This document shows, piece after piece, positions 1 through 64,000 of a stretch of 64,000 nt of DNA. The notes below the pieces were generated by a model that was given only the letters and a program-made list of their open reading frames with translations, did no database searches and was not told the DNA's origin. This DNA comes from Candidatus Caenarcanales bacterium. Its GTDB lineage: Bacteria; Cyanobacteriota; Vampirovibrionia; 2-02-FULL-35-15. Position numbers and translations under genes: made by a program. Every line of letters starts with the position of its first letter. Within the stretch, counting starts at the first letter, position 1. The stretch spans positions 140,012-204,011 of the forward strand of contig JAGVKQ010000020.1 of the NCBI GenBank assembly GCA_020050435.1, in the 5' to 3' direction.

Positions 1-152
1 GAATCTTTTCAGGCATTAAAAGCTTTTATCCTTATTAAATAAATCTTAACTTTATATACACTGATAGTAGCTAGGTTAAAAGAAGGGAGTCAAGATATAA
101 AAATAAAGAAAAAATGAAGAGTATTTTAGCTGGAACTGATAAACTAGTATAA

Positions 153-1874
153 ATGTCCTTTTCAACAGACAAAATTAAAATTGAAAGAATTAAAACAGAT
201 TTTTTAATCATTGGAGCAGGAGCTGCTGGTTGTTTTGCAGCATATGAAGCTAGAAAGCTAAATCCAGATATTGATATAGTAATTTTAGAAAAAGCACACA
301 TAGACAGAAGCGGATGCTTAGCCGCTGGTATTAATGCCATAAATGCTTATATAAATGCAGGACAAAGCCCTGAAAGTTTTTTAGAGTATGTAAAAAAAGA
401 TTCTATGGATTTAATTAGAGAAGATTTGGTTTACAGCATAGCTAAAGAAGTTAACCATGCAGTAGATCTTTTAGAAGAATGGGGATTGCCTATACCTAAA
501 GATGAAAATGGTGAAAGATATGCACGTGGACGTGGATCTATTATAGTTCAGGGTGAAAGAATAAAACCAATCATTGCTCAAGCTGTAAAAAGTACAAAAG
601 CAAAAGTTTTAAATAGAGTAGTAGTTACAAACCTGATTAAAAAAGGAAATAAAATTCTTGGTGCTTATGGTTTTGGAGTTAGAGATGGAAAGTTTTATAT
701 AGTAGAAGCTAAAGCTACTCTTGTTGCTACTGGTGGAGCAGGTGGTATTTACAAACCTAACAATGAAGGTAATGCCAGACATAAAATTTGGTACTCACCA
801 TTTAATACTGGAGCTGGCTATGCTATCGGAATAAGAGCCGGTGCTGAAATGACGACTTTTGAAATGCGCTATGTAAGTATGCGTATAAAAGATCTCATGG
901 CACCTACAGGAGCAGTCGCTCAGGGTGTAAAAGCTCAGCAAGTAAACGCTCTAGGTGAAAGATATCTAGAAGATCGTTATGGAGATTTAGGTGGGCGACA
1001 AATGCCGACATCTGCTCGTTTGTTAGCAACTCTTCAGGAAAATGCAGAGGGAAGAGGTCCATGCTATTTAGATACCACTCATCTTACGAAAGAACAAGCT
1101 GAAAGATTAAAAGCATATTACCTCCACATGACACCTGGACTTACTCTTTATTGGTCAGTAAAATCTACCAGCCCGAAAAATGACCCTCCAGAAATAGTAG
1201 GAACTGAGCCTTACATCGTAGGTGGTCATGCACAGGCTGGTTATTGGATAGATATAAATAGAAAAGCTACTCTTGAAAACTTATATGCAGCAGGAGATGT
1301 AGCAGGCGGCGCTCCTAAAAAATATGTTTCAGGCTCAGGTGTAGAAGGAATGATTGCAGCAAGAGATATAAACTCAAAATTAGGTTCTTTAAATCATGAA
1401 GAGATAAATGATCATGAAATTAAAGAAGAAATGCACAGGGTTTTTAATCACATGAATAAAGAAAGTATTTCGATTTTACCGGATGAGTTAGAACTAAGAA
1501 TGCAAAAAATAATGGATGACTATGCTGGTGGCATTTCTAGTGGCTATGTTTTAAATGAGCAAAAACTTTCAAAAGCAAGAAAATATATCAAACATTTAAA
1601 AGAAGATTCCAAATATTTATATGGAAACAATTTACATGAATTAATGAAATGTCATGAGGTTATAGACAGATTAGATGTAGCCACTGTACTTATAGAACAT
1701 TTAAGCTATAGAAAAGAAACTAGATGGCCTATCTACCAATCAAGAGGCGACTACCCTAATAGAGATGATAAAAACTGGTTGAAGTTTGTTAATTCAGTAT
1801 ATGATAATAAGAGTGGAGAAGTTAAAATTGTAGAGAGGGAATGTAAGCCAGTTTCACTACTTGCAACAAAATAA
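153..1874 (+). CDS. aprA: adenylylsulfate (APS) reductase alpha-subunit-like FAD flavoprotein (AprA family), compact 573 aa
   Basis: N-terminal FAD fold DFLIIGAGAAGCFAAYEA. Blocks REDLVYSIAKEVNHAVDLLEEWGLPIP, NLHELMKCHE and C-terminal RKETRWPIY...DKNWLKFVNSV closely mirror sulfate-reducer AprA as I remember it. About 90 aa shorter than canonical AprA. Confidence 0.75.
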   Translation: MSFSTDKIKIERIKTDFLIIGAGAAGCFAAYEARKLNPDIDIVILEKAHIDRSGCLAAGINAINAYINAGQSPESFLEYVKKDSMDLIREDLVYSIAKEVNHAVDLLEEWGLPIPKDENGERYARGRGSIIVQGERIKPIIAQAVKSTKAKVLNRVVVTNLIKKGNKILGAYGFGVRDGKFYIVEAKATLVATGGAGGIYKPNNEGNARHKIWYSPFNTGAGYAIGIRAGAEMTTFEMRYVSMRIKDLMAPTGAVAQGVKAQQVNALGERYLEDRYGDLGGRQMPTSARLLATLQENAEGRGPCYLDTTHLTKEQAERLKAYYLHMTPGLTLYWSVKSTSPKNDPPEIVGTEPYIVGGHAQAGYWIDINRKATLENLYAAGDVAGGAPKKYVSGSGVEGMIAARDINSKLGSLNHEEINDHEIKEEMHRVFNHMNKESISILPDELELRMQKIMDDYAGGISSGYVLNEQKLSKARKYIKHLKEDSKYLYGNNLHELMKCHEVIDRLDVATVLIEHLSYRKETRWPIYQSRGDYPNRDDKNWLKFVNSVYDNKSGEVKIVERECKPVSLLATK

Positions 1875-1875
1875 A

Positions 1876-2298
1876 ATGGGCATATTAATCGATCAAAATT
1901 CATGCAATGGCTGTGGTTTCCCAGAAAGCGAAACTCCATGCAATATGGCATGTCCAGGCGATCTTATTTTTATGCAATCAAATGGAAAAGCAGAAATCTG
2001 TTGTAATGCTGACTGTTGGGATTGTTGTGCCTGCATAAAAATCTGCCCTCAACAGGCTATAGAACTTCAACTTCCTTTTGAAATAACAGGAAAAGAAGGC
2101 AGCTTAAAAGCCAGAGCTTATAGAGAAAAAACGGTCTGGACTGCAAGAGATGCAAATGGAAATGAAGAAATTTTTGAAACGCCAGCTAGAAATGAGTCCT
2201 CATTAAAGAATTTAATTAATCCAGAAGAATTTAGTGATGTAGTAGATTCATACAAGGGGATTTCTAAATCTTTTACAGATTTAGGTCAAGGAATTTAA
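1876..2298 (+). CDS. aprB: APS reductase beta-subunit-like iron-sulfur protein (AprB family)
   Basis: Two ferredoxin-like Cys clusters, CNGCGFPESETPCNMACPGD and CWDCCACIKICPQQAI, matching the AprB pattern CxxC..CxxxCP / CWxCxxCxxxCP. The track ORF begins at TTG 1861; the likelier start is ATG 1876, one nt after the aprA stop (taaaATG coupling). Confidence 0.7.
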   Translation: MGILIDQNSCNGCGFPESETPCNMACPGDLIFMQSNGKAEICCNADCWDCCACIKICPQQAIELQLPFEITGKEGSLKARAYREKTVWTARDANGNEEIFETPARNESSLKNLINPEEFSDVVDSYKGISKSFTDLGQGI

Positions 2299-2299
2299 G

Positions 2300-2836
2300 A
2301 TGTACAATCATTTAGAAGCAGCGGAACTTGCAAATTCTTTTTACTATACATTTAATACAATCCCCCAAGTAGTTACTACAATGATTGGATTATTAGGGGC
2401 ATTTAGCTTATTTAATATTCAACTACTTGATACTGAGCTTTTTAATACTGCAAATGTACTATTTACATACTACATGGAGTCAAACCTAAAATTGCCTTCA
2501 CCGACTTTATTAGAAACTAAGAATTTCACAGAGTTTTTAAGTTATATAAAGAGTCACCCAAAGCCTACAAATATTCATTTCGAGCCTAGGTTTGAAAGGT
2601 TTGAAATTTTACTAAGCAGAAAAATCAAGCTTGTGAAAGATTTGAAATATTCCCTTTTATTAACTTCTGTAATAGTAATTATTTCGATTATTTTTTTAAT
2701 GCTTACTCCAGATCTAACCAGATTAGAAACTACAGTTAATTGGATTGATTCGGCATGCTTTGGAGTAGGAATTGTTGGAGTTATGTTTTGTCTTAGAAGT
2801 TATTACATGCTTATTATTAATTCTCTGGATAAATAG
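2300..2836 (+). CDS. small integral membrane protein (about 3 TM), translationally coupled to aprB
   Basis: Starts 2 nt after the aprB stop. Hydrophobic helices MIGLLGAFSLFNI, LLLTSVIVIISIIFLMLT, ACFGVGIVGVMFCL. No recognisable family. Confidence 0.5.
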   Translation: MYNHLEAAELANSFYYTFNTIPQVVTTMIGLLGAFSLFNIQLLDTELFNTANVLFTYYMESNLKLPSPTLLETKNFTEFLSYIKSHPKPTNIHFEPRFERFEILLSRKIKLVKDLKYSLLLTSVIVIISIIFLMLTPDLTRLETTVNWIDSACFGVGIVGVMFCLRSYYMLIINSLDK

Positions 2837-2907
2837 GTAAATCGTAACATTTCACCTCGTAATACACCAATTTCATTTAATTAATAGCTAATCTAAATTT
2901 GTGCTTT

Positions 2908-3930
2908 ATGCTTAATAGAAATAAAATCTTTTTTTTCATATTAGTAGTATTTTTAAATTTACTTTTATGCCTGAAATCAAATGCCCATCATGGTGGGGAA
3001 GGAATTAGTGGTGTAGGTGTAGCAGGACCTATAATTACTATTCCTGCTTATACTCTGCCCAAAGGATTAAAATATATAAATCTTCTTACTGATTACACTA
3101 ACTATAATGAGTTTTCAGACAATAAATTAATGCAATTAGATAGAAGAGGTGAGCACATCCATAGCGCCGCACATCTTTTTATACCCAGTGTAGGATTAGG
3201 ATATGGATTAACTGATAACTTAACCATAGGGGTTAGAGTTCCTTATATTTTTAGATTTGGGTTAAGAGACATTCATGATGCAAAAGTAGGAAAAAGAGGA
3301 AATTCAATAGGCATAGGCGATATAACTTTTTTCTCTCAATATAGATTTTTAAAGAATGAAAAACATCATCTCCACGCGGCTCTTTTAACAGGGTTGAAAA
3401 TACCATCAGGAGTAAGAAGAGCAAAAGGAAGAGATGATGAAATTTTTGAAGCAGATGAACAACCAGGCTCCGGTTCATGGGATCCGTTAGTAGGTATTGC
3501 AATTAGCAAGAAAATAAAAGGATTTTCTTTAGATGCTAATGGCTTATATAAATTCACGACTAAAGGTGCACAGGGATCTAATCTTGGAGATCTTGTAAAT
3601 TATAATCTTGCATTGTCACACAGATTTTTAAGAGATCATGATTTAAGTTTTAGTAAAAAAAATGTTAACTCAAGATTCACCAATAAACTTTATGGTGATG
3701 CTATCTTTGAAATTAATGGCTCATGGTCAGCCAAACCAAATACATTTCATGGATTTATAGATCAGAATCACGGCGGGAATTTAGTTTATCTATCGCCTGG
3801 AGTAAGACTCACTTATGATAAGAAATGGATTTGGTATGCTTCATGTGGCTTTCCTACCATTGAAAACCTTAACGGCAGGGCAAAAGCCCCTAGCTTTAGG
3901 CTAGTTTCAGGAATTACGCGGGCTTTTTAA
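2908..3930 (+). CDS. putative outer-membrane beta-barrel protein, paralog 1 (signal peptide, HHGGEG motif, C-terminal Phe)
   Basis: Sec signal peptide then AHHGGEGISGVGVAGPIITIPAYTLPKG. Alternating beta-strand-like pattern. Ends ...ITRAF (C-terminal aromatic typical of OMPs). ATG 2908 is the likely start; the track begins at TTG 2899. Confidence 0.5.
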   Translation: MLNRNKIFFFILVVFLNLLLCLKSNAHHGGEGISGVGVAGPIITIPAYTLPKGLKYINLLTDYTNYNEFSDNKLMQLDRRGEHIHSAAHLFIPSVGLGYGLTDNLTIGVRVPYIFRFGLRDIHDAKVGKRGNSIGIGDITFFSQYRFLKNEKHHLHAALLTGLKIPSGVRRAKGRDDEIFEADEQPGSGSWDPLVGIAISKKIKGFSLDANGLYKFTTKGAQGSNLGDLVNYNLALSHRFLRDHDLSFSKKNVNSRFTNKLYGDAIFEINGSWSAKPNTFHGFIDQNHGGNLVYLSPGVRLTYDKKWIWYASCGFPTIENLNGRAKAPSFRLVSGITRAF

Positions 3931-3985
3931 GTTCTGCTTTATTGTAATACTGTTGCAATAAGAAAAAATCTGGTAAAATAATTGA

Positions 3986-4999
3986 ATGCTTTTTCAATTC
4001 ATATTCTCTTTAATAATTGCTTTTTTTATTTCAACTAATTCTTCTTTAGCTCACCATGGCGGAGAAGGTGGACTAGGTGGCGGTGCTGGAATAGCTGGAC
4101 CCATAGTAACTATACCTGCTTACCCATTACCAAAAGGAAGTAAGTTTATAAGCTTAATTACAAATTACAATAACGAAAACATTTTCTCAGATTCCAAATT
4201 AAGCCGCCTTGGCAAAAGAGGAGAAGAAGTAGATATAGTAGAAAATACACTTACCCCTTCATTAACAGTAGGATATGGTTTTACTGAAAAGTCTTCATTA
4301 AGTGCAAGTATTCCTTATCTCTTTAAATTTGGAATAAGAAGAGTAGAAGAGTCACCCGTAGTAACAAATAAAGGAAATTCAATCGGTGTAGGAGATATAA
4401 ATTTATTTGGCTTATATGAGTTGGTTCATAGTGAAAAGCATGATTTACATACAGCCCTTTTATATGGTCTAAAAATACCTACTGGAGTTAGAAGAACAAA
4501 AGACCATTCAGGAAATATATATAAAGCAGAGCATCAACCCAGTACAGGTTCTTGGGACCCTTCTTTAGGACTTTCCGTAAGTAAGCATGCAGGGATTTTA
4601 CATTTAGATGCAAATGGCATGTATAGATTTTCGACTAAAGGTATTCAAGATACTACCTTAGGAGATATAGTTTCATACAACTTAGCTACATCCTATTTAG
4701 TTGGAACTAAAAATACCAGATTTGATAAACTCTTTCCTAAAAAAATATTTGGTCATGAAAGTAGTTGGCATTTAATCGGAGAAATAAATGGCTCCTGGGT
4801 AGAAAAACCTAAAAGTCCAGAAGGCAGAGAAGAAAATGAAGGTGGAACGCTTGTCTATCTTTCCCCTGGAATGAGATTGATACTGGATAAGAAATGGGTT
4901 ACAAACCTATCAGTAGGTCTTCCTACTATTCATAATTTAAATGGTAGAAGGCAACCGCCAAATGTCAGAGTTATTTTAGGCGTTACGAGAGTATTTTAG
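3986..4999 (+). CDS. putative outer-membrane beta-barrel protein, paralog 2
   Basis: Signal peptide then AHHGGEGGLGGGAGIAGPIVTIPAYPLPKG. Collinear similarity to the 2908-3930 protein along the whole length. Ends ...VTRVF. Confidence 0.5.
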   Translation: MLFQFIFSLIIAFFISTNSSLAHHGGEGGLGGGAGIAGPIVTIPAYPLPKGSKFISLITNYNNENIFSDSKLSRLGKRGEEVDIVENTLTPSLTVGYGFTEKSSLSASIPYLFKFGIRRVEESPVVTNKGNSIGVGDINLFGLYELVHSEKHDLHTALLYGLKIPTGVRRTKDHSGNIYKAEHQPSTGSWDPSLGLSVSKHAGILHLDANGMYRFSTKGIQDTTLGDIVSYNLATSYLVGTKNTRFDKLFPKKIFGHESSWHLIGEINGSWVEKPKSPEGREENEGGTLVYLSPGMRLILDKKWVTNLSVGLPTIHNLNGRRQPPNVRVILGVTRVF

Positions 5000-5142
5000 A
5001 ACTCAGCTACAATTCCAAAACAAGCTATAAGAATCAACCAGAAAAAAAAGTGAAGATAGAAAAAGGTAAAGCTAAAGAAAATTTGTACCTGTGTTTTGCT
5101 GGTATCTTTTGCTATTAGTTTTGCATCTTTTACTGTAGCCAT
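4996..5142 (-). CDS. small hydrophobic protein (48 aa), last gene of the respiratory operon
   Basis: Read by eye, not in the ORF track: MATVKDAKLIAKDTSKTQVQIFFSFTFFYLHFFFWLILIACFGIVAEF. SD aagagga 6-12 nt upstream, overlapping the stop of the MvhD-like gene. Confidence 0.3.
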   Translation of the reverse strand: MATVKDAKLIAKDTSKTQVQIFFSFTFFYLHFFFWLILIACFGIVAEF

Positions 5143-5154
5143 ATTTTTATCCTC

Positions 5155-5559
5155 TTATGATTTCACTTCTGGAGCTGGTAAAGCATCTAAGTCTTTTTCA
5201 AAATGATTTAATTTATCTATCAAAGTTCCATAGTCACATTTTGCTAACCAATATCCACGTACTTTTTCTTTAGGTACTGTTTTTTTAATGTTTGGTGGAC
5301 GTGTGCCGAGTAGTCTTTCCTGACACCATTTGTTTCCTTCTCTATAGTGACAGTCACCTATCTGACAACCCATTACAAAAACACCTTCAGCACCTTGTTT
5401 GAATGCTTCCTCTATCATGATGGGCTGAATCATACCTGAACATGTAACTTCTAAAATTGAAACATTATCTTTTTCTACAAGCTTGTTATTTTTAACCCTT
5501 TTCTTAAGGTCTACACTTCTTTCACAAACAATTCCTAATATTTTCTTTTTTTTGCTCAT
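5155..5559 (-). CDS. MvhD/FlpD-like protein (methyl-viologen-reducing hydrogenase delta-subunit domain)
   Basis: VTCSGMIQP ... FVMGCQIGDCHYREGNKWCQ, the conserved Cys pattern of the MvhD/FlpD domain that accompanies HdrA/QmoB-type electron-transfer modules. Confidence 0.6.
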   Translation of the reverse strand: MSKKKKILGIVCERSVDLKKRVKNNKLVEKDNVSILEVTCSGMIQPIMIEEAFKQGAEGVFVMGCQIGDCHYREGNKWCQERLLGTRPPNIKKTVPKEKVRGYWLAKCDYGTLIDKLNHFEKDLDALPAPEVKS

Positions 5560-5569
5560 GATTTATTCC

Positions 5570-6694
5570 TTATGCAGGCTCCTTGAGAAGATCACTAATT
5601 TTAGTTATAACTTCTTTTGAATGATTTTGTGGAAGATCAATCGCTTTAAATGCACACGCTCCTACACAAAGTCCACACTCCGAACATCTGGCATCTATAA
5701 CTACTGCAAGCTGTTTATACTTAGGATGATCAGTTCTAGGTACCATGTAAATAGCTTCATAAGGACAATCTTTAGCACATAATGTACAACCAACACAATT
5801 GGTTAAACTAACAACAGCTGGTGCTTTTTCTTTATCAGTAACTAAAAATGGAAGAGCAAATAATAATGTAGTGGCTATAAAAACTATTGTCCAGACTATT
5901 AATGCAGGCATACCTGAGAACATAGGGAATATCCATAAATAGAACCAATCTAAAGGAAACTGAGTAGGCAATTTAGTAAGCACTGCTGGATTTACACTAG
6001 CTACTGGATAAACTGAAGCTGGAATCATTATGGATGAAAGAAGCAACAATCCTAGTCCAAGAGGTACGTCTGTAACCGGTCTTGAGATTCTTAAATAATG
6101 TAACCATAAGAGAAATAAGAGTGAAAATGAGATTCCAATATGGAAGAAAAAAGACATTGCTAAAGTATAGTGAGAAATAACATCACCATTAACAAAAATT
6201 TTAGCTAGTGGTAAACCCAAGAAAGGGATTTGCTTTAAAGCATCAGTCATAGCTAAAACTATCATGTATGATCTTTCATCCCATACAAGAATATATCCAG
6301 TTATACCTATGATTAACATTCCAATTAAAAGTACTACACCTGAATACCATGCAATCCAACGATACTTTCTATATCTGTCAGTGAAATAAACTCTAATAGC
6401 ATGAACCAATACTGCAATCATCATGGCATCAGCAGCATATCTATGTAAACCACGAATAATATTTCCAAATGGAAGTTTTGTAGTAATAAAATTGACTGAA
6501 ATATAAGCACTGTCTAAAGTAGGTTGATAATAAACAAATAAAAGAAGTCCTGTAATAAACAAAGTCCACATGAAAAAGTTTGGAACTGCACCATGATAGT
6601 AAAAAGGATTGTACTGCTGAGTAAAAACTTTATTTAAACCTTTTTCAAAAGTTATGGTGGCTTCTTGTAGTTTTTCTAATGTCTCTTTGTACAT
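5570..6694 (-). CDS. cytochrome b(6)-like membrane domain fused to a C-terminal 2x[4Fe-4S] ferredoxin domain
   Basis: Helix-B pair RGLHRYAADAMMIAVLVHAIRVY (H-x13-H) and helix-D pair HIGISFSLLFLLWLH (H-x13-H), typical of the cytochrome b N-terminal domain. C-terminus CVGCTLCAKDCP ... CSECGLCVGACAF = two CxxCxxCxxxC(P) clusters. Confidence 0.65.
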   Translation of the reverse strand: MYKETLEKLQEATITFEKGLNKVFTQQYNPFYYHGAVPNFFMWTLFITGLLLFVYYQPTLDSAYISVNFITTKLPFGNIIRGLHRYAADAMMIAVLVHAIRVYFTDRYRKYRWIAWYSGVVLLIGMLIIGITGYILVWDERSYMIVLAMTDALKQIPFLGLPLAKIFVNGDVISHYTLAMSFFFHIGISFSLLFLLWLHYLRISRPVTDVPLGLGLLLLSSIMIPASVYPVASVNPAVLTKLPTQFPLDWFYLWIFPMFSGMPALIVWTIVFIATTLLFALPFLVTDKEKAPAVVSLTNCVGCTLCAKDCPYEAIYMVPRTDHPKYKQLAVVIDARCSECGLCVGACAFKAIDLPQNHSKEVITKISDLLKEPA

Positions 6695-6702
6695 AACTCC
6701 TC

Positions 6703-6942
6703 TTACTTTTTAGCCTTTTCTTTAGCAGGGTTAGTTTCTTCATTATCATCATTTTGGGTAAGAATAATAAAAGAAACAGCAGCTAAAATCCCTAAGATTC
6801 CATAATATTTGCCAAATGCTACATCCTGGAAATTCCACTCACTAATACCAAGGAAATAGAGCAAACCTAATGTACCGCCAGCACATAGTAAAGCAACAAT
6901 CATTTGAATAGTATTTTTCATTTTGCTTTTCTCCTTATCCAT
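6703..6942 (-). CDS. small membrane protein (79 aa, 2 TM)
   Basis: Hydrophobic ORF packed between the cyt b genes; overlaps its neighbour by 25 nt. Confidence 0.4.
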   Translation of the reverse strand: MDKEKSKMKNTIQMIVALLCAGGTLGLLYFLGISEWNFQDVAFGKYYGILGILAAVSFIILTQNDDNEETNPAKEKAKK

Positions 6943-7187
6943 TCATAAGGACCAAATTCTTTACCTAAATTGTTTTTTTCTTTTTCTTCAAAGTAAATCC
7001 AATATCCAATAATAAATAGGGATAAAGCAAGTAAGAATAATGAGAAAACAGACATTGGTATATATTTAAATGTTTGATCAGCTGCAATCATTCTGCCTGA
7101 CTCAAAAAACATAGCTAATGCATAAGTAGCTGTACTAAAGACTATTATTCTGGCTATATTTATTTTTTCAATTAAGTTTTTAATCAT
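6918..7187 (-). CDS. small membrane protein (89 aa, 2 TM)
   Basis: Hydrophobic ORF; 4-nt overlap with the cytochrome b stop. Confidence 0.4.
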   Translation of the reverse strand: MIKNLIEKINIARIIVFSTATYALAMFFESGRMIAADQTFKYIPMSVFSLFLLALSLFIIGYWIYFEEKEKNNLGKEFGPYEWIRRKAK

Positions 7188-8509
7188 TGTGCAGGCATCA
7201 CCTCACCGACCATTTTCTTTCTAATTAATAAGTGCCACGTATAAGCAATCACTGTAGGGACCATACAAATACCAGTTCCTATTAACTGATCTTTTATAGT
7301 CAAGAAACCATTTAACAAACTAGGGAATGCCCAAAACATAACAAAAAGCGGACAGATAACATAAGCAATAAAATCCCCAACCATTACAGGCATTTTTTCT
7401 GGCTTTTCTGTTTTTTGTAAAATATACTGCCAGACAACACCAATCGCTATAAGTAGCCATGTACCACCTCTCCATATAGGTGGATCAGTATGAATATTTG
7501 CAATGTTCATTATGATAAGTGCTGAGAAAATAACAAACTCAATAAAGCCCATAATAACTACCATAAAGAAAATGGGTCTTCTAAAAATTTTAGTTTCAGG
7601 TCCTAAATCTAAAAATGGAAGTATAACTACAGTAAGAGGAATAAAAACAGTTAACGCTGTAGCCCAAACAGGTTCAATATATTTCAAGAACTGGTAAAGT
7701 GCAAGGAAATACCAATCTGAAAGAATAGGTAGTGGTGTAACACTAGGATCTGCTCTGTGTCCTATTTGTGCTGGCAATGCAATTGCAGCAAAGATAACCA
7801 TAGCTGTAGGTAATATTGCCATTTTCCAAGGCATGTTAAATCTCTTCAAACCATTTCTATAAAAATATAATTCAACTGCAATTAATGCAAGTAAACTAAA
7901 TGCAATATGAAAGCCATAAAATCTGGTCATGGTAGCTTGACCGATAGAACTACCACCAAGAAGAATCTGAGAGGTGTTTACACCGATGTGTGTAGGTCCA
8001 AGAATATAAAACTGCTCTAAGTATGTAGGAAATGTAGCAAAAACTTTTGTCGCCCAAAATGCTCTCTGATTCCAGATGAGAAGATACCCAGTAAGACCTG
8101 AGTACATTCCAAAAAGAAGTGTTACAAGACCAATAGCTACATTTAATTCTCTATTAGGTTTATAGTCTGCACAAATAAATATTCTATATAGTCTAATCGT
8201 AGCTGCAATAATAACTGCATCAGCACCATACTTATGAACACCTCTCATTAATGCACCAAAAGGAATTACATCCTGGATTTTAACGATAGAGTCATAAGCT
8301 TCACTAATAGAAGGTATATAAATAGCCATGAGTATACAGCCAGTAACCATGGTGATGACCCAAAATAACCATACAAGTGATCCAAGTGTATACCAAGGGT
8401 TTGTTTGAGCTTTATCTGCATAGTGTTCATCAAAAATATCAATGCCATTAATCATGGCTAGAACTTTATCTAGTAATGCTTTTGAAGATTTTTTAACTAT
8501 GTCGATCAT
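7184..8509 (-). CDS. cytochrome b of a Rieske/cyt b (bc-type) complex, long form 441 aa
   Basis: RGVHKYGADAVIIAATIRLYRIF, the cytochrome b helix-B heme-ligand block. Multiple further TM helices including a subunit-IV-like C-terminal part. Confidence 0.75.
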   Translation of the reverse strand: MIDIVKKSSKALLDKVLAMINGIDIFDEHYADKAQTNPWYTLGSLVWLFWVITMVTGCILMAIYIPSISEAYDSIVKIQDVIPFGALMRGVHKYGADAVIIAATIRLYRIFICADYKPNRELNVAIGLVTLLFGMYSGLTGYLLIWNQRAFWATKVFATFPTYLEQFYILGPTHIGVNTSQILLGGSSIGQATMTRFYGFHIAFSLLALIAVELYFYRNGLKRFNMPWKMAILPTAMVIFAAIALPAQIGHRADPSVTPLPILSDWYFLALYQFLKYIEPVWATALTVFIPLTVVILPFLDLGPETKIFRRPIFFMVVIMGFIEFVIFSALIIMNIANIHTDPPIWRGGTWLLIAIGVVWQYILQKTEKPEKMPVMVGDFIAYVICPLFVMFWAFPSLLNGFLTIKDQLIGTGICMVPTVIAYTWHLLIRKKMVGEVMPAQ

Positions 8510-8515
8510 GGTTTT

Positions 8516-9082
8516 TTACGCCACCCCTCCAGATTCAAGATCAGTAATTCTTAGTTTATTATTTTCAACAGTATAAACAAATTTTCTTGGTGGTCTAGGT
8601 GCAGGACCAGAAACAACTTTACCTTCTTGTTGGATATCAAATACACTTAAGTGACATGGACATGCAAAAACTGGACCATCAGGTCTATAGTTATATCCTT
8701 TAGCTACATCATCTGGAGCAGGTACATAGTTAAATACACAACCAAGATGAGGACAGATTCTACTATAAACAGCAAATTCACCAGTCGGTAGCCTTACAGC
8801 ATAACCAGGAATATCTTTAGTCTGAGTACCAATAGCTGTATATTCTTTATTTATCTGGGTAAAAGTAAATGCTTGAGCATCAAAGGCTTTAGGCATAAGT
8901 GAAAGATCTATTTCAACAGGAACTGCAGACCTAGGAAGATCTCCTCCTTGTAAATAATTTAAAGGTTTAATGGTAGGTTTTAAAAATCTCATTAAAGGAG
9001 ATACTGCTGCTGCTAATGCACCTAAAACAGGGATTGCTAATATTCCTTTTAATAAATTACGCCTTGTTGTCTCAATATCCAT
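8516..9082 (-). CDS. Rieske [2Fe-2S] iron-sulfur protein with twin-arginine signal
   Basis: Tat motif TRRNLLKG and membrane anchor. Rieske boxes CPHLGC and CPCHLS. Confidence 0.85.
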   Translation of the reverse strand: MDIETTRRNLLKGILAIPVLGALAAAVSPLMRFLKPTIKPLNYLQGGDLPRSAVPVEIDLSLMPKAFDAQAFTFTQINKEYTAIGTQTKDIPGYAVRLPTGEFAVYSRICPHLGCVFNYVPAPDDVAKGYNYRPDGPVFACPCHLSVFDIQQEGKVVSGPAPRPPRKFVYTVENNKLRITDLESGGVA

Positions 9083-9101
9083 TCCCTACCCCCAAATAAA
9101 A

Positions 9102-9917
9102 TTATTTTTTCTTATAGTCACTTTCATCAGATTGCTTGAAGTATTCATCTTTTCTAAGTACATCAGCTTCAGTACTATATCCAAACTGTCTAACGTACTT
9201 AACTAATTGCCATCTGAACTTATCATCAAATTCATAATGTTTTTGTTTATCTTCTCTTCCTGCCCATGGAGGCATTGCAGTCCATGGAATACCATTAGAG
9301 ATTTCATCAAATATTTTTTCATCTGTTTTTTCATACAATCTATCAAATTGGTTAAAGTTAGCTGGTTTTGGATTTAAATAGTAGTGAATATTTCCATCAG
9401 CAAAGCCTCTAGTACCATGACATACTGCACAATTGGCACCGAACTCTGTTTTCACTTTTTCAAAGTCTTCTGGCAATCCAAAAAGCTCAGACCTAAGATA
9501 CATTACAATATCCCATCTCTCTTTTATACTAAGATTTTCTTTAAATGATGGGTGTTTTGGATTGCTGGTAATTGTTTTAAATAAATGTGATGGAGTAACC
9601 TTGTTTATATAAGAGACAGTAAACTCGTGTTTATTAGGTTCTTTAGTAAAACTGTGACAACTAGCACAATTTGCAGCGTAGAATTTTTTACCTTCTACAA
9701 TGGATGGATCTTTAGTAGGATAAGCAAAATCTTCTCCGGCAGACTTTTCATCTATAAGAGGATTGGAATCAGACGGTAGGGAAACTTTTTTTAATGAGAT
9801 ATTTGACTGACAAGCAGATATAAGAAGTCCTACAACCACGATAGAACAAACCAATGTTATTGTTCTTGCTATTTGTGCTATTTTTTCTTTATCTTTCATT
9901 TTTTTATCAATACCCAA
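9102..9917 (-). CDS. diheme c-type cytochrome, lipoprotein (probable c1-equivalent of the bc-type complex)
   Basis: Signal peptide with lipobox LISAC. Two CxxCH motifs (CASCH, CAVCH). Confidence 0.7.
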   Translation of the reverse strand: MGIDKKMKDKEKIAQIARTITLVCSIVVVGLLISACQSNISLKKVSLPSDSNPLIDEKSAGEDFAYPTKDPSIVEGKKFYAANCASCHSFTKEPNKHEFTVSYINKVTPSHLFKTITSNPKHPSFKENLSIKERWDIVMYLRSELFGLPEDFEKVKTEFGANCAVCHGTRGFADGNIHYYLNPKPANFNQFDRLYEKTDEKIFDEISNGIPWTAMPPWAGREDKQKHYEFDDKFRWQLVKYVRQFGYSTEADVLRKDEYFKQSDESDYKKK

Positions 9918-10074
9918 AGAACGGAACCCAAGAAATTGTTGCCCATAGAAAAACTAAAAAGAATAAGATTATTAAAAATAAAGGTGGCTTATGATCACCC
10001 ATTCTATATTCTTCAGGTTTGGTAACCTGTGGTATTTGGCAAAGCGGCTGAAATTCATGCTTTTCTTCTGACAT
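9907..10074 (-). CDS. small membrane protein (55 aa)
   Basis: Read by eye: MSEEKHEFQPLCQIPQVTKPEEYRMGDHKPPLFLIILFFLVFLWATISWVPFFGY. ATG directly follows the stop of the upstream small ORF (taaATG). SD aggagg upstream. Confidence 0.3.
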   Translation of the reverse strand: MSEEKHEFQPLCQIPQVTKPEEYRMGDHKPPLFLIILFFLVFLWATISWVPFFGY

Positions 10075-10272
10075 TTACACAACCTCCTGAATACCATTTT
10101 CTTCTAGCATTTCATATTTTATATCTTCAAGATTATCTAATTGTCCTGACTTTAATGCCCAAAGAAAAATAACTCCTGCAAATACAAAAAATACTAAACA
10201 CATCCATGCAAACATACCAAGACCAGGCTTGGAAATTAAATCATTTACTACTTGTTCTGCTGTTACTTGCAT
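10075..10272 (-). CDS. small membrane protein, CcoQ/FixQ-like position
   Basis: 65 aa with one TM (GMFAWMCLVFFVFAGVIFLWAL), immediately downstream of ccoO. Confidence 0.35.
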   Translation of the reverse strand: MQVTAEQVVNDLISKPGLGMFAWMCLVFFVFAGVIFLWALKSGQLDNLEDIKYEMLEENGIQEVV

Positions 10273-10323
10273 ATTTTTTATTTTTCTAACCTTGAAACTT
10301 GTATCTTACAACTTGTAACTTGG

Positions 10324-11280
10324 TTAGTGTCCTCCCCCTGCACCAGGTGCTGGTCCATCAGTTTTAATAATCTCTGCTGGTTTTACTGAATTTAATTCAG
10401 CAGCAGAAGTTTTATTTACCTCAACCCATTTTTCTGGATCTATAGATTCATATCCTTTTGGATAAACTTCTGTTTCTCTAGGTAATGTTTTTAAGAAAGC
10501 TACTAAATACCATCTTTGTTCTTCTGTAAGTAATTTACCCCACTGAGGCATTCTAGTTCCAGGCACGCCTTCAGACACTCTCCAGAACCAAGTTACATCA
10601 TCATAATCTTTATAGAATGGTCTGCTAAAGTTAGCTGGTTTTTTAGCTATAGCAATAGCATTTGGTCCATTTCCTAAACCGTTGGTGCCATGACATGTAG
10701 CACAGTTCTGTTGGTAGATTCCACGTCCAGCATTCGCTGCAGCTGAGCCGTCTACATTTACTTTTCTTTTATCTAAAACTTTTCTAAGTTCGTCTGGTTG
10801 ATAGATTCTATGATATTTAACCATTCTCTTTTTACCAAGAGTTTGGATATAAGCAACAAGCTCATTCATCTCATCATCTTTTAAATATCCAAAAGGAGGC
10901 ATGATGGATCCAGGTGTCAATGTTCTAGGATTTTTCAAGTGAGATATATGCCATTGATCAGGATGTTTTTGACCTTCATTAGTAAGATCTGGACCTGTTC
11001 TAATAGTACCTAATACGTTTGGTGTTTCATATACATAGTCACCGGCTTGAGGTAATGGTCCGAAATCTCTATCCTGCGGTCTACTAAATTGACTATGACA
11101 ATAAACACAACCTTCTCTTACATAAATCTTTCTGCCTCTTGCTTCTTTAGGCGTGTACTCCACAGCAAACTCAGAAGCTGTTGGTCTGAAAATAAAATTC
11201 GGAAGTAAAACTGTAGTAAATGTAATTAGTCCAAAAGAGGCTAAAACTACAAATCCTGGAAGTATATAGTTTTTATTCAT
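10324..11280 (-). CDS. ccoO: cbb3-type cytochrome c oxidase subunit II (CcoO) fused to an additional monoheme c domain (CcoP-like)
   Basis: N-terminal TM. GRKIYVREGCVYCHSQFSRP and GTIRTGPDLTNEGQKHPDQWHISHLKNPRTLTPGSIMPPF closely match CcoO. A second CxxCH (CATCHG) lies in a C-terminal extension. Confidence 0.75.
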   Translation of the reverse strand: MNKNYILPGFVVLASFGLITFTTVLLPNFIFRPTASEFAVEYTPKEARGRKIYVREGCVYCHSQFSRPQDRDFGPLPQAGDYVYETPNVLGTIRTGPDLTNEGQKHPDQWHISHLKNPRTLTPGSIMPPFGYLKDDEMNELVAYIQTLGKKRMVKYHRIYQPDELRKVLDKRKVNVDGSAAANAGRGIYQQNCATCHGTNGLGNGPNAIAIAKKPANFSRPFYKDYDDVTWFWRVSEGVPGTRMPQWGKLLTEEQRWYLVAFLKTLPRETEVYPKGYESIDPEKWVEVNKTSAAELNSVKPAEIIKTDGPAPGAGGGH

Positions 11281-11281
11281 G

Positions 11282-12673
11282 CTACACCCTCGCCAATCCC
11301 GGTGGAACCATTGCTGGTTCTACAGTAGGCTCATCTAAGGGTTTTACTCCTCTAACTGTTTGAATAATATTAAATAATAAAAGAATATTTCCAAACCACA
11401 TCATTGCACCACCCAATGCTCTATAAATCCAATAAGGTACAAGCTCAACAACCCACTGACCTACTGGTATACCTAAATGCCAACCAGCAGATTGAACTAA
11501 CCCTGCTATGGTGAAAGCTGCAAAAAATATTAGGAATCCAATAAAAGTAAACCAGTAGTGAGCTCTAGCTAAAGCTACACTATAAATTTGTTTTCCTGTA
11601 ACTCTGGGGAAAATATAATAAATAGCACCCCAATCAAAGAATGAAAAAGTACCAAGAAGTGCTACGTGAGCATGACCTGGAACCCACTGAGTAAAATGAA
11701 TATACCAGTTAACTGATCTAGTTGCTTGAAATGGACCTTGAATACAAGTAACAAAATAAAAAAGTGCACCGGTTAAAACAAATCGAAGCGGTAAATTGTT
11801 AGCTACTTGCCACCAATTCCCCTTCATAGTCATAAAAAAGTTTGTAAGCACTGTAATAACTGGAATCACTAGAGCAACACTAAATACCACTGCAAGTGCT
11901 TTAAGCCACTCTGGCACTGGAGACTGCAAAATATGGTGAGTCCCTGTAGGTGCATAAAAGAATGCTATGGTCCAAAAACCAAGCATCGATAAACTATGAC
12001 TCCAGAGTGGTCTTCCTGAAAGTTTTGGAATCATATAGTATGCAATTCCAACTCCAAGAGTCGTAAACCACATTCCTAATATATTATGTCCATAAAACCA
12101 GTTAACAATTCCATCATTTAAACCATCTAATCTAACAAATGTTCTATTTCCTATAAAGTAAACAATAGGCATCCAAAAGAATGCACCGAGCATATACCAA
12201 AGACTTACGTATAGCTTTTTAACTTTTCTATTTAATACCGTTAAATAGACATTGTATGAAAGCGAAATTAAACCAACAACAACAATAATATCGATTGGTA
12301 CTGGAAACTCTGCATACTCACGGCCTTCTGAATAACCATTTAATAAACAAAGAACACCAGCAAAAATTGCAAAATTCCATACATAACATATGAAGTTAGC
12401 AAATTTTTCACTATAAAGCTTACATCTTGTGAGAGTAGGAATTATATAAAGAACAATTCCTATGTTTGCCATACTTAGCCAGCCAAATGCAACTGCATTG
12501 ATATGAGCAGGTCTGATTCTAGAAAAAGTAAGCTGAGGAATATTTGAACTAAGATCAGGAGCAACGAACTCTATGGCGCCGGTTAAACCAAGTGACATTC
12601 CTACCACAAGCCAAATAACTGCTGTAATTATAAAATTTTTACTTGCTGAGTTCTCTTTATCTGAAAGTATCAT
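11282..12673 (-). CDS. ccoN: cbb3-type cytochrome c oxidase subunit I (CcoN)
   Basis: Twelve-TM heme-copper oxidase fold. WFYGHNILGMWFTTLGVGIAYYMIPK and HAHVALLGTFSF histidine-ligand blocks. 2-nt overlap with ccoO. Confidence 0.8.
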   Translation of the reverse strand: MILSDKENSASKNFIITAVIWLVVGMSLGLTGAIEFVAPDLSSNIPQLTFSRIRPAHINAVAFGWLSMANIGIVLYIIPTLTRCKLYSEKFANFICYVWNFAIFAGVLCLLNGYSEGREYAEFPVPIDIIVVVGLISLSYNVYLTVLNRKVKKLYVSLWYMLGAFFWMPIVYFIGNRTFVRLDGLNDGIVNWFYGHNILGMWFTTLGVGIAYYMIPKLSGRPLWSHSLSMLGFWTIAFFYAPTGTHHILQSPVPEWLKALAVVFSVALVIPVITVLTNFFMTMKGNWWQVANNLPLRFVLTGALFYFVTCIQGPFQATRSVNWYIHFTQWVPGHAHVALLGTFSFFDWGAIYYIFPRVTGKQIYSVALARAHYWFTFIGFLIFFAAFTIAGLVQSAGWHLGIPVGQWVVELVPYWIYRALGGAMMWFGNILLLFNIIQTVRGVKPLDEPTVEPAMVPPGLARV

Positions 12674-12856
12674 TTTTTTTTATTTCAATTTTTTATTTTG
12701 ATTTTATTTTTTTAAAAGCCATAGCTAATTGTATTAAAGGTTAAGAAAAATCAAGGGGCTTAAAATAAATTCTTTATGAATACATATCTGATAAGAAATA
12801 AGTCGCCTTTGGTGAATCTGGCTCCAGAGGAGCGGGGGATAAGGGGTAAGCCGTAG

Positions 12857-12876
12857 AGACTTGATAAATCAAGTCT
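12857..12876. repeat. perfect 20-bp palindrome agacttgataaatcaagtct inside a GC-enriched island of the ccoN upstream region
   Basis: Direct reading. The gacttg/caagtc arms recur at 54458-54475. Confidence 0.6.
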
Positions 12877-13270
12877 AATATATGAAAACAATTCTTATAT
12901 TGTGTGGACAAAAAGATAAATTCAATATTGATATTTTTTCAAGATGCAAATCATTTTCAATAAAGATCGGTCAAATAATGAAAGTAAATATGTAATTATT
13001 TAAAAATAATTTTTTTAGGTTTTTAAATTGAATTTAAGCAGCAAGTAAATGTGGTTAGTTTTATAAATGGGCCGGGAACACCGGTGGAACTTTTTTATTA
13101 TCAGAAATAAATTCCGTTTCAAAAAAAATATTTTTTCTTATTATCAAAAATGCTTTCTGATAACAACCACAGAAAAGCATTTCACGAGGAACAGATCATT
13201 TCATATTGCCGACAATGTAGAGACGCCCTGATGGTGCATCTCCATTAAATATGAATGAAATGAGGTTCCT

Positions 13271-14542
13271 GTGCTTGTAAAAAAAGGTCTAACTAATATC
13301 ATTGAAGATGAAGATATTTTTGAATATAAAGATTCAGAACATTTATATACAAGCAGTTATTCATTAAAAAACACTTGGAGAAAAGAAGGTTCGGCAAGAA
13401 ATTTTGGTCATCCAATGCACTCTATGGCATCTAGATCAGGTTCATTTCCTCCAGCGCTTGCTGATTATTTTATAAGCAACTTTTCAAGAGTTGGGGATTT
13501 AGTTCTTGATCCATATTCAGGAAAAGGAACAACACCTTTTCAAGCATGCTTATTAGACAGAGTGGGTTTCGGTATAGATGTAGCACCGGAAGCATATGTT
13601 TTAACAGGAGCAAAAGTAAGCTGCATAAATCATGAGGAAGCCATTGATTATTTAAATGCTATCAAGTTTGGAATATCAAACACTAATATAAAAGATGTGC
13701 CACCTGATGTTAAAGTGTTTTTCTCCACTAAAACTCTGGCTCAAATACTAGTAATCAGAGAAAGATTATTAGAAGATTTAGGACTAGAATCAGACAAATT
13801 AGACTATGATAATGGGAAAGTTTTTCATATAGCAAAAACAAGAAGAGAACAATTAGCACAGTACTGGTTAGGGATTTTAACTGGAATATTACACGGCTCA
13901 TCCTCATACAGCCTGAGTCTTCCATGTTCACATTCATTTTCAATGGCTCCAAACTATACAAAAAACTATGCAAAAAAACATGGGTTAAAGAAACCAGACA
14001 GAAATGTAAAAATCTGTATGATTCAAAAATCTTTTTACTTACAAAGTGCAGGAATAGCACGTGTTCAAGGAAAAGCATACTTAGGAAAAGCACAAGAACT
14101 TCCTGATTCATGGGAAGAAAAAATAGATCTAGTGGTAACCTCTCCACCATATTTCACAGCACAAAGCTATGCATGGGACAACTGGCTTCGTGAATGGCTT
14201 TTAGGTTTTGATTTTAAAAATGTAAGAAAACAAACTACACAGACAGCAAGCTATGAAAAATATTCAAATGCTATGTATCTTTTCTTAAAAGAATCACATA
14301 GAGTTTTAAAACCAGGCAAACGTGCTTTCGTAGTAGTAGGTGACGTTACTAAAAAATCTGGTGATGAAAAAATAGTAATCAGAACCAGTGACGTCATAGC
14401 TAATGAAGGTAAAAAAGCAGGGTTTGATGTAGAGCTAATAATAAACGATGACATTCCACCTACTAAAAGATACAATTCATCATTCTTACAAGCAAATCAA
14501 GGTTTGACTATAGATAGAATTGTTTGTTTGAAGAAGAAGTAA
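13271..14542 (+). CDS. DNA methyltransferase, N6-adenine/N4-cytosine type (alpha-class motif order)
   Basis: Motif I DPYSGKGTT near the N-terminus and motif IV SPPY (VVTSPPYFTAQSY) about 210 aa later. GTG start with SD gaggt. Slightly GC-enriched relative to flanks. Confidence 0.75.
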   Translation: MLVKKGLTNIIEDEDIFEYKDSEHLYTSSYSLKNTWRKEGSARNFGHPMHSMASRSGSFPPALADYFISNFSRVGDLVLDPYSGKGTTPFQACLLDRVGFGIDVAPEAYVLTGAKVSCINHEEAIDYLNAIKFGISNTNIKDVPPDVKVFFSTKTLAQILVIRERLLEDLGLESDKLDYDNGKVFHIAKTRREQLAQYWLGILTGILHGSSSYSLSLPCSHSFSMAPNYTKNYAKKHGLKKPDRNVKICMIQKSFYLQSAGIARVQGKAYLGKAQELPDSWEEKIDLVVTSPPYFTAQSYAWDNWLREWLLGFDFKNVRKQTTQTASYEKYSNAMYLFLKESHRVLKPGKRAFVVVGDVTKKSGDEKIVIRTSDVIANEGKKAGFDVELIINDDIPPTKRYNSSFLQANQGLTIDRIVCLKKK

Positions 14543-15217
14543 TTAAAGCTTAAGGTTTACATCAAATTTATTTGGAGCACCATTTCTTGATACAACTAAT
14601 CCACTACCAATTATTGATACCAACTCATCTACCCCAAAACCATCAAGAGTTAAATTAGGATCAGCTAGTAAAACTCTTCTGGCTAAGAAATTAGGAACTG
14701 GCTGACCAGATGTCAAAGCTTTAGCTTCAGTCTCTGCAGCTTCTGCGTCCCATTTAGCAATCAGAGATTCATTATCAGCAAGAAATTGTTTAAATTGTAT
14801 GAAAGCATCATTTAGTTTCATGTTTGGAACTGAAGCTGGCATTTTAGGGTTAGTAAAAGCTATAGGACTATCTCCTGTTTGAATTCCAGGACCATATGAA
14901 ATAGTAGTTTGGCGACCAAATATAGTAGCTTTAAACCCTAATGCCTCTTTTCTATCAGGCTTTTTTATAACAACTTCTACATTTACTCTTTTATTTGCAG
15001 TGGATGTTCGAACATTAAAAAGAGTGGGTGAAAAATCAAGTCCATTTGTACATCTATCATTTAAAAGATCTCTTAATTCATTTACGGAAGTAGTAATATC
15101 ACCATTCAATGATATAAGAGCGTGATTACCAATTTGAGATATGTTTGAACCAAAACCTAATCCATTTGCTAAACCAGTACGATTAAAACTATTTAAAGTA
15201 ACAGCTGCAGTTGACAT
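14543..15217 (-). CDS. hypothetical protein (224 aa)
   Basis: Long ORF convergent with and abutting the methyltransferase. No recognisable motif. Confidence 0.4.
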   Translation of the reverse strand: MSTAAVTLNSFNRTGLANGLGFGSNISQIGNHALISLNGDITTSVNELRDLLNDRCTNGLDFSPTLFNVRTSTANKRVNVEVVIKKPDRKEALGFKATIFGRQTTISYGPGIQTGDSPIAFTNPKMPASVPNMKLNDAFIQFKQFLADNESLIAKWDAEAAETEAKALTSGQPVPNFLARRVLLADPNLTLDGFGVDELVSIIGSGLVVSRNGAPNKFDVNLKL

Positions 15218-15434
15218 ATATTTCTCCTTAAATACTTAAATAAGATAGGTAACATTCTATGTTAAAAGTTAGAAATAAATTTATATTGTTATTTTTAATT
15301 TATCTTAGAGTAGAGATTTTTTCGAAGATTAGATTTTTTTAATAATACTTGTTAGAGAAATTTTAATTAAGAATGCAAAGATTGCTGAAAAACTCTTTAA
15401 TATTTCACAAGATTGAAAAATTTAATAATTGACT

Positions 15435-15463
15435 ATTGAAATACTAAAACCAATATGTTAATA
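15435..15463 (+). promoter_or_regulatory. sigma70-like promoter TTGAAA-17-TAATAT (module A)
   Basis: Hexamers at 15435-15440 and 15458-15463 with a 17-bp spacer. Nearly identical to the module at 16880-16908. Confidence 0.45.
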
Positions 15464-15482
15464 TATTACACAACAGATATAA

Positions 15483-15561
15483 AACTTAAGTAAAAAGCAC
15501 TCAGCATCTGGGTTTAAGCATTAGCTGAAAGCTAAATGCTGTTTGCTTAAAGGAGGTCTAT
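15483..15561 (+). promoter_or_regulatory. conserved 5' leader with hairpin (agcattagct-gaaa-agctaaatgct) ending in SD aaaggaggtc
   Basis: Paralogous to 16692-16773: AAAAGCACTCA.CA..GGGTTT.AG.ATT ... TTGCT.AAAGGAGGTC. Confidence 0.45.
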
Positions 15562-15738
15562 ATGGGACTTTTTCCAGCTCGTGCTTTCCCCAGTGCAAGA
15601 ACTTTTGCAAGCCTAGGCAGCAGCAGCCAACCTAAATCTATAAAGAGAACTCCAGCAGCCTCCCCGGCAAGCACAACTACTATTACAGGAGATGGATTTT
15701 TAAAAGCCTTGGTTAATGCTTTTAGAATTTACGTTTAA
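15562..15738 (+). CDS. small ORF (58 aa, Ala/Ser/Pro/Thr-rich) downstream of a strong SD; may instead be part of a structured RNA
   Basis: ATG 7 nt after aaaggaggtc. GC-rich relative to genome. Nucleotide-level similarity to module C falls in a different reading frame, which argues against conservation as protein. Confidence 0.2.
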   Translation: MGLFPARAFPSARTFASLGSSSQPKSIKRTPAASPASTTTITGDGFLKALVNAFRIYV

Positions 15739-15867
15739 TCTCAAAGCTAAATAAACTCTTTTATTAAGAAAAGGTTTTTGCCAATTTAATACCTTTGGCT
15801 ATGGCATTTAATGCTTTGAAATTGCAGCTAATTCTAAAATTAAAAACTTTTATTTAAGGAGATCACC

Positions 15868-16587
15868 ATGAATAGAATTCCAAATGGGGGCATTACGCCT
15901 CCCACTCCACCAATTCCTCCCAGAGGTCCAAATGGTCCCTATGAAACTCCAGGTGATGATGAAAATCTAATCAAAGCAGAATTTGAATTTGATCCTTATC
16001 TTGTAGAACACTACCCTGAAGTAGCAGAGAGGATAGCTGAAACCATTAATCTTATAATTCCACTTAGACCTGATTTATTAGATGTGCTTTCTGATTCTAA
16101 TGTTAAATATTTCATTGGTGTAAGAGAAGATTTAAAATCTATGGTTGAACAATTCGCCGGAATAAAAGAACCGTTAAATAAATATGAATATGAAAAACAA
16201 TTTGACTTCGTAAAAAATGCTGCTGGTTATACTGGCTGCTGTTTAGGAGAAAAAGATAATCCAAGAAGTACAAAGGCTTCATTTATAACTTTTTTCACTC
16301 CTAATATAATCGATAGTAGATATGAGTTAATAGCAGAAATAATTAGACAGCTTACTTTTTCAAAAGAAGCACATAAACTTTTCAAAGACCATGTAGAAAG
16401 AGGCATTCCAATGAATGTAAGCTATCCAAGATTATTAGCAAAAGGAGATGAAGCCGTAATCAGTGCATTAGAGGAAATAAAAGGAATGCTTTATCCACAA
16501 ATTGATAATGAACTGAATACTCTACTAGCAGCAGTAAAATCTTCTCATGTAGAAAATATAGCTAGAATTGCAGAAAGAGAAAATTAA
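15868..16587 (+). CDS. hypothetical protein with Pro-rich N-terminus (239 aa)
   Basis: SD aaggagatcaccATG. PPTPPIPPRGPNGP N-terminus. No recognised domain. Confidence 0.5.
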   Translation: MNRIPNGGITPPTPPIPPRGPNGPYETPGDDENLIKAEFEFDPYLVEHYPEVAERIAETINLIIPLRPDLLDVLSDSNVKYFIGVREDLKSMVEQFAGIKEPLNKYEYEKQFDFVKNAAGYTGCCLGEKDNPRSTKASFITFFTPNIIDSRYELIAEIIRQLTFSKEAHKLFKDHVERGIPMNVSYPRLLAKGDEAVISALEEIKGMLYPQIDNELNTLLAAVKSSHVENIARIAEREN

Positions 16588-16691
16588 TCATTCTTAAACT
16601 TGTAAACTAATGCAAAATTAAAGAAGATAATAATCTCGACTTCTTTTGAGAGTGTGTTAGTATGTTACTTATCAAAGGTAGTTTTTAGTTT

Positions 16692-16773
16692 AAAAAGCAC
16701 TCAACAAGCGGGTTTCAGGATTGGCTTATTTTCAATTCCTGATAACTGATTGCTGCTTGCTCAAAGGAGGTCA
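16692..16773 (+). promoter_or_regulatory. second copy of the conserved leader (module C) ending in SD aaaggaggtc, followed by tandem ATG ATG and a 27-codon ORF
   Basis: Aligned by eye to 15483-15561. Confidence 0.4.
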
Positions 16774-16879
16774 ATGATGATTTTCCCTATAGGAGCGCGT
16801 GTTTCCCCATATATAAAAATATTCCCCAACCTATGCAAGAAATGGGACTCAAAAGGTTAAAAATTTAATATTTACTCTA

Positions 16880-16908
16880 TTGAACTAGGAAAAGAAATAT
16901 GTTAATAT
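16880..16908 (+). promoter_or_regulatory. sigma70-like promoter TTGAAC-17-TAATAT (module B)
   Basis: Paralogous to the 15435-15463 promoter including the flanking aaaaatttaata...tattgaa...aatatgttaatata. Confidence 0.45.
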
Positions 16909-16950
16909 AGGATCAACAAGACAGATTTTTACCTATAAAAGGAGGTATTT

Positions 16951-17115
16951 ATGACTCTCCCTAATATTTCTTTAGCCCAGTACATGGGGGCTAATATATT
17001 TCTAATAGTTTTAATCTTTTTGGCAGCAGTAATGCTAAATGCTTATCTACCACTTATTCCAGATACATGTGAAGGAGATAGATTTGATTCAAGAATAATA
17101 GTCCTAAGTAATTAA
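16951..17115 (+). CDS. small hydrophobic peptide (54 aa, one TM); type I toxin-like or small membrane protein
   Basis: Strong SD aaaaggaggtatttATG. MTLPNISLAQYMGANIFLIVLIFLAAVMLNAYLPLIPDTCEGDRFDSRIIVLSN. Confidence 0.35.
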   Translation: MTLPNISLAQYMGANIFLIVLIFLAAVMLNAYLPLIPDTCEGDRFDSRIIVLSN

Positions 17116-17285
17116 TTTCTCACAGCCCTCCTCGTTCCTTCGTCACTTGTCGGGCTTTGCAAAGTGCACTGGTATTGCCTTGTCTATCATTTTACAGGTT
17201 TTGCTGAATAAATCAGACAAAACCTTACTTTGCCAATACAACATAGAATAAATTTTACGATAGCTGAGTAATTATTTATCTTTAA

Positions 17286-19289
17286 TTACTCTTCTTGTTC
17301 TCTTAATTTTTCAAGTACATTTACATCTTCTAAAGTTGTAGTATCACCTGTAGTTTGCCTTCCACTAGCAATATCTCTAAGTAACCTTCTCATAATTTTC
17401 CCTGAACGGGTCTTAGGAAGAGCATCCGTGAAATGAATTTTTTCTGGTCTAGCAATAGAACCGATTTCTTTAGTGACATGCTCTTTCAATTCTTTAACCA
17501 AATCCTCATCAGTTTTATCATTTTTTATATTGGATTTTTTTGTTACGAATGCACAAATAGCCTCACCTTTAATATCATCTGGATATCCCACTACTGCTGC
17601 CTCAGCTACAGAAGGATGACTAACTAAAGATGATTCTACTTCCATGGTACTTAGTCTGTGTCCTGAAACCTTGATTACATCATCGATTCGCCCAAGCACC
17701 CAGTAGTAACCATCTTTATCACGACGAGCACCATCACCAGCAAAGTAAGAGCCTTTTATATGACTCCAATAAGTTTTTCTATATCTCTCATCATCACCCC
17801 ATATAGTTCTAAGCATAGAAGGCCAAGGTTTTTTAATAACCAGATTTCCACCTTCATTTGGACCAGTAGATTTTCCTTCGCTGTCCACTATATCTACAAA
17901 TATTCCAGGAAGTGGTAACGTCGCTGAACCTGGCTTAGAAGAAGTAATTCCAGGCAGTGGTGAAATCATAATTCCACCTGTTTCAGTCTGCCACCACGTA
18001 TCAACTATCGGACATTTTTTATTTCCAATATTCTCGTGATACCACATCCATGCTTCAGGATTTATAGGTTCTCCTACACTTCCCAATAATCTAAGTGAAG
18101 AAAGATCATATTTTTTCACCCAATCTAAACCAGCCTTGGCAAAGGCTCTAATGGCAGTCGGTGCTGTATAAAAAACAGACACCTTGTTTTCATTTATTAT
18201 TTTCCAAAATCTTCCCCAGTCTGGGAAATTCGGCGCACCTTCATAAAGTAGAACAGTAGCACCATTACTAAGGGGTCCATAAACTACATATGTATGCCCT
18301 GTAACCCAGCCTATATCAGCACTACACCAGTAAATATCAGAATCTTTAATATCAAAAATCCATTTAGTAGTTAATGTAGCCCAAAGTAAATACCCAGCAG
18401 TACTATGTAAAATGCCTTTGGGTTTTCCAGTAGTACCTGAAGTATAGAGAGTAAAAAGTGGATGCTCTGAATCCAACTCAGTTGCTTTATGGATAGCAGA
18501 TGATTTTGACATAAGTTCATGCCAAGAGAAGGTTAATGGTTGATGGTTGATGGTTGATGGTTGGGGATTATTATTTATTCTGCCTACCACAATAACATTT
18601 TCAACAGTAGTACATTTCTTCAAAGCCTCATCTACATTTATTTTCAGAGGAACTATCTGACCGCGACGATAACCACCATCAGCTGTTATAACTAACTTAG
18701 CTTTAGAATCATTTATTCTATCAGCCAAAGCTTCCTGACTAAATCCACCAAAAACCACACTATGAACAGCACCAATTCTAGTACAAGCAAGCATTGCCAC
18801 TACAGCTTCAGGGACAAGTGGCATATAAATAATTATTCTGTCTTTTTCTTTAATTCCAAGATTTATTAAAACATTGGAGAACTTACAAACTTCTTCATGT
18901 AGTTCTTTATAAGTAAGTTCTTTCTTCTCTTCATTTTCCCCTATCCAAATTAATGCTTTTTTATTTCCTCTTTTTTCTAAATGTCTGTCCAAACAATTAA
19001 AAGAAACATTGGTTTTTCCATTCACAAACCACTTAGAAAAAGGCTCATTCCAATCCAAGACCTTATCCCATTTTTTAAACCAATGCAGATTCTCATTAGC
19101 TAAATCACTCCAAAAACCCTCAAAATCAGTATTTGCTTTTTTTACTAATTTTTCATACTCAGACTTAGAAAGATTTGCCTGCTTAGCAAAAGCATCTGAA
19201 GGTGGGAATAAGCGATCTTCATGCAAACTGGATTCTATATTTTTTTCTGACATATTTTCATTATATCGTTTTAAATTTATATGAGACAA
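17286..19289 (-). CDS. acs: acetyl-CoA synthetase (AMP-forming)
   Basis: 667 aa. [14 protein letters not shown]-binding motif. Collinear with E. coli Acs including the C-terminal [11 protein letters not shown]. Confidence 0.9.
18531..18565. repeat. tandem heptamer (ggttRat)x5 inside the acs coding sequence
   Basis: ggttaat ggttgat ggttgat ggttgat ggttggg read directly; encodes [12 protein letters not shown] on the minus strand. Confidence 0.8.
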
Positions 19290-19296
19290 TTTATTT

Positions 19297-19950
19297 ATGC
19301 TTTCATTAAAAAATATGAATGATTTCCAAAACGTATCTAAAGACTACGGGATAAACATTTCAGAATCACAATTAAACCAATTCCAAAAATATCATGATTT
19401 TTTACTTGAATGGAATAAAATGATAAATCTTATTTCAAGACAAAATGCAACCACTGAAACAATACTGGAACGCCATTTTCTTGATTCAATTATATTTCTT
19501 CCAGAAATTGAGGGTTTGATTTATCAAACCCCAACGGTTTTAGATATAGGATCAGGAGCTGGCTTTCCTGCTATTCCCTTAGCCATTATGAAACCTGAGT
19601 GGGATTTCACACTCAGCGATGCCACAATGAAAAAAGCAAACTTTTTAAATGAACTTATAAAACATTTAGATTTAAAAAATGCAAAGGTTGAAAACAAGCG
19701 TGCTGAAGAAATAAAAAATAAATATAACTTCACCACTGCTCGTGCTGTAGCTAAAATTGATGAATTAATAAAATATTCTTCACCTATACTAAAAAAAGGT
19801 GGGTCTCTACTAGCATTTAAAGGACCAGCTTATGAAGAAGAATTAAACAGTGCAAAAGATTTAATTGAAAGCAAAAAGTTAAAAGTTAAAATGTTTTCAA
19901 AAGAAGTAAATGAATTTAGTAAGAAGTTAGTGGTAATTACCCAACCCTAG
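19297..19950 (+). CDS. rsmG: 16S rRNA (guanine527-N7)-methyltransferase RsmG/GidB
   Basis: [20 protein letters not shown]-binding motif. Size and architecture of GidB. Confidence 0.8.
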
Positions 19951-20371
19951 TGTTTTTAAGCCTTCTAGCTAATTCTACTGTTTCTAGCATAACTAATAAT
20001 TTAGCTAATTCCATTTCTGCTTGTTGGACTTCTACTTGTTCTGTACTCTTATGAGCTAATTTTGCTGCTGCTAATTCTTTTTCTCTTTCAGCTACTACTG
20101 AATCTATATTTTCAGCTAAAGCCGCATGATCTGAAATAATAGTGACGCCTTCTTTAGAAACTTCCATCATTCCGCCAAGTACTGCTGCAACTTTTCTTTC
20201 ACCACCAGAAAAATACTGAAATGGTGCTAATGAAAGTGGTGTAATAAGTGGAATATGATCTGGAAGAACACCAATCTCACCATCAATACTACGAGCAATT
20301 ATTTGCTCTACTTCTTCATCAAGTATTGTGGCACTAGGGGTTAAAACTTTTAATTTGAATGTTTTTGGCAT
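19937..20371 (-). CDS. atpC: F0F1 ATP synthase epsilon subunit (orphan, no atpD upstream)
   Basis: LKVLTPSATILDEEVEQIIARSIDGEIGVLPDHIPLITPL beta-sandwich plus C-terminal helical hairpin. Collinear with E. coli AtpC. Confidence 0.75.
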   Translation of the reverse strand: MPKTFKLKVLTPSATILDEEVEQIIARSIDGEIGVLPDHIPLITPLSLAPFQYFSGGERKVAAVLGGMMEVSKEGVTIISDHAALAENIDSVVAEREKELAAAKLAHKSTEQVEVQQAEMELAKLLVMLETVELARRLKNTRVG

Positions 20372-20407
20372 AGGATTATTTTATATTATATGGCATTGTA
20401 AAAGACG

Positions 20408-20523
20408 TGGCAATCTAACGTAAAATGTCATTCTGAAGGAGTGAAACGACTGAAGAATCTAATAACGTTTTTAGATTCTTCGCCTTCGGCTCAGAATGAC
20501 ACAATACCTTAGTTAGATTGCCA
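20408..20523. repeat. nested palindromic repeat element (~116 bp), copy 1
   Basis: Outer IR tggcaatctaac/gttagattgcca, middle IR gtcattctgaagg/ccttcggctcagaatgac, inner IR tgaagaatcta/tagattcttc. Near-identical second copy at 26835-26951. The right arm supplies the last three codons and stop of the 20513-21664 gene. Confidence 0.8.
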
Positions 20524-21664
20524 TGGTAGAGTCATTAGTAATGCCGTCTCTACAAATAGCTTCTCCGCTTCTTATAGTTAACCAATCTACACAAGTTTTC
20601 CAGACCGTAGATTTAGCTCTTTCACTTCCCATAAGAGAAAGATGTCCAAGAGGAAATTCCATGTATTGAAAGTCATTTGTGGAAATGTATTTCTGAATGG
20701 CTCTTACTGAATCAGCTGGGACAAAAGAATCTCTACTACCAGCTATGGTTAAAAGATTTGCTCTGAAGTTTGAAAGACTTACGACCTGATCAAGTAATTT
20801 CATTTTCCCGTTTATAAGTTCATTTGTAGAAATAGATTCAAACATTTGTTTAAAGGTTGTTTCTGGAAGATTTTGGAAGTTTCCAAAAAAACTATTCAAT
20901 GCCTGACTCTTAACAAGAAAATCTCTATCCCAAGCTCTATTTAATAAGTGCCCTGGTCTTTTAAAATCACCATATAAATTAACTGTCTTAAACATGCAAG
21001 TAAGAAGCTCTTTAGGCATACAACCAAATTTTTCTGAAATGGCAAACCATTCCTTTTTAAAAGGTTTAAAGATTACATTGAAAAACTTTAAATAGCTTAA
21101 ATCTATGGGTCCAGCAATATTAATAACATTTTTAATATCGTTTCTAATATCTATAGAAACACTGGAGTAAATAATGCTAAAAGCTCCACCCAAGCAATAA
21201 CCAAGTAGTGAAACTTGTTCTGAGTTAGAGTGCTTTTTAGTCATATGAACAGCTCTATATAAAAAATTTAAAATATAATCATCTATTTTCAAGTGAGAAT
21301 CATTTCTATCAGGTCTTCCAAAATCCACAAGATAAACATTAAAACCAGCATCTAGAAGCGTTTCAGCCAAACTGTGACTAGGAGTTAAATCTAAAAGATC
21401 AGTAGTAGACATCAAAGGCGGAACTAAAATAACAGGAACACTAAAAATGTTTTCTCTCTTTGGATAGTAATGATAAAGAGTTACATATTTTTCTTGATAT
21501 AAAAGCTTTCTTGCATTATCCCGATTCGGTCTAATATCTTTTTTTATAGCAATTTCTAGGCCATTTAAAGCTCGCAAAAATGTCTTTTCTGTTTGTTCTT
21601 GAATAACAGATTCTAGATTTTTTGGTATTTCCAGGTTAAGAAGTTTTTTAAGATTTAAAAGCAT
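20513..21664 (-). CDS. alpha/beta-hydrolase with lipase box GYCLGG; class III PHA synthase (PhaC)-like
   Basis: 383 aa. LLGYCLGGAFSI (G-x-C-x-G-G). Size as for class III PhaC. No phaE seen. Confidence 0.45.
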   Translation of the reverse strand: MLLNLKKLLNLEIPKNLESVIQEQTEKTFLRALNGLEIAIKKDIRPNRDNARKLLYQEKYVTLYHYYPKRENIFSVPVILVPPLMSTTDLLDLTPSHSLAETLLDAGFNVYLVDFGRPDRNDSHLKIDDYILNFLYRAVHMTKKHSNSEQVSLLGYCLGGAFSIIYSSVSIDIRNDIKNVINIAGPIDLSYLKFFNVIFKPFKKEWFAISEKFGCMPKELLTCMFKTVNLYGDFKRPGHLLNRAWDRDFLVKSQALNSFFGNFQNLPETTFKQMFESISTNELINGKMKLLDQVVSLSNFRANLLTIAGSRDSFVPADSVRAIQKYISTNDFQYMEFPLGHLSLMGSERAKSTVWKTCVDWLTIRSGEAICRDGITNDSTMAI

Positions 21665-21794
21665 TTTCTACTTAAATTTAGCATTTTCAAGTGCATTTTC
21701 CTTATGAAAAGTTAAAACTTGCTAAAAATCAAAGTATAGATGTGATTTTTATATAAAATGAAACTCTTCTTAATGTATATCTTAAAATAAAACT

Positions 21795-22454
21795 ATGACT
21801 GCAGTCACTTGTATAAAACCAAATACTCCTCCACGTCTTGCTGATTTGACTGAAGCTGTTTCTGAACTTGAACTTATTAGAAGAGCAAAAGGTGGTGATG
21901 AAGATGCGATGAAAGCATTAGTTTTAAGATATATTCCCTACATAAGAACATGTGCTAGAAATGCTTCTCCTGAGCTTGACGCTCATGAAATAGAATCTCA
22001 AGCTACAGAAAAGATTCCAACTCTAGTAGCAGAATTTAAAGTTGAGAAAAGTAAAAATCAAGGATTACGTCCACTCTTAGCAAAGACTATCTACTTTATT
22101 AAATTGAACTTATATAGAAAGCTGGATAAAGAGCGAACTCATCTTCCTCAATATGCTTTACTTAGACAACAATCTCAAATTCGAAGACAATCAGATTCTT
22201 CACAAAATGTCTTAGATGATTCAGTTATATTAAAAATAAAGTCTATTCTAAGTTCTAAACAAATACAAGCAATTGAACTCAGTTTAGGACTAGACCTTGG
22301 AACAAATTCTACGAAGATACAGCTAGATGATAATCAAATAGCAACTATTCTAGAAACAAATGCGAGAAATGTACGCAAAATAAAATCAGTTGCGTTGGGG
22401 AAATTGAGAACAGCTTTTTCTAGGAACGAGAAAAGAAGCACTATAGCAGCATAA
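21795..22454 (+). CDS. sigma-70 family (ECF-like) sigma factor, divergent
   Basis: Region-2-like ELIRRAKGGDEDAMKALVLRYIPYIR and region-4 HTH IATILETNARNVRKIKSVALGKLR. Confidence 0.45.
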   Translation: MTAVTCIKPNTPPRLADLTEAVSELELIRRAKGGDEDAMKALVLRYIPYIRTCARNASPELDAHEIESQATEKIPTLVAEFKVEKSKNQGLRPLLAKTIYFIKLNLYRKLDKERTHLPQYALLRQQSQIRRQSDSSQNVLDDSVILKIKSILSSKQIQAIELSLGLDLGTNSTKIQLDDNQIATILETNARNVRKIKSVALGKLRTAFSRNEKRSTIAA

Positions 22455-22572
22455 CTTATGGGATTTTAGACAAGCTAAAATCTCCATTTACTTTAAATAA
22501 CACTGACAGGATCCACCGAATAAATCGAACAAATCCTTTCTTTATAAATTCATAAGGATTAGCAAGTTAGAT

Positions 22573-23943
22573 TTAGTAGATTCTTAAGTATCTATTTTCT
22601 TCCCAGCTAGAGACTTGAATTCTGTATTCATCCCATTCTTCCCATTTTAAGGAGAGGAATTGACCATAGATGTGTTCACCAAGGGCTTCTTTAGCAATGG
22701 CACTGTTTTCCATTTCTCTAAGTGCTTCTTCTAATGTGCCAGGTAAACTATCTACTTTTAACTCTTTCTTTTCTTCGGGAGTAAGGTGATAAATATTTCT
22801 ATTTACTGGTGCCGGTGGATCAATCTTATTTTTCATACCATCAAGACCAGCAATCAACATACAAGCAATAACTAAATAAGGATTTGCTGCTGGATCAGGA
22901 GATCTTAACTCCACACGAGTAGCTGCACCTCTCTTATCAGGAACTCTGCAAAGTGCTGATCTATTTCCTGGTGACCATGCAATATACACAGGAGCTTCAT
23001 ATCCTGGGACCAATCTCTTATAGCTATTTACTAGTGGATTTGATACTGCACAAATACCGCGAATATGTTTTAAAAGTCCGCCAATATAATATTTCATATC
23101 TTTGCTCAATTTATCTGGTGTACTTGCATCAAAGAATGTATTCTTTCCATCTTTAAATAAGGATTGATTACAGTGCATGCCAGAACCGTTCTGACCAAAA
23201 ATAGGCTTTGGCATAAAAGTAGCATGCATGCCGTGTTTTGCAGCAACAGCTTTAGTAACCCATCTAAATGTAGCAATGTTATCTGCTGCACTCAATGCAT
23301 CTTCATACTTGAAATCAATTTCATGCTGACCAATAGCAACTTCATGGTGAGATGCTTCAATTTCAAAGCCCATGTTTTCAAGAGTATAAATAATTTCTCT
23401 TCTAACTTGTTGACCAATATCAAGAGGCTCTACATCAAAATATGCAGCGACATCACTAGGATCGATTGTAGGATTTCCATTTTCATCTTTATTAAAAAGG
23501 AAAAACTCACATTCAGGTCCTACGTTCATCATATAGCCAAGTTCTTTTTTAACTTTAGCTAAAACTCTCTTTAAGTTATTTCTAGGACATCCCGGAAATG
23601 GTTGACCTTCTGGATCATAAATATCACAAACCAATCTAGCTACTCTACCTTCAGATGGTCTCCAAGGAAGAACTCTAAAAGTTCTTTTATCTGGATAAAA
23701 ATAAAGATCGGATTTTTCAATTCTTTGGAATCCTTTTACAGAACTTCCATCTAACATAAGCTCATTATTTAAGGCTTTTTCTAATTGACTAATAGGAATA
23801 GCAAGATTTTTTACAATGCCAAAAATATCAATAAACTGCATACGAACAAACTTTATATCGTTTTCTCTAGCGAGTTTTATGATCTCTTCATTTGTAGGGT
23901 TTTCTGAAGTGGTAATATTTCGTGAATCTAGCATAGTACTCAT
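22573..23943 (-). CDS. glnA: glutamine synthetase type I
   Basis: 456 aa. KFVRMQFIDIFG and LDGSSV beta-grasp N-domain. Catalytic-domain blocks collinear with GlnA. Confidence 0.85.
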   Translation of the reverse strand: MSTMLDSRNITTSENPTNEEIIKLARENDIKFVRMQFIDIFGIVKNLAIPISQLEKALNNELMLDGSSVKGFQRIEKSDLYFYPDKRTFRVLPWRPSEGRVARLVCDIYDPEGQPFPGCPRNNLKRVLAKVKKELGYMMNVGPECEFFLFNKDENGNPTIDPSDVAAYFDVEPLDIGQQVRREIIYTLENMGFEIEASHHEVAIGQHEIDFKYEDALSAADNIATFRWVTKAVAAKHGMHATFMPKPIFGQNGSGMHCNQSLFKDGKNTFFDASTPDKLSKDMKYYIGGLLKHIRGICAVSNPLVNSYKRLVPGYEAPVYIAWSPGNRSALCRVPDKRGAATRVELRSPDPAANPYLVIACMLIAGLDGMKNKIDPPAPVNRNIYHLTPEEKKELKVDSLPGTLEEALREMENSAIAKEALGEHIYGQFLSLKWEEWDEYRIQVSSWEENRYLRIY

Positions 23944-24132
23944 TTCTATCTCCTCATTATTCTGGGCCTTATAACTTTAAATAAAGAATTTTAATGCTGC
24001 TATCTTAGAAGCTTATTAAATAAAAGGATTCATCCTTTATGACAATAATAATAAGGGTTTTTGTTAAATAGAGTCAATTTTAACGTATATGAAAAGTACT
24101 AAATACATAATTAACTGACTGATGGCTTATGG

Positions 24133-25095
24133 GTGGCTATAATACTATTCATGTTTAAGATCAGAACACCACAAATTAGTGATTTTTCAAAACTTGAGCC
24201 TTTATTTCAAAATCATCCTTTGTTTTCGTCCCTCAATGCAAACAAATTTATTTGTATAGCTCAAACAATTATTCCTTATAATTTTAGAGTCATGCCAAGT
24301 ATTCATTTGGCAGTAGAAAAAGAAAAGATACTTGGTTTTATAATTTTAAGCTCTGTATCCCCCTCAAATAATGCCTGGCAAATTGATGATGTTTATATAC
24401 AAGAAGAAGTAAGAAAGCATGGAATAGGAGAAGAACTGGTTAGATATGCTATATCAGTCTATGGCGGATATGGAATAGAGCATTTTTTAGTAGAAGTGGA
24501 TTCTCAGAATTTTCCTGCCCTATCTTTATTTCATCAATGTGGTTTTAGAAGATATGCAAAAGTTCACTTTTACCAAAAAGAGATGGGGGCGGAAGCCTTA
24601 CCGGTTTTGGGAAACGAATTCATTATTAGACCTCAATTAAATATTGACTTAAACGATATAGAAAAACTAGAGCTATCTATAATCCCTCCTGACTTAAGAC
24701 CAGCACTAGGCAGATCAAAAAAATATTTCAAATCTAAAAAAGATGCTTTAGTTCTTATTGATAAATCCAGAAAATTATTAATAGGCTGGGCTCAAATAGA
24801 CTGCATTAAAGACAACGATTGCCTGATTGAAATGTTAATAAGTCCCGGATGGACACATTTATATAAACCATTTCTAGATACCATAATCAGTGAAAGATTA
24901 CTCTCAAAAACAAATAGCTTCAAATTAACAATTAAAGCCACAGACTATAATACTGATCTTTCAAATATTCTTACTGAATCAAAATTTTTACCAGTAGAAG
25001 TTAAAGAACTCTTAGTAAGAACAGTTTGGCAAAAAGCCAAAGAGAAATCTAAACAATCAGCTAATGTGGGAGCTCCGTCTATAGCACCGACTTAG
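24133..25095 (+). CDS. GNAT-family N-acetyltransferase (possibly tandem GNAT folds)
   Basis: RKHGIGEELVRYAI acetyl-CoA-binding motif A. Confidence 0.5.
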   Translation: MAIILFMFKIRTPQISDFSKLEPLFQNHPLFSSLNANKFICIAQTIIPYNFRVMPSIHLAVEKEKILGFIILSSVSPSNNAWQIDDVYIQEEVRKHGIGEELVRYAISVYGGYGIEHFLVEVDSQNFPALSLFHQCGFRRYAKVHFYQKEMGAEALPVLGNEFIIRPQLNIDLNDIEKLELSIIPPDLRPALGRSKKYFKSKKDALVLIDKSRKLLIGWAQIDCIKDNDCLIEMLISPGWTHLYKPFLDTIISERLLSKTNSFKLTIKATDYNTDLSNILTESKFLPVEVKELLVRTVWQKAKEKSKQSANVGAPSIAPT

Positions 25096-26636
25096 ACAGT
25101 AGATTTTTCAACTCCTGGACGAGCTTTATATTTTTTCTTTGCAGCTGGGAAAGAATCGGCATCTTTAGCTGTTAAAACTGTATGAGGCCTATTTGTTATT
25201 TCTTTATCTTTTAATCCAGTAATTTTTGATTTTTGTACAGTCTCAGCTCTAGTACCAGGACAATTAATCATTTCAAGTGCCTGAGCATCATATGCGCCCG
25301 CACCCTCACTATTTTTTATTAAAGCTCCATATGAATCAGTGATAGTAGCATCTGGGCTGTTATCTATGGTGTTTTTATCTCCATTTTTAATTTCAGAACC
25401 AGGGCTGTTTATAGATTTAGAACCAATAGATCCACTATGAGTAGAATTTGGACTGTTTTTAAGTTCAGCTCCATTACTGCCACTGATTATAGAATTACCA
25501 CTATTAGAAGCCTTAACATTAATACTCTTTTTAATATTTAGACCTTCACTGTTTTTTACAACTGAATCATGTGCTTTTATAAAAACAGCATTAGGGCTTT
25601 CTGTTACTTCTATTCCAGAAGAAACATTTGCTTTTACACCTGAACTGTTCTTCAGATTGGCTTCACTACTTTTTACTATTGAAGAATTACTACTACCAGA
25701 AGCTTTGACCCTACGACTTTCTATAACCTTTACACCTTCACTCTTGTTAAGATTTGCATAATCTGCACCATCAAGAACTGCATCAGGACAATCTTTCACT
25801 TTTATTCCAGCAGAATCCTTTGCACTTAACCCAGGGCTATTTTTTATTACCACTTTAGAGTTATCATCACAATTTACATTTATTATATTCACTCCTCCGC
25901 TATTAAGAAGCCTTACTCCATCAGATGATTCTTCTGCAAAGAAATTTGGCGAATTATGAGCTTTAAAAAACTCACAACTTAAAACTATTCCAGGACTGTT
26001 GTTAAGATTTACATCATCACTATTCACTATAATAGTTCCTGAACCTAGAAGAAGAGCTTTACGAATAGTCCCACCTTCAGAATATTTCAAACATAGTTCC
26101 TCTAATGTTTTAGGATCTATTTTTCTTGGTTTTCCTGGAGAATTTATAATTCTACAATTATGACTTAAAAAGAATCCTGCATTATCACTATCTATGGCAC
26201 AACCATTGGCAGCAACTGCAAATATTGCATTTTTACTTCTAAAAGCAAGGCTTTTATCTGACACTCCACCAAAATAAGATTTTGGACTTTCTATAGCAAC
26301 TGAGTTATTAGCTTTTGAACTAGAATCTTTACTATCTATAAAAATATTGCCTTTTGATTCTTTTCCAAATGACTCTTCAGCTTTTCTAACGCTCATTCCA
26401 AAAGGTAGTGGCTTTTTATTTTCACCACTTAAAAAAACAGCTTTTCCATTAATAACTCTTACAAAAGTTTCACCTTGTGATTCATAGATAATATTAAATC
26501 TATCAGTCAGTTTAACATCTACTTTATTTCCTGATCTGTCTACGTAAGTCTTACCTGCCTTAGGAATTGTTAGCTCTTTTGTATCTTTTACTGTCTTAAG
26601 TACACTCGATTCTTTAATAACTGAATCTATTCTCAT
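25092..26636 (-). CDS. novel repeat protein with approximately 11-13-residue periodic NS(P/E/S/G)G motifs, probably beta-solenoid
   Basis: More than 15 repeats of the type KNSPG.., KNSEG.., NSSG.., NSGG.. across residues 150-460. No signal peptide. No match to a family I know. Confidence 0.5.
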   Translation of the reverse strand: MRIDSVIKESSVLKTVKDTKELTIPKAGKTYVDRSGNKVDVKLTDRFNIIYESQGETFVRVINGKAVFLSGENKKPLPFGMSVRKAEESFGKESKGNIFIDSKDSSSKANNSVAIESPKSYFGGVSDKSLAFRSKNAIFAVAANGCAIDSDNAGFFLSHNCRIINSPGKPRKIDPKTLEELCLKYSEGGTIRKALLLGSGTIIVNSDDVNLNNSPGIVLSCEFFKAHNSPNFFAEESSDGVRLLNSGGVNIINVNCDDNSKVVIKNSPGLSAKDSAGIKVKDCPDAVLDGADYANLNKSEGVKVIESRRVKASGSSNSSIVKSSEANLKNSSGVKANVSSGIEVTESPNAVFIKAHDSVVKNSEGLNIKKSINVKASNSGNSIISGSNGAELKNSPNSTHSGSIGSKSINSPGSEIKNGDKNTIDNSPDATITDSYGALIKNSEGAGAYDAQALEMINCPGTRAETVQKSKITGLKDKEITNRPHTVLTAKDADSFPAAKKKYKARPGVEKSTV

Positions 26637-26834
26637 TATTTATCCTCTTTCTTAAATATTCTATTTCAAACCTATCATGGTTAAGAAATCAAAATCAAGA
26701 AGATTAGAGAAATTTAATTTTTTATAAATGATTTGCCAAAGATTCTGAAGAAAAAATAAAGAAAAGGCGGAGAGCTGGTTAAGATATAGGATTTTCATGC
26801 ATGGTTGAAGAAAAAGAAGAAGACAAAATAAACG

Positions 26835-26951
26835 AAGCAATCTAGTGATGCAGTATGTCATTCTGAATGAGTGAAACGAATGAAGAATCTACTTACGCTA
26901 GTGGATTCTTCGCTAAGGCTCAGAATGACACCTGGCGGTATTAGATTGCTT
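26835..26951. repeat. nested palindromic repeat element (~117 bp), copy 2
   Basis: cgaagcaatcta...gtcattctgaatgagtgaaacgaatgaagaatcta...gattcttcgctaaggctcagaatgacac...tagattgcttcg. Aligns base for base with 20408-20523. Confidence 0.8.
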
Positions 26952-26956
26952 CGTCA

Positions 26957-26985
26957 GGGCTAAAGCCCTTCCTCGCAATGACGTG
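26957..26985. repeat. hairpin agggctaaagccct plus half-site cctcgcaatgacgtg of the second palindromic family
   Basis: Same cctcgcaatgacgtg arm as at 33886-33902 and (reverse) 37904-37918. Confidence 0.6.
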
Positions 26986-27973
26986 TCCCAACAAGAGAAT
27001 TCGTTCTATAATGTTCTCTATGGAATTTATCTACCCTAACTTTCTATTCCTATATATTCTGGTTCCAGTATACATATTTCTACATTTCCATTTTGAAGGG
27101 AAAAAGAAAAAAGATATTATTCCATTTGGAAACTTAGATGTTTTAGTAGAAGCTATAAATAAAACAAAAAAAGTTGATGCTCTAAAACATCTTCCTCTAA
27201 TTTTAAAAACTCTTATTTTATGCCTTCTTATATTTGGTTTAGCTCGCCCAGTCAGCACAATTTATTTACCTACGAAAGATACAAAGGTTATGTTTTTATT
27301 TGATATATCTATAAGCATGGAAGCTGAGGATATGAAACCTAATCGATTAGAAGGTGCTAAAAATGCTGCCATAAAATTTGTAAAAGAACTTCCTGATGGC
27401 ATTCAAACAGGCATTGCACTTTTTAGCGGAACAGTAAAAGTTTTAGCAGAGCCTAGCATTGATAAATCAAAAGTAGTAAACATATTAAAAAGTTTAAATT
27501 TAAAAAGCTTAGAACCAGGAACAGCTATAGGAGATGCCATAGTAGCTGGCACACAAGCAATAACAATAGCTGATAAAGATAAAGTAACAAATAAAGACAA
27601 TAGAATATTAGTTTTAATAACTGATGGTGAAGCGAATATAGGAGTAGATCCAATGTTTGCAGCAGCACAAGCAAAAACAAATAATATAATCATTCAGTCT
27701 GTAGGAGTAGGAAATCCAGCAGGGGCTATAATCAGAGGTGGGATATTAACAAAGTTAGACGAGTACACTCTACGTGAACTTTCACTTTTAACTGGCGGTC
27801 AATATTTTAATGCACAGGGTATGCGTGACTTTAAAGAAGTATATAAAAGAATTAAATCTGCTATTAACCTAATACCACAAAAAACAGAAATTACTTTTAT
27901 CCCTTTGGGTATAGCTTTTATACTTGTGATTATTTTACAAATTCTACGATGGACAAAATTTAGGTTTGCATAG
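26978..27973 (+). CDS. von Willebrand factor A domain membrane protein (BatA-like)
   Basis: N-terminal TM. LFDISISMEAEDMKPNRLEGAK (MIDAS DxSxS). LVLITDGEAN. C-terminal TM. True start is probably an internal Met (MEF...). Confidence 0.6.
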   Translation: MTCPNKRIRSIMFSMEFIYPNFLFLYILVPVYIFLHFHFEGKKKKDIIPFGNLDVLVEAINKTKKVDALKHLPLILKTLILCLLIFGLARPVSTIYLPTKDTKVMFLFDISISMEAEDMKPNRLEGAKNAAIKFVKELPDGIQTGIALFSGTVKVLAEPSIDKSKVVNILKSLNLKSLEPGTAIGDAIVAGTQAITIADKDKVTNKDNRILVLITDGEANIGVDPMFAAAQAKTNNIIIQSVGVGNPAGAIIRGGILTKLDEYTLRELSLLTGGQYFNAQGMRDFKEVYKRIKSAINLIPQKTEITFIPLGIAFILVIILQILRWTKFRFA

Positions 27974-27976
27974 AAA

Positions 27977-28249
27977 TTATTTAATCACACTAAATCCATT
28001 AAACGGTCCATTTGCTTCTTGCCACGTAATTTTCACTTCTTCTACTTTTGCCTGAGGTGGACCTTTTTTACACCATTCTATAAATCTATCAATTATTTTT
28101 TTCTCACCTTGAGCAAGCGCTTCTACACTTCCATCATCTGAATTTCTAACCCAGCCTTTTAAACCAAGACTAGATGCATATTCTTTACAGGAAACCCTGT
28201 AGCAGACATTTTGAACCTTACCAGAAATAATAATATGTGCTTGATACAT
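27977..28249 (-). CDS. acyP: acylphosphatase
   Basis: IISGKVQNVCYRVSCKEYASSLGLKGWVRNSDDGSVEA = acylphosphatase signatures. Start taken at the internal Met; the track ORF extends to 28330 through a GC-rich hairpin. Confidence 0.7.
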   Translation of the reverse strand: MYQAHIIISGKVQNVCYRVSCKEYASSLGLKGWVRNSDDGSVEALAQGEKKIIDRFIEWCKKGPPQAKVEEVKITWQEANGPFNGFSVIK

Positions 28250-28302
28250 TAGACGTCCCACCGGGGCGTCTCTACGTTGCCCCACCAAAATTTCCCGCCA
28301 AT

Positions 28303-29442
28303 TCATACAGAAATTGATTTCAAATTCCAACTTTCCTCAAACTCATCAATCATACTTTGAATTATTGAGTCCCAATTTCCATTAGTTTCATTAAATATTT
28401 TTCTTTGTCTTTTACTACTAGTGCCACGCTTAAAAATATCATATATTTTATTTATTTCTGCTTCTGTACCAAGCTCTTTAATAGCAGGAGAGATTTCTTC
28501 TAAAATCTTTTCTACACCTTTTTGTACAGATATCGTGTTTCCAAAAGTATCTGTAATTAATTCTGCATCTAAACCATACCTTGCGGCACGCCATTTATTT
28601 TCACGAATTATATAAGATGGTAAATGTCCTATTTCATCCATAATTCTATATCTCTTAGCAAAGTGTGCAACTAAAGCCTGGATTAGAGATGCAATTGCAA
28701 TTACATCATCAAAAATTGGAATAGCATCACAGATACGAACCTCTATAGTTCCATAATCAGGATGAGGTCTTACATCCCACCAGATTTCTCTAATAGATTC
28801 TATCGTCCCTGCTTTTTTTAATACATAAACAAGCTCACTAAATTCTTCCCAATTATGCAACCTAAATGGAAGTCCAGTAGTAGGCAATGTTTCAAGAATT
28901 TTTACACGGTAGGATTCCATTCCAGAATCTCTTTTTACCCAGTAAGGTGAGCTAGTAGAAAGAGCAAGCAAATAAGGCAAATAATTCATTAGCGCTGACT
29001 TAACTGCAATAGCTTCATCACCACTTCTTACTCCTACATGAACATGAAGTCCAAAAATAAGCATTCTATTTACGGGCATTTGGATTTTATTTACCAAGTT
29101 CTGATATCTGGGAATAGGAGAAATCGTTTGCCTGGACCAATTAGAAGTAGGATGCGTACCAGCCATAGTAAGCTTCATACCAAATTTAGCTGCATGCTCA
29201 TGCAAAAGAGAAACATATTTTTTCAAATTTCCTTTTAGATCATGAATGGATTTACATGGGTCACTATTTATTTCTATAACTGATTCAAAAAGCTCATGTT
29301 TGTAATTATTTTGTCCTTCAAGACTTTTTAAAAGTGTAGATGTCCCAGAAATAAGCTCTCTAGTATTTTTATCAATGACTTGAAGCTCAAGCTCTACGCC
29401 AACAGAATGATCTTTTACTCCATTAAACTCAAGAATTTGCAT
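28303..29442 (-). CDS. ybdK: carboxylate-amine ligase, glutamate-cysteine ligase family 2 (YbdK-like)
   Basis: VGVELELQVID N-terminal motif and length typical of GCS2/YbdK. Confidence 0.65.
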   Translation of the reverse strand: MQILEFNGVKDHSVGVELELQVIDKNTRELISGTSTLLKSLEGQNNYKHELFESVIEINSDPCKSIHDLKGNLKKYVSLLHEHAAKFGMKLTMAGTHPTSNWSRQTISPIPRYQNLVNKIQMPVNRMLIFGLHVHVGVRSGDEAIAVKSALMNYLPYLLALSTSSPYWVKRDSGMESYRVKILETLPTTGLPFRLHNWEEFSELVYVLKKAGTIESIREIWWDVRPHPDYGTIEVRICDAIPIFDDVIAIASLIQALVAHFAKRYRIMDEIGHLPSYIIRENKWRAARYGLDAELITDTFGNTISVQKGVEKILEEISPAIKELGTEAEINKIYDIFKRGTSSKRQRKIFNETNGNWDSIIQSMIDEFEESWNLKSISV

Positions 29443-29458
29443 AGAAAATATTTTAACA

Positions 29459-30790
29459 CTATGTCATGATCATCGTATCGGGACTATATTCAAATTGTAT
29501 TCCTGACAAATGAACAACATCGCCTTCTTTAGCTCCATGTTTAGCCAATTCAGTAAAAACACCAATTTTTTTAAGTATTCTCATAAGATGTCCAACTGAC
29601 TGATAGTCATTTAATTTAGCTACGGATACCAATCCATCTATTTTTTTGCCTTCTACATAAAACATTTGATTATCTTTATAGACAACATACTCATCTAACT
29701 TGTGATCAGTAGATTCAGGATCATAATATGTTTGTATTTCTACTTTTTCTTCTTTTGGATTTTTTTCCAAGAATTCAAACAATTCATTTAAAAGTTTATC
29801 TATGTTTTGTTTAGTAGCAGCAGAGATTAAAAGAGGTTTTAATTTTTTCTTTTTAAATCTATCTACAACTTCTTTCAATTCATCTTCTTGCATTAAATCA
29901 GTTTTATTTAAAACTAGCATTTGCTTTTTCTTAGCAAGAATTTTATTATACGCTTTTAATTCTTCCTGAATGGTTTCATAAGCTTCAATAGGATCAAAAC
30001 TATTTGATCCACTGGCATCTACTACATGTACTAAAAGTCTTGTTCTTTCTACATGGCGAATAAAATCATGTCCCAGTCCTGCTCCTTCTGATGCCCCTTT
30101 TATAAGTCCAGGAATATCAGCAATTACAAAACCATCTCCATTAGGTTTTTTTACTACACCAAGGTTCGGGACAAGAGTAGTAAAGTGATACTCAGCAATT
30201 TTTGGTTTGGCGGCACTAATTACACTAATCAATGTAGACTTTCCAGCACTAGGTACACCGATTATTCCAACTTCTGCAATTAACTTAAGTTCAAAGTCCA
30301 ACTCCCGTTCAATAGCAGGTTCGCCCGGTTCACAATAATGTGGAGCTTGTCTAGAACTAGTAGAAAAGTGTTGATTACCTCTACCTCCACGACCACCTTG
30401 TGCTAGTAAAATTTTTTGCTTGTGAACTACTAAATCTGCAATTATTTCACCAGTACTAGCATCTTTTACAATAGTTCCACATGGTACTTTTATAAGTAAA
30501 TCTTCTCCTGCTTTACCAGTTTTATTTTTATTCCCGCCTTTTTCACCATCTGTTGCTTTAAAAATTGCTCTATATTTAAAATCTAAAAGTGTGCCGAGGT
30601 TTTCATCAGCTTCAATATAAACGGTACCACCTCTTCCACCATCTCCACCAGCAGGTCCACCATTAGGCTCATATTTTTCACGTCTCCATGCCACAACACC
30701 ATTTCCACCTTTGCCGGAAGAAATCTTAATTTTAGCTGTGTCAATGAAGTTCACAGGTAATATGATAGCGTGTAGAGTCATTGCATGCAA
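29459..30790 (-). CDS. obg: GTPase Obg/CgtA with C-terminal extension
   Basis: Glycine-rich Obg fold GKGGNGVVAWRREKYEPNGGPAGGDGGRGG. G1 GIIGVPSAGKST. G3 DIPG. Confidence 0.9.
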   Translation of the reverse strand: MHAMTLHAIILPVNFIDTAKIKISSGKGGNGVVAWRREKYEPNGGPAGGDGGRGGTVYIEADENLGTLLDFKYRAIFKATDGEKGGNKNKTGKAGEDLLIKVPCGTIVKDASTGEIIADLVVHKQKILLAQGGRGGRGNQHFSTSSRQAPHYCEPGEPAIERELDFELKLIAEVGIIGVPSAGKSTLISVISAAKPKIAEYHFTTLVPNLGVVKKPNGDGFVIADIPGLIKGASEGAGLGHDFIRHVERTRLLVHVVDASGSNSFDPIEAYETIQEELKAYNKILAKKKQMLVLNKTDLMQEDELKEVVDRFKKKKLKPLLISAATKQNIDKLLNELFEFLEKNPKEEKVEIQTYYDPESTDHKLDEYVVYKDNQMFYVEGKKIDGLVSVAKLNDYQSVGHLMRILKKIGVFTELAKHGAKEGDVVHLSGIQFEYSPDTMIMT

Positions 30791-30806
30791 CGACTGACAA
30801 GTTAAC

Positions 30807-32126
30807 CTACCCTAAAAATGAATAATCCATCTTACCAGTCTTCTCAAATCTATCTGCTAATTCCCTAATGGCATTAGCCACGTCTTTCATGAAAGCAGGT
30901 GTAGACTTATTTCCAATTCCTTTAAAATCACCTGCTTCAAAGTATAAAGTTTTAAAATCTTTCAGATAAGTATTAAATGAATCATTAGTTTTAGATCCTA
31001 ATTTTTCAAGGTTAGCAGCAAAGGCTCTCAGTTCTTGCGGAGTGTATTGTTTTTTATGTCTATCTTTAAAAATGGCTGAGTCAGTTTCTTTTTGTTTTAC
31101 AGCCATATCATTACCATGAAATAAAGACCCCGTTGGCTCTGGTCCAAAGTTTTTCAAAGCATCTTTAAAAAGATTTTTGAATGGATTTTTCTCAGAATTA
31201 GCAAGTGCCTTAAATAAATTATGTTTTTTGGCATTAGGACCGTAAGGTAAAAATGGTGGCTCAAAGTCAGAAGCTTTCAATCGCTTTGATGAATATGCAT
31301 CAAAACCAAAAAGAGAATCATGTAAAAGTCCATGAACGAACTTTTTATCTACATTTTTAAAACCTTCTTGACCATTGCTTTCTGAGCTGGCTTTCTTAAC
31401 TCCATTTGCTGTTAAAGCTTCACCATCACCCAATTTCTCAGCCATACCTCTTAGTTCATTAGCAACATTTTTTGGACTAAGATCTCCAAGTTTTTTTAAT
31501 TGACCGTTTAATCCTTTTGCATCTTTAAAAGCACTATCATCTTTATTAATTGTATTTTGATAAAAACCTATAAACTGTTTAAACTTTTTATTTGTGTCTG
31601 AACCTTCCTTTTCTAGTTCTTCTGCAAACTTCAATAAGTCTTCTTTAGAGATTTGTTTAATTTGATCATATTCTTCTCCATTTGCTGTATACCCTGTATG
31701 ATTTACGGTAGAACCTCCCGAAAGTCTACCAAGAAAGTCTTTACCTACTTTTCCTTTTATTCCATCTCCAGAAAATCTTAATTGATTCTTCTCCCCTTCA
31801 TCTAAGCCATCTTCAAGTTTAATTCCAAATGCTTCATTATCAAAATCAAATGCTTGTCCAAAAATCATTTCATTTAGAAATTTTTCATCTATTGGAGTGG
31901 GTTTAGCCTCAGCAGGCTTTTGACGCACTGTATCGAATCTAATTTGTGTCCTTTCTGATTCACCAGAACGCATTTGTTTTAGTTTTGTAAGATTGAAATT
32001 TTGTTTGTTTTTTAAAGCAGCACTTCTGTGATTATGAGATTTTGATTTTGTAGCAGGGTTATTACGCTGTCCTTGCATCTGATCAGATGTAATATTATTT
32101 TTATTTATATCGTTCTGAACAGCCAT
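30807..32126 (-). CDS. hypothetical protein, paralog A (conserved N-terminus MAVQNDINKNNITSDQMQGQ)
   Basis: About 440 aa, Lys/Asn/Gly-rich. N-terminal 60 aa collinear with the 32269-33555 protein. Start taken at the internal ATG; the track begins at TTG 32147. Confidence 0.5.
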   Translation of the reverse strand: MAVQNDINKNNITSDQMQGQRNNPATKSKSHNHRSAALKNKQNFNLTKLKQMRSGESERTQIRFDTVRQKPAEAKPTPIDEKFLNEMIFGQAFDFDNEAFGIKLEDGLDEGEKNQLRFSGDGIKGKVGKDFLGRLSGGSTVNHTGYTANGEEYDQIKQISKEDLLKFAEELEKEGSDTNKKFKQFIGFYQNTINKDDSAFKDAKGLNGQLKKLGDLSPKNVANELRGMAEKLGDGEALTANGVKKASSESNGQEGFKNVDKKFVHGLLHDSLFGFDAYSSKRLKASDFEPPFLPYGPNAKKHNLFKALANSEKNPFKNLFKDALKNFGPEPTGSLFHGNDMAVKQKETDSAIFKDRHKKQYTPQELRAFAANLEKLGSKTNDSFNTYLKDFKTLYFEAGDFKGIGNKSTPAFMKDVANAIRELADRFEKTGKMDYSFLG

Positions 32127-32268
32127 AGATTTATGGGTATTAAACAAGATAAAAGTTAAGACTAAGTTACATAATTATTTACATATAAATTAATTCATAG
32201 AGAATATTTTATTAGATTTCTCTAATATGCCACACACAAACCTAAATTATTTATTTTCACGGCAGCTA

Positions 32269-33555
32269 TTAACCAACACTATCTGTAGGGGTTAAGCTGT
32301 CTTTTATTGACCAACCAAAATGATAGAAATCCCAGTTTTCTCTGCTTCTAACATCACTTACCATAATTTTTGAATAGTCTACATTAAATTTTCTTTTATT
32401 CTCTTCTGCTAAAGCCATTAATCTCACTTCATCTTTTGTGAGATTTGTTTTATTAAGATCCAACTTATTCATTTTTCTATATGCAAGTAAGGCTTTACTT
32501 CCAGCTGAATTGCTATTTAGTTCTTTCGCTTTTATAGATCCAGCATTTTCAGTCATCCCTTTTAATTGAAAGAAAAATTCTTGTTTTTTAAAATTTGACA
32601 TTCCATGTGCTTTTAAAACCAAATGATCTTCAAATGAGAGTTCATTAGAGTATTTGCTCTTTCCTTTATCCTGCCTGTACTGCAGCATAGCATCGATAGC
32701 TTTTCCTTCATCTGCAGTTAGCTTTAATCTATCTTTCAGTTTACTTATGGTTGGTGAAGTATCAGTTTTTATATTACGACCAGGAGCAGATGAGCTCTGA
32801 GTAGGATTGTTATTGTTAGCGGGTTTAGCATTCTTAAGTCTAGCAGCAGACCATGATTTCCATTGTTTTTTAAATGACCCGACATTAACACCTTTCTCTT
32901 TTAAAATATCTTCGTCTAATTTATTCAAAGTACTAAAGTCAGTATCAAAACCCATTCCTTTTCTATATTTAAATAACTTATCAACTGTTGCCTCATGTTC
33001 TTTTGATAGTTTTAGTGATTTTTTAAAATCACTCCAGTCTTTATCCGACACAGAATTAGAATCATTATAGTCAGTGTATTTCATTCCTTCACGTTCAAAA
33101 CCATTACGGTCAACATTAATTTGAAAAACACCTCTTGCTTTTCCTTCAATGCCAAAATAGTTAGCTACGCTGTCCATTTCTGCATATATGCCGGTAGGAT
33201 CAGAAGATTTTCCTGGCGAATTAGATGAATTGGTTGAATTATTGTTTTGTAACCCTAAGGCTCCTCTTTGTGCTGGAGGAGAAGTTCTATTTGGAGTAGA
33301 CTGATTTGATTGTGCAGGCACAGAGCTTCCAGCATTTCCACTTTTTCCAGCAGGGACATCTGCTGGATTGTATGCACCTCTCTGAGCTGATGGAGAAGAA
33401 GATCGCATTTGATTTAATTTTGCAAAATTAGAATTTAGTTGTTGACTTAATGCTTTTTTAGGCTGCTGTTTTGGTTTTTTAGCAGAGTTTTTATACTGGC
33501 CTTTTATTTGGTCAGCAGCAATATTTTTATTATTTATATTGTTTTCAATAGACAT
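32269..33555 (-). CDS. hypothetical protein, paralog B (conserved N-terminus MSIENNINNKNIAADQIKGQ)
   Basis: About 428 aa. SD ggag 7 nt upstream of ATG 33555. Low-complexity basic N-terminal region then a Ser/Asn-rich stretch. Confidence 0.5.
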   Translation of the reverse strand: MSIENNINNKNIAADQIKGQYKNSAKKPKQQPKKALSQQLNSNFAKLNQMRSSSPSAQRGAYNPADVPAGKSGNAGSSVPAQSNQSTPNRTSPPAQRGALGLQNNNSTNSSNSPGKSSDPTGIYAEMDSVANYFGIEGKARGVFQINVDRNGFEREGMKYTDYNDSNSVSDKDWSDFKKSLKLSKEHEATVDKLFKYRKGMGFDTDFSTLNKLDEDILKEKGVNVGSFKKQWKSWSAARLKNAKPANNNNPTQSSSAPGRNIKTDTSPTISKLKDRLKLTADEGKAIDAMLQYRQDKGKSKYSNELSFEDHLVLKAHGMSNFKKQEFFFQLKGMTENAGSIKAKELNSNSAGSKALLAYRKMNKLDLNKTNLTKDEVRLMALAEENKRKFNVDYSKIMVSDVRSRENWDFYHFGWSIKDSLTPTDSVG

Positions 33556-33638
33556 ACAAGCTCCGCATAAAGCCAAAACTATGGATAGAAATTTATGAAA
33601 TTCAATAGGATTAAAGTTAAGATTGGATTAAAATATCA

Positions 33639-34409
33639 TTAATTTTCTCTAACGTATTCATTTGCTATCTCAAAGACTTTTTTAAACATAGCTTTTGTAA
33701 GACGCCCTGTCTGCGTATTTTGCCTACTGGGATGATAACTTGCTATTAAAATGTGTGGCAAGCCTTTTTCATATATGGCTCCGTGAGAGAATTTGAAGTC
33801 TTTTTTTTGTAAGACGTCATTGCGAGGAGAGATCCCTCGCTCTGCTCGGGACAGGCTCCGCAATCTAATAGCGTTAGTAGATTGCCGCGTCGGCTCTTTC
33901 AGAACCTCCTCGCAATGACGTGCTGAGATTGCCCATTTAATGTACCCATCAAAAGCAATTTTTCCAAGAGCCACAACAACTTTTAAATCTTTCAAGAGTT
34001 TCAATTCTTCACCTAAATATGGAAAGCAATTATTCAATTCTTCCGGGGTAGGCTTGTTTTGAGGTGGAGCACACCTGCCAACTGCTGTTATATAACAATC
34101 TTTTAATTTAAATCCATCATTTATATCTATAGAATCAGGCTGATTACATAAACCTACTTCATGTAAAATTGGATACATAAAATTTCCAGAAGAATCACCT
34201 GTAAACATTCTCCCTGTCCTATTTGACCCAAATCTTCCAGGAGCAAGTCCTACAATTAAAATCTTTGCTTTCACATCTCCAAAGCTTGGAACAGGTTTAC
34301 ACCAATAAGACGGGAATTTTTCTCTTATCTCATCTATATACTCAACAAGGCGTGGACACTTTTTACAAGAAGTGATTTGATCATTGAGATCAGCAAGATT
34401 TTTTTTCAT
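33639..34409 (-). CDS. uracil-DNA glycosylase family 4 carrying an in-frame insertion of about 36 aa from a palindromic element
   Basis: CKKCPRL, GLAPG and ASYHPS..QN family-4 blocks. Insert ISARHCEEVLKEPTRQSTNAIRLRSLSRAERGISPRNDV encoded by 33794-33902. Confidence 0.7.
   Translation of the reverse strand: MKKNLADLNDQITSCKKCPRLVEYIDEIREKFPSYWCKPVPSFGDVKAKILIVGLAPGRFGSNRTGRMFTGDSSGNFMYPILHEVGLCNQPDSIDINDGFKLKDCYITAVGRCAPPQNKPTPEELNNCFPYLGEELKLLKDLKVVVALGKIAFDGYIKWAISARHCEEVLKEPTRQSTNAIRLRSLSRAERGISPRNDVLQKKDFKFSHGAIYEKGLPHILIASYHPSRQNTQTGRLTKAMFKKVFEIANEYVREN
33794..33902. mobile_element. GC-rich nested palindromic element (~109 bp) inserted in-frame in the UDG gene
   Basis: Outer IR gacgtcattgcgaggag / ctcctcgcaatgacgtg. 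Inner IR gcaatcta/tagattgc, shared with the 20408 and 26835 elements. Local GC far above flanks. Confidence 0.7.
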
Positions 34410-34438
34410 AAGAAAAGAGCCATGCGGCCGCATGGCTC
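34407..34438 (-). terminator. intrinsic terminator: perfect 22-bp palindrome gagccatgcggccgcatggctc followed by TTTTCTT on the minus strand
   Basis: Lies between the prpC stop (34445) and the UDG start (34409). Confidence 0.6.
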
Positions 34439-34444
34439 AACGGA

Positions 34445-35578
34445 TTACCGTCTTTCAATAGGGCTGAAGTCTCTAGCTGGCTGTCCCACATAAATAGCAC
34501 GTGGTCTAATTAAGCGATTATCACTTAATTGTTCAAGTACGTGAGCTGACCAACCTGCTGTTCTGGAAAGAACAAAAATAGGTGTATATAAAGGAATAGG
34601 AATACCTAATAAATAATAAGCTACGGCAGAATAGAAATCTGCATTAGGGAAGATTCCTTTTTTCTCTTTAACTGTTTTTTCTACAGCTTCTGCAATTTCA
34701 AAAAGTTTTTGATTCCCTTTCATCTCTGCAAGCTCTTTTGCATACTTTTTCATAATAACTGACCTGCCATCACCTTTTTTATAAACTCTGTGACCAAATC
34801 CCATAATTTTTTCTTTTTTCTCAATCATGCTAGTAATGCCAGTTATAGCATCTTGAGGACTCTTAAATTTTAGAATCAATTCCATTGCAGCTTCATTAGC
34901 ACCACCATGGAGAGGTCCTTTTAACGTACCAATTCCTGAAGTCAAGGCTGAATAAATATCTGAAAGTGTAGACACTGTAACTCTAGCTGCAAAAGTAGAA
35001 GCATTTAATTCATGCTCTGCATAAAGAATTAAACTAGCATTCATTATTTTTTCTTCTAAAGGACTAGGATCTTTTCCTGTTACCATTTGTAGAAATCTAC
35101 CAGCATAAGTAAGATTTTTATTTACTTTAGGAAGGTCACCACCTTTGGATAGGTGATACCAACTCATAAGAGCAACTGGCAACTTTGCCATAATTGAATA
35201 AACTATTTGTTTTGTATCTTCTATAGAATATTGTCTGGCTTCTTCAAGAGCACCCATAAATGAAACTGATGTTCTAAGTACATCCATTGGACTGGATTTC
35301 AAAGGGATTAACTTTAAAACTTTTATTAAAGGCTTAGGAATTTTTCTTTCTTGAACTAGTAATTTTGTAATTCTTTTTAATTCTCTTTTTTTAGGAAGTC
35401 TTCCTTCTATTAAAAGATGAGCGACTTCTTCATACGTAGCGTTTTGAGATAAGTCTGTAGCGCTGTATCCCCTATAAAGTAAAGTTTCAGTATCTGGATT
35501 TATAGTACAAATTGAAGTAGTTCCTGCAACTACATCTTCTAAACCTTTTGAAAATTGTTCTGTCATTGTGGTTGACAT
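34445..35578 (-). CDS. prpC: citrate synthase family; 2-methylcitrate synthase by context
   Basis: Citrate synthase signature GFGHRVYKKGDGR. 377 aa. Adjacent to prpB and prpD. Confidence 0.75.
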   Translation of the reverse strand: MSTTMTEQFSKGLEDVVAGTTSICTINPDTETLLYRGYSATDLSQNATYEEVAHLLIEGRLPKKRELKRITKLLVQERKIPKPLIKVLKLIPLKSSPMDVLRTSVSFMGALEEARQYSIEDTKQIVYSIMAKLPVALMSWYHLSKGGDLPKVNKNLTYAGRFLQMVTGKDPSPLEEKIMNASLILYAEHELNASTFAARVTVSTLSDIYSALTSGIGTLKGPLHGGANEAAMELILKFKSPQDAITGITSMIEKKEKIMGFGHRVYKKGDGRSVIMKKYAKELAEMKGNQKLFEIAEAVEKTVKEKKGIFPNADFYSAVAYYLLGIPIPLYTPIFVLSRTAGWSAHVLEQLSDNRLIRPRAIYVGQPARDFSPIERR

Positions 35579-35645
35579 ATTGCTCTCCTAAAATTAACCA
35601 AACTAATTTACCTGTCAGCCATGATAATCTATATTTTGATTTTTA

Positions 35646-36497
35646 TCAATCATTTTTTGTAATTTTTGCTTCTTGTTCATAATAATTTAGAAGCTTATAC
35701 AACTCTTCTCTAGTTTGCATGTGTCTAAGGATAGACGTCTGGCTACCCTCTTTTTTAATAGTGCGATACGTTTCCTCTACTGTTTTCATCATCATCCTAA
35801 ATGCTGTCAGAGGGAAAAGAACCATACGTACCCCTATTTGCTCAAACTCATAAACAGATATATATGGTGTCTTACCAAACTCTGTCATATTAGCTAATAC
35901 AGGAATTCTAAGTATATCCACAAACTTCTTGTATTCATCCTTACTCTCTAAAGCCTCAGCAAAAATAACATCAGCTCCAGCACTCTGATATTTTCTAGCC
36001 CTTTCAAGGGCATCATCAAATCCAATTACATTTCTGGAATCTACCCTAGCAATAATATAAAAATCAGGATTCTTTCTAGCCCTTACAGCAGATTGGATTT
36101 TTAAGACCATTTCGTCTGAAGATATAACTTCTTTTCCACTTCTATGACCACATCTTTTCGGAAAGACCTGATCTTCTAAATGGATAGCCATGGCACCAGC
36201 TTCTTCAAGCCTTTTTACACATTCTTCTACATTTCCAAAGCCCGTATCTGCGTCGACTAAAAGCGGCAATTCGTGAATTGCCGCTACTGATGTGATCCGT
36301 TTTACTTCCTGACAAACATCATCTAATGTCGTCAATCCTAAATCAGGCAAACCAAAACAACCAGTAGCAATACCAGAACCAGAAAGATATAAAGATGTCA
36401 TTCCAGTATCTTTTGCTACTAAAGCAGATGCTGCATTAAACACTCCAGGAATAATTACAGTTTTTTCTTGTTTTAAAAGCTGATGGAAGGATTTCAT
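35646..36497 (-). CDS. prpB: 2-methylisocitrate lyase
   Basis: ICL/PEP-mutase family with PKRCGH active-site motif. 283 aa. Confidence 0.8.
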   Translation of the reverse strand: MKSFHQLLKQEKTVIIPGVFNAASALVAKDTGMTSLYLSGSGIATGCFGLPDLGLTTLDDVCQEVKRITSVAAIHELPLLVDADTGFGNVEECVKRLEEAGAMAIHLEDQVFPKRCGHRSGKEVISSDEMVLKIQSAVRARKNPDFYIIARVDSRNVIGFDDALERARKYQSAGADVIFAEALESKDEYKKFVDILRIPVLANMTEFGKTPYISVYEFEQIGVRMVLFPLTAFRMMMKTVEETYRTIKKEGSQTSILRHMQTREELYKLLNYYEQEAKITKND

Positions 36498-36507
36498 AAG
36501 GCCTCTT

Positions 36508-37878
36508 CTAATTTATCTCAGGAGTAACATTGTTTAAGTCGGAGGCCTTGTCTAAGCCTAAAATTATTTCTATCTGCTTATCAATCTTTTCTTTATCTAA
36601 ATGTGGCTCAGCCAACTTTCTAAACTTGTTAAAAATATCTTCACAAGCCATAGGATTTTTTGGATGCCCAAAAGGATGTAAAACTTCTTTTACTATCTTT
36701 TTTCCACTAAATAAATTAATTTCCAATCTGTTTCCAAAGCTTTTCGGATAATCTTCTGTATATTTCTGATCTTCTACTACTTTTATTTTTTTCATAAACT
36801 TAATCATGGAAGAATCACGATAATTTTTCTTATGAAAACTTTCATCAGATACATCGCCATCACGAAGTGCTATAGCCGTACAATATGGAAGACTGTGATC
36901 TGCTGTTTCTTTAGAAGTCGGTCTCCATTTTTCAGGCTCTGAACCAATGATCTGATAAGAAGCACCATGAGTGTAAACAACCATATCCTGGATTTCATCG
37001 ATTTTCAATCCATCGTTGTAAACCTTAATCGCTGCTTCCACTGCACTTTGGGCGTGATATTCGACTGGATAAGGTTTTATATATGTTTCAAGAATTTTTT
37101 TCGGTGCTTCACCTATTGCAGGAAGCTTTAAATCTATGGGTCCAGAAATCAATGTTTCAAATCCTCTTACTCCTTCAAAAATCGGAGCAGGTCCTGTCAT
37201 TCCTTCACTAGCTAATCTAGCTGCAAATAGTCCCTGGCGAGCAGCATTAGCAAATGCACACGCTTTCCACATGGACATCTCACCGACACGAGTCTGACGA
37301 GTAGCAATATTACAAACACCAGCTATGCCAAGTGCATTTTCTAACTGTTCTGGATTTAAATCCATCAATATAGCAGCACCACAGGCCACAGAAAAAGCAC
37401 CATAAGTTACATGATCTATTCCTTTAGCACGAAGTGATGCACCATCACAAAGCCTGCACTGAATTTCATATGCAATAGCAATCGCTAAAACAAGATCAAG
37501 TCCACTTTTTCCATAAGCCTGAGCACAAGCAATTAATGGAGCAATATTATCTGATGGGTGAGCTGGCTCCAAAGAAAGATAAGTATCATTGAAATCTAAA
37601 TATCTAACAAGTGATCCATTTGCAAAAGCAGCTTCTTCATAAAAAACATCTTTTCCTTTTCCAAAAAGAGGTGCTTTGTATTTTCCTTTAATTCTAGAAC
37701 AAGCTTTTAAAACAATTTTTGCAGCTTTAGAATCATAAGCACCAAAAGCACAGCCCAAACTATCAATGATTCTTCTTTTTACTTCATGAATAACTTCTTT
37801 TGGAAGTGATTCTTTTTTTACAGATAAAACATAATTTGAGATTTGAGAGGCTTTGTTTTTTGTTAATGTTTCTTGCAT
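36508..37878 (-). CDS. prpD: 2-methylcitrate dehydratase (MmgE/PrpD family)
   Basis: About 455 aa MmgE/PrpD architecture. Start taken at the internal ATG; the track begins at GTG inside the 37904 palindrome. Confidence 0.7.
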   Translation of the reverse strand: MQETLTKNKASQISNYVLSVKKESLPKEVIHEVKRRIIDSLGCAFGAYDSKAAKIVLKACSRIKGKYKAPLFGKGKDVFYEEAAFANGSLVRYLDFNDTYLSLEPAHPSDNIAPLIACAQAYGKSGLDLVLAIAIAYEIQCRLCDGASLRAKGIDHVTYGAFSVACGAAILMDLNPEQLENALGIAGVCNIATRQTRVGEMSMWKACAFANAARQGLFAARLASEGMTGPAPIFEGVRGFETLISGPIDLKLPAIGEAPKKILETYIKPYPVEYHAQSAVEAAIKVYNDGLKIDEIQDMVVYTHGASYQIIGSEPEKWRPTSKETADHSLPYCTAIALRDGDVSDESFHKKNYRDSSMIKFMKKIKVVEDQKYTEDYPKSFGNRLEINLFSGKKIVKEVLHPFGHPKNPMACEDIFNKFRKLAEPHLDKEKIDKQIEIILGLDKASDLNNVTPEIN

Positions 37879-37903
37879 GAATAATATAATAGCAAAATTA
37901 TTC

Positions 37904-37928
37904 ACGTCATTGCGAGCCGAATGACGTT
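37904..37928. repeat. short palindrome cacgtcattgcgagccgaatgacgt (second palindromic family)
   Basis: acgtcatt/aatgacgt arms identical to the outer arms of the 33794 element. Confidence 0.6.
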
Positions 37929-37939
37929 ATGCGGAAGAA

Positions 37940-38893
37940 TTAACTACCTTGTTCTAATCCTGACTTAATACCATCTAAAACTTTACCAACATTAGCTCTA
38001 AAAATATCATAATTAGGTGTTTGCCCAGATGCAGCTTGTTGGACTTCATCAGTAATAAGTGCACTTAATCCAATATTTCTAACTCCATCTTTCACAATAG
38101 CTGAAATACTTTCTGCATCTGCTTTAATCCCACCAGTAACAACTGGAGTCGAAACGCCTGTTTTAAATCTTTCAACAGATTCTCTCAGTACACGCAATGA
38201 TCCTAATCCGTTTGCTCCAACTAGTTTTCCAATGCGAATTTGAGCTCCTTTATCAGCTTTGAGTAAAGCCGTCCAGAATTTTGTAGGTGTATCACGAGTA
38301 CTTCTATCATCAGCAACCAATGAAACTTCTCTAATTTGAATTTCGCGACTAAATGGTCCACCTAAAGCATCCACTAAACCTTTTGCCCCATTAGCGTCAA
38401 ATGGAAAAACTTTTACAATGGAGGGATTAGAGTCAAATCTCCTAGCTTGTCTTTCTAACTTATCTGCATCACTTAGATCACTAATAGCTGGAATAGCATT
38501 AATACGAGCTTCTGCTGCTGCTTGAAGAACATTAAAATAAGTCATAGGTGAAACTACAGTCTCAAAACCTCTACTTTTTGCTGTTTCTACATCTGTTTCA
38601 TAAAGAACTGATCCTACTGCAAAATTTTCAGGTCTTAAAGCGGTTCCAGCAGAATCAGTTCCAAAACCAGTAGATATAGCATTCACAGCATCCCAACTGT
38701 CTACTGCTCTAAGTACTGGTTCAATGACAAGTTTAACTCTACCTAGCAAACTTCTTTTCCCAGCTTCTTCATTAAAAATTTCAATAGCTCTATTTGATAG
38801 CTTTATAAGTTGCAAGCCACTTAATATTTTAGATTTAGAATTGAATCCAGTTACTGCAAAAACATTTACATTATTACTTATAACTAGTCCCAT
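37940..38893 (-). CDS. nitronate monooxygenase / FMN-dependent TIM-barrel oxidoreductase family protein
   Basis: Gly-rich FMN-phosphate-binding segment VVTGGIKADAESISAIVKDGV. 317 aa. Confidence 0.45.
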   Translation of the reverse strand: MGLVISNNVNVFAVTGFNSKSKILSGLQLIKLSNRAIEIFNEEAGKRSLLGRVKLVIEPVLRAVDSWDAVNAISTGFGTDSAGTALRPENFAVGSVLYETDVETAKSRGFETVVSPMTYFNVLQAAAEARINAIPAISDLSDADKLERQARRFDSNPSIVKVFPFDANGAKGLVDALGGPFSREIQIREVSLVADDRSTRDTPTKFWTALLKADKGAQIRIGKLVGANGLGSLRVLRESVERFKTGVSTPVVTGGIKADAESISAIVKDGVRNIGLSALITDEVQQAASGQTPNYDIFRANVGKVLDGIKSGLEQGS

Positions 38894-38956
38894 AAATTTC
38901 TCCTTAAATAAATTAGAGAAAGTCTACCAATAATATATAAGAATGATCAATCTGTA

Positions 38957-39802
38957 TTATTCTAATACCAGTCTATTGAAATTTAGAAGATTTTCTTTAA
39001 CCTTGTCTATATCTCCCTTTAAAATGGCATCTGCATCAAAAACACTACCACCTAAACAAACTCCATACGCTCCATATTTTTCTACAACCTCATTCATATT
39101 TTTAGAATTTACTCCACCTACAGCATAAGTTCTAATTTTTTTTTCTGGGTCTAAACCCTCACTTATTTTTTCAAATCCGTTTTTACCTGGGGGCAACTTT
39201 ACAATTATTGTATATCCTTGGATTTTTTCTCTTGATAAATAAAGATTGTAAAACTCAGTAGGTGAATTAACTATCTCATATTTCCCACCCAACTCATACA
39301 CTCTATCAGAATCAAAAGAAGTAATTTTGAAACCTTTTTTTTCTAATTCATCAAACTCATCTCTAAAAGGGTCTCTTATAGCTTTAAAAAATTCCTCATG
39401 AGTTTTCACATTAGCAGGGAAAAATTTCTGGTCTTTAATTTCTAAAAACTTTGCTTTCAAAGCTTCAGAAGAAAGAAAAACTCCAGGAAGTATGGGAATT
39501 TTATTTTCTTTAGCCTCTTCTACTACATCTTCAAATAAACCTGGAGAAACTAAAAATTTCGCCCCACAAGATATGGCTTCTTTTGCGAGCTCTTTATTTT
39601 TAATAGAACCCACCCCTATAAATAGATTATCGCTAGAACATTTTTTTACAACATCCTGCCAATGTTCTGAATTTGATGTAATTTCAACAGCTTCTATTCC
39701 TGATTCAAAAGCAGCTTTTATAGCAAGTAGCGTATTTTCAAAACTTGTACCGGGTTTTGTACGAAGAATTGCAATTAATTTATAGTTTATATGATTTAAC
39801 AT
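38957..39802 (-). CDS. KDPG/KHG aldolase (Eda) family protein with internal insertion
   Basis: LIAILRTKPG ... GIEAVEITSNSE ... GAKFLVSPG ... YAVGGVNSKNMNEVV blocks. Start taken at the internal Met. Confidence 0.45.
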   Translation of the reverse strand: MLNHINYKLIAILRTKPGTSFENTLLAIKAAFESGIEAVEITSNSEHWQDVVKKCSSDNLFIGVGSIKNKELAKEAISCGAKFLVSPGLFEDVVEEAKENKIPILPGVFLSSEALKAKFLEIKDQKFFPANVKTHEEFFKAIRDPFRDEFDELEKKGFKITSFDSDRVYELGGKYEIVNSPTEFYNLYLSREKIQGYTIIVKLPPGKNGFEKISEGLDPEKKIRTYAVGGVNSKNMNEVVEKYGAYGVCLGGSVFDADAILKGDIDKVKENLLNFNRLVLE

Positions 39803-39825
39803 TTTTAGGATTATAATCATTATAT

Positions 39826-41406
39826 ATGAACGATCTAAAACATCTAACCTTAGGTCAACTTTTAGATTCACAAGCATTAAAGCATGCAAATAAAGATGCA
39901 ATAGTTTTTACTGATTTGCATTATAGAATTAATTACAAAGAGTTTAAAGAAATTACGGATGACATTGCAAAAGGTCTTTTAGCTCTTCATATAAAAAAAG
40001 GTGAGCACATTGGAATATTTGCTGTGAATTGTCCAGAGTGGGTTATATTACAATTCGCTGCTGCAAAAATTGGTGCTGTTTTAGTAAACATAAATCCTGC
40101 CCTTAAAACACATGAATTGAAATATATTTTAGAACAAGGAGATATAACGACTCTTTTTCTCACTGAGTCATTTAAAGGTCAGAATATGGTAGAGGTATTA
40201 AAAGGACTATGGGACCATGGGACCATAGAACCATTGGGACTATTGAAAAAAATAGTAACAATTAGATCCAATTCATATCCTGATTACATAAAATGGAATG
40301 ATCTTCTTGAATTAGCTAAAAGTGTACCAATTGATGATTTAATTGAAAGAGGAAATTCTCTTTCCACAGATGATGTAATAAATATTCAATATACTTCAGG
40401 CACGACTGGTTTTCCTAAAGGAGCTCAACTAACTCACTATGGAATTCTAAATAATGCCTATTTCTGCGGAATAAATATGAATCTTTCTGATAAAGACTCT
40501 ATCTGTATTCCTGTCCCACTTTATCATTGTTTTGGCTGCGTTCTAGGCACACTTACCTGTGTAAATTTTGGAATTAAAATGGTTTTTCCCTCTGAGTTTT
40601 TTGATCCTAAGAAAACACTCGAAGCAGTTCATAAAGAAAAATGCACAGCACTTTATGGTGTACCTACTATGTTTATCGCAGAGCTAGCATTGAAAGAATT
40701 TAATGAATATGATTTAAGTTCTCTTCGAACAGGTGTTATTGCAGGTGCACCATGCCCCATGGAACTTATGAAACAACTCATAGAAAAAATGAATCTAAAT
40801 GAAATCACTATAGGATACGGTTTTACTGAGGCTTCTCCATTACTTACACAAACAAGGTATAACGATCCTATAGAAATGAAAGTAGGGACAGTAGGAAGAG
40901 CTCATCAAAACGTAAAAGTTAAAATTGTAGATGGTGAACTATGTGGATATGGATACAATGCAATGAAAGGCTATTATAAAATGCCTGAAAAAACAAAAGA
41001 AGTATTAGACACTGAAGGCTGGATGCATACAGGAGATTTAGCCACAGTAGATGAAAAAGATGTTTATAAAATTGTTGGAAGAATAAAAGATATGATAATC
41101 CGTGGAGGAGAAAATATTTATCCTGCTGAAGTAGAAGATTTTTTAATGACAAATGAAAAAATTGAACAAGTTCAAGTAGTAGGAATCCCAGATCAAAAAT
41201 TCGGCGAACAAGTAGCAGCTTTTATAAAATTAAAACCAGATCAAAAAATTACCTCTGATGAATTAAAAGAATGGTGTAAAGGTAAAATTGCTAATTACAA
41301 AATTCCTTATTGTGTGAGGTTTGTTAATGATTTCCCCATGACAGCTAATGGCAAAGTGCAGAAATATAAACTTAGGGAATCCCTAATTAAAGAACTATCA
41401 CTATAG
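39826..41406 (+). CDS. acyl-CoA synthetase (AMP-binding, fatty-acid-CoA ligase type)
   Basis: YTSGTTGFPKGAQLTH. GYGFTEASP. C-terminal ...GKVQKYKLRE. Confidence 0.85.
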   Translation: MNDLKHLTLGQLLDSQALKHANKDAIVFTDLHYRINYKEFKEITDDIAKGLLALHIKKGEHIGIFAVNCPEWVILQFAAAKIGAVLVNINPALKTHELKYILEQGDITTLFLTESFKGQNMVEVLKGLWDHGTIEPLGLLKKIVTIRSNSYPDYIKWNDLLELAKSVPIDDLIERGNSLSTDDVINIQYTSGTTGFPKGAQLTHYGILNNAYFCGINMNLSDKDSICIPVPLYHCFGCVLGTLTCVNFGIKMVFPSEFFDPKKTLEAVHKEKCTALYGVPTMFIAELALKEFNEYDLSSLRTGVIAGAPCPMELMKQLIEKMNLNEITIGYGFTEASPLLTQTRYNDPIEMKVGTVGRAHQNVKVKIVDGELCGYGYNAMKGYYKMPEKTKEVLDTEGWMHTGDLATVDEKDVYKIVGRIKDMIIRGGENIYPAEVEDFLMTNEKIEQVQVVGIPDQKFGEQVAAFIKLKPDQKITSDELKEWCKGKIANYKIPYCVRFVNDFPMTANGKVQKYKLRESLIKELSL

Positions 41407-41508
41407 GGAAGTCCTTAGCAAAAATAATATGTCCTCCCTGATGCATTTAGCCAGGAAGAATATCAATAGAATCTTGGTATAGTCCGTGTGTGCTATTGCA
41501 AGGAAGCA

Positions 41509-42525
41509 ATGAAATTACGTTTTCACAATTCAAGGAATGAGAAAGGCTTTATAGCTGCTTTTTTTACAGTTTTTTTACCCGTATTTATCGGGATATTTGC
41601 TTTAACAGTAGACATGCCAAAGCTATACTCCTGCAGTTCTGATATTAAAAGTGGGGTTGACTTAGCAACTCTTGCAGGAATATCTCAACTACAGAGCTCA
41701 TCAGATATAACTCAAGCCAAATTAGCTGCTGTTAGTTATTTAAACAGCAACTTAAGCAGAACGGTTCCAGGATATACAAATGCAAATTTAGGAGATAGCA
41801 ATCTAGATGTTAAAGTAGGAGTTTATGATTTTTCTACAAGTATGTTTACCTGGGATGAAGCAAGCTCATCAGTCAATGCAATTATGCTGACTTACTCACA
41901 CCAAGCAAGTAGTGTCTGGAGTAACTATTACATGATTAACAGTTTCACTGTATCATCTTCATCTACAGCAGCTAAATACTATGCAGGTTCAGCAAGCACT
42001 GGAACAAGTTTTCCTCTTGCAATAGAAAAAAGTGTTTTAACATCAGCACTATCAAACAGCACTCAAAGAATTTACCAGTTTGGAATGAGTACAAATTCAT
42101 ATTTTACTGCTTTTGACAACAATGCAAGTGTTGGAGATATTGAAGATACCATAGATTATTTTCAAGGCAGGAGTGGAACACCATCAAGATCAGTTGCAAT
42201 TGGAGATAATTTTAAATATAATAGTGGTGCACTAGCAACAGCTTACCTTTATATAAATTTAGTTTTTCCATGGACTTTACCAGGACATAGTTTTGTTTTC
42301 CCTATTGTTACGAAAGGCAGTGGAAATGATTTAACAGCAGAAGGTTTTACCTCAGCAACAATAAATAATTTTGGAATAGGTGCCATGGGATACTATATGG
42401 ATGTTACATTTCAACAACATCAAAACGACAATACCTGGGGAGGATTACAACCAGGTTCTGAGCCTAGTAATATTCCGACAAATGAAAAAATTTATTTATC
42501 TACAGCATATAAAATTGTTGAATAA
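41509..42525 (+). CDS. TadE/TadG-like (Flp-pilus pseudopilin-like) protein, paralog 1
   Basis: N-terminal KGFIAAFFTVFLPVFIGIFALTVDM, the TadE-like hydrophobic segment. Remainder Ser/Thr/Asn-rich. Confidence 0.5.
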   Translation: MKLRFHNSRNEKGFIAAFFTVFLPVFIGIFALTVDMPKLYSCSSDIKSGVDLATLAGISQLQSSSDITQAKLAAVSYLNSNLSRTVPGYTNANLGDSNLDVKVGVYDFSTSMFTWDEASSSVNAIMLTYSHQASSVWSNYYMINSFTVSSSSTAAKYYAGSASTGTSFPLAIEKSVLTSALSNSTQRIYQFGMSTNSYFTAFDNNASVGDIEDTIDYFQGRSGTPSRSVAIGDNFKYNSGALATAYLYINLVFPWTLPGHSFVFPIVTKGSGNDLTAEGFTSATINNFGIGAMGYYMDVTFQQHQNDNTWGGLQPGSEPSNIPTNEKIYLSTAYKIVE

Positions 42526-42701
42526 GAGGTATAACCCTTCCCCCAGTCATATCCCTACAAGACAGCTTGGTTAACCCTCCACTTACTTAATTACACCATG
42601 GGTCTCACTACGTTTTATATAATCTCAACAAAGCCAGTCGGGATGCCACTTTCAGAAGGTAGGCTTATCATGCGATTTGGGAATAATTAAAAAACAACAA
42701 T

Positions 42702-43730
42702 ATGATTATTCTTAAAAACAATTCTTATACTAGATCCAACAAAGGCTTTATAGCTGCATTTTTTACTGTATTTCTACCTGTCTTCATAGGAATAATGGCC
42801 CTATCAGTAGACCTTCCAAGAATGTATTCTTATAATGCAGACATAAAGTCAGCTCTTGATTTAGCTGTCATTGCTGGTATTTCACAGCTAAATAGTACTT
42901 CTGATATAACAACTGCAAAGAATACAGCAGTAACTTATTTAAATGCTAATCTCTCTATGACATTACCTAATTTCACTAACTTAACAACATCAAGTACAGG
43001 ATTAACTTTACAAGCAGGCACCTATGACTCATCTACATGTACATTTACTTATAATGAAGCAGGTCCAACTGTAAATGCCCTTAAAATTACTTATTCCTAC
43101 ACTCCAAACTCTATACTTAGTGGCTTTTTTATGATAGATACTTTTACAATTACTGCTTCAAGTTTAGGAGGAAAGACTTATGCTGGTTACGCTCCAGCTG
43201 GGACAACTTTTCCTATAATCTTAGATCCTGCTGCATTAACAACTGCAGCAGCAAATTCAAATGTAGTTCGTTTATATCAAAATGGGGGCAGTCAAAATTC
43301 ATACTTGGGAGATTATGTAGGTAATTCCATGTCAAATGACGTCGATGCTCAGATAGACTATTTTCAAAACTCCAGTGGTACGCCCCCTCCTGCTGTAGCA
43401 ATAGGATCAACGTTTATGCAATTAAATGCCAGTGGACAAATAGCAATGGTTTATTCTGGTAATCTTTCAGGCTGGGTACCAACTTCTGGAACAACATTAG
43501 TTTTTCCTGTAGGAACATTAGGCGCTGGAAATAATGTAACAATAACTGGATACGTACTAGGATCACTAGTTACTTTTGGAATAGGTAGCATGAGTAATTA
43601 TGCAGATATAACTATCGTCCCAGGATCCACATCTAATTCTTGGAGTGGTCTAGTTACTGGTGCTCAGCCCACGGGATTAGATGAAACACAACTTTCTCTC
43701 TTAGCATCTGGATCAGGACTCGTTTTATGA
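42702..43730 (+). CDS. TadE/TadG-like protein, paralog 2
   Basis: N-terminal KGFIAAFFTVFLPVFIGIMALSVDLPRMYSYNADIKSALDLAVIAGISQL, collinear with paralog 1. Confidence 0.5.
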   Translation: MIILKNNSYTRSNKGFIAAFFTVFLPVFIGIMALSVDLPRMYSYNADIKSALDLAVIAGISQLNSTSDITTAKNTAVTYLNANLSMTLPNFTNLTTSSTGLTLQAGTYDSSTCTFTYNEAGPTVNALKITYSYTPNSILSGFFMIDTFTITASSLGGKTYAGYAPAGTTFPIILDPAALTTAAANSNVVRLYQNGGSQNSYLGDYVGNSMSNDVDAQIDYFQNSSGTPPPAVAIGSTFMQLNASGQIAMVYSGNLSGWVPTSGTTLVFPVGTLGAGNNVTITGYVLGSLVTFGIGSMSNYADITIVPGSTSNSWSGLVTGAQPTGLDETQLSLLASGSGLVL

Positions 43731-43871
43731 GATAGCCCTTGGGTAAAGTATTAGCTTTAATTAAAAACAAAGTCTATCCCTTGCCACAACCCTTTCATAG
43801 AGAGGGTTTCCTCATGGTAATAGGTATAATACAAATAGAAAGCCTCTTAAAGACTTTGAAAGGGGGAATGT

Positions 43872-44084
43872 ATGAAATCCATTTTAAAACTAACAATTCT
43901 TACAGTTATAGCCATGGGTATTTGCAGTACCTCTGCATTAGCTTATGTATGTGAGACAGAGCCAAATAACTGTTCTAATTGTACATGGCAATTATCTCAT
44001 TGTGATACTGAAGGAACACCTGATTTTACAGATGCAGATGCAGCCACAAATCCAGACAATCCATGTTATCCATATTGTAGCTAA
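43872..44084 (+). CDS. small secreted Cys-rich peptide (70 aa precursor)
   Basis: SD aagggggaa. Sec signal MKSILKLTILTVIAMGICSTSALA. Mature 46 aa with 6 Cys (CETEPNNCSNCTWQLSHCD...PCYPYCS). Confidence 0.5.
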   Translation: MKSILKLTILTVIAMGICSTSALAYVCETEPNNCSNCTWQLSHCDTEGTPDFTDADAATNPDNPCYPYCS

Positions 44085-44092
44085 TTAGATAA

Positions 44093-45595
44093 CTATATTT
44101 TCAAATCCACTGTAATAGGGTCATGGTCTGAGATCATACTCGGAAAAGATTCATTTACTAACTTTAAGGTTTGACCATTATATGGTTCAAACCTTTTTCT
44201 TTTTGGTTTTATAAAAAACCAGTCCAGCTTATAATAACCAATTACATTAGGCTTTGTAAATTCAAAAGTACTTTCAAAACCTTTTAACTGCCTTTCATTA
44301 GAATCTGACAGTAAACCTCTTTTACCGTTTGAGCTTCTTTTTGGATTTCCATCAAAATCAAAATTTTCTCCATCATAGAATCTGAAGTCTTTTAAATAGG
44401 TAAATGTTTTTCTTTCTCCATTCGGAGAAAGAAGTGGAATACTTATAACTGCTGGGTCTTTATATTTTAAACTAGTGCTTATAGCTGCTGCACTTAAATT
44501 TCCTACACCTGGTGGCAATACTGGCAAAGTTAAGAATAGTGCTTGTCTCGCCAAGAAATTGGGATCTTTTATTCTTTTTGTTATTTCCTTTTTTAGTGAA
44601 GTTGGAATTGAATCTGAAGTTGTCGTATTAAAGTCACCGGCTAAAACAAGAGGTGTTCTTTTATCTTTTATCTTGGTAAGCAAGTATTCTATTTGCTTAA
44701 ATCTTCCTTTAGGAATACATCTATCTTCCAAATGAGTAGAAACAACTGTTACTATTTCTTTATTAGGTAATTCAATATCAGCAATAATTGCATTCCTTCC
44801 GCCCCTTCTGACCTCACTAAATATATGTTCTCTAAATAATCCCTTTGCACCAACTCTTCTGGCTCCTTCAAGAAACGATTTTTTTTTCAACTCTTCTTCA
44901 TACCATTTATAGCCATCTGGAAGTCTTACTACTTCTACATTTTTAATGGGGTATTTAGATAAAATTGCATTTCCATGCAATCCAAGATACTTTTCAGTAT
45001 CTACGTTTAACATAGCAATTATGGGTCCAAGCTCAACAAATTCAGTAGCAAAAGCATAGTTATAACCAAGAGAATTGGCAAGTTCATCAACATTGTTTCT
45101 GTAATTAGTTCTAGGCATGCCAATATCAACTTCATTTAAAGAAATAATGTCACTAGTTGAAAGTAGTTTTAATTCCCTCCTAAAGTTATCCTGGGACTTC
45201 TCTCTAATATTATTTTTATAAACGTAATAATATGTATCAGGTGAGGTTAATAAGGCTTTGATTTGCTCTGTATTGAAACCTCTTTGAATATTCCAATGAG
45301 CTACTCTTAGACGGTTCTTTATTGGTTTTGTGGAAAGGGTTTGAGATTCTAAGTCTTCTTTCCTATTGAAAATATAAGGAGTATTTAATTGCTTCTGTAG
45401 TTTTCTATATAATTTATAACCATTTTTTTTATTGTATGCTAATTTAACAAGATCTTCATAGGATAAATAGCTTACTAGTCTTACCTTAGGCAACTTATCC
45501 TTTATAACCCTATCTTTAAAAAAGAAAGGTATAAGTATTACAAGACATAGGCAAATAAAAAATACATGAACATGTTTTTCTTTAATAATTTTCAC
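44093..45595 (-). CDS. endonuclease/exonuclease/phosphatase (EEP) family protein, membrane-anchored
   Basis: N-terminal TM. RVAHWNIQRG. SLNEVD. Later Asp/His blocks typical of EEP. Confidence 0.55.
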   Translation of the reverse strand: MKIIKEKHVHVFFICLCLVILIPFFFKDRVIKDKLPKVRLVSYLSYEDLVKLAYNKKNGYKLYRKLQKQLNTPYIFNRKEDLESQTLSTKPIKNRLRVAHWNIQRGFNTEQIKALLTSPDTYYYVYKNNIREKSQDNFRRELKLLSTSDIISLNEVDIGMPRTNYRNNVDELANSLGYNYAFATEFVELGPIIAMLNVDTEKYLGLHGNAILSKYPIKNVEVVRLPDGYKWYEEELKKKSFLEGARRVGAKGLFREHIFSEVRRGGRNAIIADIELPNKEIVTVVSTHLEDRCIPKGRFKQIEYLLTKIKDKRTPLVLAGDFNTTTSDSIPTSLKKEITKRIKDPNFLARQALFLTLPVLPPGVGNLSAAAISTSLKYKDPAVISIPLLSPNGERKTFTYLKDFRFYDGENFDFDGNPKRSSNGKRGLLSDSNERQLKGFESTFEFTKPNVIGYYKLDWFFIKPKRKRFEPYNGQTLKLVNESFPSMISDHDPITVDLKI

Positions 45596-45650
45596 AATCT
45601 TCGGGTGTTGTCCTCATTCATTTATTGTTATTATAACTATTGTTAAATAT

Positions 45651-46184
45651 ATGAGAAGGAAAAATTACATAATATATCTCTTTATTTTGTTTTCATTAAC
45701 AATCTCAAATTGCTCTGCAAAAGACTTAATAATCAATGAAGAGAAAAGCAAATTAACATATAGCTTAAGTGAATTCGGCTTTGTTTTCAAGAAAAAACCT
45801 CTACCAATGAGAGGATTTCTAAATATAGAAAAGGACTTATTAAATAAAATAGACCTTAAAGTCAAATTCACATCAAAGAATCCTTTTTTTAGGAAATTTA
45901 TCAACTACAAGCAATATCCTGATTTTTCTTTTATATCCACAGAAAAAAACCCAATCAATTTTGAAAAAGAATCTTTTACAATAACTGGAGATGTTAGTTT
46001 TCATGGAGTAACAAAAAGGATGACTATAGAACTTAAAAATGCTTCAGATATTGAGAACTATCTTTTCACTGGTGAAATAAACATAAAAATGACAGATTTT
46101 GGATTAACACCACCTAGATTTTTATTTTTTAGAGTAGATGACCATATAAAAACTGAAGTTGAAATATATTCAAACAAAGTTTAA
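45651..46184 (+). CDS. YceI-like periplasmic protein
   Basis: Signal peptide and FHGVTKRMTIELK motif. Confidence 0.5.
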   Translation: MRRKNYIIYLFILFSLTISNCSAKDLIINEEKSKLTYSLSEFGFVFKKKPLPMRGFLNIEKDLLNKIDLKVKFTSKNPFFRKFINYKQYPDFSFISTEKNPINFEKESFTITGDVSFHGVTKRMTIELKNASDIENYLFTGEINIKMTDFGLTPPRFLFFRVDDHIKTEVEIYSNKV

Positions 46185-46787
46185 AGAGTATTTATTCCAT
46201 GTTTTTTCAATTAAGCTTTTATCTCTACATAATTCCTCATACCAAAAACAAATTTTACTAACAAGGTTATCTGTAAGAATGTTTTTTTTGAAAGCTTTCA
46301 TCCCAACTTCACCAACTATTTCTTCCAGAGAAATTGGGCTTATTTCATCCCTATCAAGGCTATGATCATACTTTTTTATATTTATCCCTATTCCTGTAAT
46401 TAAAGAGGACATGCCTTCTTTTCCTAATCTACTTTCTACTAAAATACCACCCAATTTTTTATCTCCAAAATATAAATCATTAATGGGTTTCAATTTTATA
46501 CCTATATCAAACTCTTCTTTTAAAACTTCAACACATGCCACACCACTAGCCAAAGTATAAAGAGTAGTAGTCTCAAAGAACTCTTTTTCTTTAGGAATAT
46601 GAACAATGGAAAGATACAATCCAATTCCTTCTGGTGATGACCAAACCCTGCCCCTCGTACCCTTTCCAGCAGTTTGAGAATCAGCCACGATATAAGATGT
46701 TTCAGAAATCTTACCTGATGAAATAAGACGCTTGGCTTCTTCATTAGTAGAGTCTATTTCTTGATAGTAGCGGTAAGGGTAATTCAT
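46170..46787 (-). CDS. birA: biotin-[acetyl-CoA-carboxylase] ligase, catalytic-only (group I BirA)
   Basis: ADSQTAGKGTRGRVWSSPEGIGLYLS = GRGRRGRxW biotin-ligase motif. No N-terminal HTH. Confidence 0.7.
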   Translation of the reverse strand: MNYPYRYYQEIDSTNEEAKRLISSGKISETSYIVADSQTAGKGTRGRVWSSPEGIGLYLSIVHIPKEKEFFETTTLYTLASGVACVEVLKEEFDIGIKLKPINDLYFGDKKLGGILVESRLGKEGMSSLITGIGINIKKYDHSLDRDEISPISLEEIVGEVGMKAFKKNILTDNLVSKICFWYEELCRDKSLIEKTWNKYSLNFV

Positions 46788-47677
46788 GAATTACCCTTAC
46801 ATGAATCACCCCTATTCAATGGTCTACCCAAAACACTTTTCATAAACATTGACGCTTCAGTTAGTTTGTTCAAATCAACTCCACTTTTTACATTAACCGT
46901 ATTCAAGAAATTAACCAAATCTTCAGTGGCTAGATTCCCACTGGCACCTGGAGCATAAGGACATCCACCTATACCTCCACTAGATGAATCAAATGTCGTT
47001 ATTCCAAGATCTATTCCAGCAGCAACATTAACTAAAGCATTATTATAAGTATCGTGAAAATGAAGTGCTATTTTTTCTTTTGGTATCGTGTTCAACAAAA
47101 ATCCCACTGTTTCATAAATATCATTAGGTAGTGCAGATCCTATGGTATCTCCTATAGAAACTTCATCTACACCCATATTTAAAAGTTCATTTGTGACTTC
47201 TAAGACTTTTTCTTTATTAACTTTTCCATCAAATGGACAAATAAAACAAGTAGAAATATAACCTCTTACACTTAAGCCTTTTTCCAATGCAAGTTTCACA
47301 ACAGGTTTATAGTTTTTAATAGATTCTTCAATAGTCATATTTATATTTTTTTTATTAAAAGTTTCACTTGCAGCTGTAAAGATAGCTATTCTTTTTATTT
47401 TTGTTTCAAGAGCTCTTTCAAGACCTTTTATATTAGGTACTAGAGCAGAGTAAGTAGGCTTTAAATCTATGGCTTCAATGACTTCTTTAGCATCAAAAAG
47501 CTGGGGAATGTTTTTAGGGTTCACAAACGATGTTAGCTCAATATTTTCAAGCCCACTTTCAATTAGCTTTTTTATATAAGTAATCTTATCAGCTGTTGAA
47601 ACAATGGTTTTTTCATTTTGTAGACCATCGCGTGGACCGACTTCTACAATTTTTATGGATTTAGGAGATGGTTTCAT
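46784..47677 (-). CDS. hydroxymethylglutaryl-CoA lyase
   Basis: VEVGPRDGLQNE signature. TIM-barrel length 297 aa. Confidence 0.8.
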   Translation of the reverse strand: MKPSPKSIKIVEVGPRDGLQNEKTIVSTADKITYIKKLIESGLENIELTSFVNPKNIPQLFDAKEVIEAIDLKPTYSALVPNIKGLERALETKIKRIAIFTAASETFNKKNINMTIEESIKNYKPVVKLALEKGLSVRGYISTCFICPFDGKVNKEKVLEVTNELLNMGVDEVSIGDTIGSALPNDIYETVGFLLNTIPKEKIALHFHDTYNNALVNVAAGIDLGITTFDSSSGGIGGCPYAPGASGNLATEDLVNFLNTVNVKSGVDLNKLTEASMFMKSVLGRPLNRGDSCKGNS

Positions 47678-47712
47678 TGTATTACCTTAGGGAGACTTGC
47701 CATGGCAAGTCT

Positions 47713-48477
47713 TTACAGCGTCCACTTCGGTTTGCGTTTTTCAAGAAATGCTTTCATGCCTTCCTGACCTTCTTTAGATATGCGACACTTTGAGATATAT
47801 TCTTTAGAAACATCTAATGCATCATTTATTTCCCTATCCACTACATCTCTAACTAATTTTTTACATGCAGAGACTGCCTCGGGTCCATTTTCTAAAATAG
47901 TGCTTACCAGCTCATTTACCTTCATATCCAAGTCTTTCACCACTTCATTTACAAGCCCTATTTCTTTTGCTTTATTTGAATCAAATCTTTCACTAGTCAA
48001 AAAGTATCTACTAGAATTTGAAAATCCTACTTTTTTTACTACAAAAGGAGAAATTACTCCTGGCACTAGTCCTATTCTGACTTCACTAAGTGCAAAAAGA
48101 GCTTCATCTTTAGAAATAGCAATATCACAGACACTAATTAAACCTACGCCACCACCAAATGCACTTCCCTGTACTTTAGCAATTATAGGTTTAGAACAAT
48201 CATAAATAGTCTTAAACATTTGCCCAAGAACTTCAGCATCTTTTAAATTTTCTTCATAAGATGCATTAACCATGGATTTCATATAGTTCAAATCTGCACC
48301 AGCACAAAAAGACTTTCCTTCTGCAGCTAAAACTACTACTCTTACATTTTTATCTTTATCAAGATCTAAAAAAATCTTTGTAAGTTCAGCTATCATTTCA
48401 GGAGAAAGAGCATTATGAACCTCTGGACGATTTAATGTCACCGAAGCAACTTGATTATTAATATCTAATTTAATCAT
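47713..48477 (-). CDS. enoyl-CoA hydratase (methylglutaconyl-CoA hydratase by context)
   Basis: Crotonase fold. AAEGKSFCAGADL oxyanion-hole motif. Confidence 0.75.
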   Translation of the reverse strand: MIKLDINNQVASVTLNRPEVHNALSPEMIAELTKIFLDLDKDKNVRVVVLAAEGKSFCAGADLNYMKSMVNASYEENLKDAEVLGQMFKTIYDCSKPIIAKVQGSAFGGGVGLISVCDIAISKDEALFALSEVRIGLVPGVISPFVVKKVGFSNSSRYFLTSERFDSNKAKEIGLVNEVVKDLDMKVNELVSTILENGPEAVSACKKLVRDVVDREINDALDVSKEYISKCRISKEGQEGMKAFLEKRKPKWTL

Positions 48478-48612
48478 TCTTATATATTAACCTAAACCTT
48501 AAAAAGATTTAATCTTAATGACTTTAAATCTTTATTTTATGTTTAGATTTGCTATTGAAATCCGTTAATAAATAAGTTTACTATGAATTATATAATCTAA
48601 AAAAAAATAACC

Positions 48613-49122
48613 ATGTCAGATTTTCCCATATTTAAAACCCTATTACTTCTTAACAAACCTGGAGTAAACTCTTTTGCAATTAAGCTTGCAGAAAGCACAA
48701 GACTCAGAGAAGAAGGTATTAAAGATGGAATGGCTGATGAAATACGATTACGAGGGGTTGGAGCCTCATTAAATGAATCACCAGATTTTGTTTCATCTAG
48801 AGCAATAGAAAAAAGCCAAAGATCCCAAGCCATACTGTTAGAAATAATTAAGGGTGAACTATATAAAACTTTAACTGAGGAGAAATTTACATCTGCGATA
48901 ATAAGACATTCTGCAGGAATCAAAGAACTATTAACAAGTAATGAGGTTAGCTCGGATGATTTAAGAGCCCTATCTGAATTTTATACTAGTATTTCTAGAG
49001 AATTAATAAACGTAGATGATCCAAGTGAATTAGACAAAATAGCTTTATTAAAAGCTATAGAACTCCTAGACGTAGCAACTGTTTTAAACTCAATAATTAG
49101 AGAATCAAACTCTACATCCTAA
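48613..49122 (+). CDS. hypothetical protein (169 aa)
   Basis: Preferred over the overlapping minus-strand 48597-48923 ORF on length and composition. No motif. Confidence 0.35.
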
Positions 49123-50763
49123 AAACACCCATTCCTTTTTCAGGATATGGTGCATTTAATGAAGCTGAAATTGAATGTGCTAAAACTTCTCTCGTGTCTG
49201 CTGGATCTATAATTCCATCATCCCATAATCTCGCTGTAGCATAATAGGCAGAACTTTCTAAAGCATACTTTTCAAGGGTAGGTTTTTTAAACTCTTCTTC
49301 TTCTTCTTTAGTCATAGGAGGTAAACCTTTAGCTGCTAACTGATCTTTTTTAACTGTAAGTAAAACACTGGCTGCTTGCTCTCCACCCATCACAGATACT
49401 CTGGAGTTAGGCCATGCCCAAATCATTCTAGGTCCATAAGCGCGCCCACACATAGCATAATTTCCAGCTCCGTGAGATCCACCGATAATCACAGTAAACT
49501 TTGGAACAGCGGCATTTGCTACTGCCTGAACCATCTTGGCTCCGTCTTTAGCTATTCCACCAGCTTCAAACTGTTTTCCCACCATAAAACCTACTATGTT
49601 TTGTAAAAAGACAAGAGGAATTTTTCTCTGATCACAAAGCTCTATAAAATGTGTAGCTTTTAAAGCACTTTCACTAAATAAGATTCCATTATTTGCAATG
49701 ATACCCACTGGATAGCCTTTTATTCTGGCAAATCCACATACGATAGTTTTTCCATAAAGAGCTTTAAATTCCTGAAACTCACTTCCATCTACTAAACAAG
49801 CAATAACTTTTTTACATCATATTGTCTTCTGGTATCTTTAGGAATAATTCCATAAATTTCTTTTGAATCAAAAAGAGGACCCATTGGATGTCTTATATCT
49901 ATTTCTGTTTTCTTTTTAAGATTTAAATTATCAACTAATTTTCTGGTTATGTTTATAGCATCTTCATCATTTTCAGCATAGTAATCAGTTACACCTGAAA
50001 TTTTACAGTGAACATCAGCCCCACCAAGATCTTCAGCTGTGACCTCTTCACCAGTAGCTGCTTTTACTAGTGGTGGTCCACCTAAAAAAATTGTTCCTTG
50101 GTTTTTAACAATAATAGCCTGATCACTCATAGCAGGAACATAAGCACCACCTGCAGTGCAAGATCCCATAACTACTGCTATCTGAGGGATTCCAGCTGCT
50201 GACATTTTTGCCTGGTTGTAAAAGATCCTTCCAAAATGTTCTTTATCAGCAAACACTTCTGACTGAAGTGGTAAAAATGCTCCACCGGAATCCACCAGAT
50301 AAATACATGGAAGATGATTATCCATAGCAATTTCCTGAGCTCGCAAATGTTTTTTTACAGTAAGGGGGTAGTAAGTTCCTCCTTTAACCGTGGCATCATT
50401 AGCAATAATAATTATTTCTTTCCCATGGATCAAACCAATACCAGTAATTATTCCAGCAGAAGGAGCATCGTTATTATAGACATCACAAGCAGCAAGAGAA
50501 CTAAACTCTAAAAATTTAGAACCTACATCAATTAACTTTTCAATTCTTTCTCTTACAAAAAGTTTTCCTCTACTTTTATGCTTTTCAAGTAAATCTTTTC
50601 CGCCACCCAATTTTGTAATTTCAAGTCTTGCCTTAAATTCAGAAATTAAACTTTCCATGAAAGATTTATTCTCTTGGAAAGAGGGGTCAGATGAATTAAT
50701 ATTTGGTGTTAAAACAGCCATAGAAAAATTGATGGTTAATAGTTGATTGTTTAGAACAACCAA
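49112..50763 (-). pseudogene. methylcrotonyl-CoA carboxylase carboxyltransferase (beta) subunit, interrupted by a -1 frameshift near 49794
   Basis: N-part 49792-50763 and C-part 49112-49708 are both carboxyltransferase-domain proteins. Restoring one A in ttaattgcttgtttagtagatgg would give continuous ...[43 protein letters not shown]. Confidence 0.7.
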
Positions 50764-50850
50764 TATACTAAAATATACCCTTAATTATAACGTTCTTTGC
50801 AAAAGAATTTCAAATTTTTAGTAAGATAATAGTCTCTAAGGATAAAAATT

Positions 50851-51990
50851 ATGGATTTTTCACTAAATAAAGATCAAATATTACTTCAAGAAACTATTAA
50901 AAACTTTGTAGAAAAAGAAGTCAAACCAAAAGCTAAAAATTGGGATGAAAAAGAAGAAGTCCCTTTAGATGTAATTAAAAAATTAGGTGACATGGGAATT
51001 ATGGGAATGAGTGTAAGTCATGACTATGACGGCTCAGGATTAGATATGATTTCTACAGCTCTGGTTATAGAAGAATTAGCTAAAGGTGATGGATCGTTAG
51101 CACTTACAATCGCTGCTCATAGTGGACTAGCATGTGGACACATATCCAGATTTGGAAGTGAAGAACAAAAGAAAAAATATTTACCTGACATTGCTAGTGG
51201 AAAAAAACTAGGCGGGTGGGCACTCACTGAACCCGGCTCAGGATCAGACGCCAGTGCATTAAAGACAAAAGCTGTAAAAAATGGAAATGACTGGATTTTA
51301 AATGGAACAAAGATGTTTATTACTAACGCTACTGTCGGTGAAACGTTTACAGTATTAGCTTCTACAGAACCTGAAAAAAAACAAAAAGGCATTACAGCAT
51401 TTATTTTAGAAAAAGGTGACAAAGGTTTTAAAGCAGGGAAAAAATTAGAAAAAATGGGAATGCGATCCTCTGATACTGGGGAATTGATTCTTGAAGATGT
51501 AAAAATTCCTGACACTAGAAGATTAGGAAATATAAATGAAGGTTTTATAAATACCCTTATGATGCTGGACAAAGGAAGAATAGGCATAGGAGCACTTTCA
51601 TTAGGATTAGCTGAAGGAGCATTAGAAGAGTCACTTAAATACGTAAATCAAAGAGAAACTTTTGGAAAACTTTTAAAAGAACATCAGGCAATAGATTTTA
51701 TGTTGGCGGATATGAAAGTAGAAATAGAAGCTGCCAAGTTATTAATAATGAGAGCTGCTTCTTTAGCTGATGCAGGAAAACCATATACATTGGAAGCATC
51801 AATTGCTAAACTATACGCTTCTGAAATGGCAATGAGAGTATGTACTAAGGCTATTCAGATACATGGTGGATATGGCTATACAAGAGAGTTTCCAGTAGAA
51901 AGAATGTTAAGAGATGCCAAGCTCTGTGAAATAGGTGAAGGCACTAGTGAAATACAAAGACTTGTTATTTCAAGAGAAATGTTGAAATAA
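50851..51990 (+). CDS. acyl-CoA dehydrogenase (isovaleryl-CoA dehydrogenase by context)
   Basis: 379 aa. GGWALTEPGSGSDA and C-terminal catalytic Glu region ...CEIGEGTSEIQRLVISRE. Confidence 0.8.
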   Translation: MDFSLNKDQILLQETIKNFVEKEVKPKAKNWDEKEEVPLDVIKKLGDMGIMGMSVSHDYDGSGLDMISTALVIEELAKGDGSLALTIAAHSGLACGHISRFGSEEQKKKYLPDIASGKKLGGWALTEPGSGSDASALKTKAVKNGNDWILNGTKMFITNATVGETFTVLASTEPEKKQKGITAFILEKGDKGFKAGKKLEKMGMRSSDTGELILEDVKIPDTRRLGNINEGFINTLMMLDKGRIGIGALSLGLAEGALEESLKYVNQRETFGKLLKEHQAIDFMLADMKVEIEAAKLLIMRAASLADAGKPYTLEASIAKLYASEMAMRVCTKAIQIHGGYGYTREFPVERMLRDAKLCEIGEGTSEIQRLVISREMLK

Positions 51991-52060
51991 TATCTTTTCT
52001 TTCAAACCTTAAATAAATTTAATTTGCTTATTTTATAAAACATATATAATAAACCGGATT

Positions 52061-52483
52061 ATGTATCCCATAGACAGAATCCCAAAAATGACTATCCATC
52101 ATCGTAATTATGATAAGGTATATCTCCATTTTGGTGATGGCAAATTAAGCGGTGATAGTAGTAGTTATTGGGTTTGGACATTTAACATATTAATTTCAAA
52201 CACTTCAGGCTCAAGATTAAAATATGATATAGCAACAATAGCACTTAGACTTGATACTACCTCTAAAAAAGTTGCAGTAACAGCAGTAAATAGAAATCGT
52301 GTGTTTATTATAGATACCCTTGTAAAGTTAGTAGCAAATAATAAAACAGAGATGGAAAAACCATCTCATATCGCTGCTAAATTAGGAGGAGATAGCGAAG
52401 CTAAAGAATATGAGTTCACTCTTCGAATTACAGACACACCAAACCTAAGAGATAAATTAAAAGAGCGTGGATTAATCAAGTGA
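52061..52483 (+). CDS. hypothetical protein (140 aa)
   Basis: ORF only. Confidence 0.3.
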   Translation: MYPIDRIPKMTIHHRNYDKVYLHFGDGKLSGDSSSYWVWTFNILISNTSGSRLKYDIATIALRLDTTSKKVAVTAVNRNRVFIIDTLVKLVANNKTEMEKPSHIAAKLGGDSEAKEYEFTLRITDTPNLRDKLKERGLIK

Positions 52484-52497
52484 ATTATTTAAAGAAA

Positions 52498-52845
52498 TTA
52501 TGTGGGTAAATAAACTGTTCTTTCAAGAGGCAGACTATTTATAGGCATAGAGCAAGTCCATTCTAAAAGGGGAGGGCTAGATGAACTGGTAATCGCTAAA
52601 TATGATCTTTCAGTATGAATAGGAATTTCACTAGCAGCATTCACATTTACATCTAAACTATTTCCATTTTTAGCTATATATAGACTTACTTTATTACCAA
52701 TAGCATAATCATGCATTCCAGTAGTATCTATCTCTAAAAAACGTTTACCTTCAAAAATGCGATGAGTAAGTCTTGCGTGATCTCCAACATATATGGATTT
52801 GCCTGGTTGTATTCTAAGAACTGGCATAAAAAAAGAATAAAACAA
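52498..52845 (-). CDS. hypothetical protein (about 109-115 aa)
   Basis: ORF only. Confidence 0.3.
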   Translation of the reverse strand: MFYSFFMPVLRIQPGKSIYVGDHARLTHRIFEGKRFLEIDTTGMHDYAIGNKVSLYIAKNGNSLDVNVNAASEIPIHTERSYLAITSSSSPPLLEWTCSMPINSLPLERTVYLPT

Positions 52846-52982
52846 TTTTGTATTTTAATGCTAAATGTTAATTATTCTTTTCTAATCTTAGGGAGTAATA
52901 CAATTTAATAGATTAATTTATTTTAATGTTTCATTACTCTAATTAACTAAATAATATAATTATTTATGATTAAAGGATAAAT

Positions 52983-53498
52983 ATGACACATGTTCCACCA
53001 TTAGATGCACTAGCTAGAACACCTGCAAAGTTAATTGAAATAAAAAAAGATCCCATAGAATTCACAATTGGGAATAATGGTAGTGCTTTAGATATTCAAT
53101 TAGCCAATTTCAGAAGAAACAATCCTCATTTTAATGGGCATATTGTCTGGCAAAGTGATATTAATTCCGTCCATAATGGACGCATCATAAAAATTGGGAC
53201 CTTACATTTAAATTTACCGACCAGGAATAACACTATTTTATTAAGAACTTTAAGTAGTGATGTAAATATTGAAATAATGGGAGATATATTAGTGGAGCAA
53301 CTAGGAAAAGTGTGCACTCAAACACCATGGAATAGATATCTGTATCGCAAGGAAAGAAGTTGTTATGATGGCGATAGATTTAAAATGTCAATGACTCTTG
53401 ATGAGCCATTTTTTACAAGAATGCTATTCGTTAAAAAAGGTACTATAGCTACTCCTATTGATCAACTTTCCTTCAAGTCCCCTTCAGTTTCAGTATAA
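52983..53498 (+). CDS. hypothetical protein (171 aa)
   Basis: ORF only. Confidence 0.3.
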   Translation: MTHVPPLDALARTPAKLIEIKKDPIEFTIGNNGSALDIQLANFRRNNPHFNGHIVWQSDINSVHNGRIIKIGTLHLNLPTRNNTILLRTLSSDVNIEIMGDILVEQLGKVCTQTPWNRYLYRKERSCYDGDRFKMSMTLDEPFFTRMLFVKKGTIATPIDQLSFKSPSVSV

Positions 53499-53557
53499 AA
53501 AATACAGCTTTCATAACTTTTCTCTCTCTTTTCCTATAAAAATGGAATAATTTAAAT

Positions 53558-55312
53558 ATGAAATTTTTAATCATCGGTGCATCTGGTTTAGTAGGTAATG
53601 CTCTTCTTCAAGAAGGGAAAAAATTAAATCATGAAGTTTTAGGCACTTACTTAAAAAATAAAAGAGAAGGTCTAACTTATTTAGATTATGGAAATAAAAA
53701 AGAAGTAAAAACTCTTATAGATAATTTCTCCCCTGATGTTATTTTATGCCCAGCAGCAAATCCAAATGTAGACTGGAATGAAGAAAATCCTAAAGAGGGT
53801 TGGAATAACAATGTCCAAAGTTTAAACAATCTTCTTGAAATTGTTTCTGATAAAAATATAGATTTTGCTTTTTATAGCACTGATTATTTATTTGATGGGA
53901 AAGATGGTCCTTACTCAGAAGATGTTACTCCTAATCCTATTAATGTATATGGAAAACAAAAGCTTGCTGCTGAGACCCTTGTTAAAAGCTATCTTCCAGG
54001 AAAAAATTATATTTTCAGAACAACTTTAGTTTTTGGGTATGAATTTCAAGGTAAAAATTATGCCTACTCTGTAGTAAAGAATCTTTCATCAAACAAAGAA
54101 ATCAAAGCAGCAAATGATTTATGCGCCACACCCACATATGTCAAAGACATAGCTAGATTTACCTATGAAACCATAAAAAGAAAAACGTATGGCACTTATA
54201 ATCTTGCCAGCAATGATTTTATAAGTAGGTTTGACTTTGCAAATAAAGTAGCAGAAGCTTTTAATTTAAACAAATCTTTAATATTACCCACTACGTATAA
54301 AGAAATGAATGTAAAAACTCAAAGACCATTAAAAGGTGGATTAACCAATAAAAGAATAACTGAATTAACAGGATTGCAATTCACTAGCTTAGAAGATGCT
54401 CTTAAAGACATGAAAAATGATGTGGGCGCGAGCAGGCGAGGTTTGCAAACCTCGCCTGACTTGCCAAGACAAGTCTCAACATCAAAGATTTGTATTTTCA
54501 TTCCTTGTTATAATGCCACCATTACATTACCGAAAGTTTTTGAAAGAATACCAAAAGAAGTAAAAGAAAAAGTAGAAGAAGTATTTGTCATTGATAATGA
54601 CAGCTCTGATTCTACATATTTAATGGCTATAGGATATAGAGAGAAAAAATCTGACATAAAGAATTTAAAAATCTTTAAAAATGAAAAGAACTTTGGCTAT
54701 GGCGGCAGCCAGAAAGTAGCATATGCTCATGCTATAAAAAGCGGATATGACATGGTAGTGATGCTACACGGTGATGCACAATATGCTCCTGAAAAACTTC
54801 CTATAATGATACAAAAAATGGAAGAAGATCCCTCTATTGATTTACTTTTTGGGTCAAGAATGAATGGTGATCCTCTTAAAGGTGGAATGCCATTTCACAG
54901 GTTCTTAGGAAACAAAGCACTAACTTTCATGCAAAACTTTTTGCTCAGAACAAATATCAGCGAGTTTCACTCTGGTTATAGAATATTTAGAACATCAGCT
55001 CTAAAAAAAGTCCCATTTCATCTTTGTAGCAGTGATTACCATTTTGACACTGAGGTAATTATATTATTTATTAAAAACAAATTAAACATAGCAGAAGTTC
55101 CTATAGACACTCATTATGGAGATGAAAAAAATTATGTGAAGATTTGGCAGTATGGGCTAAATGTTCTTATAGCGACATTAGCTTTCTTTTTATATCAAAA
55201 AGGAATTAGAAAATTATTTAACTTTAATTTAGAAAAATATGAGATGTATAAAGAGAACGTAGAAGCTGATGTTGAAAAAATAACTAAAGATTTCAAAAGT
55301 GAACAATATTAG
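53558..55312 (+). CDS. fusion protein: N-terminal RmlD-like NAD(P)-dependent 4-ketosugar reductase domain plus C-terminal family-2 glycosyltransferase (polyprenyl-phosphate GT-like) with C-terminal TM
   Basis: MKFLIIGASGLVGNAL Rossmann start and RmlD-like length. After the linker GASRRGLQTSPDLP: ICIFIPCYNAT ... VIDNDSSDST ... GT2 motifs. The linker is encoded by a GC palindrome (54435-54475). Confidence 0.6.
   Translation: MKFLIIGASGLVGNALLQEGKKLNHEVLGTYLKNKREGLTYLDYGNKKEVKTLIDNFSPDVILCPAANPNVDWNEENPKEGWNNNVQSLNNLLEIVSDKNIDFAFYSTDYLFDGKDGPYSEDVTPNPINVYGKQKLAAETLVKSYLPGKNYIFRTTLVFGYEFQGKNYAYSVVKNLSSNKEIKAANDLCATPTYVKDIARFTYETIKRKTYGTYNLASNDFISRFDFANKVAEAFNLNKSLILPTTYKEMNVKTQRPLKGGLTNKRITELTGLQFTSLEDALKDMKNDVGASRRGLQTSPDLPRQVSTSKICIFIPCYNATITLPKVFERIPKEVKEKVEEVFVIDNDSSDSTYLMAIGYREKKSDIKNLKIFKNEKNFGYGGSQKVAYAHAIKSGYDMVVMLHGDAQYAPEKLPIMIQKMEEDPSIDLLFGSRMNGDPLKGGMPFHRFLGNKALTFMQNFLLRTNISEFHSGYRIFRTSALKKVPFHLCSSDYHFDTEVIILFIKNKLNIAEVPIDTHYGDEKNYVKIWQYGLNVLIATLAFFLYQKGIRKLFNFNLEKYEMYKENVEADVEKITKDFKSEQY
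54435..54475. repeat. GC-rich double hairpin ggcgaggtttgcaaacctcgcc plus gacttgccaagacaagtc at the domain junction
   Basis: Perfect 22-bp palindrome followed by a 6-bp-arm hairpin. About 65% GC in a 30% GC gene. Confidence 0.7.
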
Positions 55313-55839
55313 ACATTGAAATCAGAATAGTTTTTATCTTTTTCAGAAATTATAGGCTCTGAGAAAATCCAATTAATGTTAAAAGCTTTATCATTCCATC
55401 TAACTCCAGCATAGGTATCAGCATTAAATGGCACTGACATATGATAAACAACTTCAGTTTTATCTTCTAGAGTTTGATATCCATGAGCAAATCCTTCAGG
55501 CAAATAAATCATTTTATATTCATTTGCTTTTAAAGTTACTGAATACCATTTCTTAAATGTAGGAGACTCTTTTCTCAAGTCTATAATCACATCATATATA
55601 GAACCACTAGTACATCTAACTAGTTTCCCTTCTTCATGAGGTTTTTTTTGATAGTGCATTCCTCGCAACGTCTCTTTTTTTTCATTAAAAGCAATGCTAA
55701 TTTGTGACAAGTTTGGATTTAAGCCCTGTTTTTGAAAATCCTCTTTACAAAAATAACGTGCAAAGAAGCCACGATCATCAGACACTTTCTCAAGCTCTAT
55801 AAGAAAAGCACCTTTTAAAGGAGTCTCAATGAATTTCAT
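55309..55839 (-). CDS. dTDP/CDP-4-keto-6-deoxyhexose 3,5-epimerase (RmlC-like cupin)
   Basis: 176 aa. RGMHYQ and FVPEGFAHG-type blocks (ours LPEGFAHGYQT). Confidence 0.7.
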   Translation of the reverse strand: MKFIETPLKGAFLIELEKVSDDRGFFARYFCKEDFQKQGLNPNLSQISIAFNEKKETLRGMHYQKKPHEEGKLVRCTSGSIYDVIIDLRKESPTFKKWYSVTLKANEYKMIYLPEGFAHGYQTLEDKTEVVYHMSVPFNADTYAGVRWNDKAFNINWIFSEPIISEKDKNYSDFNV

Positions 55840-56938
55840 GCTTACACTCTATATTTTCATACTTATTTATTTGCTCTAACGTAATTTTTTTCATATCACA
55901 TTTGTTTTTATAAGCATCATACCAATCAGCAGTAAAAGAAATAGCTTCTTCTACTGATAATGCCTGCTGCCAATTAAGCACAGTATTTGCTTTTGTACAA
56001 TTCAGTTTTAATAAACTGGCTTCATGGGGATTAGAATCTGTATCAATTCTCCAGTCTAACTTTCCACCTTTTTCTTTCCAGCGTTTAGAAAATTCTTCCA
56101 CAACCCACTCTACAGTTTTAACATCATTGTCTTTCGGACCAAAATTCCAACCTTCAGCATATTCAATGCCATTTTCATAAAGCTTTTGAGCTAGAAGCAA
56201 ATAACCACTTAGAGGTTCTAATACATGCTGCCAAGGACGAGTCGCTTTAGGATTTCTGATTTTTAACTCTTTGTTAAAAATACCAGCCCTAACCATATCT
56301 GGAACGACTCTATCATTAGCAAAATCTCCACCACCAATTACGTTTCCAGCTCTTGCAGAAGCCAAAGCCACTTTATGCAATGAATAATATTTAGGGTTGA
56401 AAAATGATTGTCTATAAGCGCTAGTCACGAGTTCTGCACAACCCTTACTGCTAGAGTATGGATCATATCCTCCCATAGAATCATTTTCTTTATATCCTAT
56501 ATCCAAACCTTTGTTTTCATAACATTTATCTGATGTAACAATGACAACAGATCGAACAAAATCAACTTTTCTAATAACTTCTAAGACATTTGCAGTTCCA
56601 ATAACATTGCTCATATAAGTTTCAAGAGGATTTTTATATGACTCTCTAACCAAGGATTGTGCTGCCATATGAATTATTATTTCAGGCTTATTTTCATTTA
56701 TTACTTTATTTAAATTTTCAAGATCTAAAATGTTTCCTATTATCGAATCAATCTCATTTTTCAATGAAATAATTTCATACATATTAATTTCAGTAGGGGG
56801 TTTTAAAGAATAGCCAATTACATTTGCACCTAATTTTTTCAACCAAAAAGAAAGCCAAACACCTTTAAACCCTGTATGTCCGGTAATGAGGACTTTCTTG
56901 CCTTTCCAGAAATTTAAATTATCTACCATACTTTCCAT
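55826..56938 (-). CDS. rfbG: CDP-glucose 4,6-dehydratase
   Basis: [14 protein letters not shown] Rossmann. YSSSK catalytic motif. 370 aa. Confidence 0.75.
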
Positions 56939-57690
56939 GGAGCTTTATTTGATTCCCAAAGTGAATTTAATAAATTCTTTTCTCTAAGAGTATCCATAGC
57001 TTGCCAGAAACCAGAATGTTTATAAACTGAAAGTTGACTCTCTTTAGCAAGCTTTTCAAGCGGTTCTCTTTCCCAGTTTGTATTGTCATCTGCTATATAA
57101 TCAATTGTTTTTGGTTCAAGGATAAAAAACCCACCATTAATCCAGCCACCCTCACCATCTGGTTTTTCAATAAAACTAGTAACTTTTTCATTTTCAATAT
57201 CCATATAACCATATCGTCCAGGAGGTTGTACTGCAGTTACAGTAGCTAATTTTTTATGTTTCTTATGAAAATCAATTAACTCTTTTATATTTACATCACT
57301 TACACCATCTCCATACGTAAAACAAAATGGTTCATTATCTAAAAAATTTTTTACTCTTTTAAGTCTTCCGCCAGTACCTGTAGTTTCACCAGTATCTACC
57401 AGTGTTACTTTCCATGGTTCAGAATGCTTTTCATGAATTTCCATTTTATTATTTTGAATATCAAAGGTAACATCTGATGTGTATAAAAAATAGTTTGCAA
57501 AATATTGCTTAATCATAAAAGATTTATATCCACAACAAACTATAAAATCATTTATTCCATGGGTTGAATAAATTTTCATAATGTGCCATAAAATCGGCAT
57601 ATGACCAATTTCAACCATTGGTTTTGGTTTAATATAAGTTTCTTCTGATATTCTGGTTCCTAAGCCACCAGCTAAAATTACTGCTTTCAT
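56923..57690 (-). CDS. rfbF: glucose-1-phosphate cytidylyltransferase
   Basis: [18 protein letters not shown] nucleotidyltransferase motif. 255 aa. Confidence 0.8.
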
Positions 57691-57754
57691 GAAAGTTCTC
57701 TAGTTATATTATTACCCAAACAAGTGCTTTTTAGCTTACAATTATCTGTAGTTT

Positions 57755-59095
57755 ATGGTAAATGAAGTAAAAAAATCAGAAAAAGAGATCCACGACTCAA
57801 TTATGTCTCTTATTAAAGAGTGGCATGAAGTAAAGTTTTCAAAAAAAGATTTTAAGCCTGGTGAAACGTACGTAAATTACAGCGGAAGAGTTTTTGATGA
57901 AAAAGAACTTTTAAACCTTATAGACTCCTCCTTGGAGTTCTGGCTAACAGGTGGAAAATATGACAATGAATTTTGTGAAGGCTTATCTAAATATTTAGGT
58001 GTTAAACATGCTCTTACTGTTAACTCAGGATCATCAGCAAATCTACTTGCTTTTTCAGCACTTACTGCACCTGAATTGGACAGGATCAATAAAAGAATAA
58101 TTCCAGGTGATGAATTTATAACAGTAGCAGCTTCATTTCCCACTACAGTTAATCCAGCCATCCAGTTTGGTCTCACACCTGTATTTTTAGACATTGAACT
58201 TGGAACATATAACATTGATATAAATAAACTTGAAGAAGCAATTTCTGAAAAAACAAAATTAATTATGATTGCTCACACCCTAGGCAACCCATTTAACATT
58301 GATGAAGTTATGAAGGTTGCTAAAAAGCATAACCTCTGGGTAATTGAGGATACTTGTGATGCATTAGGAAGCACTTATGATGGAAAGCTCTGTGGCACCA
58401 TAGGAGACATAGGAACACTTAGTTTTTATCCAGCTCATCAAATTACCATGGGTGAAGGTGGAGCAGTAGTAACAAACAATTCGATACTTAAAATGTATCT
58501 AAATAGCTTCAGAGATTGGGGAAGAGACTGCTGGTGTCCATCAGGAAAAGACAATACATGCGGAAAAAGATTTGGATGGGAATTAGGAAGTTTGCCTCCT
58601 GGCTATGACCATAAATATATTTATTCACATATTGGATATAACTTAAAAATTACTGACATGCAAGCTGCGATAGGACTTGCTCAATTAGATAAGCTTGAAT
58701 CATTTATAAGTGCTAGAAAAAGAAATCACAAAGCTATTTATGATGCATTAAAGCCTTTTGAAAATTTTCTTATACTTCATGAAGCTACAAAAAAATCTGA
58801 TCCATGTTGGTTTGGATTTATGATTTATGTCAAACCAGAAGCTCCATTTTCAAAACAAGATTTCGTTCTTTATCTGGAAGAAAACAAAATAGCCACAAGA
58901 AATCTTTTTGCTGGAAACATCTTAAGACAACCTGCTTATGCTGCTCTTAAACACAGAATAGTAGGCGATTTAAAAAACACTGACTTAACTATGAATAATG
59001 CATTTTGGGTGGGTGTTTATCCAGGAATTGATGACAATAGAAGAAATTACATGATTGATCACTTAGTGAAGTTTTGCAAGAAGCATATTACATAG
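57755..59095 (+). CDS. CDP-6-deoxy-D-xylo-4-hexulose-3-dehydrase-like (RfbH/DdhC E1) PMP/PLP-dependent enzyme of the DegT family
   Basis: 446 aa. DegT/DnrJ/EryC1-fold blocks. Context with rfbF/rfbG. Confidence 0.65.
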   Translation: MVNEVKKSEKEIHDSIMSLIKEWHEVKFSKKDFKPGETYVNYSGRVFDEKELLNLIDSSLEFWLTGGKYDNEFCEGLSKYLGVKHALTVNSGSSANLLAFSALTAPELDRINKRIIPGDEFITVAASFPTTVNPAIQFGLTPVFLDIELGTYNIDINKLEEAISEKTKLIMIAHTLGNPFNIDEVMKVAKKHNLWVIEDTCDALGSTYDGKLCGTIGDIGTLSFYPAHQITMGEGGAVVTNNSILKMYLNSFRDWGRDCWCPSGKDNTCGKRFGWELGSLPPGYDHKYIYSHIGYNLKITDMQAAIGLAQLDKLESFISARKRNHKAIYDALKPFENFLILHEATKKSDPCWFGFMIYVKPEAPFSKQDFVLYLEENKIATRNLFAGNILRQPAYAALKHRIVGDLKNTDLTMNNAFWVGVYPGIDDNRRNYMIDHLVKFCKKHIT

Positions 59096-59196
59096 GACTT
59101 GTGCATTTTGTATGCAAACCACATGCCAACGCTTGCTACTCCCAGGGGTCAACGCAATCTTATGGCATATGGTTTGGTTTTGCACAAATCCTATAA

Positions 59197-59928
59197 TCAG
59201 TTTATTAAATTAAACTGCTTCCCAATCAGAAAACAAATAATAAGTGTGACATTATGGCACATATGAATAATTACTGGAGGAATAAGAGAGCCAGTAAGAT
59301 ATCTAGCTAAGCTTAAAACTAAACCATAAGCTATAAATAAAACTACTAAAATCTCTGCATTACCCACATTCATATAATGTGAAAATCCAAAAAGCAGAGA
59401 AGTTAATGCAACTGCAAAGAAGCTGTTTATTTTACTTTGAAAGAATGGAAAAAGAAAGCCACGATAGAAAACTTCCTCTAGGAATGGAGCCAAGATAGCA
59501 CCTACTATTAAAAAAACAAGTCCAACAGGATCCTTAGACATATCAAGTGCATGAAAATCTTTTGGAGCCATGGAAATTAAAATTGGAGAGGAAAGTATAG
59601 GCATTAAGATTCCTACTGCAAGTGATTTTAAGTAAATTTCTTTTGAAACTGGGATAAAAAAGAAACCTTCTTTTAAAGTCTTATTTCGTCTTTTACAGAC
59701 AAAATAATAAATGAGATAGTAATTCAAGAATAAAGAGGGGAAAGACAATAAAGTTCTAAAATGGACAGAAGAAAGAAGACTTGCATACCTGGGAAAAATT
59801 TGTTCAAGAATGTATGGGATTATAAGAATAAAGAGAATTAAACTAAAAAACATTAGAAATAATAAAGAAAAAAAAGCTTTCCAGGAAAGAAAATCATATT
59901 TGCTTTTTTCATCTTTTTTAAAGCACAT
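59197..59928 (-). CDS. CPBP-family intramembrane metalloprotease (CAAX protease / Abi)
   Basis: EEVFYRGFLFPFF ... FSHY ... HMCHN motifs. Multiple TMs. Confidence 0.65.
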   Translation of the reverse strand: MCFKKDEKSKYDFLSWKAFFSLLFLMFFSLILFILIIPYILEQIFPRYASLLSSVHFRTLLSFPSLFLNYYLIYYFVCKRRNKTLKEGFFFIPVSKEIYLKSLAVGILMPILSSPILISMAPKDFHALDMSKDPVGLVFLIVGAILAPFLEEVFYRGFLFPFFQSKINSFFAVALTSLLFGFSHYMNVGNAEILVVLFIAYGLVLSLARYLTGSLIPPVIIHMCHNVTLIICFLIGKQFNLIN

Positions 59929-59957
59929 ATTAATATGATATACGATAAAATAGAACT

Positions 59958-60581
59958 ATGAGTAAGATCTCAATTAATACAAAAGAAATTCCATTTCAAG
60001 ATCGTTACAAACTTTTAATCGGGTCAATTATTCCACGCCCCATCGGTTTCGTTTCCACAATCAGCGAGAATGGCGTTTATAATCTTGCTCCTTTTAGTTT
60101 TTTTAACGGAATCTGTTCAAATCCAATGACTGTTTTATTTTGTCCTGTAATTAGATCATCAGATGGTCAGGAAAAAGATACTTTAAAGAACATAAAAAAC
60201 AATAAAGAGTTTGTAGTAAATATTGTTTCTGAAGAAATCGCTTCTCAGATGAATCAATGCTCAGCAGAATATCCTCCAGATGTAGATGAGTTTAAACAAA
60301 GCGGTCTAACTCCAGAAAAAAGCACGATGGTAAAACCACCTCTTATTAAAGAAGCGAAAATTAGCATGGAATGTAAACTGCATCAATTAGTACAAGTAGG
60401 AGATGGTGGCTTAGGAAGTGCCACTGTTGTTATAGGTGAAGTTATATATTTCCATGCTAATGAAGAAGTCTATAAAGATGGTAAAATAATTTCAAGTAAA
60501 TTAAAACCAATAGGACGTATGGGTGGAGCTGAGTACTGCAAAACTACTGATGTTTTTAGTCTGCCAAGACCAACTTTGTAA
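59958..60581 (+). CDS. flavin reductase-like FMN-binding split-barrel protein
   Basis: 207 aa. IGSIIPRPIGFVSTISENGVYNLAPFSFFN, typical of the flavin reductase domain. Confidence 0.55.
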   Translation: MSKISINTKEIPFQDRYKLLIGSIIPRPIGFVSTISENGVYNLAPFSFFNGICSNPMTVLFCPVIRSSDGQEKDTLKNIKNNKEFVVNIVSEEIASQMNQCSAEYPPDVDEFKQSGLTPEKSTMVKPPLIKEAKISMECKLHQLVQVGDGGLGSATVVIGEVIYFHANEEVYKDGKIISSKLKPIGRMGGAEYCKTTDVFSLPRPTL

Positions 60582-60583
60582 AG

Positions 60584-60601
60584 ACGTTGTATACAACGTC
60601 T
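60584..60601. repeat. perfect 18-bp palindrome gacgttgtatacaacgtc after the flavin reductase stop
   Basis: Read directly. Possible terminator or operator. Confidence 0.5.
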
Positions 60602-60619
60602 CACCAGGAGAATAAGTTA

Positions 60620-62386
60620 GTGAAAGAATTATACGGCTTCATAAATCCAAACGAATTTCGTGAGATTAATCATAAAAAATCCAGAGCTATGACAAATAAA
60701 GTCATAGACTTAAAAACTGCTATTGAAAATTTTGTAAAAGATGGTGACTATTTGGGAATTGGTGGATTTGGAATGGATAGAATTCCATCTGCTGCTCTTC
60801 ATGAAATAGTCAGGCAAAAAAAAAGACATTTAACTTTAGCTGGGCATACAGCCACTCATGATGGGCAAATACTTTGTGCTGGCAATTGTGTAGATAAAGT
60901 AGACGCTGCTTATGTAGTAGGTGTAGAACTACTTGGACTTTCACCAAATTACAGGAGAACTTTTCAAGAAGGAAAAGTAAAAGTAACAGAATGGACAAAT
61001 GCAACATTGGCTTGGAGATATAAAGCAGCTGCTATGGGTCTGTCTTTTTTACCAGTGAGATCTATGTTAGGAACTGAAACTTTTGAAAAGAGCAAAGCTA
61101 TAGAATTTAAATGTCCATTTACTGGTGGAATTTATGCATTGGTTCCAGCATGTTTTCCTGATGTTTCAGTTATTCATGTGCCACGAGCCGATATTTATGG
61201 AAATTGTCAAATTGATGGAATAACAGTCTCTGATTATGATGTAGCAAGAGCATCTAAAAAAGTAATAATTACAACTGAAGAAATAATTGAAACGGATGAA
61301 ATTAGAAAAAATCCAGAAAGAACAATAATCCCATTTTACTGTGTGGATGCTGTAGTTCATGTCCCATATGGTTCTTTCCCAGGGAATATGCCTGGAATGT
61401 ACTATTTAGATATTGAACATTTAGGTGAATGGAATGAAGCAGAAAAAAGTGAAGAATCACTAAATAAATTTCTTGATAATTATATTTATAATGTTAAAGA
61501 CTGGAAAGAATATTTAGAAAGATGTGGTGGAAAGAAAAGGTTACAGGAATTGAGATCGATTGAATTGTTAGAAAACCAACCGTCAACAACAAACCATAAT
61601 CAATCAACCATCGAACACAAACCCTACAACATGACAGAATTCATGATTTGTGCAGCATCCAGGGTTCTTGAAGACAATAAAACCATTGTTGTCGGAACAG
61701 GGCTTCCTATGCTGGCTGCCATGCTCGCTCAAAAAACTCATACACCAAACCTTTTAATGATGTTTGAAGCAGGGGGAGTCGCTCCACTGCTTCCAGCACT
61801 TCCAATGTCAGTTGGTGATTCCAGAACACAATATAAAACACTTCTTTCTACTAGCATGCCTGAAATTATGGAAACATGTGCAAGAGGTCTTGTAGATTAT
61901 GCATTTTTAGGTGGGGCTCAAATAGACAAGTATGGAAATTTAAACTCTACAATAATAGGACCTAACTATGAAAAACCAAAAGTAAGATTACCTGGAAGCG
62001 GGGGTGCAAATGACTTAGCATCGCTTTGCTGGAACACTATCATTATTATGAAAATGGATAAGAAAAAATTCGTAGAAAAGTTAGATTTCCTAACTACGCC
62101 TGGCTATTTAAGTGGACCTAATTCCAGAGAAAAAGCTGGACTACCACCAGATACCGGTCCATTTAAAGTAATCACAGACTGTTGTATTTTTAACTTTGAT
62201 AAAGAAACAAAAGAAATGCAAATAGAAAGTTTACATCCTGGAATTAGTTTAGAAGATGTACAGAATAATTGTTCGTTCAAATTAAAAACTACAAACAAAA
62301 AACCACTAATCACACAAGAACCAACAAAAAGGGAACTTGAAATACTTAGAAAAGAAATTGATCCTAAGGGGCAAATAATTTCGTAA
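60620..62386 (+). CDS. family I CoA-transferase with fused alpha and beta subunits (glutaconate/3-oxoacid CoA-transferase type)
   Basis: N-half LGIGGFGMDRIPSAAL. Low-complexity linker ENQPSTTNHNQSTIEHKP. C-half MICAASRVLEDNKTIVVGTGLP. GTG start with SD aggag. Confidence 0.55.
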   Translation: MKELYGFINPNEFREINHKKSRAMTNKVIDLKTAIENFVKDGDYLGIGGFGMDRIPSAALHEIVRQKKRHLTLAGHTATHDGQILCAGNCVDKVDAAYVVGVELLGLSPNYRRTFQEGKVKVTEWTNATLAWRYKAAAMGLSFLPVRSMLGTETFEKSKAIEFKCPFTGGIYALVPACFPDVSVIHVPRADIYGNCQIDGITVSDYDVARASKKVIITTEEIIETDEIRKNPERTIIPFYCVDAVVHVPYGSFPGNMPGMYYLDIEHLGEWNEAEKSEESLNKFLDNYIYNVKDWKEYLERCGGKKRLQELRSIELLENQPSTTNHNQSTIEHKPYNMTEFMICAASRVLEDNKTIVVGTGLPMLAAMLAQKTHTPNLLMMFEAGGVAPLLPALPMSVGDSRTQYKTLLSTSMPEIMETCARGLVDYAFLGGAQIDKYGNLNSTIIGPNYEKPKVRLPGSGGANDLASLCWNTIIIMKMDKKKFVEKLDFLTTPGYLSGPNSREKAGLPPDTGPFKVITDCCIFNFDKETKEMQIESLHPGISLEDVQNNCSFKLKTTNKKPLITQEPTKRELEILRKEIDPKGQIIS

Positions 62387-62478
62387 ACCAATCTATATTA
62401 CCGAATTAAATAAATTTAATCTTTTCCCATGATACTCTCCTGTAAAATGTTTATCTATTAACAATTTATAGGATATTT

Positions 62479-64000
62479 ATGCGAGCTTCTCTTCTTTATT
62501 TAACCTTACCTAGACTTCCAGCTATTAGCACAGGAAACACTTCTGAGAGCTCTACCATTATTAGGGCAGAAACGATTCCAGCAAATGAACCTTCAATTGA
62601 AATCTTTACTACAAAAAATTCTATACTAGATATCAATTTAATTTATATTGAAATGGGTCATGAACCTGCCATAAACAAAATTAATGATTTTATAACTCTA
62701 CTTGAAAAAGAGGTCGACTCTACTAATTTTAAAGGAGTCTCTGAGGATGATCAAAACACCTTAGTTCAATTTAAAAGAATGATTCAAAAAGCTAATGTAA
62801 TAGATGTCGATCTAAAAAAAAGATTGGATGGATACCAAGCAAGAATTTTACATTTACAAAATATAATTGCACAAAAAGAAAAAAGCGAAATAAGACTAAT
62901 TAGTTTTGATGAACTGTTTAATGGTCTTTCTAGCAATCAATTAGATGCAATAGGAAAAAATCTATCTATCGTTCAGCTAACAACAGGGTGCTCTGTAGGA
63001 TGTCCGCATTGTAGTGTGAGTGCTTTAAAAGGTGCCAGAAGACATATTTCATGGGATGCGTTAAATGAAATAATTGGTAGATGGGGTGAACATATTGCTG
63101 AAAAAGAAATTTCTTTTTATCACTCATCTGATCCTTTAGACTGGGAAGATCCAGGAAAAGGAAAAAATTATTTTGATGTTTTACAATTAATAGATAGAAA
63201 ACTAAAATATGATCCTACGACTACAACTGCTATACCAAAAGGTAAAGAAGAATTAGCCAAACAAATATGGGAATCGAAATATGAAGTCAGAATATCGCCA
63301 TCAAATATAAATTACACACGCTTAACCAATTTAGGATTTTGGAGTGGGGAAACGATCAAAGAACTAAGAGCCTCATTAAGTAATCCAGGAAATAGTGATT
63401 CAAAACTTATTGGTGAAAAAGATGATATTAATGCAGAAAGAGATCTTACATACCAAGCTGGAAATAGCTATGATTTTGTATCATATATACCAAGTCCTAC
63501 AGTTACATGTGGTGTAATAGTTTCTCCAGATGGAGCCTTTAATACTGCCGTTACTGCAATTACTCCTTTAACACCAAATGGGTATGTAAGATTACCCATA
63601 GAAGAAGGATCTTCTGTATTTCTCAGAGATAATTACAGCCCTCATGCAAGAAGAAATGATTTTGATCTGTTAGCAATTGAAGATATAAGCAATCCAAACA
63701 ACACTGGCATTTCTCTAGATCATCAATACTTTCAAATATTACATGAAGTTATTACAAGATCAATTTTTGATGCTAAGTTAGTTGATCAAAACTCATCACC
63801 CTCTAAAGATCTTTATTTATTTCATCCAAGTCCTTTTAAATCAAAGTTCCTTTCTTCAGATCTTGATTTATTTACAACAGTTACTAGCGCAATGATGTAT
63901 GAATTTACAATCAATCTTTCAATCAGCATTTGGAATAATTCATTAGATGATGAAACCTCTTGCTTTGAAATCGAATCACCATTTAATGAAAAACAATTTT
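62479..64000 (+). CDS. hypothetical protein with CX3CX2C (radical-SAM-like) motif, 3'-truncated by the window end
   Basis: ORF open to the window edge. LTTGCSVGCPHCSVSALKG about 175 aa from the N-terminus. Confidence 0.4.
   Translation, partial: MRASLLYLTLPRLPAISTGNTSESSTIIRAETIPANEPSIEIFTTKNSILDINLIYIEMGHEPAINKINDFITLLEKEVDSTNFKGVSEDDQNTLVQFKRMIQKANVIDVDLKKRLDGYQARILHLQNIIAQKEKSEIRLISFDELFNGLSSNQLDAIGKNLSIVQLTTGCSVGCPHCSVSALKGARRHISWDALNEIIGRWGEHIAEKEISFYHSSDPLDWEDPGKGKNYFDVLQLIDRKLKYDPTTTTAIPKGKEELAKQIWESKYEVRISPSNINYTRLTNLGFWSGETIKELRASLSNPGNSDSKLIGEKDDINAERDLTYQAGNSYDFVSYIPSPTVTCGVIVSPDGAFNTAVTAITPLTPNGYVRLPIEEGSSVFLRDNYSPHARRNDFDLLAIEDISNPNNTGISLDHQYFQILHEVITRSIFDAKLVDQNSSPSKDLYLFHPSPFKSKFLSSDLDLFTTVTSAMMYEFTINLSISIWNNSLDDETSCFEIESPFNEKQF

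Follow-up and report, generated by a model that had tools for sequence, protein, structure and literature searches.

A probable assimilatory sulfonucleotide reductase of the MtPAPSR family, with PAPS as its most likely substrate, in a putative member of the Melainabacteria

Our analysis of a 64-kb stretch of DNA (the window) from a probably respiring bacterium, which the source names of the nearest alpha and cytochrome b homologs place, most likely, in the Melainabacteria (Vampirovibrionia), assigns the gene pair at 153-2298, with a probability of about 0.7, to an alpha2beta2-type assimilatory sulfonucleotide reductase with FAD and two [4Fe-4S] clusters. In this assignment the enzyme belongs to the family of MtPAPSR, the APS-reductase-like, PAPS-specific PAPS reductase of Methanothermococcus thermolithotrophicus (PDB 8A8O; Jespersen et al. 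2023, PMC10322725), its substrate is most likely PAPS, and the membrane protein encoded directly downstream (ORF3) is separate from it. The features concerned are:

153-1874, + strand: alpha gene, 573 aa; codes for the flavoprotein (FAD) of an APS-reductase-like, MtPAPSR-type assimilatory (P)APS reductase (NF005331)
483-542, + strand: specificity-loop codons, alpha residues 111-130 (GLPIPKDENGERYARGRGSI), equivalent to loop 104-123 of MtPAPSR
537-539, + strand: codon of alpha Ser129, at the position of AfAprA Gln145
1876-2298, + strand: beta gene, 140 aa from ATG (alternative TTG at 1861), with a 2x[4Fe-4S] ferredoxin core, a beta-sheet segment and a clade-specific C-terminal tail (2185-2295)
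2300-2836, + strand: ORF3, 178 aa; three-TM, DUF2721-like membrane protein

The alpha product contains the Pfam domains FAD_binding_2 and Succ_DH_flav_C and passes the NCBIfam model NF005331 (796.7 bits; cut-off 557), while staying below the cut-off of the aprA model TIGR02061 (426.3 vs 641.75 bits). Its best solved relative is 8a8o_A (E 1.7e-208, residues 10-565), to which it is 56% identical over its full length at almost the same size (573 vs 571 aa). The dissimilatory AprBA enzymes of A. fulgidus (1JNR/2FJA) and D. gigas (3GYX) have the same fold family and cofactor set, with 40% identity in alpha (362 bits for 1jnr_A). The alignment to AprA proposed in the preliminary description, aimed at the APS-binding residues and the environment of the FAD N5 adduct, found all of these residues kept. 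The catalytic residues N64, Y79, W213, R244, R289 and H359 (Asn74, Tyr95, Trp234, Arg265, Arg317 and His398 in A. fulgidus) are common to the window enzyme, MtPAPSR and dissimilatory AprA, and are (nearly) invariant among 79 family members. The subunit had been described as about 90 aa short; it is indeed shorter, the measured difference being 70-89 aa relative to the AprA chains of known structure (1jnr_A, 643 aa; 3gyx_A, 662 aa) and spread over many trimmed loops. Since alpha subunits are typically 560-580 aa long across the NF005331-type family, this shortness is a family trait.

For the beta subunit the most likely start is ATG 1876 rather than TTG 1861, because the former lies one base past the stop codon of alpha and the match with the beta chain of 8A8O starts as early as residue 3. 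The best structural match is again MtPAPSR (8a8o_C, E 7.5e-23), followed by 3gyx_B (1.2e-12) and 1jnr_B (9.3e-10), and the aprB model TIGR02060 scores 54.7 bits, below its cut-off of 135.65. All eight cluster cysteines (Cys10/13/22/26 and Cys47/50/53/57) are present in the core, as is the electron-transfer Trp48, which lies within a CWDC motif and is the counterpart of Mt Trp42. In two respects the window beta departs from its MtPAPSR homolog: six extra residues lie between Cys2 and Cys3, as in dissimilatory AprB, and the C terminus is extended by a 37-residue tail (residues 104-140) that the 104-aa Mt subunit lacks. The earlier statement that the long C-terminal tail of AprB is lacking is thus half right: beta subunits of the family are short (median length 107 aa), whereas in the clade of the window beta is 140 aa long and has this tail. 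This tail has no detectable similarity to that of A. fulgidus (the HMMER alignment to 1jnr_B ends at residue 101) and a marginal one to that of D. gigas (the 3gyx_B alignment reaches, weakly, residue 120).

The open reading frame coordinates bear out that the flavoprotein gene precedes the FeS gene on the + strand, the reverse of dissimilatory aprBA. On the other hand, this order, previously regarded as unusual, is the rule among the relatives: beta lies directly 3' of alpha in 157/157 related loci with room downstream (79/79 from genomes, 78/78 from metagenomes), an outcome that the preliminary description itself had named as refuting its view of the gene order. The same alpha-beta order, compact subunits and NCBIfam family are shared by the Asn-type "AprAB" enzymes of Clostridia, Negativicutes and other anaerobes (encoded in sbp-cysTWA / cysDN operons), whose alpha subunits are 45-51% identical to that of the window. 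More than 8000 alpha relatives, annotated as adenylyl-sulfate reductase alpha, are present in the database, and the proposal of a divergent or new Apr lineage is not sustained in view of these relatives and of the curated model that the alpha product passes. Within the NF005331-type family there is nothing unusual in alpha preceding beta, in a short alpha or in a short beta core, and the alpha/beta locus is an ordinary one, another member of a known and very widespread APS-reductase-like assimilatory family. All three ORFs are under purifying selection with respect to their relatives (pN 0.11-0.17, pS 0.61-0.76), so that their features are not due to chance.

By homology to AfAprAB and MtPAPSR, electrons would be taken up by the two beta clusters and relayed by beta Trp48 to the FAD of alpha, whose N5 would attack the sulfur of the bound sulfonucleotide to form an adduct; decay of this adduct would then yield sulfite and the nucleotide. 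The usual setting of the family is an assimilatory sulfate operon, with Sbp-CysT-CysW-CysA encoded upstream, CysD-CysN, Sat or CysC adjacent, and small sulfite reductases and CysK nearby. A tblastn search of the 64-kb window (E <= 1e-3, validated with positive controls) returned no sat, cysD, cysN, cysC, sulfite reductase or cysK genes and no sulfate ABC or DASS transporters, and no sat, cysDN, cysC, sulfite reductase or sulfate transporter genes occur within 10 kb in the clade relatives L001, L086 and L087. The upstream context of alpha was also taken from these relatives, an exact look-up of the window alpha protein having given no record. The pathway context is thus drawn from other lineages only, and the sulfate-activation genes of the host must lie elsewhere in its genome. 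MtPAPSR differs in this respect, as its genes co-occur with those for ATP sulfurylase and APS kinase, neither of which is found in the window neighborhood; it also comes from a methanogen, whereas the host here is a bacterium. Among the genes of the dissimilatory type, no Sat, QmoABC, AprM or Dsr genes were found near the pair, no Qmo or HdrA-type gene adjoins alpha/beta, and Dsr genes are absent from the window. Scans of the window for tRNA and Rfam families gave no matches, and around the locus predicted promoters and terminators were no more numerous than in shuffled sequence.

The specificity loop is the part of alpha that bears on the choice between PAPS and APS. In the study of MtPAPSR (PMC10322725), which reported 0.114 U/mg with PAPS vs 0.007 with APS, specificity was related to loop 104-123, and Gln145 of AfAprA was proposed to clash with the 3'-phosphate of PAPS (the PAPS in the 8A8O structure being modelled, not observed); as for residues binding the 3'-phosphate, the paper, its preprint and its supplements give only this loop and Gln145. 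The window alpha has Ser129 in place of the invariant Gln145 and Arg125 in place of the invariant Glu141 (Af numbering) of the substrate channel in dissimilatory AprA. MtPAPSR likewise has Ser and Arg at these positions, whereas the majority of the family has Asn at the former. Basic residues of the loop are Arg125 and Arg127; Gly128 stands where MtPAPSR has Arg121, giving a motif R-G-S vs K-R-S, so that this Arg, a possible salt-bridge partner of the 3'-phosphate, is missing from the window enzyme. An identical R-G-S motif is found in two relatives (L011 and L021), both encoded beside cysC. In fact, a gene for APS kinase (cysC) lies within 8 kb of 10 of the 16 Ser-type loci and of 1/142 other loci. 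This association was seen in each of two independent locus sets (6/8 vs 1/70, Fisher p 7e-7; 4/8 vs 0/72, Fisher p 4e-5), although it is correlative, its statistics ignore kinship, and 6/16 Ser-type loci have no cysC in the flank. In a neighbor-joining tree the Ser-type loci are spread over three or more branches, and the window alpha groups with Ser types near MtPAPSR. Judging from the sequence, the substrate of the window enzyme is most likely PAPS rather than APS, given Ser129 at the Gln145 position and an R-G-S motif common to relatives encoded beside the APS kinase gene. This agrees with the suggestion in the preliminary description of an enzyme of different specificity, such as another sulfonucleotide reductase, in that the closest characterized relative is the PAPS-specific MtPAPSR.

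The third gene, ORF3, was described earlier as coding for a 178-aa, three-TM protein that starts 2 nt past beta. Its length and its three hydrophobic segments (24-43, 114-143 and 154-174 by hydropathy) are as described; the spacing is one base (TAAgATG), as it is between alpha and beta, with AAGGA about 8 nt upstream. It is a genuine gene and is probably co-transcribed and translationally coupled with beta here. Searches against Pfam, NCBIfam and PADLOC gave no match, and a single weak, PnuC-like PHROGs match (E 9e-4, 19.8 bits) was dismissed as an effect of TM composition. ORF3 has only 6 close homologs; a profile search returned 234 remote ones, which sit in contexts unrelated to sulfur. A weak match to DUF2721 (PF11026, uncharacterized membrane proteins of similar size and TM layout) was seen for 5 of 44 members of the ORF3 family (best E 7.4e-6), and the window ORF3 itself has no significant match to it. 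The AlphaFold model is all-helical, with a mean pLDDT of 68. Synteny varies even within the clade: ORF3 sits 10 nt past beta in L088/L089 and 560 nt from it in L001, is missing in L087, and in L086 its place is taken by a 301-aa soluble ORF, which was considered as an ORF3 relative and rejected as unrelated in sequence. It occurs in 0/160 loci outside the clade. Overall, ORF3 is a lineage-specific passenger, neither a part of the enzyme nor a conserved partner, and the idea of a new membrane anchor or partner is not supported.

Among the alternatives, an assimilatory APS reductase acting directly on APS is the one to be taken most seriously, even if we regard it as unlikely. Asn or Asp occupies the key position in 141 of 158 loci, and these are found beside CysDN without APS kinase, so APS reduction is probably the commonest activity in the family. 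The Asn-type "AprAB" enzymes, which are almost never encoded near cysC, presumably act on APS for this very reason. The lack of cysC near the window locus, the missing equivalent of Mt Arg121 and the database annotation as adenylyl-sulfate reductase would fit the same activity. The window enzyme, however, differs from the Asn type in having Ser129 at the Gln145 position as well as in lying outside a sulfate operon, its R-G-S motif is the one found in L011 and L021, and the tree places it with the Ser types and MtPAPSR, apart from the Asn-type clades. A still more distant possibility, to which we assign a negligible probability, is that the pair is no sulfonucleotide reductase but another flavoprotein of the fumarate reductase superfamily with a ferredoxin partner (a fumarate or thiol:fumarate reductase, or an aspartate oxidase). 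Its Pfam domains are indeed generic, and one relative, in Halobacteroides, carries the source annotation succinate dehydrogenase/fumarate reductase flavoprotein. A check for membership in such a known non-Apr family, suggested in the preliminary description, speaks against it: the fumarate reductase, TfrA and NadB models remain far below their cut-offs (<=306 bits vs 587) while NF005331 passes, every APS-binding and catalytic residue of AprA is kept, and the family is found in sulfate-assimilation operons.

It could also be asked whether the pair forms a membrane-linked, energy-conserving Apr-like system, either with ORF3 as an AprM-like anchor or with a cytochrome b-ferredoxin fusion and an MvhD-like protein as a Qmo-like, quinol-linked donor; this we consider very improbable. 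ORF3 does resemble AprM of some sulfur oxidizers in being a small multi-TM protein that shares a transcription unit with an Apr-like pair, and its coupling to beta in the window, like its proximity to beta in L088/L089, could be read in this sense. In every clade locus seen, moreover, genes for a cytochrome b-2x[4Fe-4S] fusion and an FlpD/MvhD-like protein lie convergent to alpha-beta; such a module of membrane cytochrome b, FeS and MvhD resembles QmoB and QmoC, and in Desulfovirgula a 788-aa protein that combines ferredoxin and MvhD-like segments is encoded after an alpha-beta pair. Yet ORF3 is set apart from AprM and QmoABC by its place after beta (not before the pair), by its patchy conservation in close relatives, by its absence from the 160 loci outside the clade, and by its membership of a DUF2721-like family of unrelated contexts. 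In the distant Melainabacteria L098 and L099 the cytochrome b-ferredoxin and FlpD genes are the conserved 3' end of the cbb3 oxidase-Rieske-cytochrome b operon, with no alpha-beta nearby; we therefore rejected this module as a dedicated donor, its distant homologs staying in the respiratory operon without alpha-beta. The window also has no Sat, Dsr or Qmo genes, and its alpha fails the dissimilatory aprA model. A narrower version, in which the enzyme of this clade, out of the sulfate operon, with its 37-residue beta tail and kept convergent to a cbb3 oxidase / Rieske / cytochrome b operon that has the fusion and the MvhD-like protein at its end, would have acquired a Qmo- or AprM-like membrane link in this module (or in ORF3), strikes us as a long shot; if it were true, quinol-derived electrons would feed sulfonucleotide reduction in an aerobe.

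With the pair read as an assimilatory sulfonucleotide reductase of the MtPAPSR family, the window locus itself is of small importance, as a curated model and a 1.45 A structure exist for the family and its annotated relatives number in the thousands. Members of the family, however, commonly bear the label "adenylyl-sulfate reductase" and enter metagenome surveys as aprA. The analysis shows the NF005331-type family to be a class of assimilatory enzymes with a gene order of its own; such aprA matches should not be counted as evidence of dissimilatory sulfur cycling. As an extension of what Jespersen et al. 2023 (PMC10322725) proposed from the structure, Ser vs Asn at the position of AfAprA Gln145 may serve as a cheap predictor of PAPS vs APS specificity across the family.

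The Apr-like flavoprotein (alpha) and iron-sulfur subunit (beta) genes, together with the gene for a small membrane protein behind them (ORF3), occupy the following positions of the window:

153-1874, plus strand: alpha ORF, 573 aa
1861-2298 (TTG at 1861) or from the ATG at 1876, plus strand: beta ORF, 145 or 140 aa
2300-2836, plus strand: ORF3, 178 aa

The locus encodes an APS-reductase-like assimilatory sulfonucleotide reductase of an already known family, typified by the PAPS reductase of Methanothermococcus thermolithotrophicus (MtPAPSR, PDB 8A8O). Chain A of 8A8O (MtPAPSR alpha) is the best solved match of alpha (E 1.7e-208, full length, 56% identity), with A. fulgidus AprA reaching half the bits of this chain and 40% identity; the best solved match of beta is chain C (E 7.5e-23), followed by D. 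gigas and A. fulgidus AprB. The possibility, raised in the preliminary description as an alternative, that the pair is another sulfonucleotide reductase was the right one. Alpha scores 796.7 bits against NCBIfam NF005331 ("adenylyl-sulfate reductase subunit alpha", cut-off 557) and 426 bits, under the cut-off of 641.75, against the classical aprA equivalog TIGR02061. Pfam recognizes no more than two generic domains in alpha (FAD_binding_2, Succ_DH_flav_C) and, in beta, weak ferredoxin motifs. As identities of alpha, fumarate reductase, TfrA and NadB were rejected, since the corresponding models score far under their cut-offs.

Since an ATG follows the alpha stop (TAA, 1872-1874) after a one-base gap, at 1876, and the alignment with the 8A8O beta chain starts at residue 3 as numbered from this ATG, beta most likely begins there, with 140 aa, and not at the TTG, which would give 145 aa. 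The ATG of ORF3 at 2300 stands one base past the beta stop (2296-2298), with AAGGA ~8 nt upstream, and a terminator scan found no terminator-like sites separating the three genes; promoter and terminator matches around the locus are no commoner than in shuffled sequence. Comparison with relatives shows purifying selection on each of the three genes (pN 0.11-0.17, pS 0.61-0.76). The three-gene arrangement described earlier is real and needs minor correction on three points, the position of the beta start, the spacing and the supposed lack of a long beta tail. In the clade formed by the window locus and its close relatives (L001 and L086-L089), alpha is preceded in L001, L086 and L087 by a divergent ORF of unknown kind and ClpB, and is therefore the first gene of its transcription unit.

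The family is large: a word-indexed search returned at least 8000 relatives of alpha at E <= 1e-50, many of which carry the annotation adenylyl-sulfate reductase subunit alpha. Their sources include Halanaerobiales, Nitrospirota, Hydrothermarchaeales and Actinomycetota, among others; those closest to the window alpha (73-84% identity) are named as Candidatus Melainabacteria. We sampled 80 loci each from species-representative genomes and metagenome contigs, throughout which alpha measures 560-600 aa. The canonical dissimilatory gene order is aprBA, as it also stands in the title of a paper (Meyer and Kuever 2007) that PMC10504309 cites, and the preliminary description correctly contrasted the present locus with it. 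It had also taken the alpha-beta order to be exceptional, which is not supported, as beta lies directly 3' of alpha on the same strand in 79/79 genome and 78/78 metagenome loci with room downstream. Being universal in the family, this order separates two known families and is no mark of novelty here.

Clustering of the neighbors of the 80 genome loci revealed a recurrent operon, Sbp-CysT-CysW-CysA followed by alpha-beta and CysD-CysN, in ~55 loci; instead of it, Sat is found in 8 loci and CysC in 7. AsrC-like or NirA-like sulfite reductases and cysteine synthase also occur near family loci. The context of the family is assimilatory sulfate reduction, in agreement with the treatment of "AprAB" in recent gut-microbiome work (PMC11328384). 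The window itself departs from this picture in that a search with positive controls found no sulfate-activation, sulfite-reduction or sulfate-transport genes in its 64 kb, nor were any found in the 10-kb flanks of the clade relatives L001, L086 and L087.

Two further features of the context were observed. The CysN following alpha-beta-CysD (L044 10920-12623 and ~54 similar Clostridial loci) is ~567 aa long with a ~150-residue C-terminal extension; an APS kinase domain was ruled out, as the bifunctional model aligns over the CysN part only. At two Desulfovirgula loci (L015 10083-12449, and L016), alpha-beta has Asp at the position of A. fulgidus AprA (AfAprA) Gln145, and downstream of the pair comes an ORF of 788 aa that has ferredoxin and MvhD-like segments and may be an HdrA/QmoB-like partner. 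Such pairs, found here in a sulfate reducer, look like a third family subtype.

ORF3 is a genuine three-TM protein by hydropathy and pN/pS, and it had been suggested as a possible new membrane anchor or partner. This is not supported, as the gene is variable in the clade, was found at 0/160 loci outside it, and has remote relatives in non-sulfur contexts. It lies 10 nt 3' of beta in L088 and L089; in L086 (alpha 73% identity) its place is taken by an unrelated soluble 301-aa ORF, and in L087 (78%) no gene follows beta on that strand. In L001, ~560 nt (9439-10000), including an extra 61-aa ORF, separate beta from the ORF3 homologue, compared with a single base in the window, so that the beta/ORF3 junction is polymorphic by insertion or deletion. 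There are only six close homologues (each >= 74% identity). Exhaustive searching with a profile brought up 234 remote relatives, of which 26 reach E <= 1e-10; almost all measure 160-180 aa and match end to end, with a strongly conserved N-terminal motif (YYTFSTIxQxxxGxxxLLGAF); 5/44 family members weakly match Pfam DUF2721. No sulfur genes were seen near these relatives in four sampled contexts; an AAA_15/AAA_21 ATPase gene precedes it in L092. The best reading of ORF3 is a passenger specific to this lineage, from an uncharacterised family of ~170-aa three-TM proteins (P0129-P0277; loci L090-L097) with no more than a faint link to DUF2721. Directly 3' of it, and possibly co-transcribed with it, are two paralogous outer-membrane-type genes (2899-3930 and 3986-4999, plus strand), syntenic within the clade (L001, L088), whose products show weak Pfam Phenol_MetA_deg matches and an HHGGEG motif just past the signal peptide.

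Facing the locus is a respiratory operon:

5155-12673, minus strand: respiratory operon, convergent to the alpha-beta locus
5570-6694, minus strand: second cytochrome b N-domain fused to a 2x[4Fe-4S] ferredoxin domain
5155-5559, minus strand: MvhD/FlpD-like protein

It includes a cbb3-type oxidase (CcoN, FixO), and its order is CcoN, FixO/cytochrome c, cytochrome c, Rieske protein, cytochrome b6-subunit IV fusion, two small TM ORFs, the second cytochrome b fusion and the MvhD/FlpD-like protein, the FeS/MvhD part being an extension of a bc-type complex. This membrane cytochrome b, FeS and MvhD module recalls QmoB/QmoC, the partners of dissimilatory AprAB, and all clade members keep it next to alpha-beta. 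We tested for a link between the two. The fusion has 481 homologues, many named Melainabacteria or Obscuribacterales. The operon is conserved across these groups: two distant loci (L098 and L099) have it in full, with the fusion and FlpD, but without alpha-beta nearby, which assigns the module to the respiratory operon. We find nothing that supports a functional link, and the adjacency is most simply shared synteny.

Just past the oxidase operon lies a gene for an N6/N4 DNA methylase domain protein (13271-14542, plus strand). Further along, in what reads from the translated sequences as a leucine-catabolism-like cluster, a carboxyl transferase gene (PF01039; 49112-50763, minus strand) is split by a frameshift into two ORFs (profile positions 2-263 and 296-482), by either pseudogenization or sequencing error. 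GC content is ~33% throughout, and no tRNA genes or Rfam families reached threshold in window 1-64000.

By alignment, AfAprA Asn74, Tyr95, Trp234, Arg265, Arg317 and His398, which we take to be the residues for catalysis and APS binding from the A. fulgidus structures and from the retention of catalytic residues stated in PMC10322725, align with window N64, Y79, W213, R244, R289 and H359, positions invariant or nearly so among 79 family members. Beta retains eight cluster cysteines (C10, C13, C22, C26, C47, C50, C53, C57) and Trp48, within a CWDC motif, the equivalent of Mt Trp42; a six-residue insertion between its second and third cysteines is shared with dissimilatory AprB and lacking in Mt beta. 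The 37-residue beta C-terminal tail (104-140) is shared by the clade, at 85% identity between the window and L001. Most family members lack it, the median beta length being 107 aa, and it has no similarity to the A. fulgidus AprB tail detectable by alignment.

MtPAPSR itself is an alpha2beta2 enzyme with FAD and 2x[4Fe-4S], an architecture as in dissimilatory APS reductase, and retains the catalytic residues (PMC10322725). Its activity is 0.114 U/mg with PAPS vs 0.007 with APS, and no reverse reaction could be measured; loop 104-123 was named as the main site of the change in specificity, and AfAprA Gln145, an invariant residue, as one that would clash with the 3'-phosphate (PMC10322725). At this position the window enzyme has Ser129, as Mt has Ser122; Arg125, at the AfAprA Glu141 position, is invariant in the family.

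Family members differ in this residue and in their linkage to cysC, the APS kinase gene. In the genome set, cysC lies within 8 kb in 6/8 loci with Ser vs 1/70 with Asn or Asp (Fisher p = 7e-7), and in the independent metagenome set in 4/8 with Ser vs 0/72 with Asn or Ala (p = 4e-5), giving 10/16 vs 1/142 over both (L006-L085, L100-L179), in tests that treat loci as independent of phylogeny. An NJ tree, which has no support values, places the cysC-linked Ser types on three or more branches and puts the window and L001 among Ser types, beside the branch holding MtPAPSR. From this correlation we infer that Ser marks PAPS-type and Asn APS-type enzymes. The last three positions of the window loop motif, A-R-G-R-G-S, are identical to those of two cysC-linked loci (L011, L021), whereas Gly128, where Mt has Arg121, weakens a PAPS-type reading. 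On these sequence grounds the window enzyme is probably PAPS-type and PAPS-specific.

The enzyme is of modest interest for its occurrence in a respiring Melainabacteria-like lineage, outside any sulfate operon, and for its clade-specific beta tail. The position of residue 129 (window 537-539), Ser vs Asn, is a candidate sequence marker of PAPS vs APS specificity, which looks usable for a family widely mis-read as dissimilatory aprA.

Follow-up and report, generated by a model that had tools for sequence, protein, structure and literature searches.

Repeated promoter, leader and ribosome-binding-site cassettes in an island of small orphan genes from a Candidatus Caenarcanales bacterium

Organization of the island

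The window, by which the whole 64-kb stretch of analysed DNA is meant, contains a fast-changing cluster of small protein genes that is specific to the lineage. The cluster is bounded by a conserved DNA methyltransferase gene on one side and by acs on the other. It was compared, by synteny and gene content, with seven related loci from public assemblies. In the more distant relatives the island consists of a gene for 469 aa on the minus strand, a gene for 371 aa, a promoter with or without a leader in front of a 103-aa gene, a 59-aa gene, a hairpin or terminator, and genes for 242, 406 and 207 aa, in this order. The window carries a reduced form of this orphan-gene island. Its three modules, all of which are found in the close relative L020, comprise the following features together with the gene that anchors the island.

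15436-15464, plus strand: predicted promoter P1 (promoter scan; -35 TTGAAA, 17-nt spacer, extended -10 TGtTAATAT)
15495-15548, plus strand: leader hairpin copy 1 (AAGCA...UGCUU), a long imperfect stem-loop that immediately precedes the ribosome-binding site (MFE -22.5 kcal/mol, z -5.2; CM score 80 bits)
15549-15738, plus strand: ribosome-binding site AAAGGAGGT (15549-15557) and ORF58 (15562-15738), of a 59-aa small-protein family
15868-16587, plus strand: ORF239, the orphan protein that anchors the island
16636-16663, plus strand: P2, a decayed promoter copy that aligns with P1 (extended -10 TGTTAGTAT at 16655-16663, weak -35)
16695-16761, plus strand: leader hairpin copy 2 (MFE -19.5 kcal/mol, z -3.0; CM score 98 bits)
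16763-16860, plus strand: ribosome-binding site AAAGGAGGT (16763-16771) and the short ORF27 (ATG at 16774 or 16777, stop at 16860; 27-28 aa)
16880-16908, plus strand: predicted promoter P3, a near copy of P1 (TTGAAC-17-TAATAT with TG extension)
16938-17115, plus strand: short UTR without leader, ribosome-binding site AAAGGAGGT (16938-16946), and the gene for a small membrane protein with one membrane pass, ORF54 (16951-17115)

Homologs of ORF239 with 66-91% identity are present in all the related loci, and its pN/pS against L020 is 0.19. The protein has no Pfam match above the curated cut-off (the one sub-threshold match was to CAMP_factor, E 0.0015), no NCBIfam match and no significant PDB fold match. 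It has only 2 representatives among 1.84 billion, and no relatives in viral contigs. ORF58 and ORF239 are probably co-transcribed, since no convincing terminator was found between them; none was found after ORF27 in the window either. In four relatives (L015, L017, L065 and L066) a GC-rich hairpin lies within about 10 nt after the 59-aa ORF and before the 242-aa gene, and in L015 it is accompanied by a T-run.

The small open reading frames

ORF58 is annotated as a hypothetical protein in NCBI and JGI. It has homologs in L066, L015, L065 and L017 with the common C-terminus FLxALVNAxRIYV. Alignment, profile search and synteny place ORF58 in the 59-aa family, the members of which are 58-59 aa long, end in FLxALVNAxR(I/L)YV and are encoded upstream of the 239/242-aa gene. 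The C-terminus is conserved in five lineages, and pN/pS in the family is 0.43-0.5 for the closer pairs.

ORF54 is identical to its L020 counterpart at 47 of 54 residues, and its pN/pS of 0.19 equals that of the neighbouring ORF239, which indicates purifying selection. The value for the 103-aa family is about 0.3. The ribosome-binding site and first codons of ORF54 match those of the 103-aa gene of L017 (92% over 26 nt), the protein has weak end-to-end similarity to the 103-aa family, and a profile search returned only 103-aa and 54-aa proteins of this clade. From these similarities, ORF54 looks like a shortened member of the 103-aa family.

An earlier note on this DNA had described the 54-aa product as a single-TM peptide, and one hydrophobic stretch, at residues 14-37, is indeed read directly from the sequence. 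The same note proposed a type I toxin-antitoxin locus. Type I loci (hok/sok, ldr/rdl, ibs/sib, tisB/istR and aapA/isoA, as defined in PMC2887945 and PMC8594479) are often tandemly duplicated (PMC2887945), and the island resembles them in its repeated modules within one intergenic region and in ORF54, which is shorter than 60 aa and has a single hydrophobic helix, a polar C-terminus, a strong promoter and a strong ribosome-binding site that, by prediction, pairs for the most part with codons 3-4 (CUCC). On the minus strand, positions 17123-17095 weakly resemble a promoter, but they fall partly within a 170-nt insert that is absent from L020, where a different weak site occurs. No minus-strand promoter is conserved between the window and L020, such weak sites are not enriched over shuffles, and no gene for an antisense or trans-acting RNA is detectable here from the sequence. 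Synonymous divergence in ORF54 (pS 0.30) is not below that in ORF239 (0.21), and thus no overlapping RNA constrains ORF54, which is under the ordinary purifying selection described above. ORF54 has no Pfam or NCBIfam match and no homology to known toxins. Unlike a type I toxin, it is related at its start and its ends to a longer family with signal-peptide-like N-termini, and the peptides of the other two modules, ORF58 and ORF27, are basic and not hydrophobic. The toxin-antitoxin assignment is not upheld by these results.

The similarity downstream of the first two leaders had been taken to run in different reading frames, so that the conserved unit would be nucleic acid and not peptide. The ORFs of modules 1 and 2 in fact share one frame for about 20 codons, given a two-codon indel (M-x-L/I-F-P-(IG)-A-R-x-x-P-x-x-R/K-x-F). 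ORF27 aligns codon-wise and in frame with ORF58, with L066 and L019, and with both short ORFs of L020; its alignment with L020 and ORF58 stays in a shared frame except for a -1/+1 shift that is local and compensated. The module-2 ORF of L020 (MIFPIGARCFPCIRTF...) matches ORF58 (MGLFPARAFPSARTF...) without any shift, and the 'tgcaagaa' match of the earlier note pairs non-homologous positions. The in-frame alignment, the membership of ORF58 in the 59-aa family and the pN/pS of ORF54 all speak against conservation at the nucleotide rather than the protein level. ORF27, which is without gene annotation in public records, is by its alignment a paralogous fragment matching the N-terminal third of the ORF58 family. 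In L020 it is kept as a 22-aa ORF (12/22 residues identical, pN 0.34, pS 0.65).

Promoters, leader hairpins and ribosome-binding sites

An alignment of 62 nt between the promoter regions at 15405-15465 and 16849-16909 has 81% identity (E 3e-9 within the window), in agreement with the two near-identical promoters first noticed here. The P1 core, AATATGTTAATATA, is common to P3 and to the promoters of all the related loci, and 10 of 12 cassettes have the -10 block TGTTAATATA unchanged. TTGAAA-17-TAATAT with the TG extension is present in the window and twice in L020, where the promoter scan also recovered the counterpart of P3. The hexamers, the 17-nt spacing and the conserved orthologous positions are those expected of sigma-70-type promoters. 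P2 is poorly conserved, L020 reading TGCTAAGAT at this position.

In each module AAAGGAGGT is followed by an ATG and an ORF of 58, 27/28 or 54 codons, so that the three combinations of modules, each with a perfect Shine-Dalgarno sequence (AAAGGAGG) and a short ORF, are as originally described. The two leader copies align in two blocks at 81% identity (15491-15526 with 16691-16726, and 15525-15561 with 16739-16775). The 5' motif of the leader occurs twice against 0.06 occurrences expected, and the 3' motif with the ribosome-binding site twice against 0.22. The promoter, leader and ribosome-binding-site repeats are real and well above chance. The modules are also shuffled across the clade: in different genomes one promoter core is fused to 103-aa-, 59-aa- or 242-aa-type genes, with or without the leader, and the -10 element and the ATG are 101-128 nt apart in cassettes with the leader and 49-51 nt apart in leaderless ones.

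The leader, 51-81 nt long, forms one extended imperfect hairpin between 'TAAAAA' and AAAGGAGG. Its comparison is based on only six sequences from three or four independent lineages. A rod fold is predicted for all six (z -2.7 to -5.2). With the structure derived from the same six-sequence alignment, 87.9% of the cells of the 17 consensus pairs are paired, versus 15-46% with slid partners, and five pairs have double, compensatory changes, a result reached in 1 of 500 shuffles. The two hairpin copies seen at the outset are both among the six. The RNAalifold covariation term is +1.2, that is, no net bonus. In the 5' half of copy 2, the base of the leader is identical to L020 at 28/28 positions, and about 40 nt of the translation start region are nearly identical, at a synonymous divergence of 0.2-0.3. 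This conservation above neutral sites hints at a function more specific than that of a passive stem-loop.

The leader is found upstream of 103-type genes in L015 and L017 and of 59-type genes in the window and L020. It is absent before the same gene types in L019, L065, L066, L018 and module 3. Its presence varies among near-identical relatives; the methyltransferases flanking the island of L015, which has the leader, and of L065, which is leaderless, are 99% identical. Neither a consistent link between the leader and a gene class nor indispensability of the leader in orthologous contexts was found.

Searches for further copies were negative. Rfam 15 gave no match in the whole window at the gathering score, and only chance-level matches (E 1.3 or higher) in 15200-17300 with E up to 10. 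A CM search of the 64-kb window with filters off returned only the two island copies, and none was found elsewhere in about 53 kb of the relatives' loci (117 kb in all, window included). A pattern scan of the GTDB species genomes gave 14 matches, all due to chance; one lay inside rpmH and none continued into the 3' half of the leader. A broader pattern of leader and ribosome-binding site gave 43 matches in JGI metagenomes, only the L020 contig being a true one, and viral contigs had none with the patterns used. Most of the other JGI matches were CAGCA(A/T)T heptamer repeats. The idea of a family of loci is thus not borne out, the modules being unique to this spot in the sequence searched. The earlier note had named, among the findings that would refute it, modules confined to this spot and showing no structural covariation; of these, uniqueness is what was found in the sequence searched.

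Two other identities of the hairpin were considered and rejected. On the minus strand it is followed by GCUUUUUA in 5/6 copies, as in an intrinsic terminator; this was rejected as the main reading because the plus strand carries all the neighbouring genes in the relatives, and because internal loops and a high AU content mark the base of the stem. An integron attC site was rejected, the R'/R'' core sites being absent.

Origin of the modules and alternative explanations

On balance, the island is probably a set of orphan genes reshaped by deletions and duplications that took place at ribosome-binding sites resembling one another, with an optional 5'-UTR hairpin of probably modulatory role. Three transcription units would have arisen, in the lineage to which the window and L020 belong, by deletions and a local duplication with end points at the very similar AAAGGAGG sites. 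The first would consist of P1, the hairpin leader and the 59-aa-family gene ORF58, reading on into ORF239. The second, a partial duplicate, would retain the leader and ribosome-binding site behind a decayed promoter and, of a 59-aa-type gene, only the N-terminal third. The third would combine a promoter copy and a short leaderless UTR with ORF54, a shortened 103-aa-type membrane protein. The observed similarities would therefore exist because the cassettes of promoter, UTR and 5' coding sequence are paralogous. The repeat is most likely ordinary local genome reshuffling and not a toxin-antitoxin or small-RNA locus. Counting against this explanation are the conservation of the leader base and the translation start beyond that of neutral sites, the lack of a net covariation bonus, the equal stability of the hairpin on the minus strand, the small number of leader sequences, and the retention of module 2 in both lineages, where a simple gene remnant would not be expected to keep its start and frame intact.

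Among structured 5'-UTR hairpins with an effect on mRNA stability or processing are the 5' stem-loops of ompA, the RNase III sites in the leaders of phage T7 and lambda N, and the 5' stabilisers of Bacillus. The leader is similar in being a long imperfect rod directly upstream of a strong ribosome-binding site, which it does not sequester, and in being dispensable for the gene. Unlike them, it lies about 20-25 nt from the predicted 5' end instead of at the end, and its sequence is unrelated to described elements. The most likely role of the rod is to adjust how stable the mRNA is, how it is processed (for instance by an RNase III-type enzyme) or how efficiently it is translated; it is probably not a switch.

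The main alternative is that the leader and the hairpin formed by the ribosome-binding site and first codons constitute a new cis-regulatory RNA, a translational switch or thermosensor for the small-protein family, with module 2 as a regulatory upstream ORF or RNA decoy. It would account for the conserved hairpin with its compensatory pairs and for module 2, which drifts between the window and L020 except for its nearly identical leader base, ribosome-binding site and first 8 codons. A predicted hairpin sequestering the ribosome-binding site is kept in modules 1 (GGAGGUCU...AGACUUUUCC) and 2 (GGAGGUCA...UGAUUUUCC) with one U-A to A-U exchange, and accessibility of the site is somewhat lower in the cassettes (median about 0.2) than in 13 control genes of the window (0.38; p 0.03, the samples not being independent). 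However, the predicted pairing is the same with or without the leader, its partner being the first codons; the leader neither masks the site nor pairs with it. The leader is also dispensable, as seen from its distribution, its distal part varies in length and sequence, it has no multi-stem junction or conserved loop, and the six sequences have neither an Rfam family nor further copies in the window or the relatives' loci. The alternative is considered unlikely. A more specific version, in which the leader and the stem that pairs the ribosome-binding site with the Phe-Pro codons (GGAGG with UUUCC) form a previously undescribed translational control element (a thermosensor, or a protein or RNase site) specific to the tiny basic-protein family of an almost unsampled lineage, the truncated module 2 being kept as a regulatory upstream ORF or RNA and not as a gene remnant, is distinctly unlikely.

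The leader might also be a small palindromic mobile element, of MITE-like or Correia/RPE-like type, inserted in the A-run before the ribosome-binding site and then copied with the cassette. Correia elements, which are substrates of RNase III, occupy positions between promoters and genes (PMC2649163), and the leader shares with them and with other bacterial MITEs (PMC2649163, PMC10969869) the character of a hairpin-forming indel between promoter and gene, polymorphic among close relatives, here between backgrounds whose flanks are 99% identical. The sequence is TAAAAAAGGAGG at empty sites and TAAAAA[hairpin]AAAGGAGG at filled ones; the imperfect terminal inverted repeats (AAGCA...TGCTT), the variable interior and the equal stability on both strands would also fit. 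Unlike such elements, the leader occurs at this locus only in the sequence searched, with two copies in the window and one per relative, and has no true match in the GTDB, JGI and viral scans; it is shorter (51-81 nt), lacks its own promoter and shows no clear duplication of a target site. Between L015 and L065, 31 nt of UTR 5' of the hairpin differ as well, so that the UTR allele seems to have been replaced as a whole, and not to have gained a clean insertion. The junctions share only AAA, which deletion at microhomology would explain equally. A mobile origin is very unlikely.

It is highly improbable that the 22-28-aa ORFs are regulatory leader peptides that control the gene behind them, which would be ORF54 for module 2 and, in L020, ORF239 for module 1. 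Attenuation by leader peptides is either translational, of the ermC type, or transcriptional, of the trp type. The island is comparable in that a short ORF stands behind a promoter and ahead of a larger gene, and the short ORFs, with the motif M-x-L/I-F-P..AR..P..R-x-F, are kept in frame in the window and L020. In the four relatives with a GC-rich hairpin closely after the 59-aa ORF, ribosomes finishing the small ORF could influence read-through. However, the small ORF belongs to a family whose full-length members share a conserved C-terminus, which argues for protein function; no antiterminator or other mutually exclusive pairings were found; ORF54 has its own strong promoter; and the window is without a convincing terminator after ORF58 or ORF27.

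Least probable of all is that ORF54, and perhaps the short ORFs too, are type I toxins controlled by an antisense or trans-encoded small RNA, for which the points against were given with that gene.

If remodelling of the orphan-gene island is the correct explanation, the locus shows how promoter and ribosome-binding-site cassettes are re-fused to different small genes in a hypervariable island. For annotation, ORF58 and ORF54 would then be treated as real genes and ORF27 as a paralogous fragment, and no new question would be opened. The hairpin would be of wider interest only if it proved to be a switch. L015 and L065 represent natural alleles with and without the leader in otherwise near-identical backgrounds, and would offer a simple test of what a 5'-UTR rod does next to a strong ribosome-binding site.

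Setting and modules of the island

The island (15218-17285) lies in a window of 33% G+C, between a 224-aa ORF and the acetyl-CoA synthetase gene; a DNA methyltransferase gene and cbb3 oxidase genes are located further upstream.

Flanking features
14543-15217, minus strand, 224-aa ORF
17286-19289, minus strand, acetyl-CoA synthetase gene (acs)

The promoters described in the earlier note are present: P1 (TTGAAA-17-TAATAT with a TG extension, 15436-15464), recovered by the promoter scan, and its near copy P3 at 16880-16908. Their promoter regions share 81% identity along 62 nt (E 3e-9). The two copies of the leader, a 5'-UTR hairpin, are likewise present and are 81% identical in two blocks; the 5' motif of the leader is present twice where 0.06 copies are expected, and the 3' motif twice where 0.22 are. 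In all three modules AAAGGAGGT is followed by an ORF, of 58, 27/28 or 54 codons (ORF58, ORF27 and ORF54 of modules 1, 2 and 3). Module 2 carries an additional degenerate promoter copy with the extended -10 TGTTAGTAT at 16655-16663. The inventory therefore amounts to three transcription units, of which two have the leader and the third a short UTR. Perfect AAAGGAGG is found in every island cassette, unlike most long ORFs of the window, only 13 of 55 of which have GGAG, GAGG or AGGA 3-18 nt ahead of the listed start (a rough figure, as the listed starts are longest-ORF starts). The translation signals of the island thus look atypical for the genome.

The close relative L020/L021, whose methyltransferase is 98% and whose ORF239 (the 239-aa island protein) is 91% identical to that of the window, has the same three modules. 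The distant relatives (L015/L016, L017, L019, L065, L066 and L018) have a larger island, with the gene order 469 aa (minus strand), 371, 103 and 59 aa, a GC-rich hairpin, then 242, 406 and 207 aa. Across these genomes one promoter core, AAT(A/G)TGTTAATATA, precedes different genes.

Genes preceded by the promoter core
103-aa gene: L015, L017, L019, L065, L066
59-type gene: window, L020
242-aa gene, directly: L018

Counted from the -10 element, the ATG lies 49-51 nt away in leaderless cassettes and 101-128 nt away where the leader is present. The methyltransferases of L015 and L065 are 99% identical, yet of the two only L015 has the leader. Empty sites read TAAAAAAGGAGG and filled sites TAAAAA[hairpin]AAAGGAGG, and every fusion is exact at similar ribosome-binding sites. 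The module combinations probably arose by deletions, duplications or allele replacement at the short homologies of these sites.

The edges of the island also vary. The 224-aa ORF, which by eye resembles the N-terminal half of the relatives' 467-505-aa minus-strand gene, may be a truncated version of it. Its L020 counterpart is a 176-aa ORF whose 5' end has no DNA-level alignment to the window, and this difference again points to reduction and turnover along the island edge. The intergenic block 15279-15352 is the same in L020 at 74 of 76 nt, against a synonymous-site divergence of 0.2-0.3. For positions 15317-15353 of the block, identity is 81-84% to L015, L017 and L019 and 77% to L018. The relatives' copy of that part sits between the 469-aa and 371-aa genes, which are divergent, and the block is probably a shared promoter or operator region. 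No conservation is seen for a 27-codon ORF within it. At the other edge, a GC-richer 170-nt insert (17116-17285), found in the window only, separates ORF54 from the acs stop codon, which directly adjoins the preceding gene in L020, L015 and L017. The insert is single-copy in the window, has two hairpins (fold z -2.0) and no Rfam match.

The leader hairpin

Each of the six available leaders, folded singly, forms one long imperfect hairpin of 51-81 nt (z -2.7 to -5.2). The alignment consensus has three helices, of which helix P1 pairs AGCA with UGCU at the hairpin base, immediately 5' of the ribosome-binding site. In this consensus 87.9% of pair cells are paired; with slid partners the figure is 15-46%. 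Double changes occur at five pairs, and there is no net RNAalifold covariation bonus. The minus strand folds equally well. Coming from six sequences, with the structure derived from the same alignment, the pairing and double changes are suggestive but weak support for a conserved leader structure. In module 2, the hairpin base, ribosome-binding site and first eight codons differ less between the window and L020 than synonymous sites do, so some constraint exists; the distal stem and remaining ORF drift.

That the leader is a genuine new cis-regulatory element is unlikely. Structure predictions show no pairing of the leader with the ribosome-binding site. In 12 of 12 cassettes, with or without leader, most of that site is predicted to pair with the first codons (CUUUUUCC or CUCC). 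The leader has no Rfam match in the window and the region searched. When a covariance model of the six leaders was run with filters off, the 64-kb window yielded nothing beyond the two copies of the island, and the relatives' loci nothing additional. Searched by pattern, GTDB species genomes, JGI metagenomes and viral contigs produced nothing but chance matches, the close-relative contig excepted. Among the metagenome loci L023-L064, the matches on many high-GC soil contigs are chance matches to CAGCA(A/T)T heptamers repeated in tandem; these are unrelated to the island.

The small ORFs and their relatives

The small ORFs of the island are genes or gene fragments. ORF58 is a homolog of the relatives' 59-aa gene; the C-terminus FLxALVNAxR(I/L)YV is common to five lineages of this family, and L066 has the N-terminus, MGLFPSVGIRMFPSTRTLISLGS, in common with ORF58 as well. 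The pN/pS of closer pairs is 0.43-0.5. The gene has decayed to a 25-aa ORF in L020 and, in L019, to a frameshifted 61-aa ORF (5546-5731), and is therefore dispensable. The conserved C-terminal NALRIYV and stop codon of L019 are encoded in a different reading frame from the 61-aa ORF. In four relatives a GC-rich hairpin starts at most about 10 nt after the 59-aa ORF, with a T-run behind it in L015; no hairpin of comparable strength follows ORF58 in the window.

GC-rich hairpin between the 59-aa ORF and the 242-aa gene
L015, 5156-5190
L017, 5946-5985
L065, 7516-7550
L066, 862-895

In the alignment the module-2 ORF shares its reading frame with ORF58, with the genes of L066 and L019 and with the two short L020 ORFs; their common pattern is M-x-L/I-F-P-(IG)-A-R-x-x-P-x-x-R/K-x-F. 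The downstream similarity between the first two modules had been placed in different reading frames because non-homologous 'tgcaagaa' strings were paired; the codon alignment gives both ORFs one frame. ORF54 is identical in L020 at 47 of 54 aa. The two copies differ by 11 synonymous and 7 non-synonymous changes, and pN/pS is 0.19, the value also obtained for ORF239. Over the ribosome-binding site and first codons ORF54 matches the L017 103-aa gene, and its halves align weakly to the N- and C-terminal parts of the 103-aa family.

The proposal that these ORFs are type I toxin-antitoxin loci fits only the shape of ORF54 and is opposed by several observations: there is no conserved antisense promoter (a weak site, 17123-17095, lies partly in the window-only insert), ORF54 synonymous sites have no extra conservation, the other peptides are not hydrophobic but basic, and no toxin family matches.

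ORF239 has only 5 homologs among 5.8 billion proteins, and its family 2 representatives among 1.84 billion; the contigs encoding the homologs share synteny with the window over the stretch between the methyltransferase gene and acs, both included. Island proteins have no Pfam match above the curated cut-off and no NCBIfam domain. For ORF239 there is no significant domain match, and its AF2 model (pLDDT 70) has no PDB fold match. Together with the relatives' proteins of 469, 371, 406, 207, 103 and 59 aa it is an extreme orphan. Island proteins diverge faster than the flanks (those of the window and L015 are 72% identical, the methyltransferases 86%).

The earlier note was thus largely right in what it observed and mostly not in how it read it. 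The account with the best support is that promoter, UTR and 5' coding cassettes are paralogs within an island of orphan small-protein genes that is shrinking and hypervariable, and that the 5'-UTR hairpin is an optional part. The role of the hairpin is probably modulatory, in stability, processing or translation efficiency. The features of the island belong to known kinds.

Follow-up and report, generated by a model that had tools for sequence, protein, structure and literature searches.

The region between a PhaC-like alpha/beta-hydrolase gene and atpC in a Candidatus Caenarcanales genome contains nested inverted repeats that run into the last codons of the PhaC-like gene, which raises the question of what this sequence is and how it came to end a reading frame. 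The region lies within a stretch of 64,000 nucleotides (hereafter the window) with a GC content of 33%, and those homologues of the PhaC-like protein that carry names are labeled Candidatus Melainabacteria. A preliminary description had read the sequence at 20408–20523 as three concentric inverted repeats that form a MITE- or REP-like stem-loop, inserted at the end of the gene. According to the present analysis it is probably a non-autonomous palindromic repeat of the REP/REPIN type that belongs to the CGTC/TGTC-tagged REP superfamily, has the form of a nested composite and was inserted at this site. The coordinates of the element, its parts, its relatives within the window and the surrounding genes are given in table 1.

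Table 1. Positions of the repeat copies, their parts and the neighboring genes within the window
Feature	Positions	Strand	Evidence or remark
acs	17286–19289	-	
rsmG	19297–19950	+	
atpC (ATP synthase epsilon subunit)	19937–20371	-	Pfam; co-directional with and downstream of the PhaC-like gene
Promoter-like site towards atpC	20385–20413	-	Consensus match only, 11/12 positions
Composite copy 1, whole (core 20408–20523)	20398–20523		Alignment, breakpoints, folding
Left extension of copy 1	20398–20407		Homologous to the L163 composite; GTAAAAGACGTGGCAATC aligned with GTAAGTGACGAAGCAATC of L163
Outer left arm TGGCAATCTAAC	20408–20419	+	From a degenerate GC-type (CGTC-tagged) REP module, of which it is the 3' stem strand (GCAAT) with the CTA tail
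Left TGTC-tagged REP module, TGTC-ATTCT-GA-aggagtgaaacgact-GA-AGAAT-CTA	20426–20461	+	Exact 30-mer matches and covariation
Spacer, apical loop of the head-to-head dimer	20462–20471		
Right TGTC-tagged REP module, inverted, TGTC-ATTCT-GA-gccgaaggc-GA-AGAAT-CTA on the minus strand	20472–20501	-	
Outer right arm GTTAGATTGCCA (plus strand letters)	20512–20523	-	Covers the stop of the PhaC-like gene and the two and two-thirds codons before it
TAA stop codon of the PhaC-like gene	20513–20515	-	Supplied by the repeat (CTA-A tail region)
PhaC-like alpha/beta-hydrolase gene, altered 3' end	20513–21664	-	383 aa; Pfam Abhydrolase_1 and PhaC_N
Older GTAG double-foot REP hairpin	20525–20554	-	Minus strand TGTAGAGAC...GACTCTACC; encodes ...CRDGITNDST
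glnA	22573–23943	-	
Composite copy 2	26832–26983		Same TGTC dimer within a GC-type dimer
Intact, un-nested CGTC-tagged GC-type HH dimer	33815–33921		In-frame inside the family-5 uracil-DNA glycosylase gene
Mini-palindrome CGTCATTGCGAGCCGAATGACG	37905–37927		Resembles a collapsed GC-type dimer

All three concentric inverted repeats are present. The outer repeat (TGGCAATCTAAC/GTTAGATTGCCA) consists of 12 nt with 100% complementarity, the middle repeat (GTCATTCTGA/TCAGAATGAC) lies inside 22-nt arms with 82% complementarity, and the inner repeat (GAAGAATCTAA/TTAGATTCTTC) has 15-nt arms with 93% complementarity. The 13-nt arm first given for the middle repeat (gtcattctgaagg) can pair only if a bulge of 3 nt is allowed. 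In agreement with the proposed long stem-loop, the whole of 20408–20523 is predicted to fold as a single long nested hairpin, both as RNA of the plus strand (-54.8 kcal/mol, z = -9.95) or the minus strand (-51.2 kcal/mol, z = -8.95) and as single-stranded DNA (-29.3 kcal/mol, z = -8.1), and none of 200 shuffled sequences equaled the native fold in any of the three cases. The probability that the structure arose as a palindrome by chance or by local duplication, and does not belong to any repeat family, is virtually nil: the AT-rich context is all that speaks for it, and it is refuted by these fold scores (z of -8 to -10), by an exact 30-mer of the element that recurs in 63 metagenome contigs and by at least 119 genome stretches with the same nested or tandem module architecture. 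For copy 1, nearest-neighbor energies favor the long hairpin and make the hairpins of the half-modules weak, so that the reality of the latter rests on the covariation described below; nearest-neighbor parameters do not describe tandem G.A pairs or GNA triloops well.

A possible fourth layer of inverted repeats (GGCATT, 20392–20397, and AATGCC, 20540–20545) was judged unreliable because its right half lies in the loop of an older GTAG hairpin, the length of which is the same as in the orthologues. Resemblances seen by eye to a hammerhead (stem II is absent), a k-turn (the 3-nt bulge is absent) and an attC site (copy 2 has no R'/R'' cores) were likewise dropped.

The gene order glnA, phaC-like, atpC, rsmG and acs is kept in relatives, and six orthologous loci were compared with the window. 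The PhaC-like proteins of three of them (L001, L002, and L004) share 67–76% identity with the protein of the window and those of the other three (L196–L198) share at least 90%. The distance from the stop codon of the PhaC-like gene to the ATG of atpC is 15–29 nt in the six loci versus 141 nt in the window, and no module of the type described below is present in any of them. The most informative comparison is with L196, which is colinear with window positions 17545–25101 (~7 kb) at 88–91% nucleotide identity. The sole local exception is a segment of 157 nt in the window (20384–20540; blastn breakpoints at 20383/20384 and 20540/20541) that stands in place of 52 nt in L196. The two sequences are identical up to ...GAAGCTATTTGTAGAGACGGCAT and then diverge: L196 continues with a perfect GTAG...CTAC hairpin followed by GGT ACG CAA CAA CAA TAA, whereas the window continues with ...GACTCTACC ATG GCA ATC TAA and the element, and returns to the A/T-rich leader of atpC near 20397. 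The encoded protein consequently ends in ...STGTQQQ* (CRDGIVETPHCGVSTGTQQQ) in L196 and in ...STMAI in the window.

As judged by these alignments, the absence of the element from six orthologous loci, including one that is 88–91% identical, establishes an insertion between the PhaC-like gene and atpC relative to close relatives, by which the last codons of the gene were replaced. The element would either have arrived after the lineages split or have vanished from all of the others without a trace. The rewriting of the C-terminus that had been suggested for this gene is borne out, limited to the last few residues. The stop codon of the PhaC-like gene was donated by the element, of which GCA-ATC-TAA forms the present end of the reading frame, and copy 2 carries a TAG in the same register (GCA ATC TAG). 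The right arm had been described as covering the last three codons together with the stop; the TAA, the Ile codon, the Ala codon and two bases of the Met codon do lie inside the arm, but the third codon is not fully included. No excision footprint could be defined. The junction of the nearest relative holds a different REP, so that the event looks less like a clean insertion than like a replacement.

The end of the PhaC-like gene already bore a REP of another family before the composite arrived. The hairpin at 20525–20554 is tagged GTAG...CTAC, as in the double-foot REP type (PMC6006769), and is found in most of the orthologues, the tails of which read CRD(A/V)INHVST. L196 bears a second GTAG double-foot REP that is nested in the first. 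Most of the variable tail of the PhaC-like protein derives from this older hairpin, and the end of the gene is a hotspot that was repeatedly remodeled by different types of REP.

The element itself is a TGTC-tagged dimer that lies within the spacer of a second, degenerate, CGTC-tagged dimer with ATTGC/GCAAT stems (GC-type). The two TGTC modules (20426–20461 and 20472–20501) together form a head-to-head (HH, tags-outside) dimer as defined previously (PMC3733652), with TGTC tags at 20426–20429 and, on the minus strand, at 20498–20501, and the remaining 3' stem strands and tails of the GC-type dimer form the outer arms of copy 1. The outer arm word of the element (GCAATCTA) is identical to the inner hairpin arm word of the intact GC-type dimer, where it occupies positions 33860–33867, and it also occurs in copy 2 and in L163. 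According to the word inventory of the window, the intact unit reads aCGTCATTGCGAGGAG...ctccGCAATCTA-atagcgttag-TAGATTGC...CTCCTCGCAATGACGt, and the family-5 uracil-DNA glycosylase (UDG) in which it lies gains ~38 extra residues from the repeat. CGTC tags are found at 33816, at 37905 and, on the minus strand, at 26980–26983.

The second copy announced in the preliminary description was found at ~26832–26954; it shares 86% identity with copy 1 across a 59-nt core. Copy 2 has kept the right GC-type module (TAGATTGC...TCGCAATGACG, with TCGCAATGACG 23 nt past TAGATTGC, compared with 24 nt in the intact unit) and lacks the left tag and 5' stem strand. A complete composite of four layers (GTCATTGCGA..GCAATC..(GTCATTCTGA..GAAGAATC..GATTCTTC..TCAGAATGAC)..GATTGC..TCGCAATGAC) is present in L163, a metagenome contig of a related low-GC organism (33.7% GC). 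Since L163 has only the element in common with the window, its copy lies at a non-orthologous locus. In copy 1 the outermost tags are gone, as are the outermost 5' stem strands, and the element starts at ~20398, so that 20408–20523 is the core of the element but not its full extent, which reaches further to the left. The HH arrangement is common to the flagged dimer, copy 2, the UDG copy and L163.

The nested layers might not be a propagating unit at all, with a TGTC dimer inserted separately into a GC-type spacer at each site. The TGTC core does occur mostly without the GCAATCTA arms (at 62 out of 63 metagenome loci, and in all eight IMG/VR viral contigs that contain the middle and inner layers), and a TGTC module follows a GC-type left module with different linkers in unrelated taxa (L018, Helicobacteraceae, and L045, Gastranaerophilales). 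Clusters of REPINs are also described to arise by insertion into or beside REPINs (Bertels and Rainey, PMC3116915). The linkers and the apical loop, however, are homologous among the composites: in the alignment, copy 1 and L163 have the linkers GTAA(A/G)(A/T)GACG..GCAATC and TAAC(G/A)TAAAAT in common, and copy 2 agrees with L163 in the apical loop TA(C/T)TTACGCTAGTG and in the right linker. Furthermore, no relative carries an empty GC-type dimer at the phaC-like/atpC junction. Separate insertion at each site is therefore considered unlikely, and the shared linkers and loop indicate that copy 1, copy 2 and L163 descend from a single composite ancestor. Both processes may be at work, in that the nesting may have arisen once and the composite then have been copied.

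The composite is made of a basic module that was characterized across a larger set of sequences (560 modules for the module statistics and 1.33 Mb of loci for the covariation). The module is a hairpin of ~25–40 nt that consists of a YGTC tag, A-N4, GA, an apical part, GA, N4'-T and a tail of C-T-(C/A). GTC is preceded by T in 74% of the 560 modules and by C in 20%, GA precedes the 3' stem strand in 86%, and the tail reads C, T (82%) and C or A (50% and 29%), i.e., CTC or CTA. The segment between the two GA dinucleotides is 5–38 nt long (median 17), and its apical mini stem-loop is variable, often GCGAAGC. At least nine stem types were identified (TTCT, TTGC, TCCT, TTTC, TTCC, TACT, TGTT, CCCT, and CTCT), for which the cognate complement was found within 45 nt in 57–100% of cases per type, compared with ~0.7% for non-cognate control words. 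Among the HH dimers, 67 out of 127 join different stem types (e.g., GATCCTTC..TCAGGATGAC), which means that pairing is conserved at short range in places where it is not conserved at long range. Together with the covariation of the stems, this identifies the module as a conserved local hairpin.

Modules occur with an inverted partner within 260 nt (64%), solo (24%) or in arrays of the same direction (12%). The dimers comprise 127 HH, 91 HT and 42 TT cases, of which the HT number is too high owing to the pattern used in the scan. The pattern used in the genome scan is biased to tandem or nested arrangements. The contigs that contain the exact 30-mer of the subfamily range in GC content from 0.30 to 0.58, and matches to the module span at least a dozen phyla in addition to phage contigs. 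Many of the matches are MAGs, for which mis-binning is possible, and their labels include Chloroflexi/Dehalococcoidia, Nitrospira, delta- and gamma-proteobacteria, Clostridia, Campylobacter/Helicobacter, Ignavibacteria, Bacteroidota, Planctomycetes, Verrucomicrobia, Acidobacteria, Actinomycetes, Marinimicrobia, Patescibacteria, and Gastranaerophilales; Chryseobacterium echinoideorum and Pedobacter psychrodurus are Bacteroidota isolates among the matches. The preliminary description had named ancient fixation as the reading to be preferred if the element were limited to two copies and shared by orthologous loci of relatives; instead, further copies exist and the orthologous loci are free of the element. 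A literature search with repeat DNA strings and the encoded peptides (which include SERSEES, ILSEAKN, and DAINRVST) gave no relevant match.

The position of the hairpin between two co-directional genes, right past a stop codon, together with its very stable RNA fold, suggests a different explanation, in which it is a selected functional RNA of the phaC-like/atpC transcript (a terminator, an attenuator, a processing or stabilizing structure, or a small RNA). A promoter-like -35/-10 pair also extends across the end of the element (-35 TTGCCA in the element arm, a spacer of 17 nt and -10 TATAAT in the native leader DNA), and REPs are known to stabilize mRNA or to modulate translation (PMC3733652). 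A selected RNA is nonetheless quite improbable, as the hairpin is missing from all six orthologous loci, including the 88–91% identical relative, no terminator-like T-run was scored, and Rfam returned 0 matches at the gathering threshold for the whole window, with only sub-threshold chance matches in E-value mode. The modules are furthermore found in phage contigs as well as within coding regions, and they occur in every orientation. Unpaired modules displayed no clear orientation bias relative to the downstream gene (61 co-oriented, 41 anti-oriented) or the upstream gene (60 co-oriented, 58 anti-oriented), and the stems show no wobble bias, with single mismatches of the G.T type in 8 cases versus A.C in 7 cases, both of which are small numbers. 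The missing orientation and wobble bias, the lack of an Rfam match and the copies in coding regions and phage contigs favor a DNA-level repeat whose hairpin would be recognized in single-stranded form over a dedicated RNA gene. An acquired side effect of the hairpin on expression is possible.

The preliminary description had named two sorts of traces to look for, target-site duplications and a cognate transposase. Target-site duplications are not apparent at either composite of the window, at the UDG copy or at L163, and direct repeats do not flank any of the four copies of the window or that of L163. No transposase, RAYT or GIY-YIG gene was found within the 64-kb window by Pfam scans and inspection of the gene map; the genes present there have metabolic and housekeeping functions or encode a DNA methylase and a UDG. 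When the 3,482 ORFs of ~130 module-bearing loci were clustered all against all, no protein family recurred except a generic AraC-type HTH. A link to small GIY-YIG genes was also considered and rejected, with no GIY-YIG, nuclease or transposase cluster that recurs in these loci.

MITEs such as Correia/NEMIS, Nezha, and RUP carry the terminal inverted repeats of a parent IS and are flanked by target-site duplications. The element resembles them in being small, structured, non-coding and multi-copy and in its potential to alter gene ends and to create promoters or RNA-processing sites, and its size (~116–126 nt), terminal inverted repeat and multiple copies superficially fit a classical MITE, i.e., an internally deleted IS of the DDE-transposase type. 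However, it shows neither terminal repeats that match an IS nor target-site duplications, what look like terminal repeats are strands from the inside of modules, which are also found singly, in arrays and in dimers of mixed type, and no recurring transposase was found near the ~560 modules, nor a related IS. Derivation from such an IS is accordingly highly improbable, and of the two affinities first proposed for the sequence, the one to REPs and REPINs is retained and the one to MITEs is abandoned.

REPs have been divided into GTAG- and CGTC-tagged super-families (Di Nocera 2013, PMC3733652). In the CGTC super-family, the tag is often TGTC (CCTC is also allowed), stems start with AT, tails are 3 nt long (consensus CCA), HH dimers predominate while TT dimers are rare, and copies are found inside genes, notably DNA-repair genes (PMC3733652). 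The dimers have spacers of 20–100 nt and are able to fold as one large hairpin, REP termini are known as a source of stop codons and overlap the ends of ORFs, and the super-family, to which Neisseria dRS3 and Rickettsia RPE-4 and RPE-6 belong, has no dedicated transposase (PMC3733652). The repeats described here are like the super-family in the tag, the AT-start of the stems, the HH dimers, the dimers of mixed type, the in-frame intragenic copies (including one in a repair gene), the overlap with ORF ends and the lack of a dedicated transposase in the window and the ~130 loci. The modules also have a conserved short tail at the untagged end, which reads CTC or CTA where the consensus of the super-family is CCA. 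Both stems of the window (ATTCT/AGAAT and ATTGC/GCAAT) start with AT, although the search pattern itself had set the first position; of the nine stem types with a confirmed partner, seven have T at the second position, and CCCT and CTCT have C. In contrast to the published families 1–4, which have a stem of 8–9 bp and a loop of 4–5 nt and are known from five phyla (PMC3733652), the modules have 5 bp followed by tandem G.A/A.G and a variable apical mini stem-loop, a range of at least a dozen phyla and phage contigs, and dimers that are nested in dimers. The stems ATTCTGA and ATTGCGA are absent from the text and the accessible supplements of PMC3733652. Stem and loop thus place the modules outside all four CGTC families, at most as a new member family of the super-family. 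They would appear to form a fifth family of CGTC/TGTC-tagged REPs, one with a distinct structure.

Canonical REPINs are flanked by a single-copy RAYT (Y1 HUH), lineage-specific and vertically inherited, whereas identical modules are here common to several phyla. The mobilization of REPINs by RAYTs is reportedly also treated by Nunvar (2010) and Ton-Hoang (2012). The tag differs as well (YGTC here, GT[AG]G in the REPIN/RAYT system) and no RAYT was found in the window or the fetched loci. Palindromic elements of Rickettsia, reportedly described by Ogata and colleagues in 2000, are said to lie in-frame in protein-coding genes and to be translated, and the present repeats are similar to them as in-frame, translated palindromic inserts (38 residues of the UDG; the tail and stop codon of the PhaC-like gene). 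RPE-1, however, is longer (about 100–150 nt) and confined to Rickettsia, unlike the short modules found here in many phyla. In REPINs the replicating unit is the inverted doublet, which can fold either as a long hairpin or as a "clover", and singlets look like decayed doublets (PMC3116915). A predominance of inverted doublets, two alternative folds, singlets that look decayed and clusters born by insertion are also features of the repeats described here.

A mechanism for the origin of the locus can be outlined by analogy with RAYTs and REPINs; as no linked transposase and no orientation or wobble bias was found and no mobilizing enzyme was identified, the enzyme and the transposition mechanism are drawn from that analogy. 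Mobilization would occur in trans, by an enzyme (RAYT/Y1-HUH-like or another recombinase) that recognizes the foot of the hairpin and the tag in single-stranded DNA. The element would preferentially land in or beside existing REP dimers. Such a preference for REP-rich sites is suggested by the earlier GTAG REP at the end of the PhaC-like gene, the second one nested within it in L196 and the TGTC dimer in the GC-type spacer. After the insertion, the 126-nt hairpin would be transcribed between two co-directional genes, where it may act on mRNA stability as a 3' stabilizer or as an attenuator, and the element arm may add a -35 box for atpC; both would be side effects and not the reason for the existence of the element.

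Within this genome, the element is selfish DNA of an ordinary kind that accounts for several oddities of the annotation: the PhaC-like C-terminus was rewritten and its stop codon donated, ORFs have spurious extensions at the N-terminus, and the UDG has an insert of 38 residues. At the level of the family, one module, down to an identical 30-mer in which even the "variable" apical part agrees, recurs in at least a dozen phyla and in phage contigs, and no linked transposase was found. Given that the similarity of REP motifs across taxa is generally low according to a survey of 2025 (PMC12306157), the sharing of a hairpin family across phyla is unusual, although it has possibly been reported before. 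A tentative explanation, which we hold to be possible but not probable, is that the YGTC module spreads horizontally (e.g., by phages) and is amplified by a host enzyme that acts on single-stranded DNA, or that an unrecognized trans-acting recombinase exists. If so, there would be either a widely conserved host enzyme for single-stranded DNA processing or a recombinase that lands in the spacers of dimers and tolerates in-frame insertion into a repair gene. The finding bears on the question of Di Nocera et al. of what mobilizes CGTC repeats that have no dedicated transposase (PMC3733652), for which such a widespread and sequence-conserved family provides a good handle for the discovery of the enzyme by phylogenetic profiling.

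The family-5 uracil-DNA glycosylase ORF (33639-34433, minus strand) is interrupted in-frame by an intact dimer of CGTC-tagged GC-type REP modules in the HH orientation (tags outside), which contributes approximately 38 residues (...SARHCEEVLKEPTRQSTNAIRLRSLSRAERGISPRNDV...) to the protein. In an alignment with the UDGB structure of T. thermophilus (2D3Y), residues 19-164 and 208-255 of the glycosylase are aligned and the gap is spanned by only five residues of the structure. The dimer is an intragenic repeat that resembles the Rickettsia palindromic elements, which are inserted in-frame in protein-coding genes, and its host gene encodes a DNA repair protein. A mini-palindrome consisting of two CGTC tags and the stem strands with almost nothing in between has the appearance of a GC-type dimer that collapsed; it includes the GTG start codon of ORF 36508-37905.

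Coordinates of repeats and related features (window positions unless a metagenome locus is named)
Feature	Position	Strand	Context or basis
CGTC-tagged GC-type HH dimer, intact	33815-33921		inside ORF 33639-34433 (-)
Mini-palindrome CGTCATTGCGAGCCGAATGACG	37905-37927		short gap separating ORFs 36508-37905 and 37940-38893
GTAG...CTAC "double-foot" REP family, window sites	20525-20554; 13213-13241; 28251-28279; 12853-12860; 19803-19810		
GTAG...CTAC "double-foot" REP, closest relative (L196)	3959-3989		
Promoter-like site toward atpC	20385-20413	-	consensus match only, 11/12 positions
Neighboring ORF pairs	2899-3930 / 3986-4999; 30807-32147 / 32269-33576; 41488-42525 / 42702-43730		N-termini alike in gene map
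TT mixed-type pairs, metagenome Ga0123356	L143-L146, L159, L173, L180, L186, L195		

A second repeat family in the window consists of GTAG...CTAC "double-foot" REP hairpins (GTAGAGACG..CGTCTCTAC). The PhaC-like protein owes its variable C-terminal tail to the translation of one hairpin of this family, which is present at the gene end in most orthologues (tails ...CRD(A/V)INHVST...), and the closest relative (L196) carries an additional perfect copy nested behind the first arm of the first copy. The end of the PhaC-like gene looks like a hotspot of REP insertion. The N-terminal extension (...GQRRDAPVGRLM...) of the acylphosphatase ORF (27977-28330, minus strand) is the translated GTAG-type hairpin at 28251-28279, and the real start of the gene is probably located downstream of the ORF start because the Pfam domain begins only at residue 32. 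Similarly, the first ATG of the BatA/VWA ORF (26978-27973, plus strand) lies within the right GC-type module (tcgcaATGacg) of the second REP composite in the window, and this annotated-style start is probably a repeat artefact since the BatA domain begins at residue 15.

The promoter-like site upstream of atpC combines a -35 hexamer (TTGCCA) in the repeat end with a -10 hexamer (TATAAT) that lies in the native leader and, based on its sequence, would be a candidate hybrid promoter of atpC created by insertion of the element. A second indel at the glnA/PhaC-like/atpC locus is the segment of approximately 900 nt (21665-22571) between glnA and the PhaC-like gene, which contains an ORF of 219 aa (21795-22454) that matches HTH_16 weakly. 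The segment is missing from L196 (88-91% identical), in which 32 nt separate glnA from the PhaC-like gene.

The long intergenic regions on either side of ORF 15868-16587 (15405-15526 and 16691-16909) have repeated segments in common, one of 61 nt with 72% identity and another of 36 nt with 81%, and neither region has a match in Rfam. Among the three pairs of neighboring ORFs with similar N-termini, direct DNA repeats with a spacing of 1075 nt support tandem duplication as the putative origin of the first pair (2899-3930 / 3986-4999); the first ORF of this pair has a Phenol_MetA_deg-like Pfam match and the other scanned ORFs of the three pairs have no Pfam match.

Beyond the window, many loci of the Ga0123356 community carry an identical mixed-type pair in the TT orientation (tags inside), in which a GGATC-type module is directly followed by the exact 30-mer of the TGTC-tagged module of the window and then by ...ttatggtacaat. 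The recurrence of the same pair at many loci indicates that the TT pairs represent a high-copy derivative family in a different host.

What the first reader, a model, noticed from the sequence alone, without database searches (positions are those of the whole stretch)
33794..33902. Palindromic GC-rich element inserted in-frame inside the uracil-DNA glycosylase gene
A 109-bp element lies within the family-4 UDG coding sequence between the catalytic N-terminal blocks and the ASYHPS motif. It is bounded by the 17-bp inverted repeat gacgtcattgcgaggag/ctcctcgcaatgacgtg and contains the gcaatcta/tagattgc inner hairpin. It adds about 36 residues (ISARHCEEVLKEPTRQ...GISPRNDV) without breaking the frame. 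This is the hallmark of the in-frame palindromic elements reported in a few other AT-rich genomes. It implies an active or recently active element family that can remodel proteins.
Basis: partly seen in the sequence, partly recalled or inferred. Interest (0 to 1): 0.7.

Follow-up and report, generated by a model that had tools for sequence, protein, structure and literature searches.

The report
Palindromic repeat translated inside a DNA-repair gene
A 108-base GC-rich palindromic repeat of the REP/RPE kind sits in frame in a surface loop of a uracil-DNA glycosylase gene of a probable melainabacterium; this is a known phenomenon seen in a new host group, with an unusually well-conserved element.

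Summary
The element is real, but it lies about 19 nt to the right of the reported coordinates. Its perfect 16-nt arms are at 33814-33829 and 33906-33921, with CGTC tags at 33815-33818 and 33917-33920.

It lies in frame on the minus strand in a family-5 (not family-4) uracil-DNA glycosylase. It adds about 36 residues that AlphaFold predicts as a disordered loop.

Each half has the form CGTC-ATTGC...GCAAT-CTA. The whole is a tags-outside inverted dimer, like the CGTC-tagged REP superfamily that includes Rickettsia RPE-4 and RPE-6. The unit architecture differs from the four described CGTC families.

The family is dispersed:
- There are at least 120 perfect-armed copies in metagenomes, on contigs of 33-70% GC. 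Most are intergenic.
- In-frame copies occur in acetyl-CoA synthetase, Lnt and an MGMT-like repair protein.
- The window also holds nested, collapsed and sister-family copies.

Syntenic orthologs carry the same element at the same loop. Others carry remnants, other REP types, or nothing.

The unexpected result is conservation. The element is 91-100% identical between orthologs whose flanking third-codon positions are only 46-61% identical. That points to homogenisation, re-insertion or nucleotide-level selection.

Verdict: a new variant of a known kind, of moderate interest.

The parts
33639..34409 (-). Host gene: family-5 uracil-DNA glycosylase (UDGB-like), 256 aa plus stop. A longer 264-aa ORF reaches 34433.
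   Evidence: Listed as an ORF. Pfam PF03167, E = 2.8e-31. PDB 2d3y, E = 3.4e-57. Foldseek 2d3y, target-normalised TM 0.88. The JGI product P0001 starts at MKKNLADL. A terminator-like hairpin covers 34417-34438.
33815..33920 (-). The palindromic element, from CGTC tag to CGTC tag (106 nt; 108 nt with the extra A/T pair at 33814/33921). It is translated in frame as RHCEEVLKEPTRQSTNAIRLRSLSRAERGISPRND.
33814..33829 (.). Left outer arm ACGTCATTGCGAGGAG, with the CGTC tag at 33815-33818.
   Evidence: (I1, 16 nt, 100% complementary).
33906..33921 (.). Right outer arm CTCCTCGCAATGACGT, with the GACG tag at 33917-33920.
33860..33885 (.). Central hairpin GCAATCTA-(ATAGCGTTAG)-TAGATTGC. It is formed by the tails of the two units. 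The loop AACGYTAT is shared by the melainabacterial copies.
33892..33906 (-). Inner hairpin of the 5' unit in the sense direction: GGUUCU-GAA-AGAGCC, with one G.U pair on the mRNA strand. Orthologs have GCTCT/AGAGC or the doubly compensated GCACA/TGTGC.
33833..33851 (-). Inner hairpin of the 3' unit in the sense direction (UCCCGAGCAGAGCGAGGGA). This unit type differs from the one in the orthologs (GCAAC-AAA-GTTGC). It recurs as a solo half-element at L084:1855-1925.
26826..26985 (.). Intergenic composite copy. The right outer arm TCCTCGCAATGACGTG and the central stem of the same family are present. A sister-family dimer (TGTCATTCTGAA...) is nested inside.
20408..20523 (.). Composite copy, intergenic except that its last 11 nt overlap the 3' end of ORF 20513-21664: a GCAATCTAAC/GTTAGATTGC stem encloses a sister-family dimer (TGTCATTCTGAAGGAG...GAAGAATCTA).
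37903..37930 (.). Collapsed mini-palindrome CACGTCATT-GCGAGCCG-AATGACGT that keeps both tags. It lies between two minus-strand genes.

Best explanation
The feature is a non-autonomous palindromic repeat of the REP/RPE kind. It consists of two inverted units, each built as YGTC tag, ATTGC, GAGGAG, a variable small hairpin, CGACGnn, GCAAT and a 3-nt tail. The units are arranged with their tags outward, which Di Nocera et al. call an 'HH dimer' and Bertels and Rainey call a REPIN-like doublet. As single-stranded DNA or RNA it folds into a very stable four-way junction.

It entered the codons of a loop at the end of a helix in a family-5 uracil-DNA glycosylase. Its length is a multiple of three and the frame in use has no stop codon, so it is simply translated. 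It adds about 36 residues as a floppy surface loop that the enzyme tolerates.

The insertion is old in this melainabacterial clade. Since then it has been kept close to the family consensus in some lineages, collapsed to short remnants in others, and replaced by or joined with other REP types in others.

What is shown:
- the anatomy of the element;
- the in-frame position;
- empty and remnant alleles in orthologs;
- dispersal of the family, including nesting;
- in-frame copies in other genes;
- constraint at the nucleotide level rather than the protein level.

What is inferred:
- that the insert is translated and tolerated;
- that mobilisation works on hairpins in single-stranded DNA through an unidentified HUH/RAYT-like or host enzyme;
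- that the high conservation comes from gene conversion or re-insertion from a conserved master sequence.
For: Anatomy and significance.

Insertion relative to structure and orthologs:
- Query residues 165-207 face 2d3y residues 159-163.
- Outgroup UDGs have 10-14-aa loops, against 48 aa here.
- Syntenic orthologs (citrate synthase followed by UDG) either have the element (L081-L085, L209), a 3' remnant (L086), or nothing (L087, L001, L002).

Protein structure: in the AlphaFold model the core has pLDDT above 90 and residues 178-205 are below 50.

Superfamily features:
- C or T precedes GTCATT in 117 of 119 copies, and there is no excess of target-site duplications of 3 nt or more.
- After GCAAT the commonest tail is CCA (49 copies), then CTC (31).
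- The tags face outward.
- These match the CGTC-tagged REPs described in PMC3733652, whose intragenic copies often lie in replication and repair genes.

Dispersal:
- 103 of 122 copies share the internal GCAATC...GATTGC, which the search pattern did not require.
- Copies occur in named Chloroflexota and Thermodesulfobacteriota MAG loci.
- About 100 of 122 copies are not inside long ORFs.
- In-frame copies lie in acetyl-CoA synthetase, Lnt and an MGMT-like protein. They use different reading frames.
- Nested and collapsed copies are present in the window.

Nucleotide-level constraint: between orthologs, identity in the element is 0.91-0.99 overall and 0.91-1.00 at third-codon positions. In the flanks it is 0.70-0.79 overall and 0.46-0.61 at third-codon positions.

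Structure kept: 7 of 39 consensus pairs show double compensatory changes.
Against: - The unit does not fit the four described CGTC families. Its local closing stem is 5 bp with a long structured interior, not an 8-9 bp stem with a 4-5 nt loop.
- No transposase candidate was found. phmmer with seven RAYT/TIRYT sequences gave no hit in the window or in any fetched locus. Mobility is therefore inferred only from dispersal, nesting and presence/absence.
- A neutral, vertically inherited insertion should have diverged as much as the synonymous sites around it. It has not, so simple 'tolerated junk' is incomplete.
- Translation of the insert and activity of the enzyme are untested.
- The host taxon rests on UDG relatives named Candidatus Melainabacteria at 58-65% identity.
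Confidence: 0.8

Rival explanations
1. The intact four-way-junction sequence is itself under selection inside this gene. It could act as an mRNA structure that tunes translation or stability of the UDG message. Alternatively it could be a DNA structure or protein-binding site. The translated loop would then be a by-product.
For: - The element is 91-100% identical between orthologs whose flanking third-codon positions are 46-61% identical.
- Stems are kept through double compensatory changes.
- The three single-sided stem changes seen in the UDG copies are all G.U-compatible on the mRNA strand.
- The fold is very stable (z = -5.85).
Against: - Many close orthologs have lost or collapsed the element, or carry unrelated REP types at the same loop.
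- Nearly identical copies sit in unrelated contexts, namely the MGMT-like gene in L165 and an intergenic site in L163. The conservation therefore follows the repeat family, not the UDG locus.
- Three of three G.U-compatible changes has a chance probability of 0.125.
- L165 has a C.A mismatch on its sense strand.
- No terminator-like tail follows the hairpin.
- There is no Rfam match.
Confidence: 0.12
2. The copies in different lineages are independent, recent, site-specific insertions (homing) into the same loop, rather than descendants of one old insertion.
For: - A neighbour-joining tree of the UDG core interleaves element-bearing, remnant, GTAG-like and CGTC-1-bearing sequences.
- The 'ALKE' and 'AQNV' inner-hairpin variants do not follow that tree.
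- Element identity far exceeds flank identity.
- Three different REP types occupy the same loop.
- The window copy has exchanged its 3' unit for another unit type.
Against: - The 3' junction ...AATGACGT(T/C)TTAC... and RND(V/I)L remnants recur across the tree with the same junction. That is what an ancestral copy followed by repeated collapse predicts.
- The tree has 189 columns, was built by neighbour joining and has no support values.
- No enzyme or target motif has been identified.
- This reading is a sub-mechanism of the best explanation, not an alternative identity.
Confidence: 0.25
3. The insert is a selected protein module, a functional loop or interaction peptide acquired by the glycosylase.
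For: The insert has been retained in frame in at least 11 divergent orthologs. The first part of it extends a native helix in the model (H158-179).
Against: - Third-codon positions are as conserved as first and second positions, so the constraint is on nucleotides, not amino acids.
- The same DNA is read in other frames in other host proteins: SLRGG in L165 and VIARS in L096.
- pLDDT is below 50 for residues 178-205.
- Close orthologs function with 10-16-aa loops.
Confidence: 0.04
4. The feature is an assembly artefact or a chance palindrome.
For: None beyond the metagenomic origin of the sequence.
Against: Independent assemblies from ENA, JGI and NCBI carry the same insertion in the same gene. 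The chance expectation is 0.01 matches.
Confidence: 0.01

Closest known systems
CGTC-tagged REP superfamily (Di Nocera, De Gregorio & Rocco 2013, BMC Genomics 14:522, PMC3733652), which includes R. conorii RPE-4 and RPE-6 and Neisseria dRS3
   Same: - An unpaired CGTC/TGTC tag at the outer end.
- A stem that starts with A-T pairs.
- A 3-nt tail, most often CCA.
- Mostly tags-outside (HH) dimers, often heterodimers with structured spacers.
- Dispersed and mostly intergenic, with a minority in frame inside genes, notably DNA replication and repair genes.
- No dedicated transposase known.
- Some orthologs of this very UDG carry canonical CGTC-1/CGTC-3 units at the same loop (TGTC-ATTCCCGC-GAAA-GCGGGAAT-CCA, peptide VIPAKAGI).
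   Different: - The unit here closes with only 5 bp (ATTGC/GCAAT). It encloses about 30 nt containing its own variable hairpin, instead of an 8-9 bp stem and a 4-5 nt loop.
- The dimer forms a four-way junction.
- The host phylum (Melainabacteria, sister of Cyanobacteria) and the Chloroflexota and Thermodesulfobacteriota hosts are not among the five phyla listed for CGTC repeats.
- The HCEE/SLRG/VIAR peptides are absent from that paper's list of intragenic REPs.
Rickettsia palindromic elements (RPE; Ogata et al. 2000, 2002, as summarised in PMC2229807 and PMC10969869)
   Same: - Palindromic repeats of about 100-150 bp with terminal inverted repeats and long stem-loops.
- Inserted in frame into conserved protein genes.
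- Regarded as tolerated, neutral or slightly harmful insertions. For example, the guanylate kinase carrying an RPE is still active.
   Different: - The host is different.
- No sequence relationship to the long RPE-1 type was tested.
- This family spans many phyla and GC contents, whereas RPEs were described as Rickettsia-specific.
REPINs and RAYTs (Bertels & Rainey 2011, PMC3116915; PMC3337134; bioRxiv 10.1101/2021.07.10.451892)
   Same: - Two inverted REP units separated by a short spacer and forming one hairpin.
- Populations with a conserved master sequence.
- Vertical persistence over long times.
- No target-site duplication.
   Different: - REPINs are defined by GTAG-type REPs and a cognate single-copy RAYT gene flanked by them.
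- Here the tag is CGTC, and no RAYT was found in the sequence available.
Bacterial MITEs with in-frame copies (Correia/NEMIS 107-bp form, ERIC, YPAL; PMC2229807)
   Same: Small non-autonomous repeats with terminal inverted repeats and stable hairpin transcripts, in which open frames allow fusion to host ORFs.
   Different: Those elements have target-site duplications (often TA) and, for some, known cognate transposases. No duplication is seen here.
Family-5 uracil-DNA glycosylase, T. thermophilus UDGB (PDB 2d3y, 2ddg)
   Same: - The host protein shares GLAPG...GSNRTGR..FTGD, CAPPxNKP and the SYH(P/V)SRQNTQTGRLT block, plus the four cysteines (C23, C26, C121, C136).
- Identity is 41% and target-normalised TM is 0.88.
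   Different: About 38 extra residues lie between structure residues 158 and 164.

Membership tests
CGTC-tagged REP superfamily (PMC3733652) | Unpaired terminal tetranucleotide CGTC (variants TGTC, CCTC) at one end of each unit | tested here: met
   The window has CGTC at 33815-33818 and GACG at 33917-33920. C or T precedes GTCATT in 117 of 119 metagenome copies, and G or A follows AATGAC in 113 of 119.
CGTC-tagged REP superfamily (PMC3733652) | Stem of 8-9 bp beginning with complementary A-T pairs, and a loop of 4-5 nt | tested here: not met
   The stem does begin with A-T, T-A (ATTGC/GCAAT). However, only 5 bp close each unit, and the interior is about 30 nt with its own hairpin.
CGTC-tagged REP superfamily (PMC3733652) | Three-nucleotide unpaired tail, consensus CCA | tested here: met
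   After GCAAT the family has CCA in 49 copies, CTC in 31 and CCC in 11. The window copy has CTA, which pairs with the partner unit's TAG.
CGTC-tagged REP superfamily (PMC3733652) | Mostly head-to-head dimers with the tags outside, often heterodimers | tested here: met
   The tags are outside in the window and in all copies retrieved, although the search pattern required this. The window copy is a heterodimer of two unit types.
CGTC-tagged REP superfamily (PMC3733652) | Multi-copy and dispersed, mainly intergenic, with some intragenic in-frame copies | tested here: met
   At least 120 stretches matched. About 100 of 122 copies are not in long ORFs. In-frame copies lie in acetyl-CoA synthetase, Lnt and an MGMT-like protein. 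The copy number in the source genome itself could not be measured.
Rickettsia palindromic elements (RPE) | Belongs to one of the RPE sequence families of Rickettsia genomes | tested here: not met
   The host groups with Melainabacteria. The peptides encoded by RPE-4 and RPE-6 (VIPAKAGI, SFPRKRES, WIPWSNHGM) differ from RHCEE...PRND. The long RPE-1 consensus was not available for comparison.
Rickettsia palindromic elements (RPE) | Palindrome of about 100-150 bp inserted in frame in conserved genes at positions compatible with the fold | tested here: met
   108 nt, in frame, in a loop with pLDDT below 50, with an intact core fold.
REPIN-RAYT system | Two inverted REPs with a short spacer forming one hairpin | tested here: met
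REPIN-RAYT system | Cognate RAYT (HUH-Y1 transposase) gene in the genome, flanked by the REPs | tested here: inconclusive
   phmmer with seven RAYT/TIRYT sequences gave no hit in the window, 11 melainabacterial loci and 120 element-bearing loci. The rest of the genome is not available, and single-sequence searches are insensitive.
Classical MITE | Terminal inverted repeats plus target-site duplication, and a related autonomous IS | tested here: not met
   Terminal inverted repeats are present. There is no excess of flanking direct repeats of 3-5 nt at four boundary offsets. No related IS was seen.
Family-5 UDG (UDGB), the host gene | Closest to UDGB in sequence and fold, motif A GLAPG lacking the acidic catalytic residue of family 4 (GEAPG; from general knowledge of UDG families), and four Fe-S cysteines | tested here: met
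   2d3y at E = 3.4e-57, against 1.2e-08 for the best family-4 chain. Foldseek gives target-normalised TM 0.88 and 41% identity, against about 0.7 and 22%. GLAPG and C23/C26/C121/C136 are invariant.
Known structured RNA families (Rfam 15) | A match to a curated covariance model | tested here: not met
   There was no match on the element in the window. On 14 loci with canonical copies only sub-threshold matches to miRNA-precursor hairpins appeared.

The most novel reading that the evidence does not exclude
The ATTGCGAGG-type CGTC doublet may not be a passive passenger. It could be a cross-phylum, actively maintained DNA or RNA structure that homes to, or is selectively kept in, particular sites.

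Three observations point this way. The same UDG loop carries it in many lineages. A near-identical copy sits in a second repair gene, the MGMT-like one. Its sequence stays almost invariant while synonymous sites around it saturate.

If this is true, it would expose the still unknown mobilisation or maintenance machinery of CGTC-tagged repeats. It might also reveal a functional link between these repeats and DNA-repair genes, as Di Nocera et al. speculated.
Probability: 0.12. Interest if true: 0.75.

Novelty: new variant of a known kind. Interest (0 to 1): 0.42.

Why it matters
In-frame palindromic repeats are usually presented as a Rickettsia curiosity. This case shows the same process in a non-photosynthetic relative of cyanobacteria.

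It involves a repeat family that spans several phyla and GC contents. Within one clade a single enzyme loop holds the element, its remnants, empty alleles and other REP types, which amounts to a natural experiment on how proteins absorb such insertions.

The contrast between element identity (91-100%) and flanking synonymous-site identity (46-61%) makes one question directly testable in MAG collections: are CGTC-type repeats kept uniform by gene conversion, by re-insertion or by selection? No transposase is known for these repeats.

For annotation, such inserts inflate protein lengths and create spurious N-terminal extensions. Both effects are visible among the orthologs here.

Tried and rejected
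- **Exact look-up of the window's product.** Neither the 264-aa nor the 256-aa form is on record, so the source contig could not be extended.
- **Genome-contig scan with the UDG alignment.** Only two Melainabacteria loci came back.
- **Peptide search for host proteins.** The duplicated 68-aa version collected only 16 candidates and gave 1 hit, which is uninformative.
- **Transposase search.** No RAYT/TIRYT homolog was found in any sequence held.
- **Known RNA families.** Rfam gave no family.
- **Terminator reading.** Rejected, because no T-run follows the hairpin on either strand.
- **Classical MITE.** Rejected, because there is no target-site duplication.
- **Intein, intron or other excised element.** Not pursued. 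The insert is 108 nt with no such motifs, and intact ORFs with the insert are conserved across many lineages.
- **High-GC 'in-frame' candidates from the metagenome copies.** Most look like spurious antisense ORFs and were not counted.
- **Literature searches.** A full-text search for the element's sequence strings listed only unrelated papers among the 20 of 74 shown. A search on Melainabacteria plus palindromic repeats found nothing relevant. Ogata et al. 2002 (PMC186582) is not held.
Full report
**Observation**

The quoted sequences are present, but 19-20 nt to the right of the stated interval.
- GACGTCATTGCGAGGAG is at 33813-33829, and its partner CTCCTCGCAATGACGTG is at 33906-33922.
- The perfect inverted repeat is 16 nt (33814-33829 / 33906-33921, 76 nt apart). 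The 17th position is a mismatch.
- The inner hairpin GCAATCTA/TAGATTGC is at 33860-33867 / 33878-33885.
- The 17-mer with up to 3 mismatches occurs four times in the window, against 0.01 expected.
- The sense strand folds at -53.5 kcal/mol, z = -5.85 against dinucleotide shuffles.
- The element is 56% GC. The rest of the gene is 35% and the window is 33.5%.

**Host gene**

The element lies inside the minus-strand ORF 33639..34433.
- Pfam assigns the protein to the UDG superfamily.
- Its best solved relative by far is T. thermophilus UDGB, a family-5 enzyme. 2d3y scores E = 3.4e-57, against 1e-8 for family-4 chains. Foldseek gives target-normalised TM 0.88 and 41% identity.
- GLAPG, CAPPQNKP, SYHPSRQNTQTGRLT and four cysteines are invariant among relatives.
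- A GC-rich hairpin followed by a T-run at 34417-34438, together with the JGI gene call P0001, suggests the true start is the Met at 34409.

**The insertion is real**

- HMMER aligns query residues 19-164 and 208-255 to 2d3y residues 9-158 and 164-211. That leaves 43 query residues opposite 5 in the structure.
- In more distant UDGs the segment between GKIAFDGY and FxFxHGA is 10-14 aa. Here it is 48 aa.
- AlphaFold, run with 38 homologs, gives a confident core. Residues 178-205 have pLDDT below 50. The native helix is extended into the first part of the insert.
- The element encodes R172-D206 plus two split codons, so 'about 36 residues in frame' is right.
- Of the three sense-strand frames, only the one in use is open in this copy.

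**Orthologs**

The closest relatives are named Candidatus Melainabacteria. They share the gene order PEP-mutase/ICL, citrate synthase, UDG, Obg.

At the same loop they show several states:
- Eleven of the 120 best UDG relatives, the window's own product P0001 among them, carry the same element (peptide TRHCEE..PTRQSPNVMRLLRRNKVAPRND).
- At least five keep only its 3' end (RNDVL...). L086 shows a deletion between two CGTC repeats.
- Two carry a canonical CGTC-1/CGTC-3 dimer (TGTC-ATTCCCGC-GAAA-GCGGGAAT-CCA ... peptide VIPAKAGIQ...RVKPDND; L208).
- At least twelve carry a different palindrome (VRADxCVCP; L210).
- Others have 10-20-aa loops.

On a rough neighbour-joining tree these states are interleaved.

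**What kind of element it is**

Each half reads CGTC-ATTGC-GAGGAG-[variable hairpin]-CGACGnn-GCAAT-CTA. The two halves are inverted with the CGTC tags outside.

This corresponds to the CGTC-tagged REP superfamily of Di Nocera et al. (PMC3733652). That superfamily has:
- a CGTC or TGTC tag;
- stems that begin with A-T;
- a 3-nt CCA-type tail;
- predominance of tags-outside 'HH' dimers, often heterodimers with structured spacers;
- intragenic copies, particularly in replication and repair genes;
- no dedicated transposase.

R. conorii RPE-4 and RPE-6 belong to it.

In those copies:
- C or T precedes GTCATT in 117 of 119, and there is no excess of target-site duplications.
- 103 of 122 share the internal GCAATC...GATTGC, and about 100 share CGACGnnGCAA. 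Neither was required by the pattern.
- The commonest tail is CCA.

The motif also occurs in named Anaerolineaceae, Chloroflexota and Thermodesulfobacteriota MAG loci.

The unit does not meet the 8-9 bp stem and 4-5 nt loop definition of the four described CGTC families. I therefore treat it as a variant rather than a member.

Rfam has no corresponding family.

**Dispersal, nesting and in-frame copies**

About 100 of the 122 metagenome copies are not inside long ORFs. Three low-GC copies are in frame in real genes:
- acetyl-CoA synthetase (L096, frame VIARS...LLAMT);
- apolipoprotein N-acyltransferase (L174, frame HCEERSDEAI);
- an MGMT/ATL-like DNA_binding_1 protein (L165, frame SLRGG).

All three reading frames are used. 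That argues against a selected peptide.

The window itself holds several related copies:
- a composite at 26826-26985, in which a sister-family dimer (TGTC-ATTCTGAAGGAG...GAAGAATCTA) is nested in the central stem of an ATTGCGAGG-type element;
- a similar composite at 20408-20523;
- a collapsed mini-palindrome at 37903-37930.

The window's 3' unit differs from that of the orthologs. It recurs as a solo half-element in L084. The UDG copy is therefore a heterodimer that has exchanged one unit.

**The unexpected part**

Between orthologs L081, L083, L084 and L085:
- flanking coding DNA is 70-79% identical overall, and only 46-61% at third-codon positions;
- the element is 91-99% identical overall, and 91-100% at third-codon positions.

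The paralogous copy in the MGMT-like gene is about as similar. Stems are kept through double compensatory changes, for example GCTCT/AGAGC versus GCACA/TGTGC and GCAATCTC/GAGATTGC versus GCAATCTA/TAGATTGC. Seven of 39 consensus pairs show such changes.

A neutral, vertically inherited insert would not behave this way. The constraint is on nucleotides, not on the peptide.

The REPIN literature describes master sequences that stay constant across a species while individual copies decay. Three explanations remain open:
- gene conversion or re-insertion from such a master;
- site-specific insertion;
- direct selection on the structure.

The shared 3' junction and the scattered RND remnants favour an old insertion with later homogenisation or collapse. 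The interleaved tree keeps recurrent insertion open.

**Mechanism, with status of each step**

- Shown: a palindromic CGTC-tagged doublet lies in frame in a permissive loop. The family is dispersed, nested and polymorphic among lineages. It is constrained at the nucleotide level.
- Inferred: the insert is translated and tolerated as a disordered loop. By analogy with IS200/IS605-RAYT systems, mobilisation acts on single-stranded hairpins next to the tag. No such enzyme was found in the sequence available.

**Novelty and score**

In-frame palindromic repeats (RPE) and intragenic REPs in repair genes are already described. New here are:
- the host group;
- the unit architecture and its four-way-junction dimer;
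- the cross-phylum spread of this particular family;
- one enzyme loop that records several REP types;
- the strong excess of element conservation over synonymous-site conservation.

I rate it a new variant of a known kind, with interest about 0.4.

Noticed in passing
window 26826-26985 and 20408-20523: Nested composites. A dimer of a sister repeat family (TGTC-ATTCTGAAGGAG...GAAGAATCTA) sits inside the central GCAATCTA/TAGATTGC stem of an ATTGCGAGG-type element. The first is intergenic. The last 11 nt of the second overlap the 3' end of ORF 20513-21664.
   Followed up: partly
window 37903-37930: Mini-palindrome CACGTCATT-GCGAGCCG-AATGACGT between two minus-strand genes. It looks like a collapsed copy that keeps both CGTC tags. 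It overlaps the GTG start listed for ORF 36508-37905.
   Followed up: partly
window 54425-54460 (ORF 53558-55312): A perfect 13+13-nt palindrome CAGGCGAGGTTTG/CAAACCTCGCCTG is translated (SRRGLQTSPD). It lies exactly in the linker between an RmlD-type reductase domain (residues 1-288) and a family-2 glycosyltransferase domain (312-485). A small palindromic repeat may have fused two genes.
   Followed up: partly
window 34417-34438: The GC-rich perfect palindrome GAGCCATGCGGCCGCATGGCTC followed by a T-run looks like a terminator, read on the minus strand. It lies just downstream of citrate synthase. It overlaps the first codons of the 264-aa UDG ORF, so the UDG start is more likely 34409.
   Followed up: partly
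UDG orthologs P0006, P0008, P0011, P0013, P0058 (N-termini); L209:3088-3190 (C-terminus): Further copies of the same repeat family lie at the 5' and 3' ends of the UDG gene in other lineages. They are annotated as N-terminal extensions (MSLRGGQSPTKQS..., MTCHCEERSDEAIS...) or C-terminal extensions. The N-terminal ones are probably intergenic copies swallowed by over-long gene calls.
   Followed up: partly
UDG orthologs P0007, P0049, P0064 (DVKTPQRGVS); P0018, P0070, P0071 (NPLRRGLPWQ); P0068: Other short palindrome-encoded inserts occur at two further positions of the UDG protein in related lineages. These genomes seem generally rich in intragenic REP-type repeats.
   Followed up: no
L165:3917-4318: An MGMT/ATL-like DNA-repair protein (motif IPWQRV) in a 33%-GC contig carries a near-identical copy of the orthologs' UDG element in frame, just before its active-site-like motif. 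This is a second repair gene hit by the same subfamily.
   Followed up: partly
window 32269-33576 (minus strand): Immediately downstream of UDG lies a 435-aa ORF with a long low-complexity N-terminal part rich in S, N, P and Q. Its syntenic counterparts had no Pfam hit on record, or in L087 only a weak PRMT5 one.
   Followed up: no
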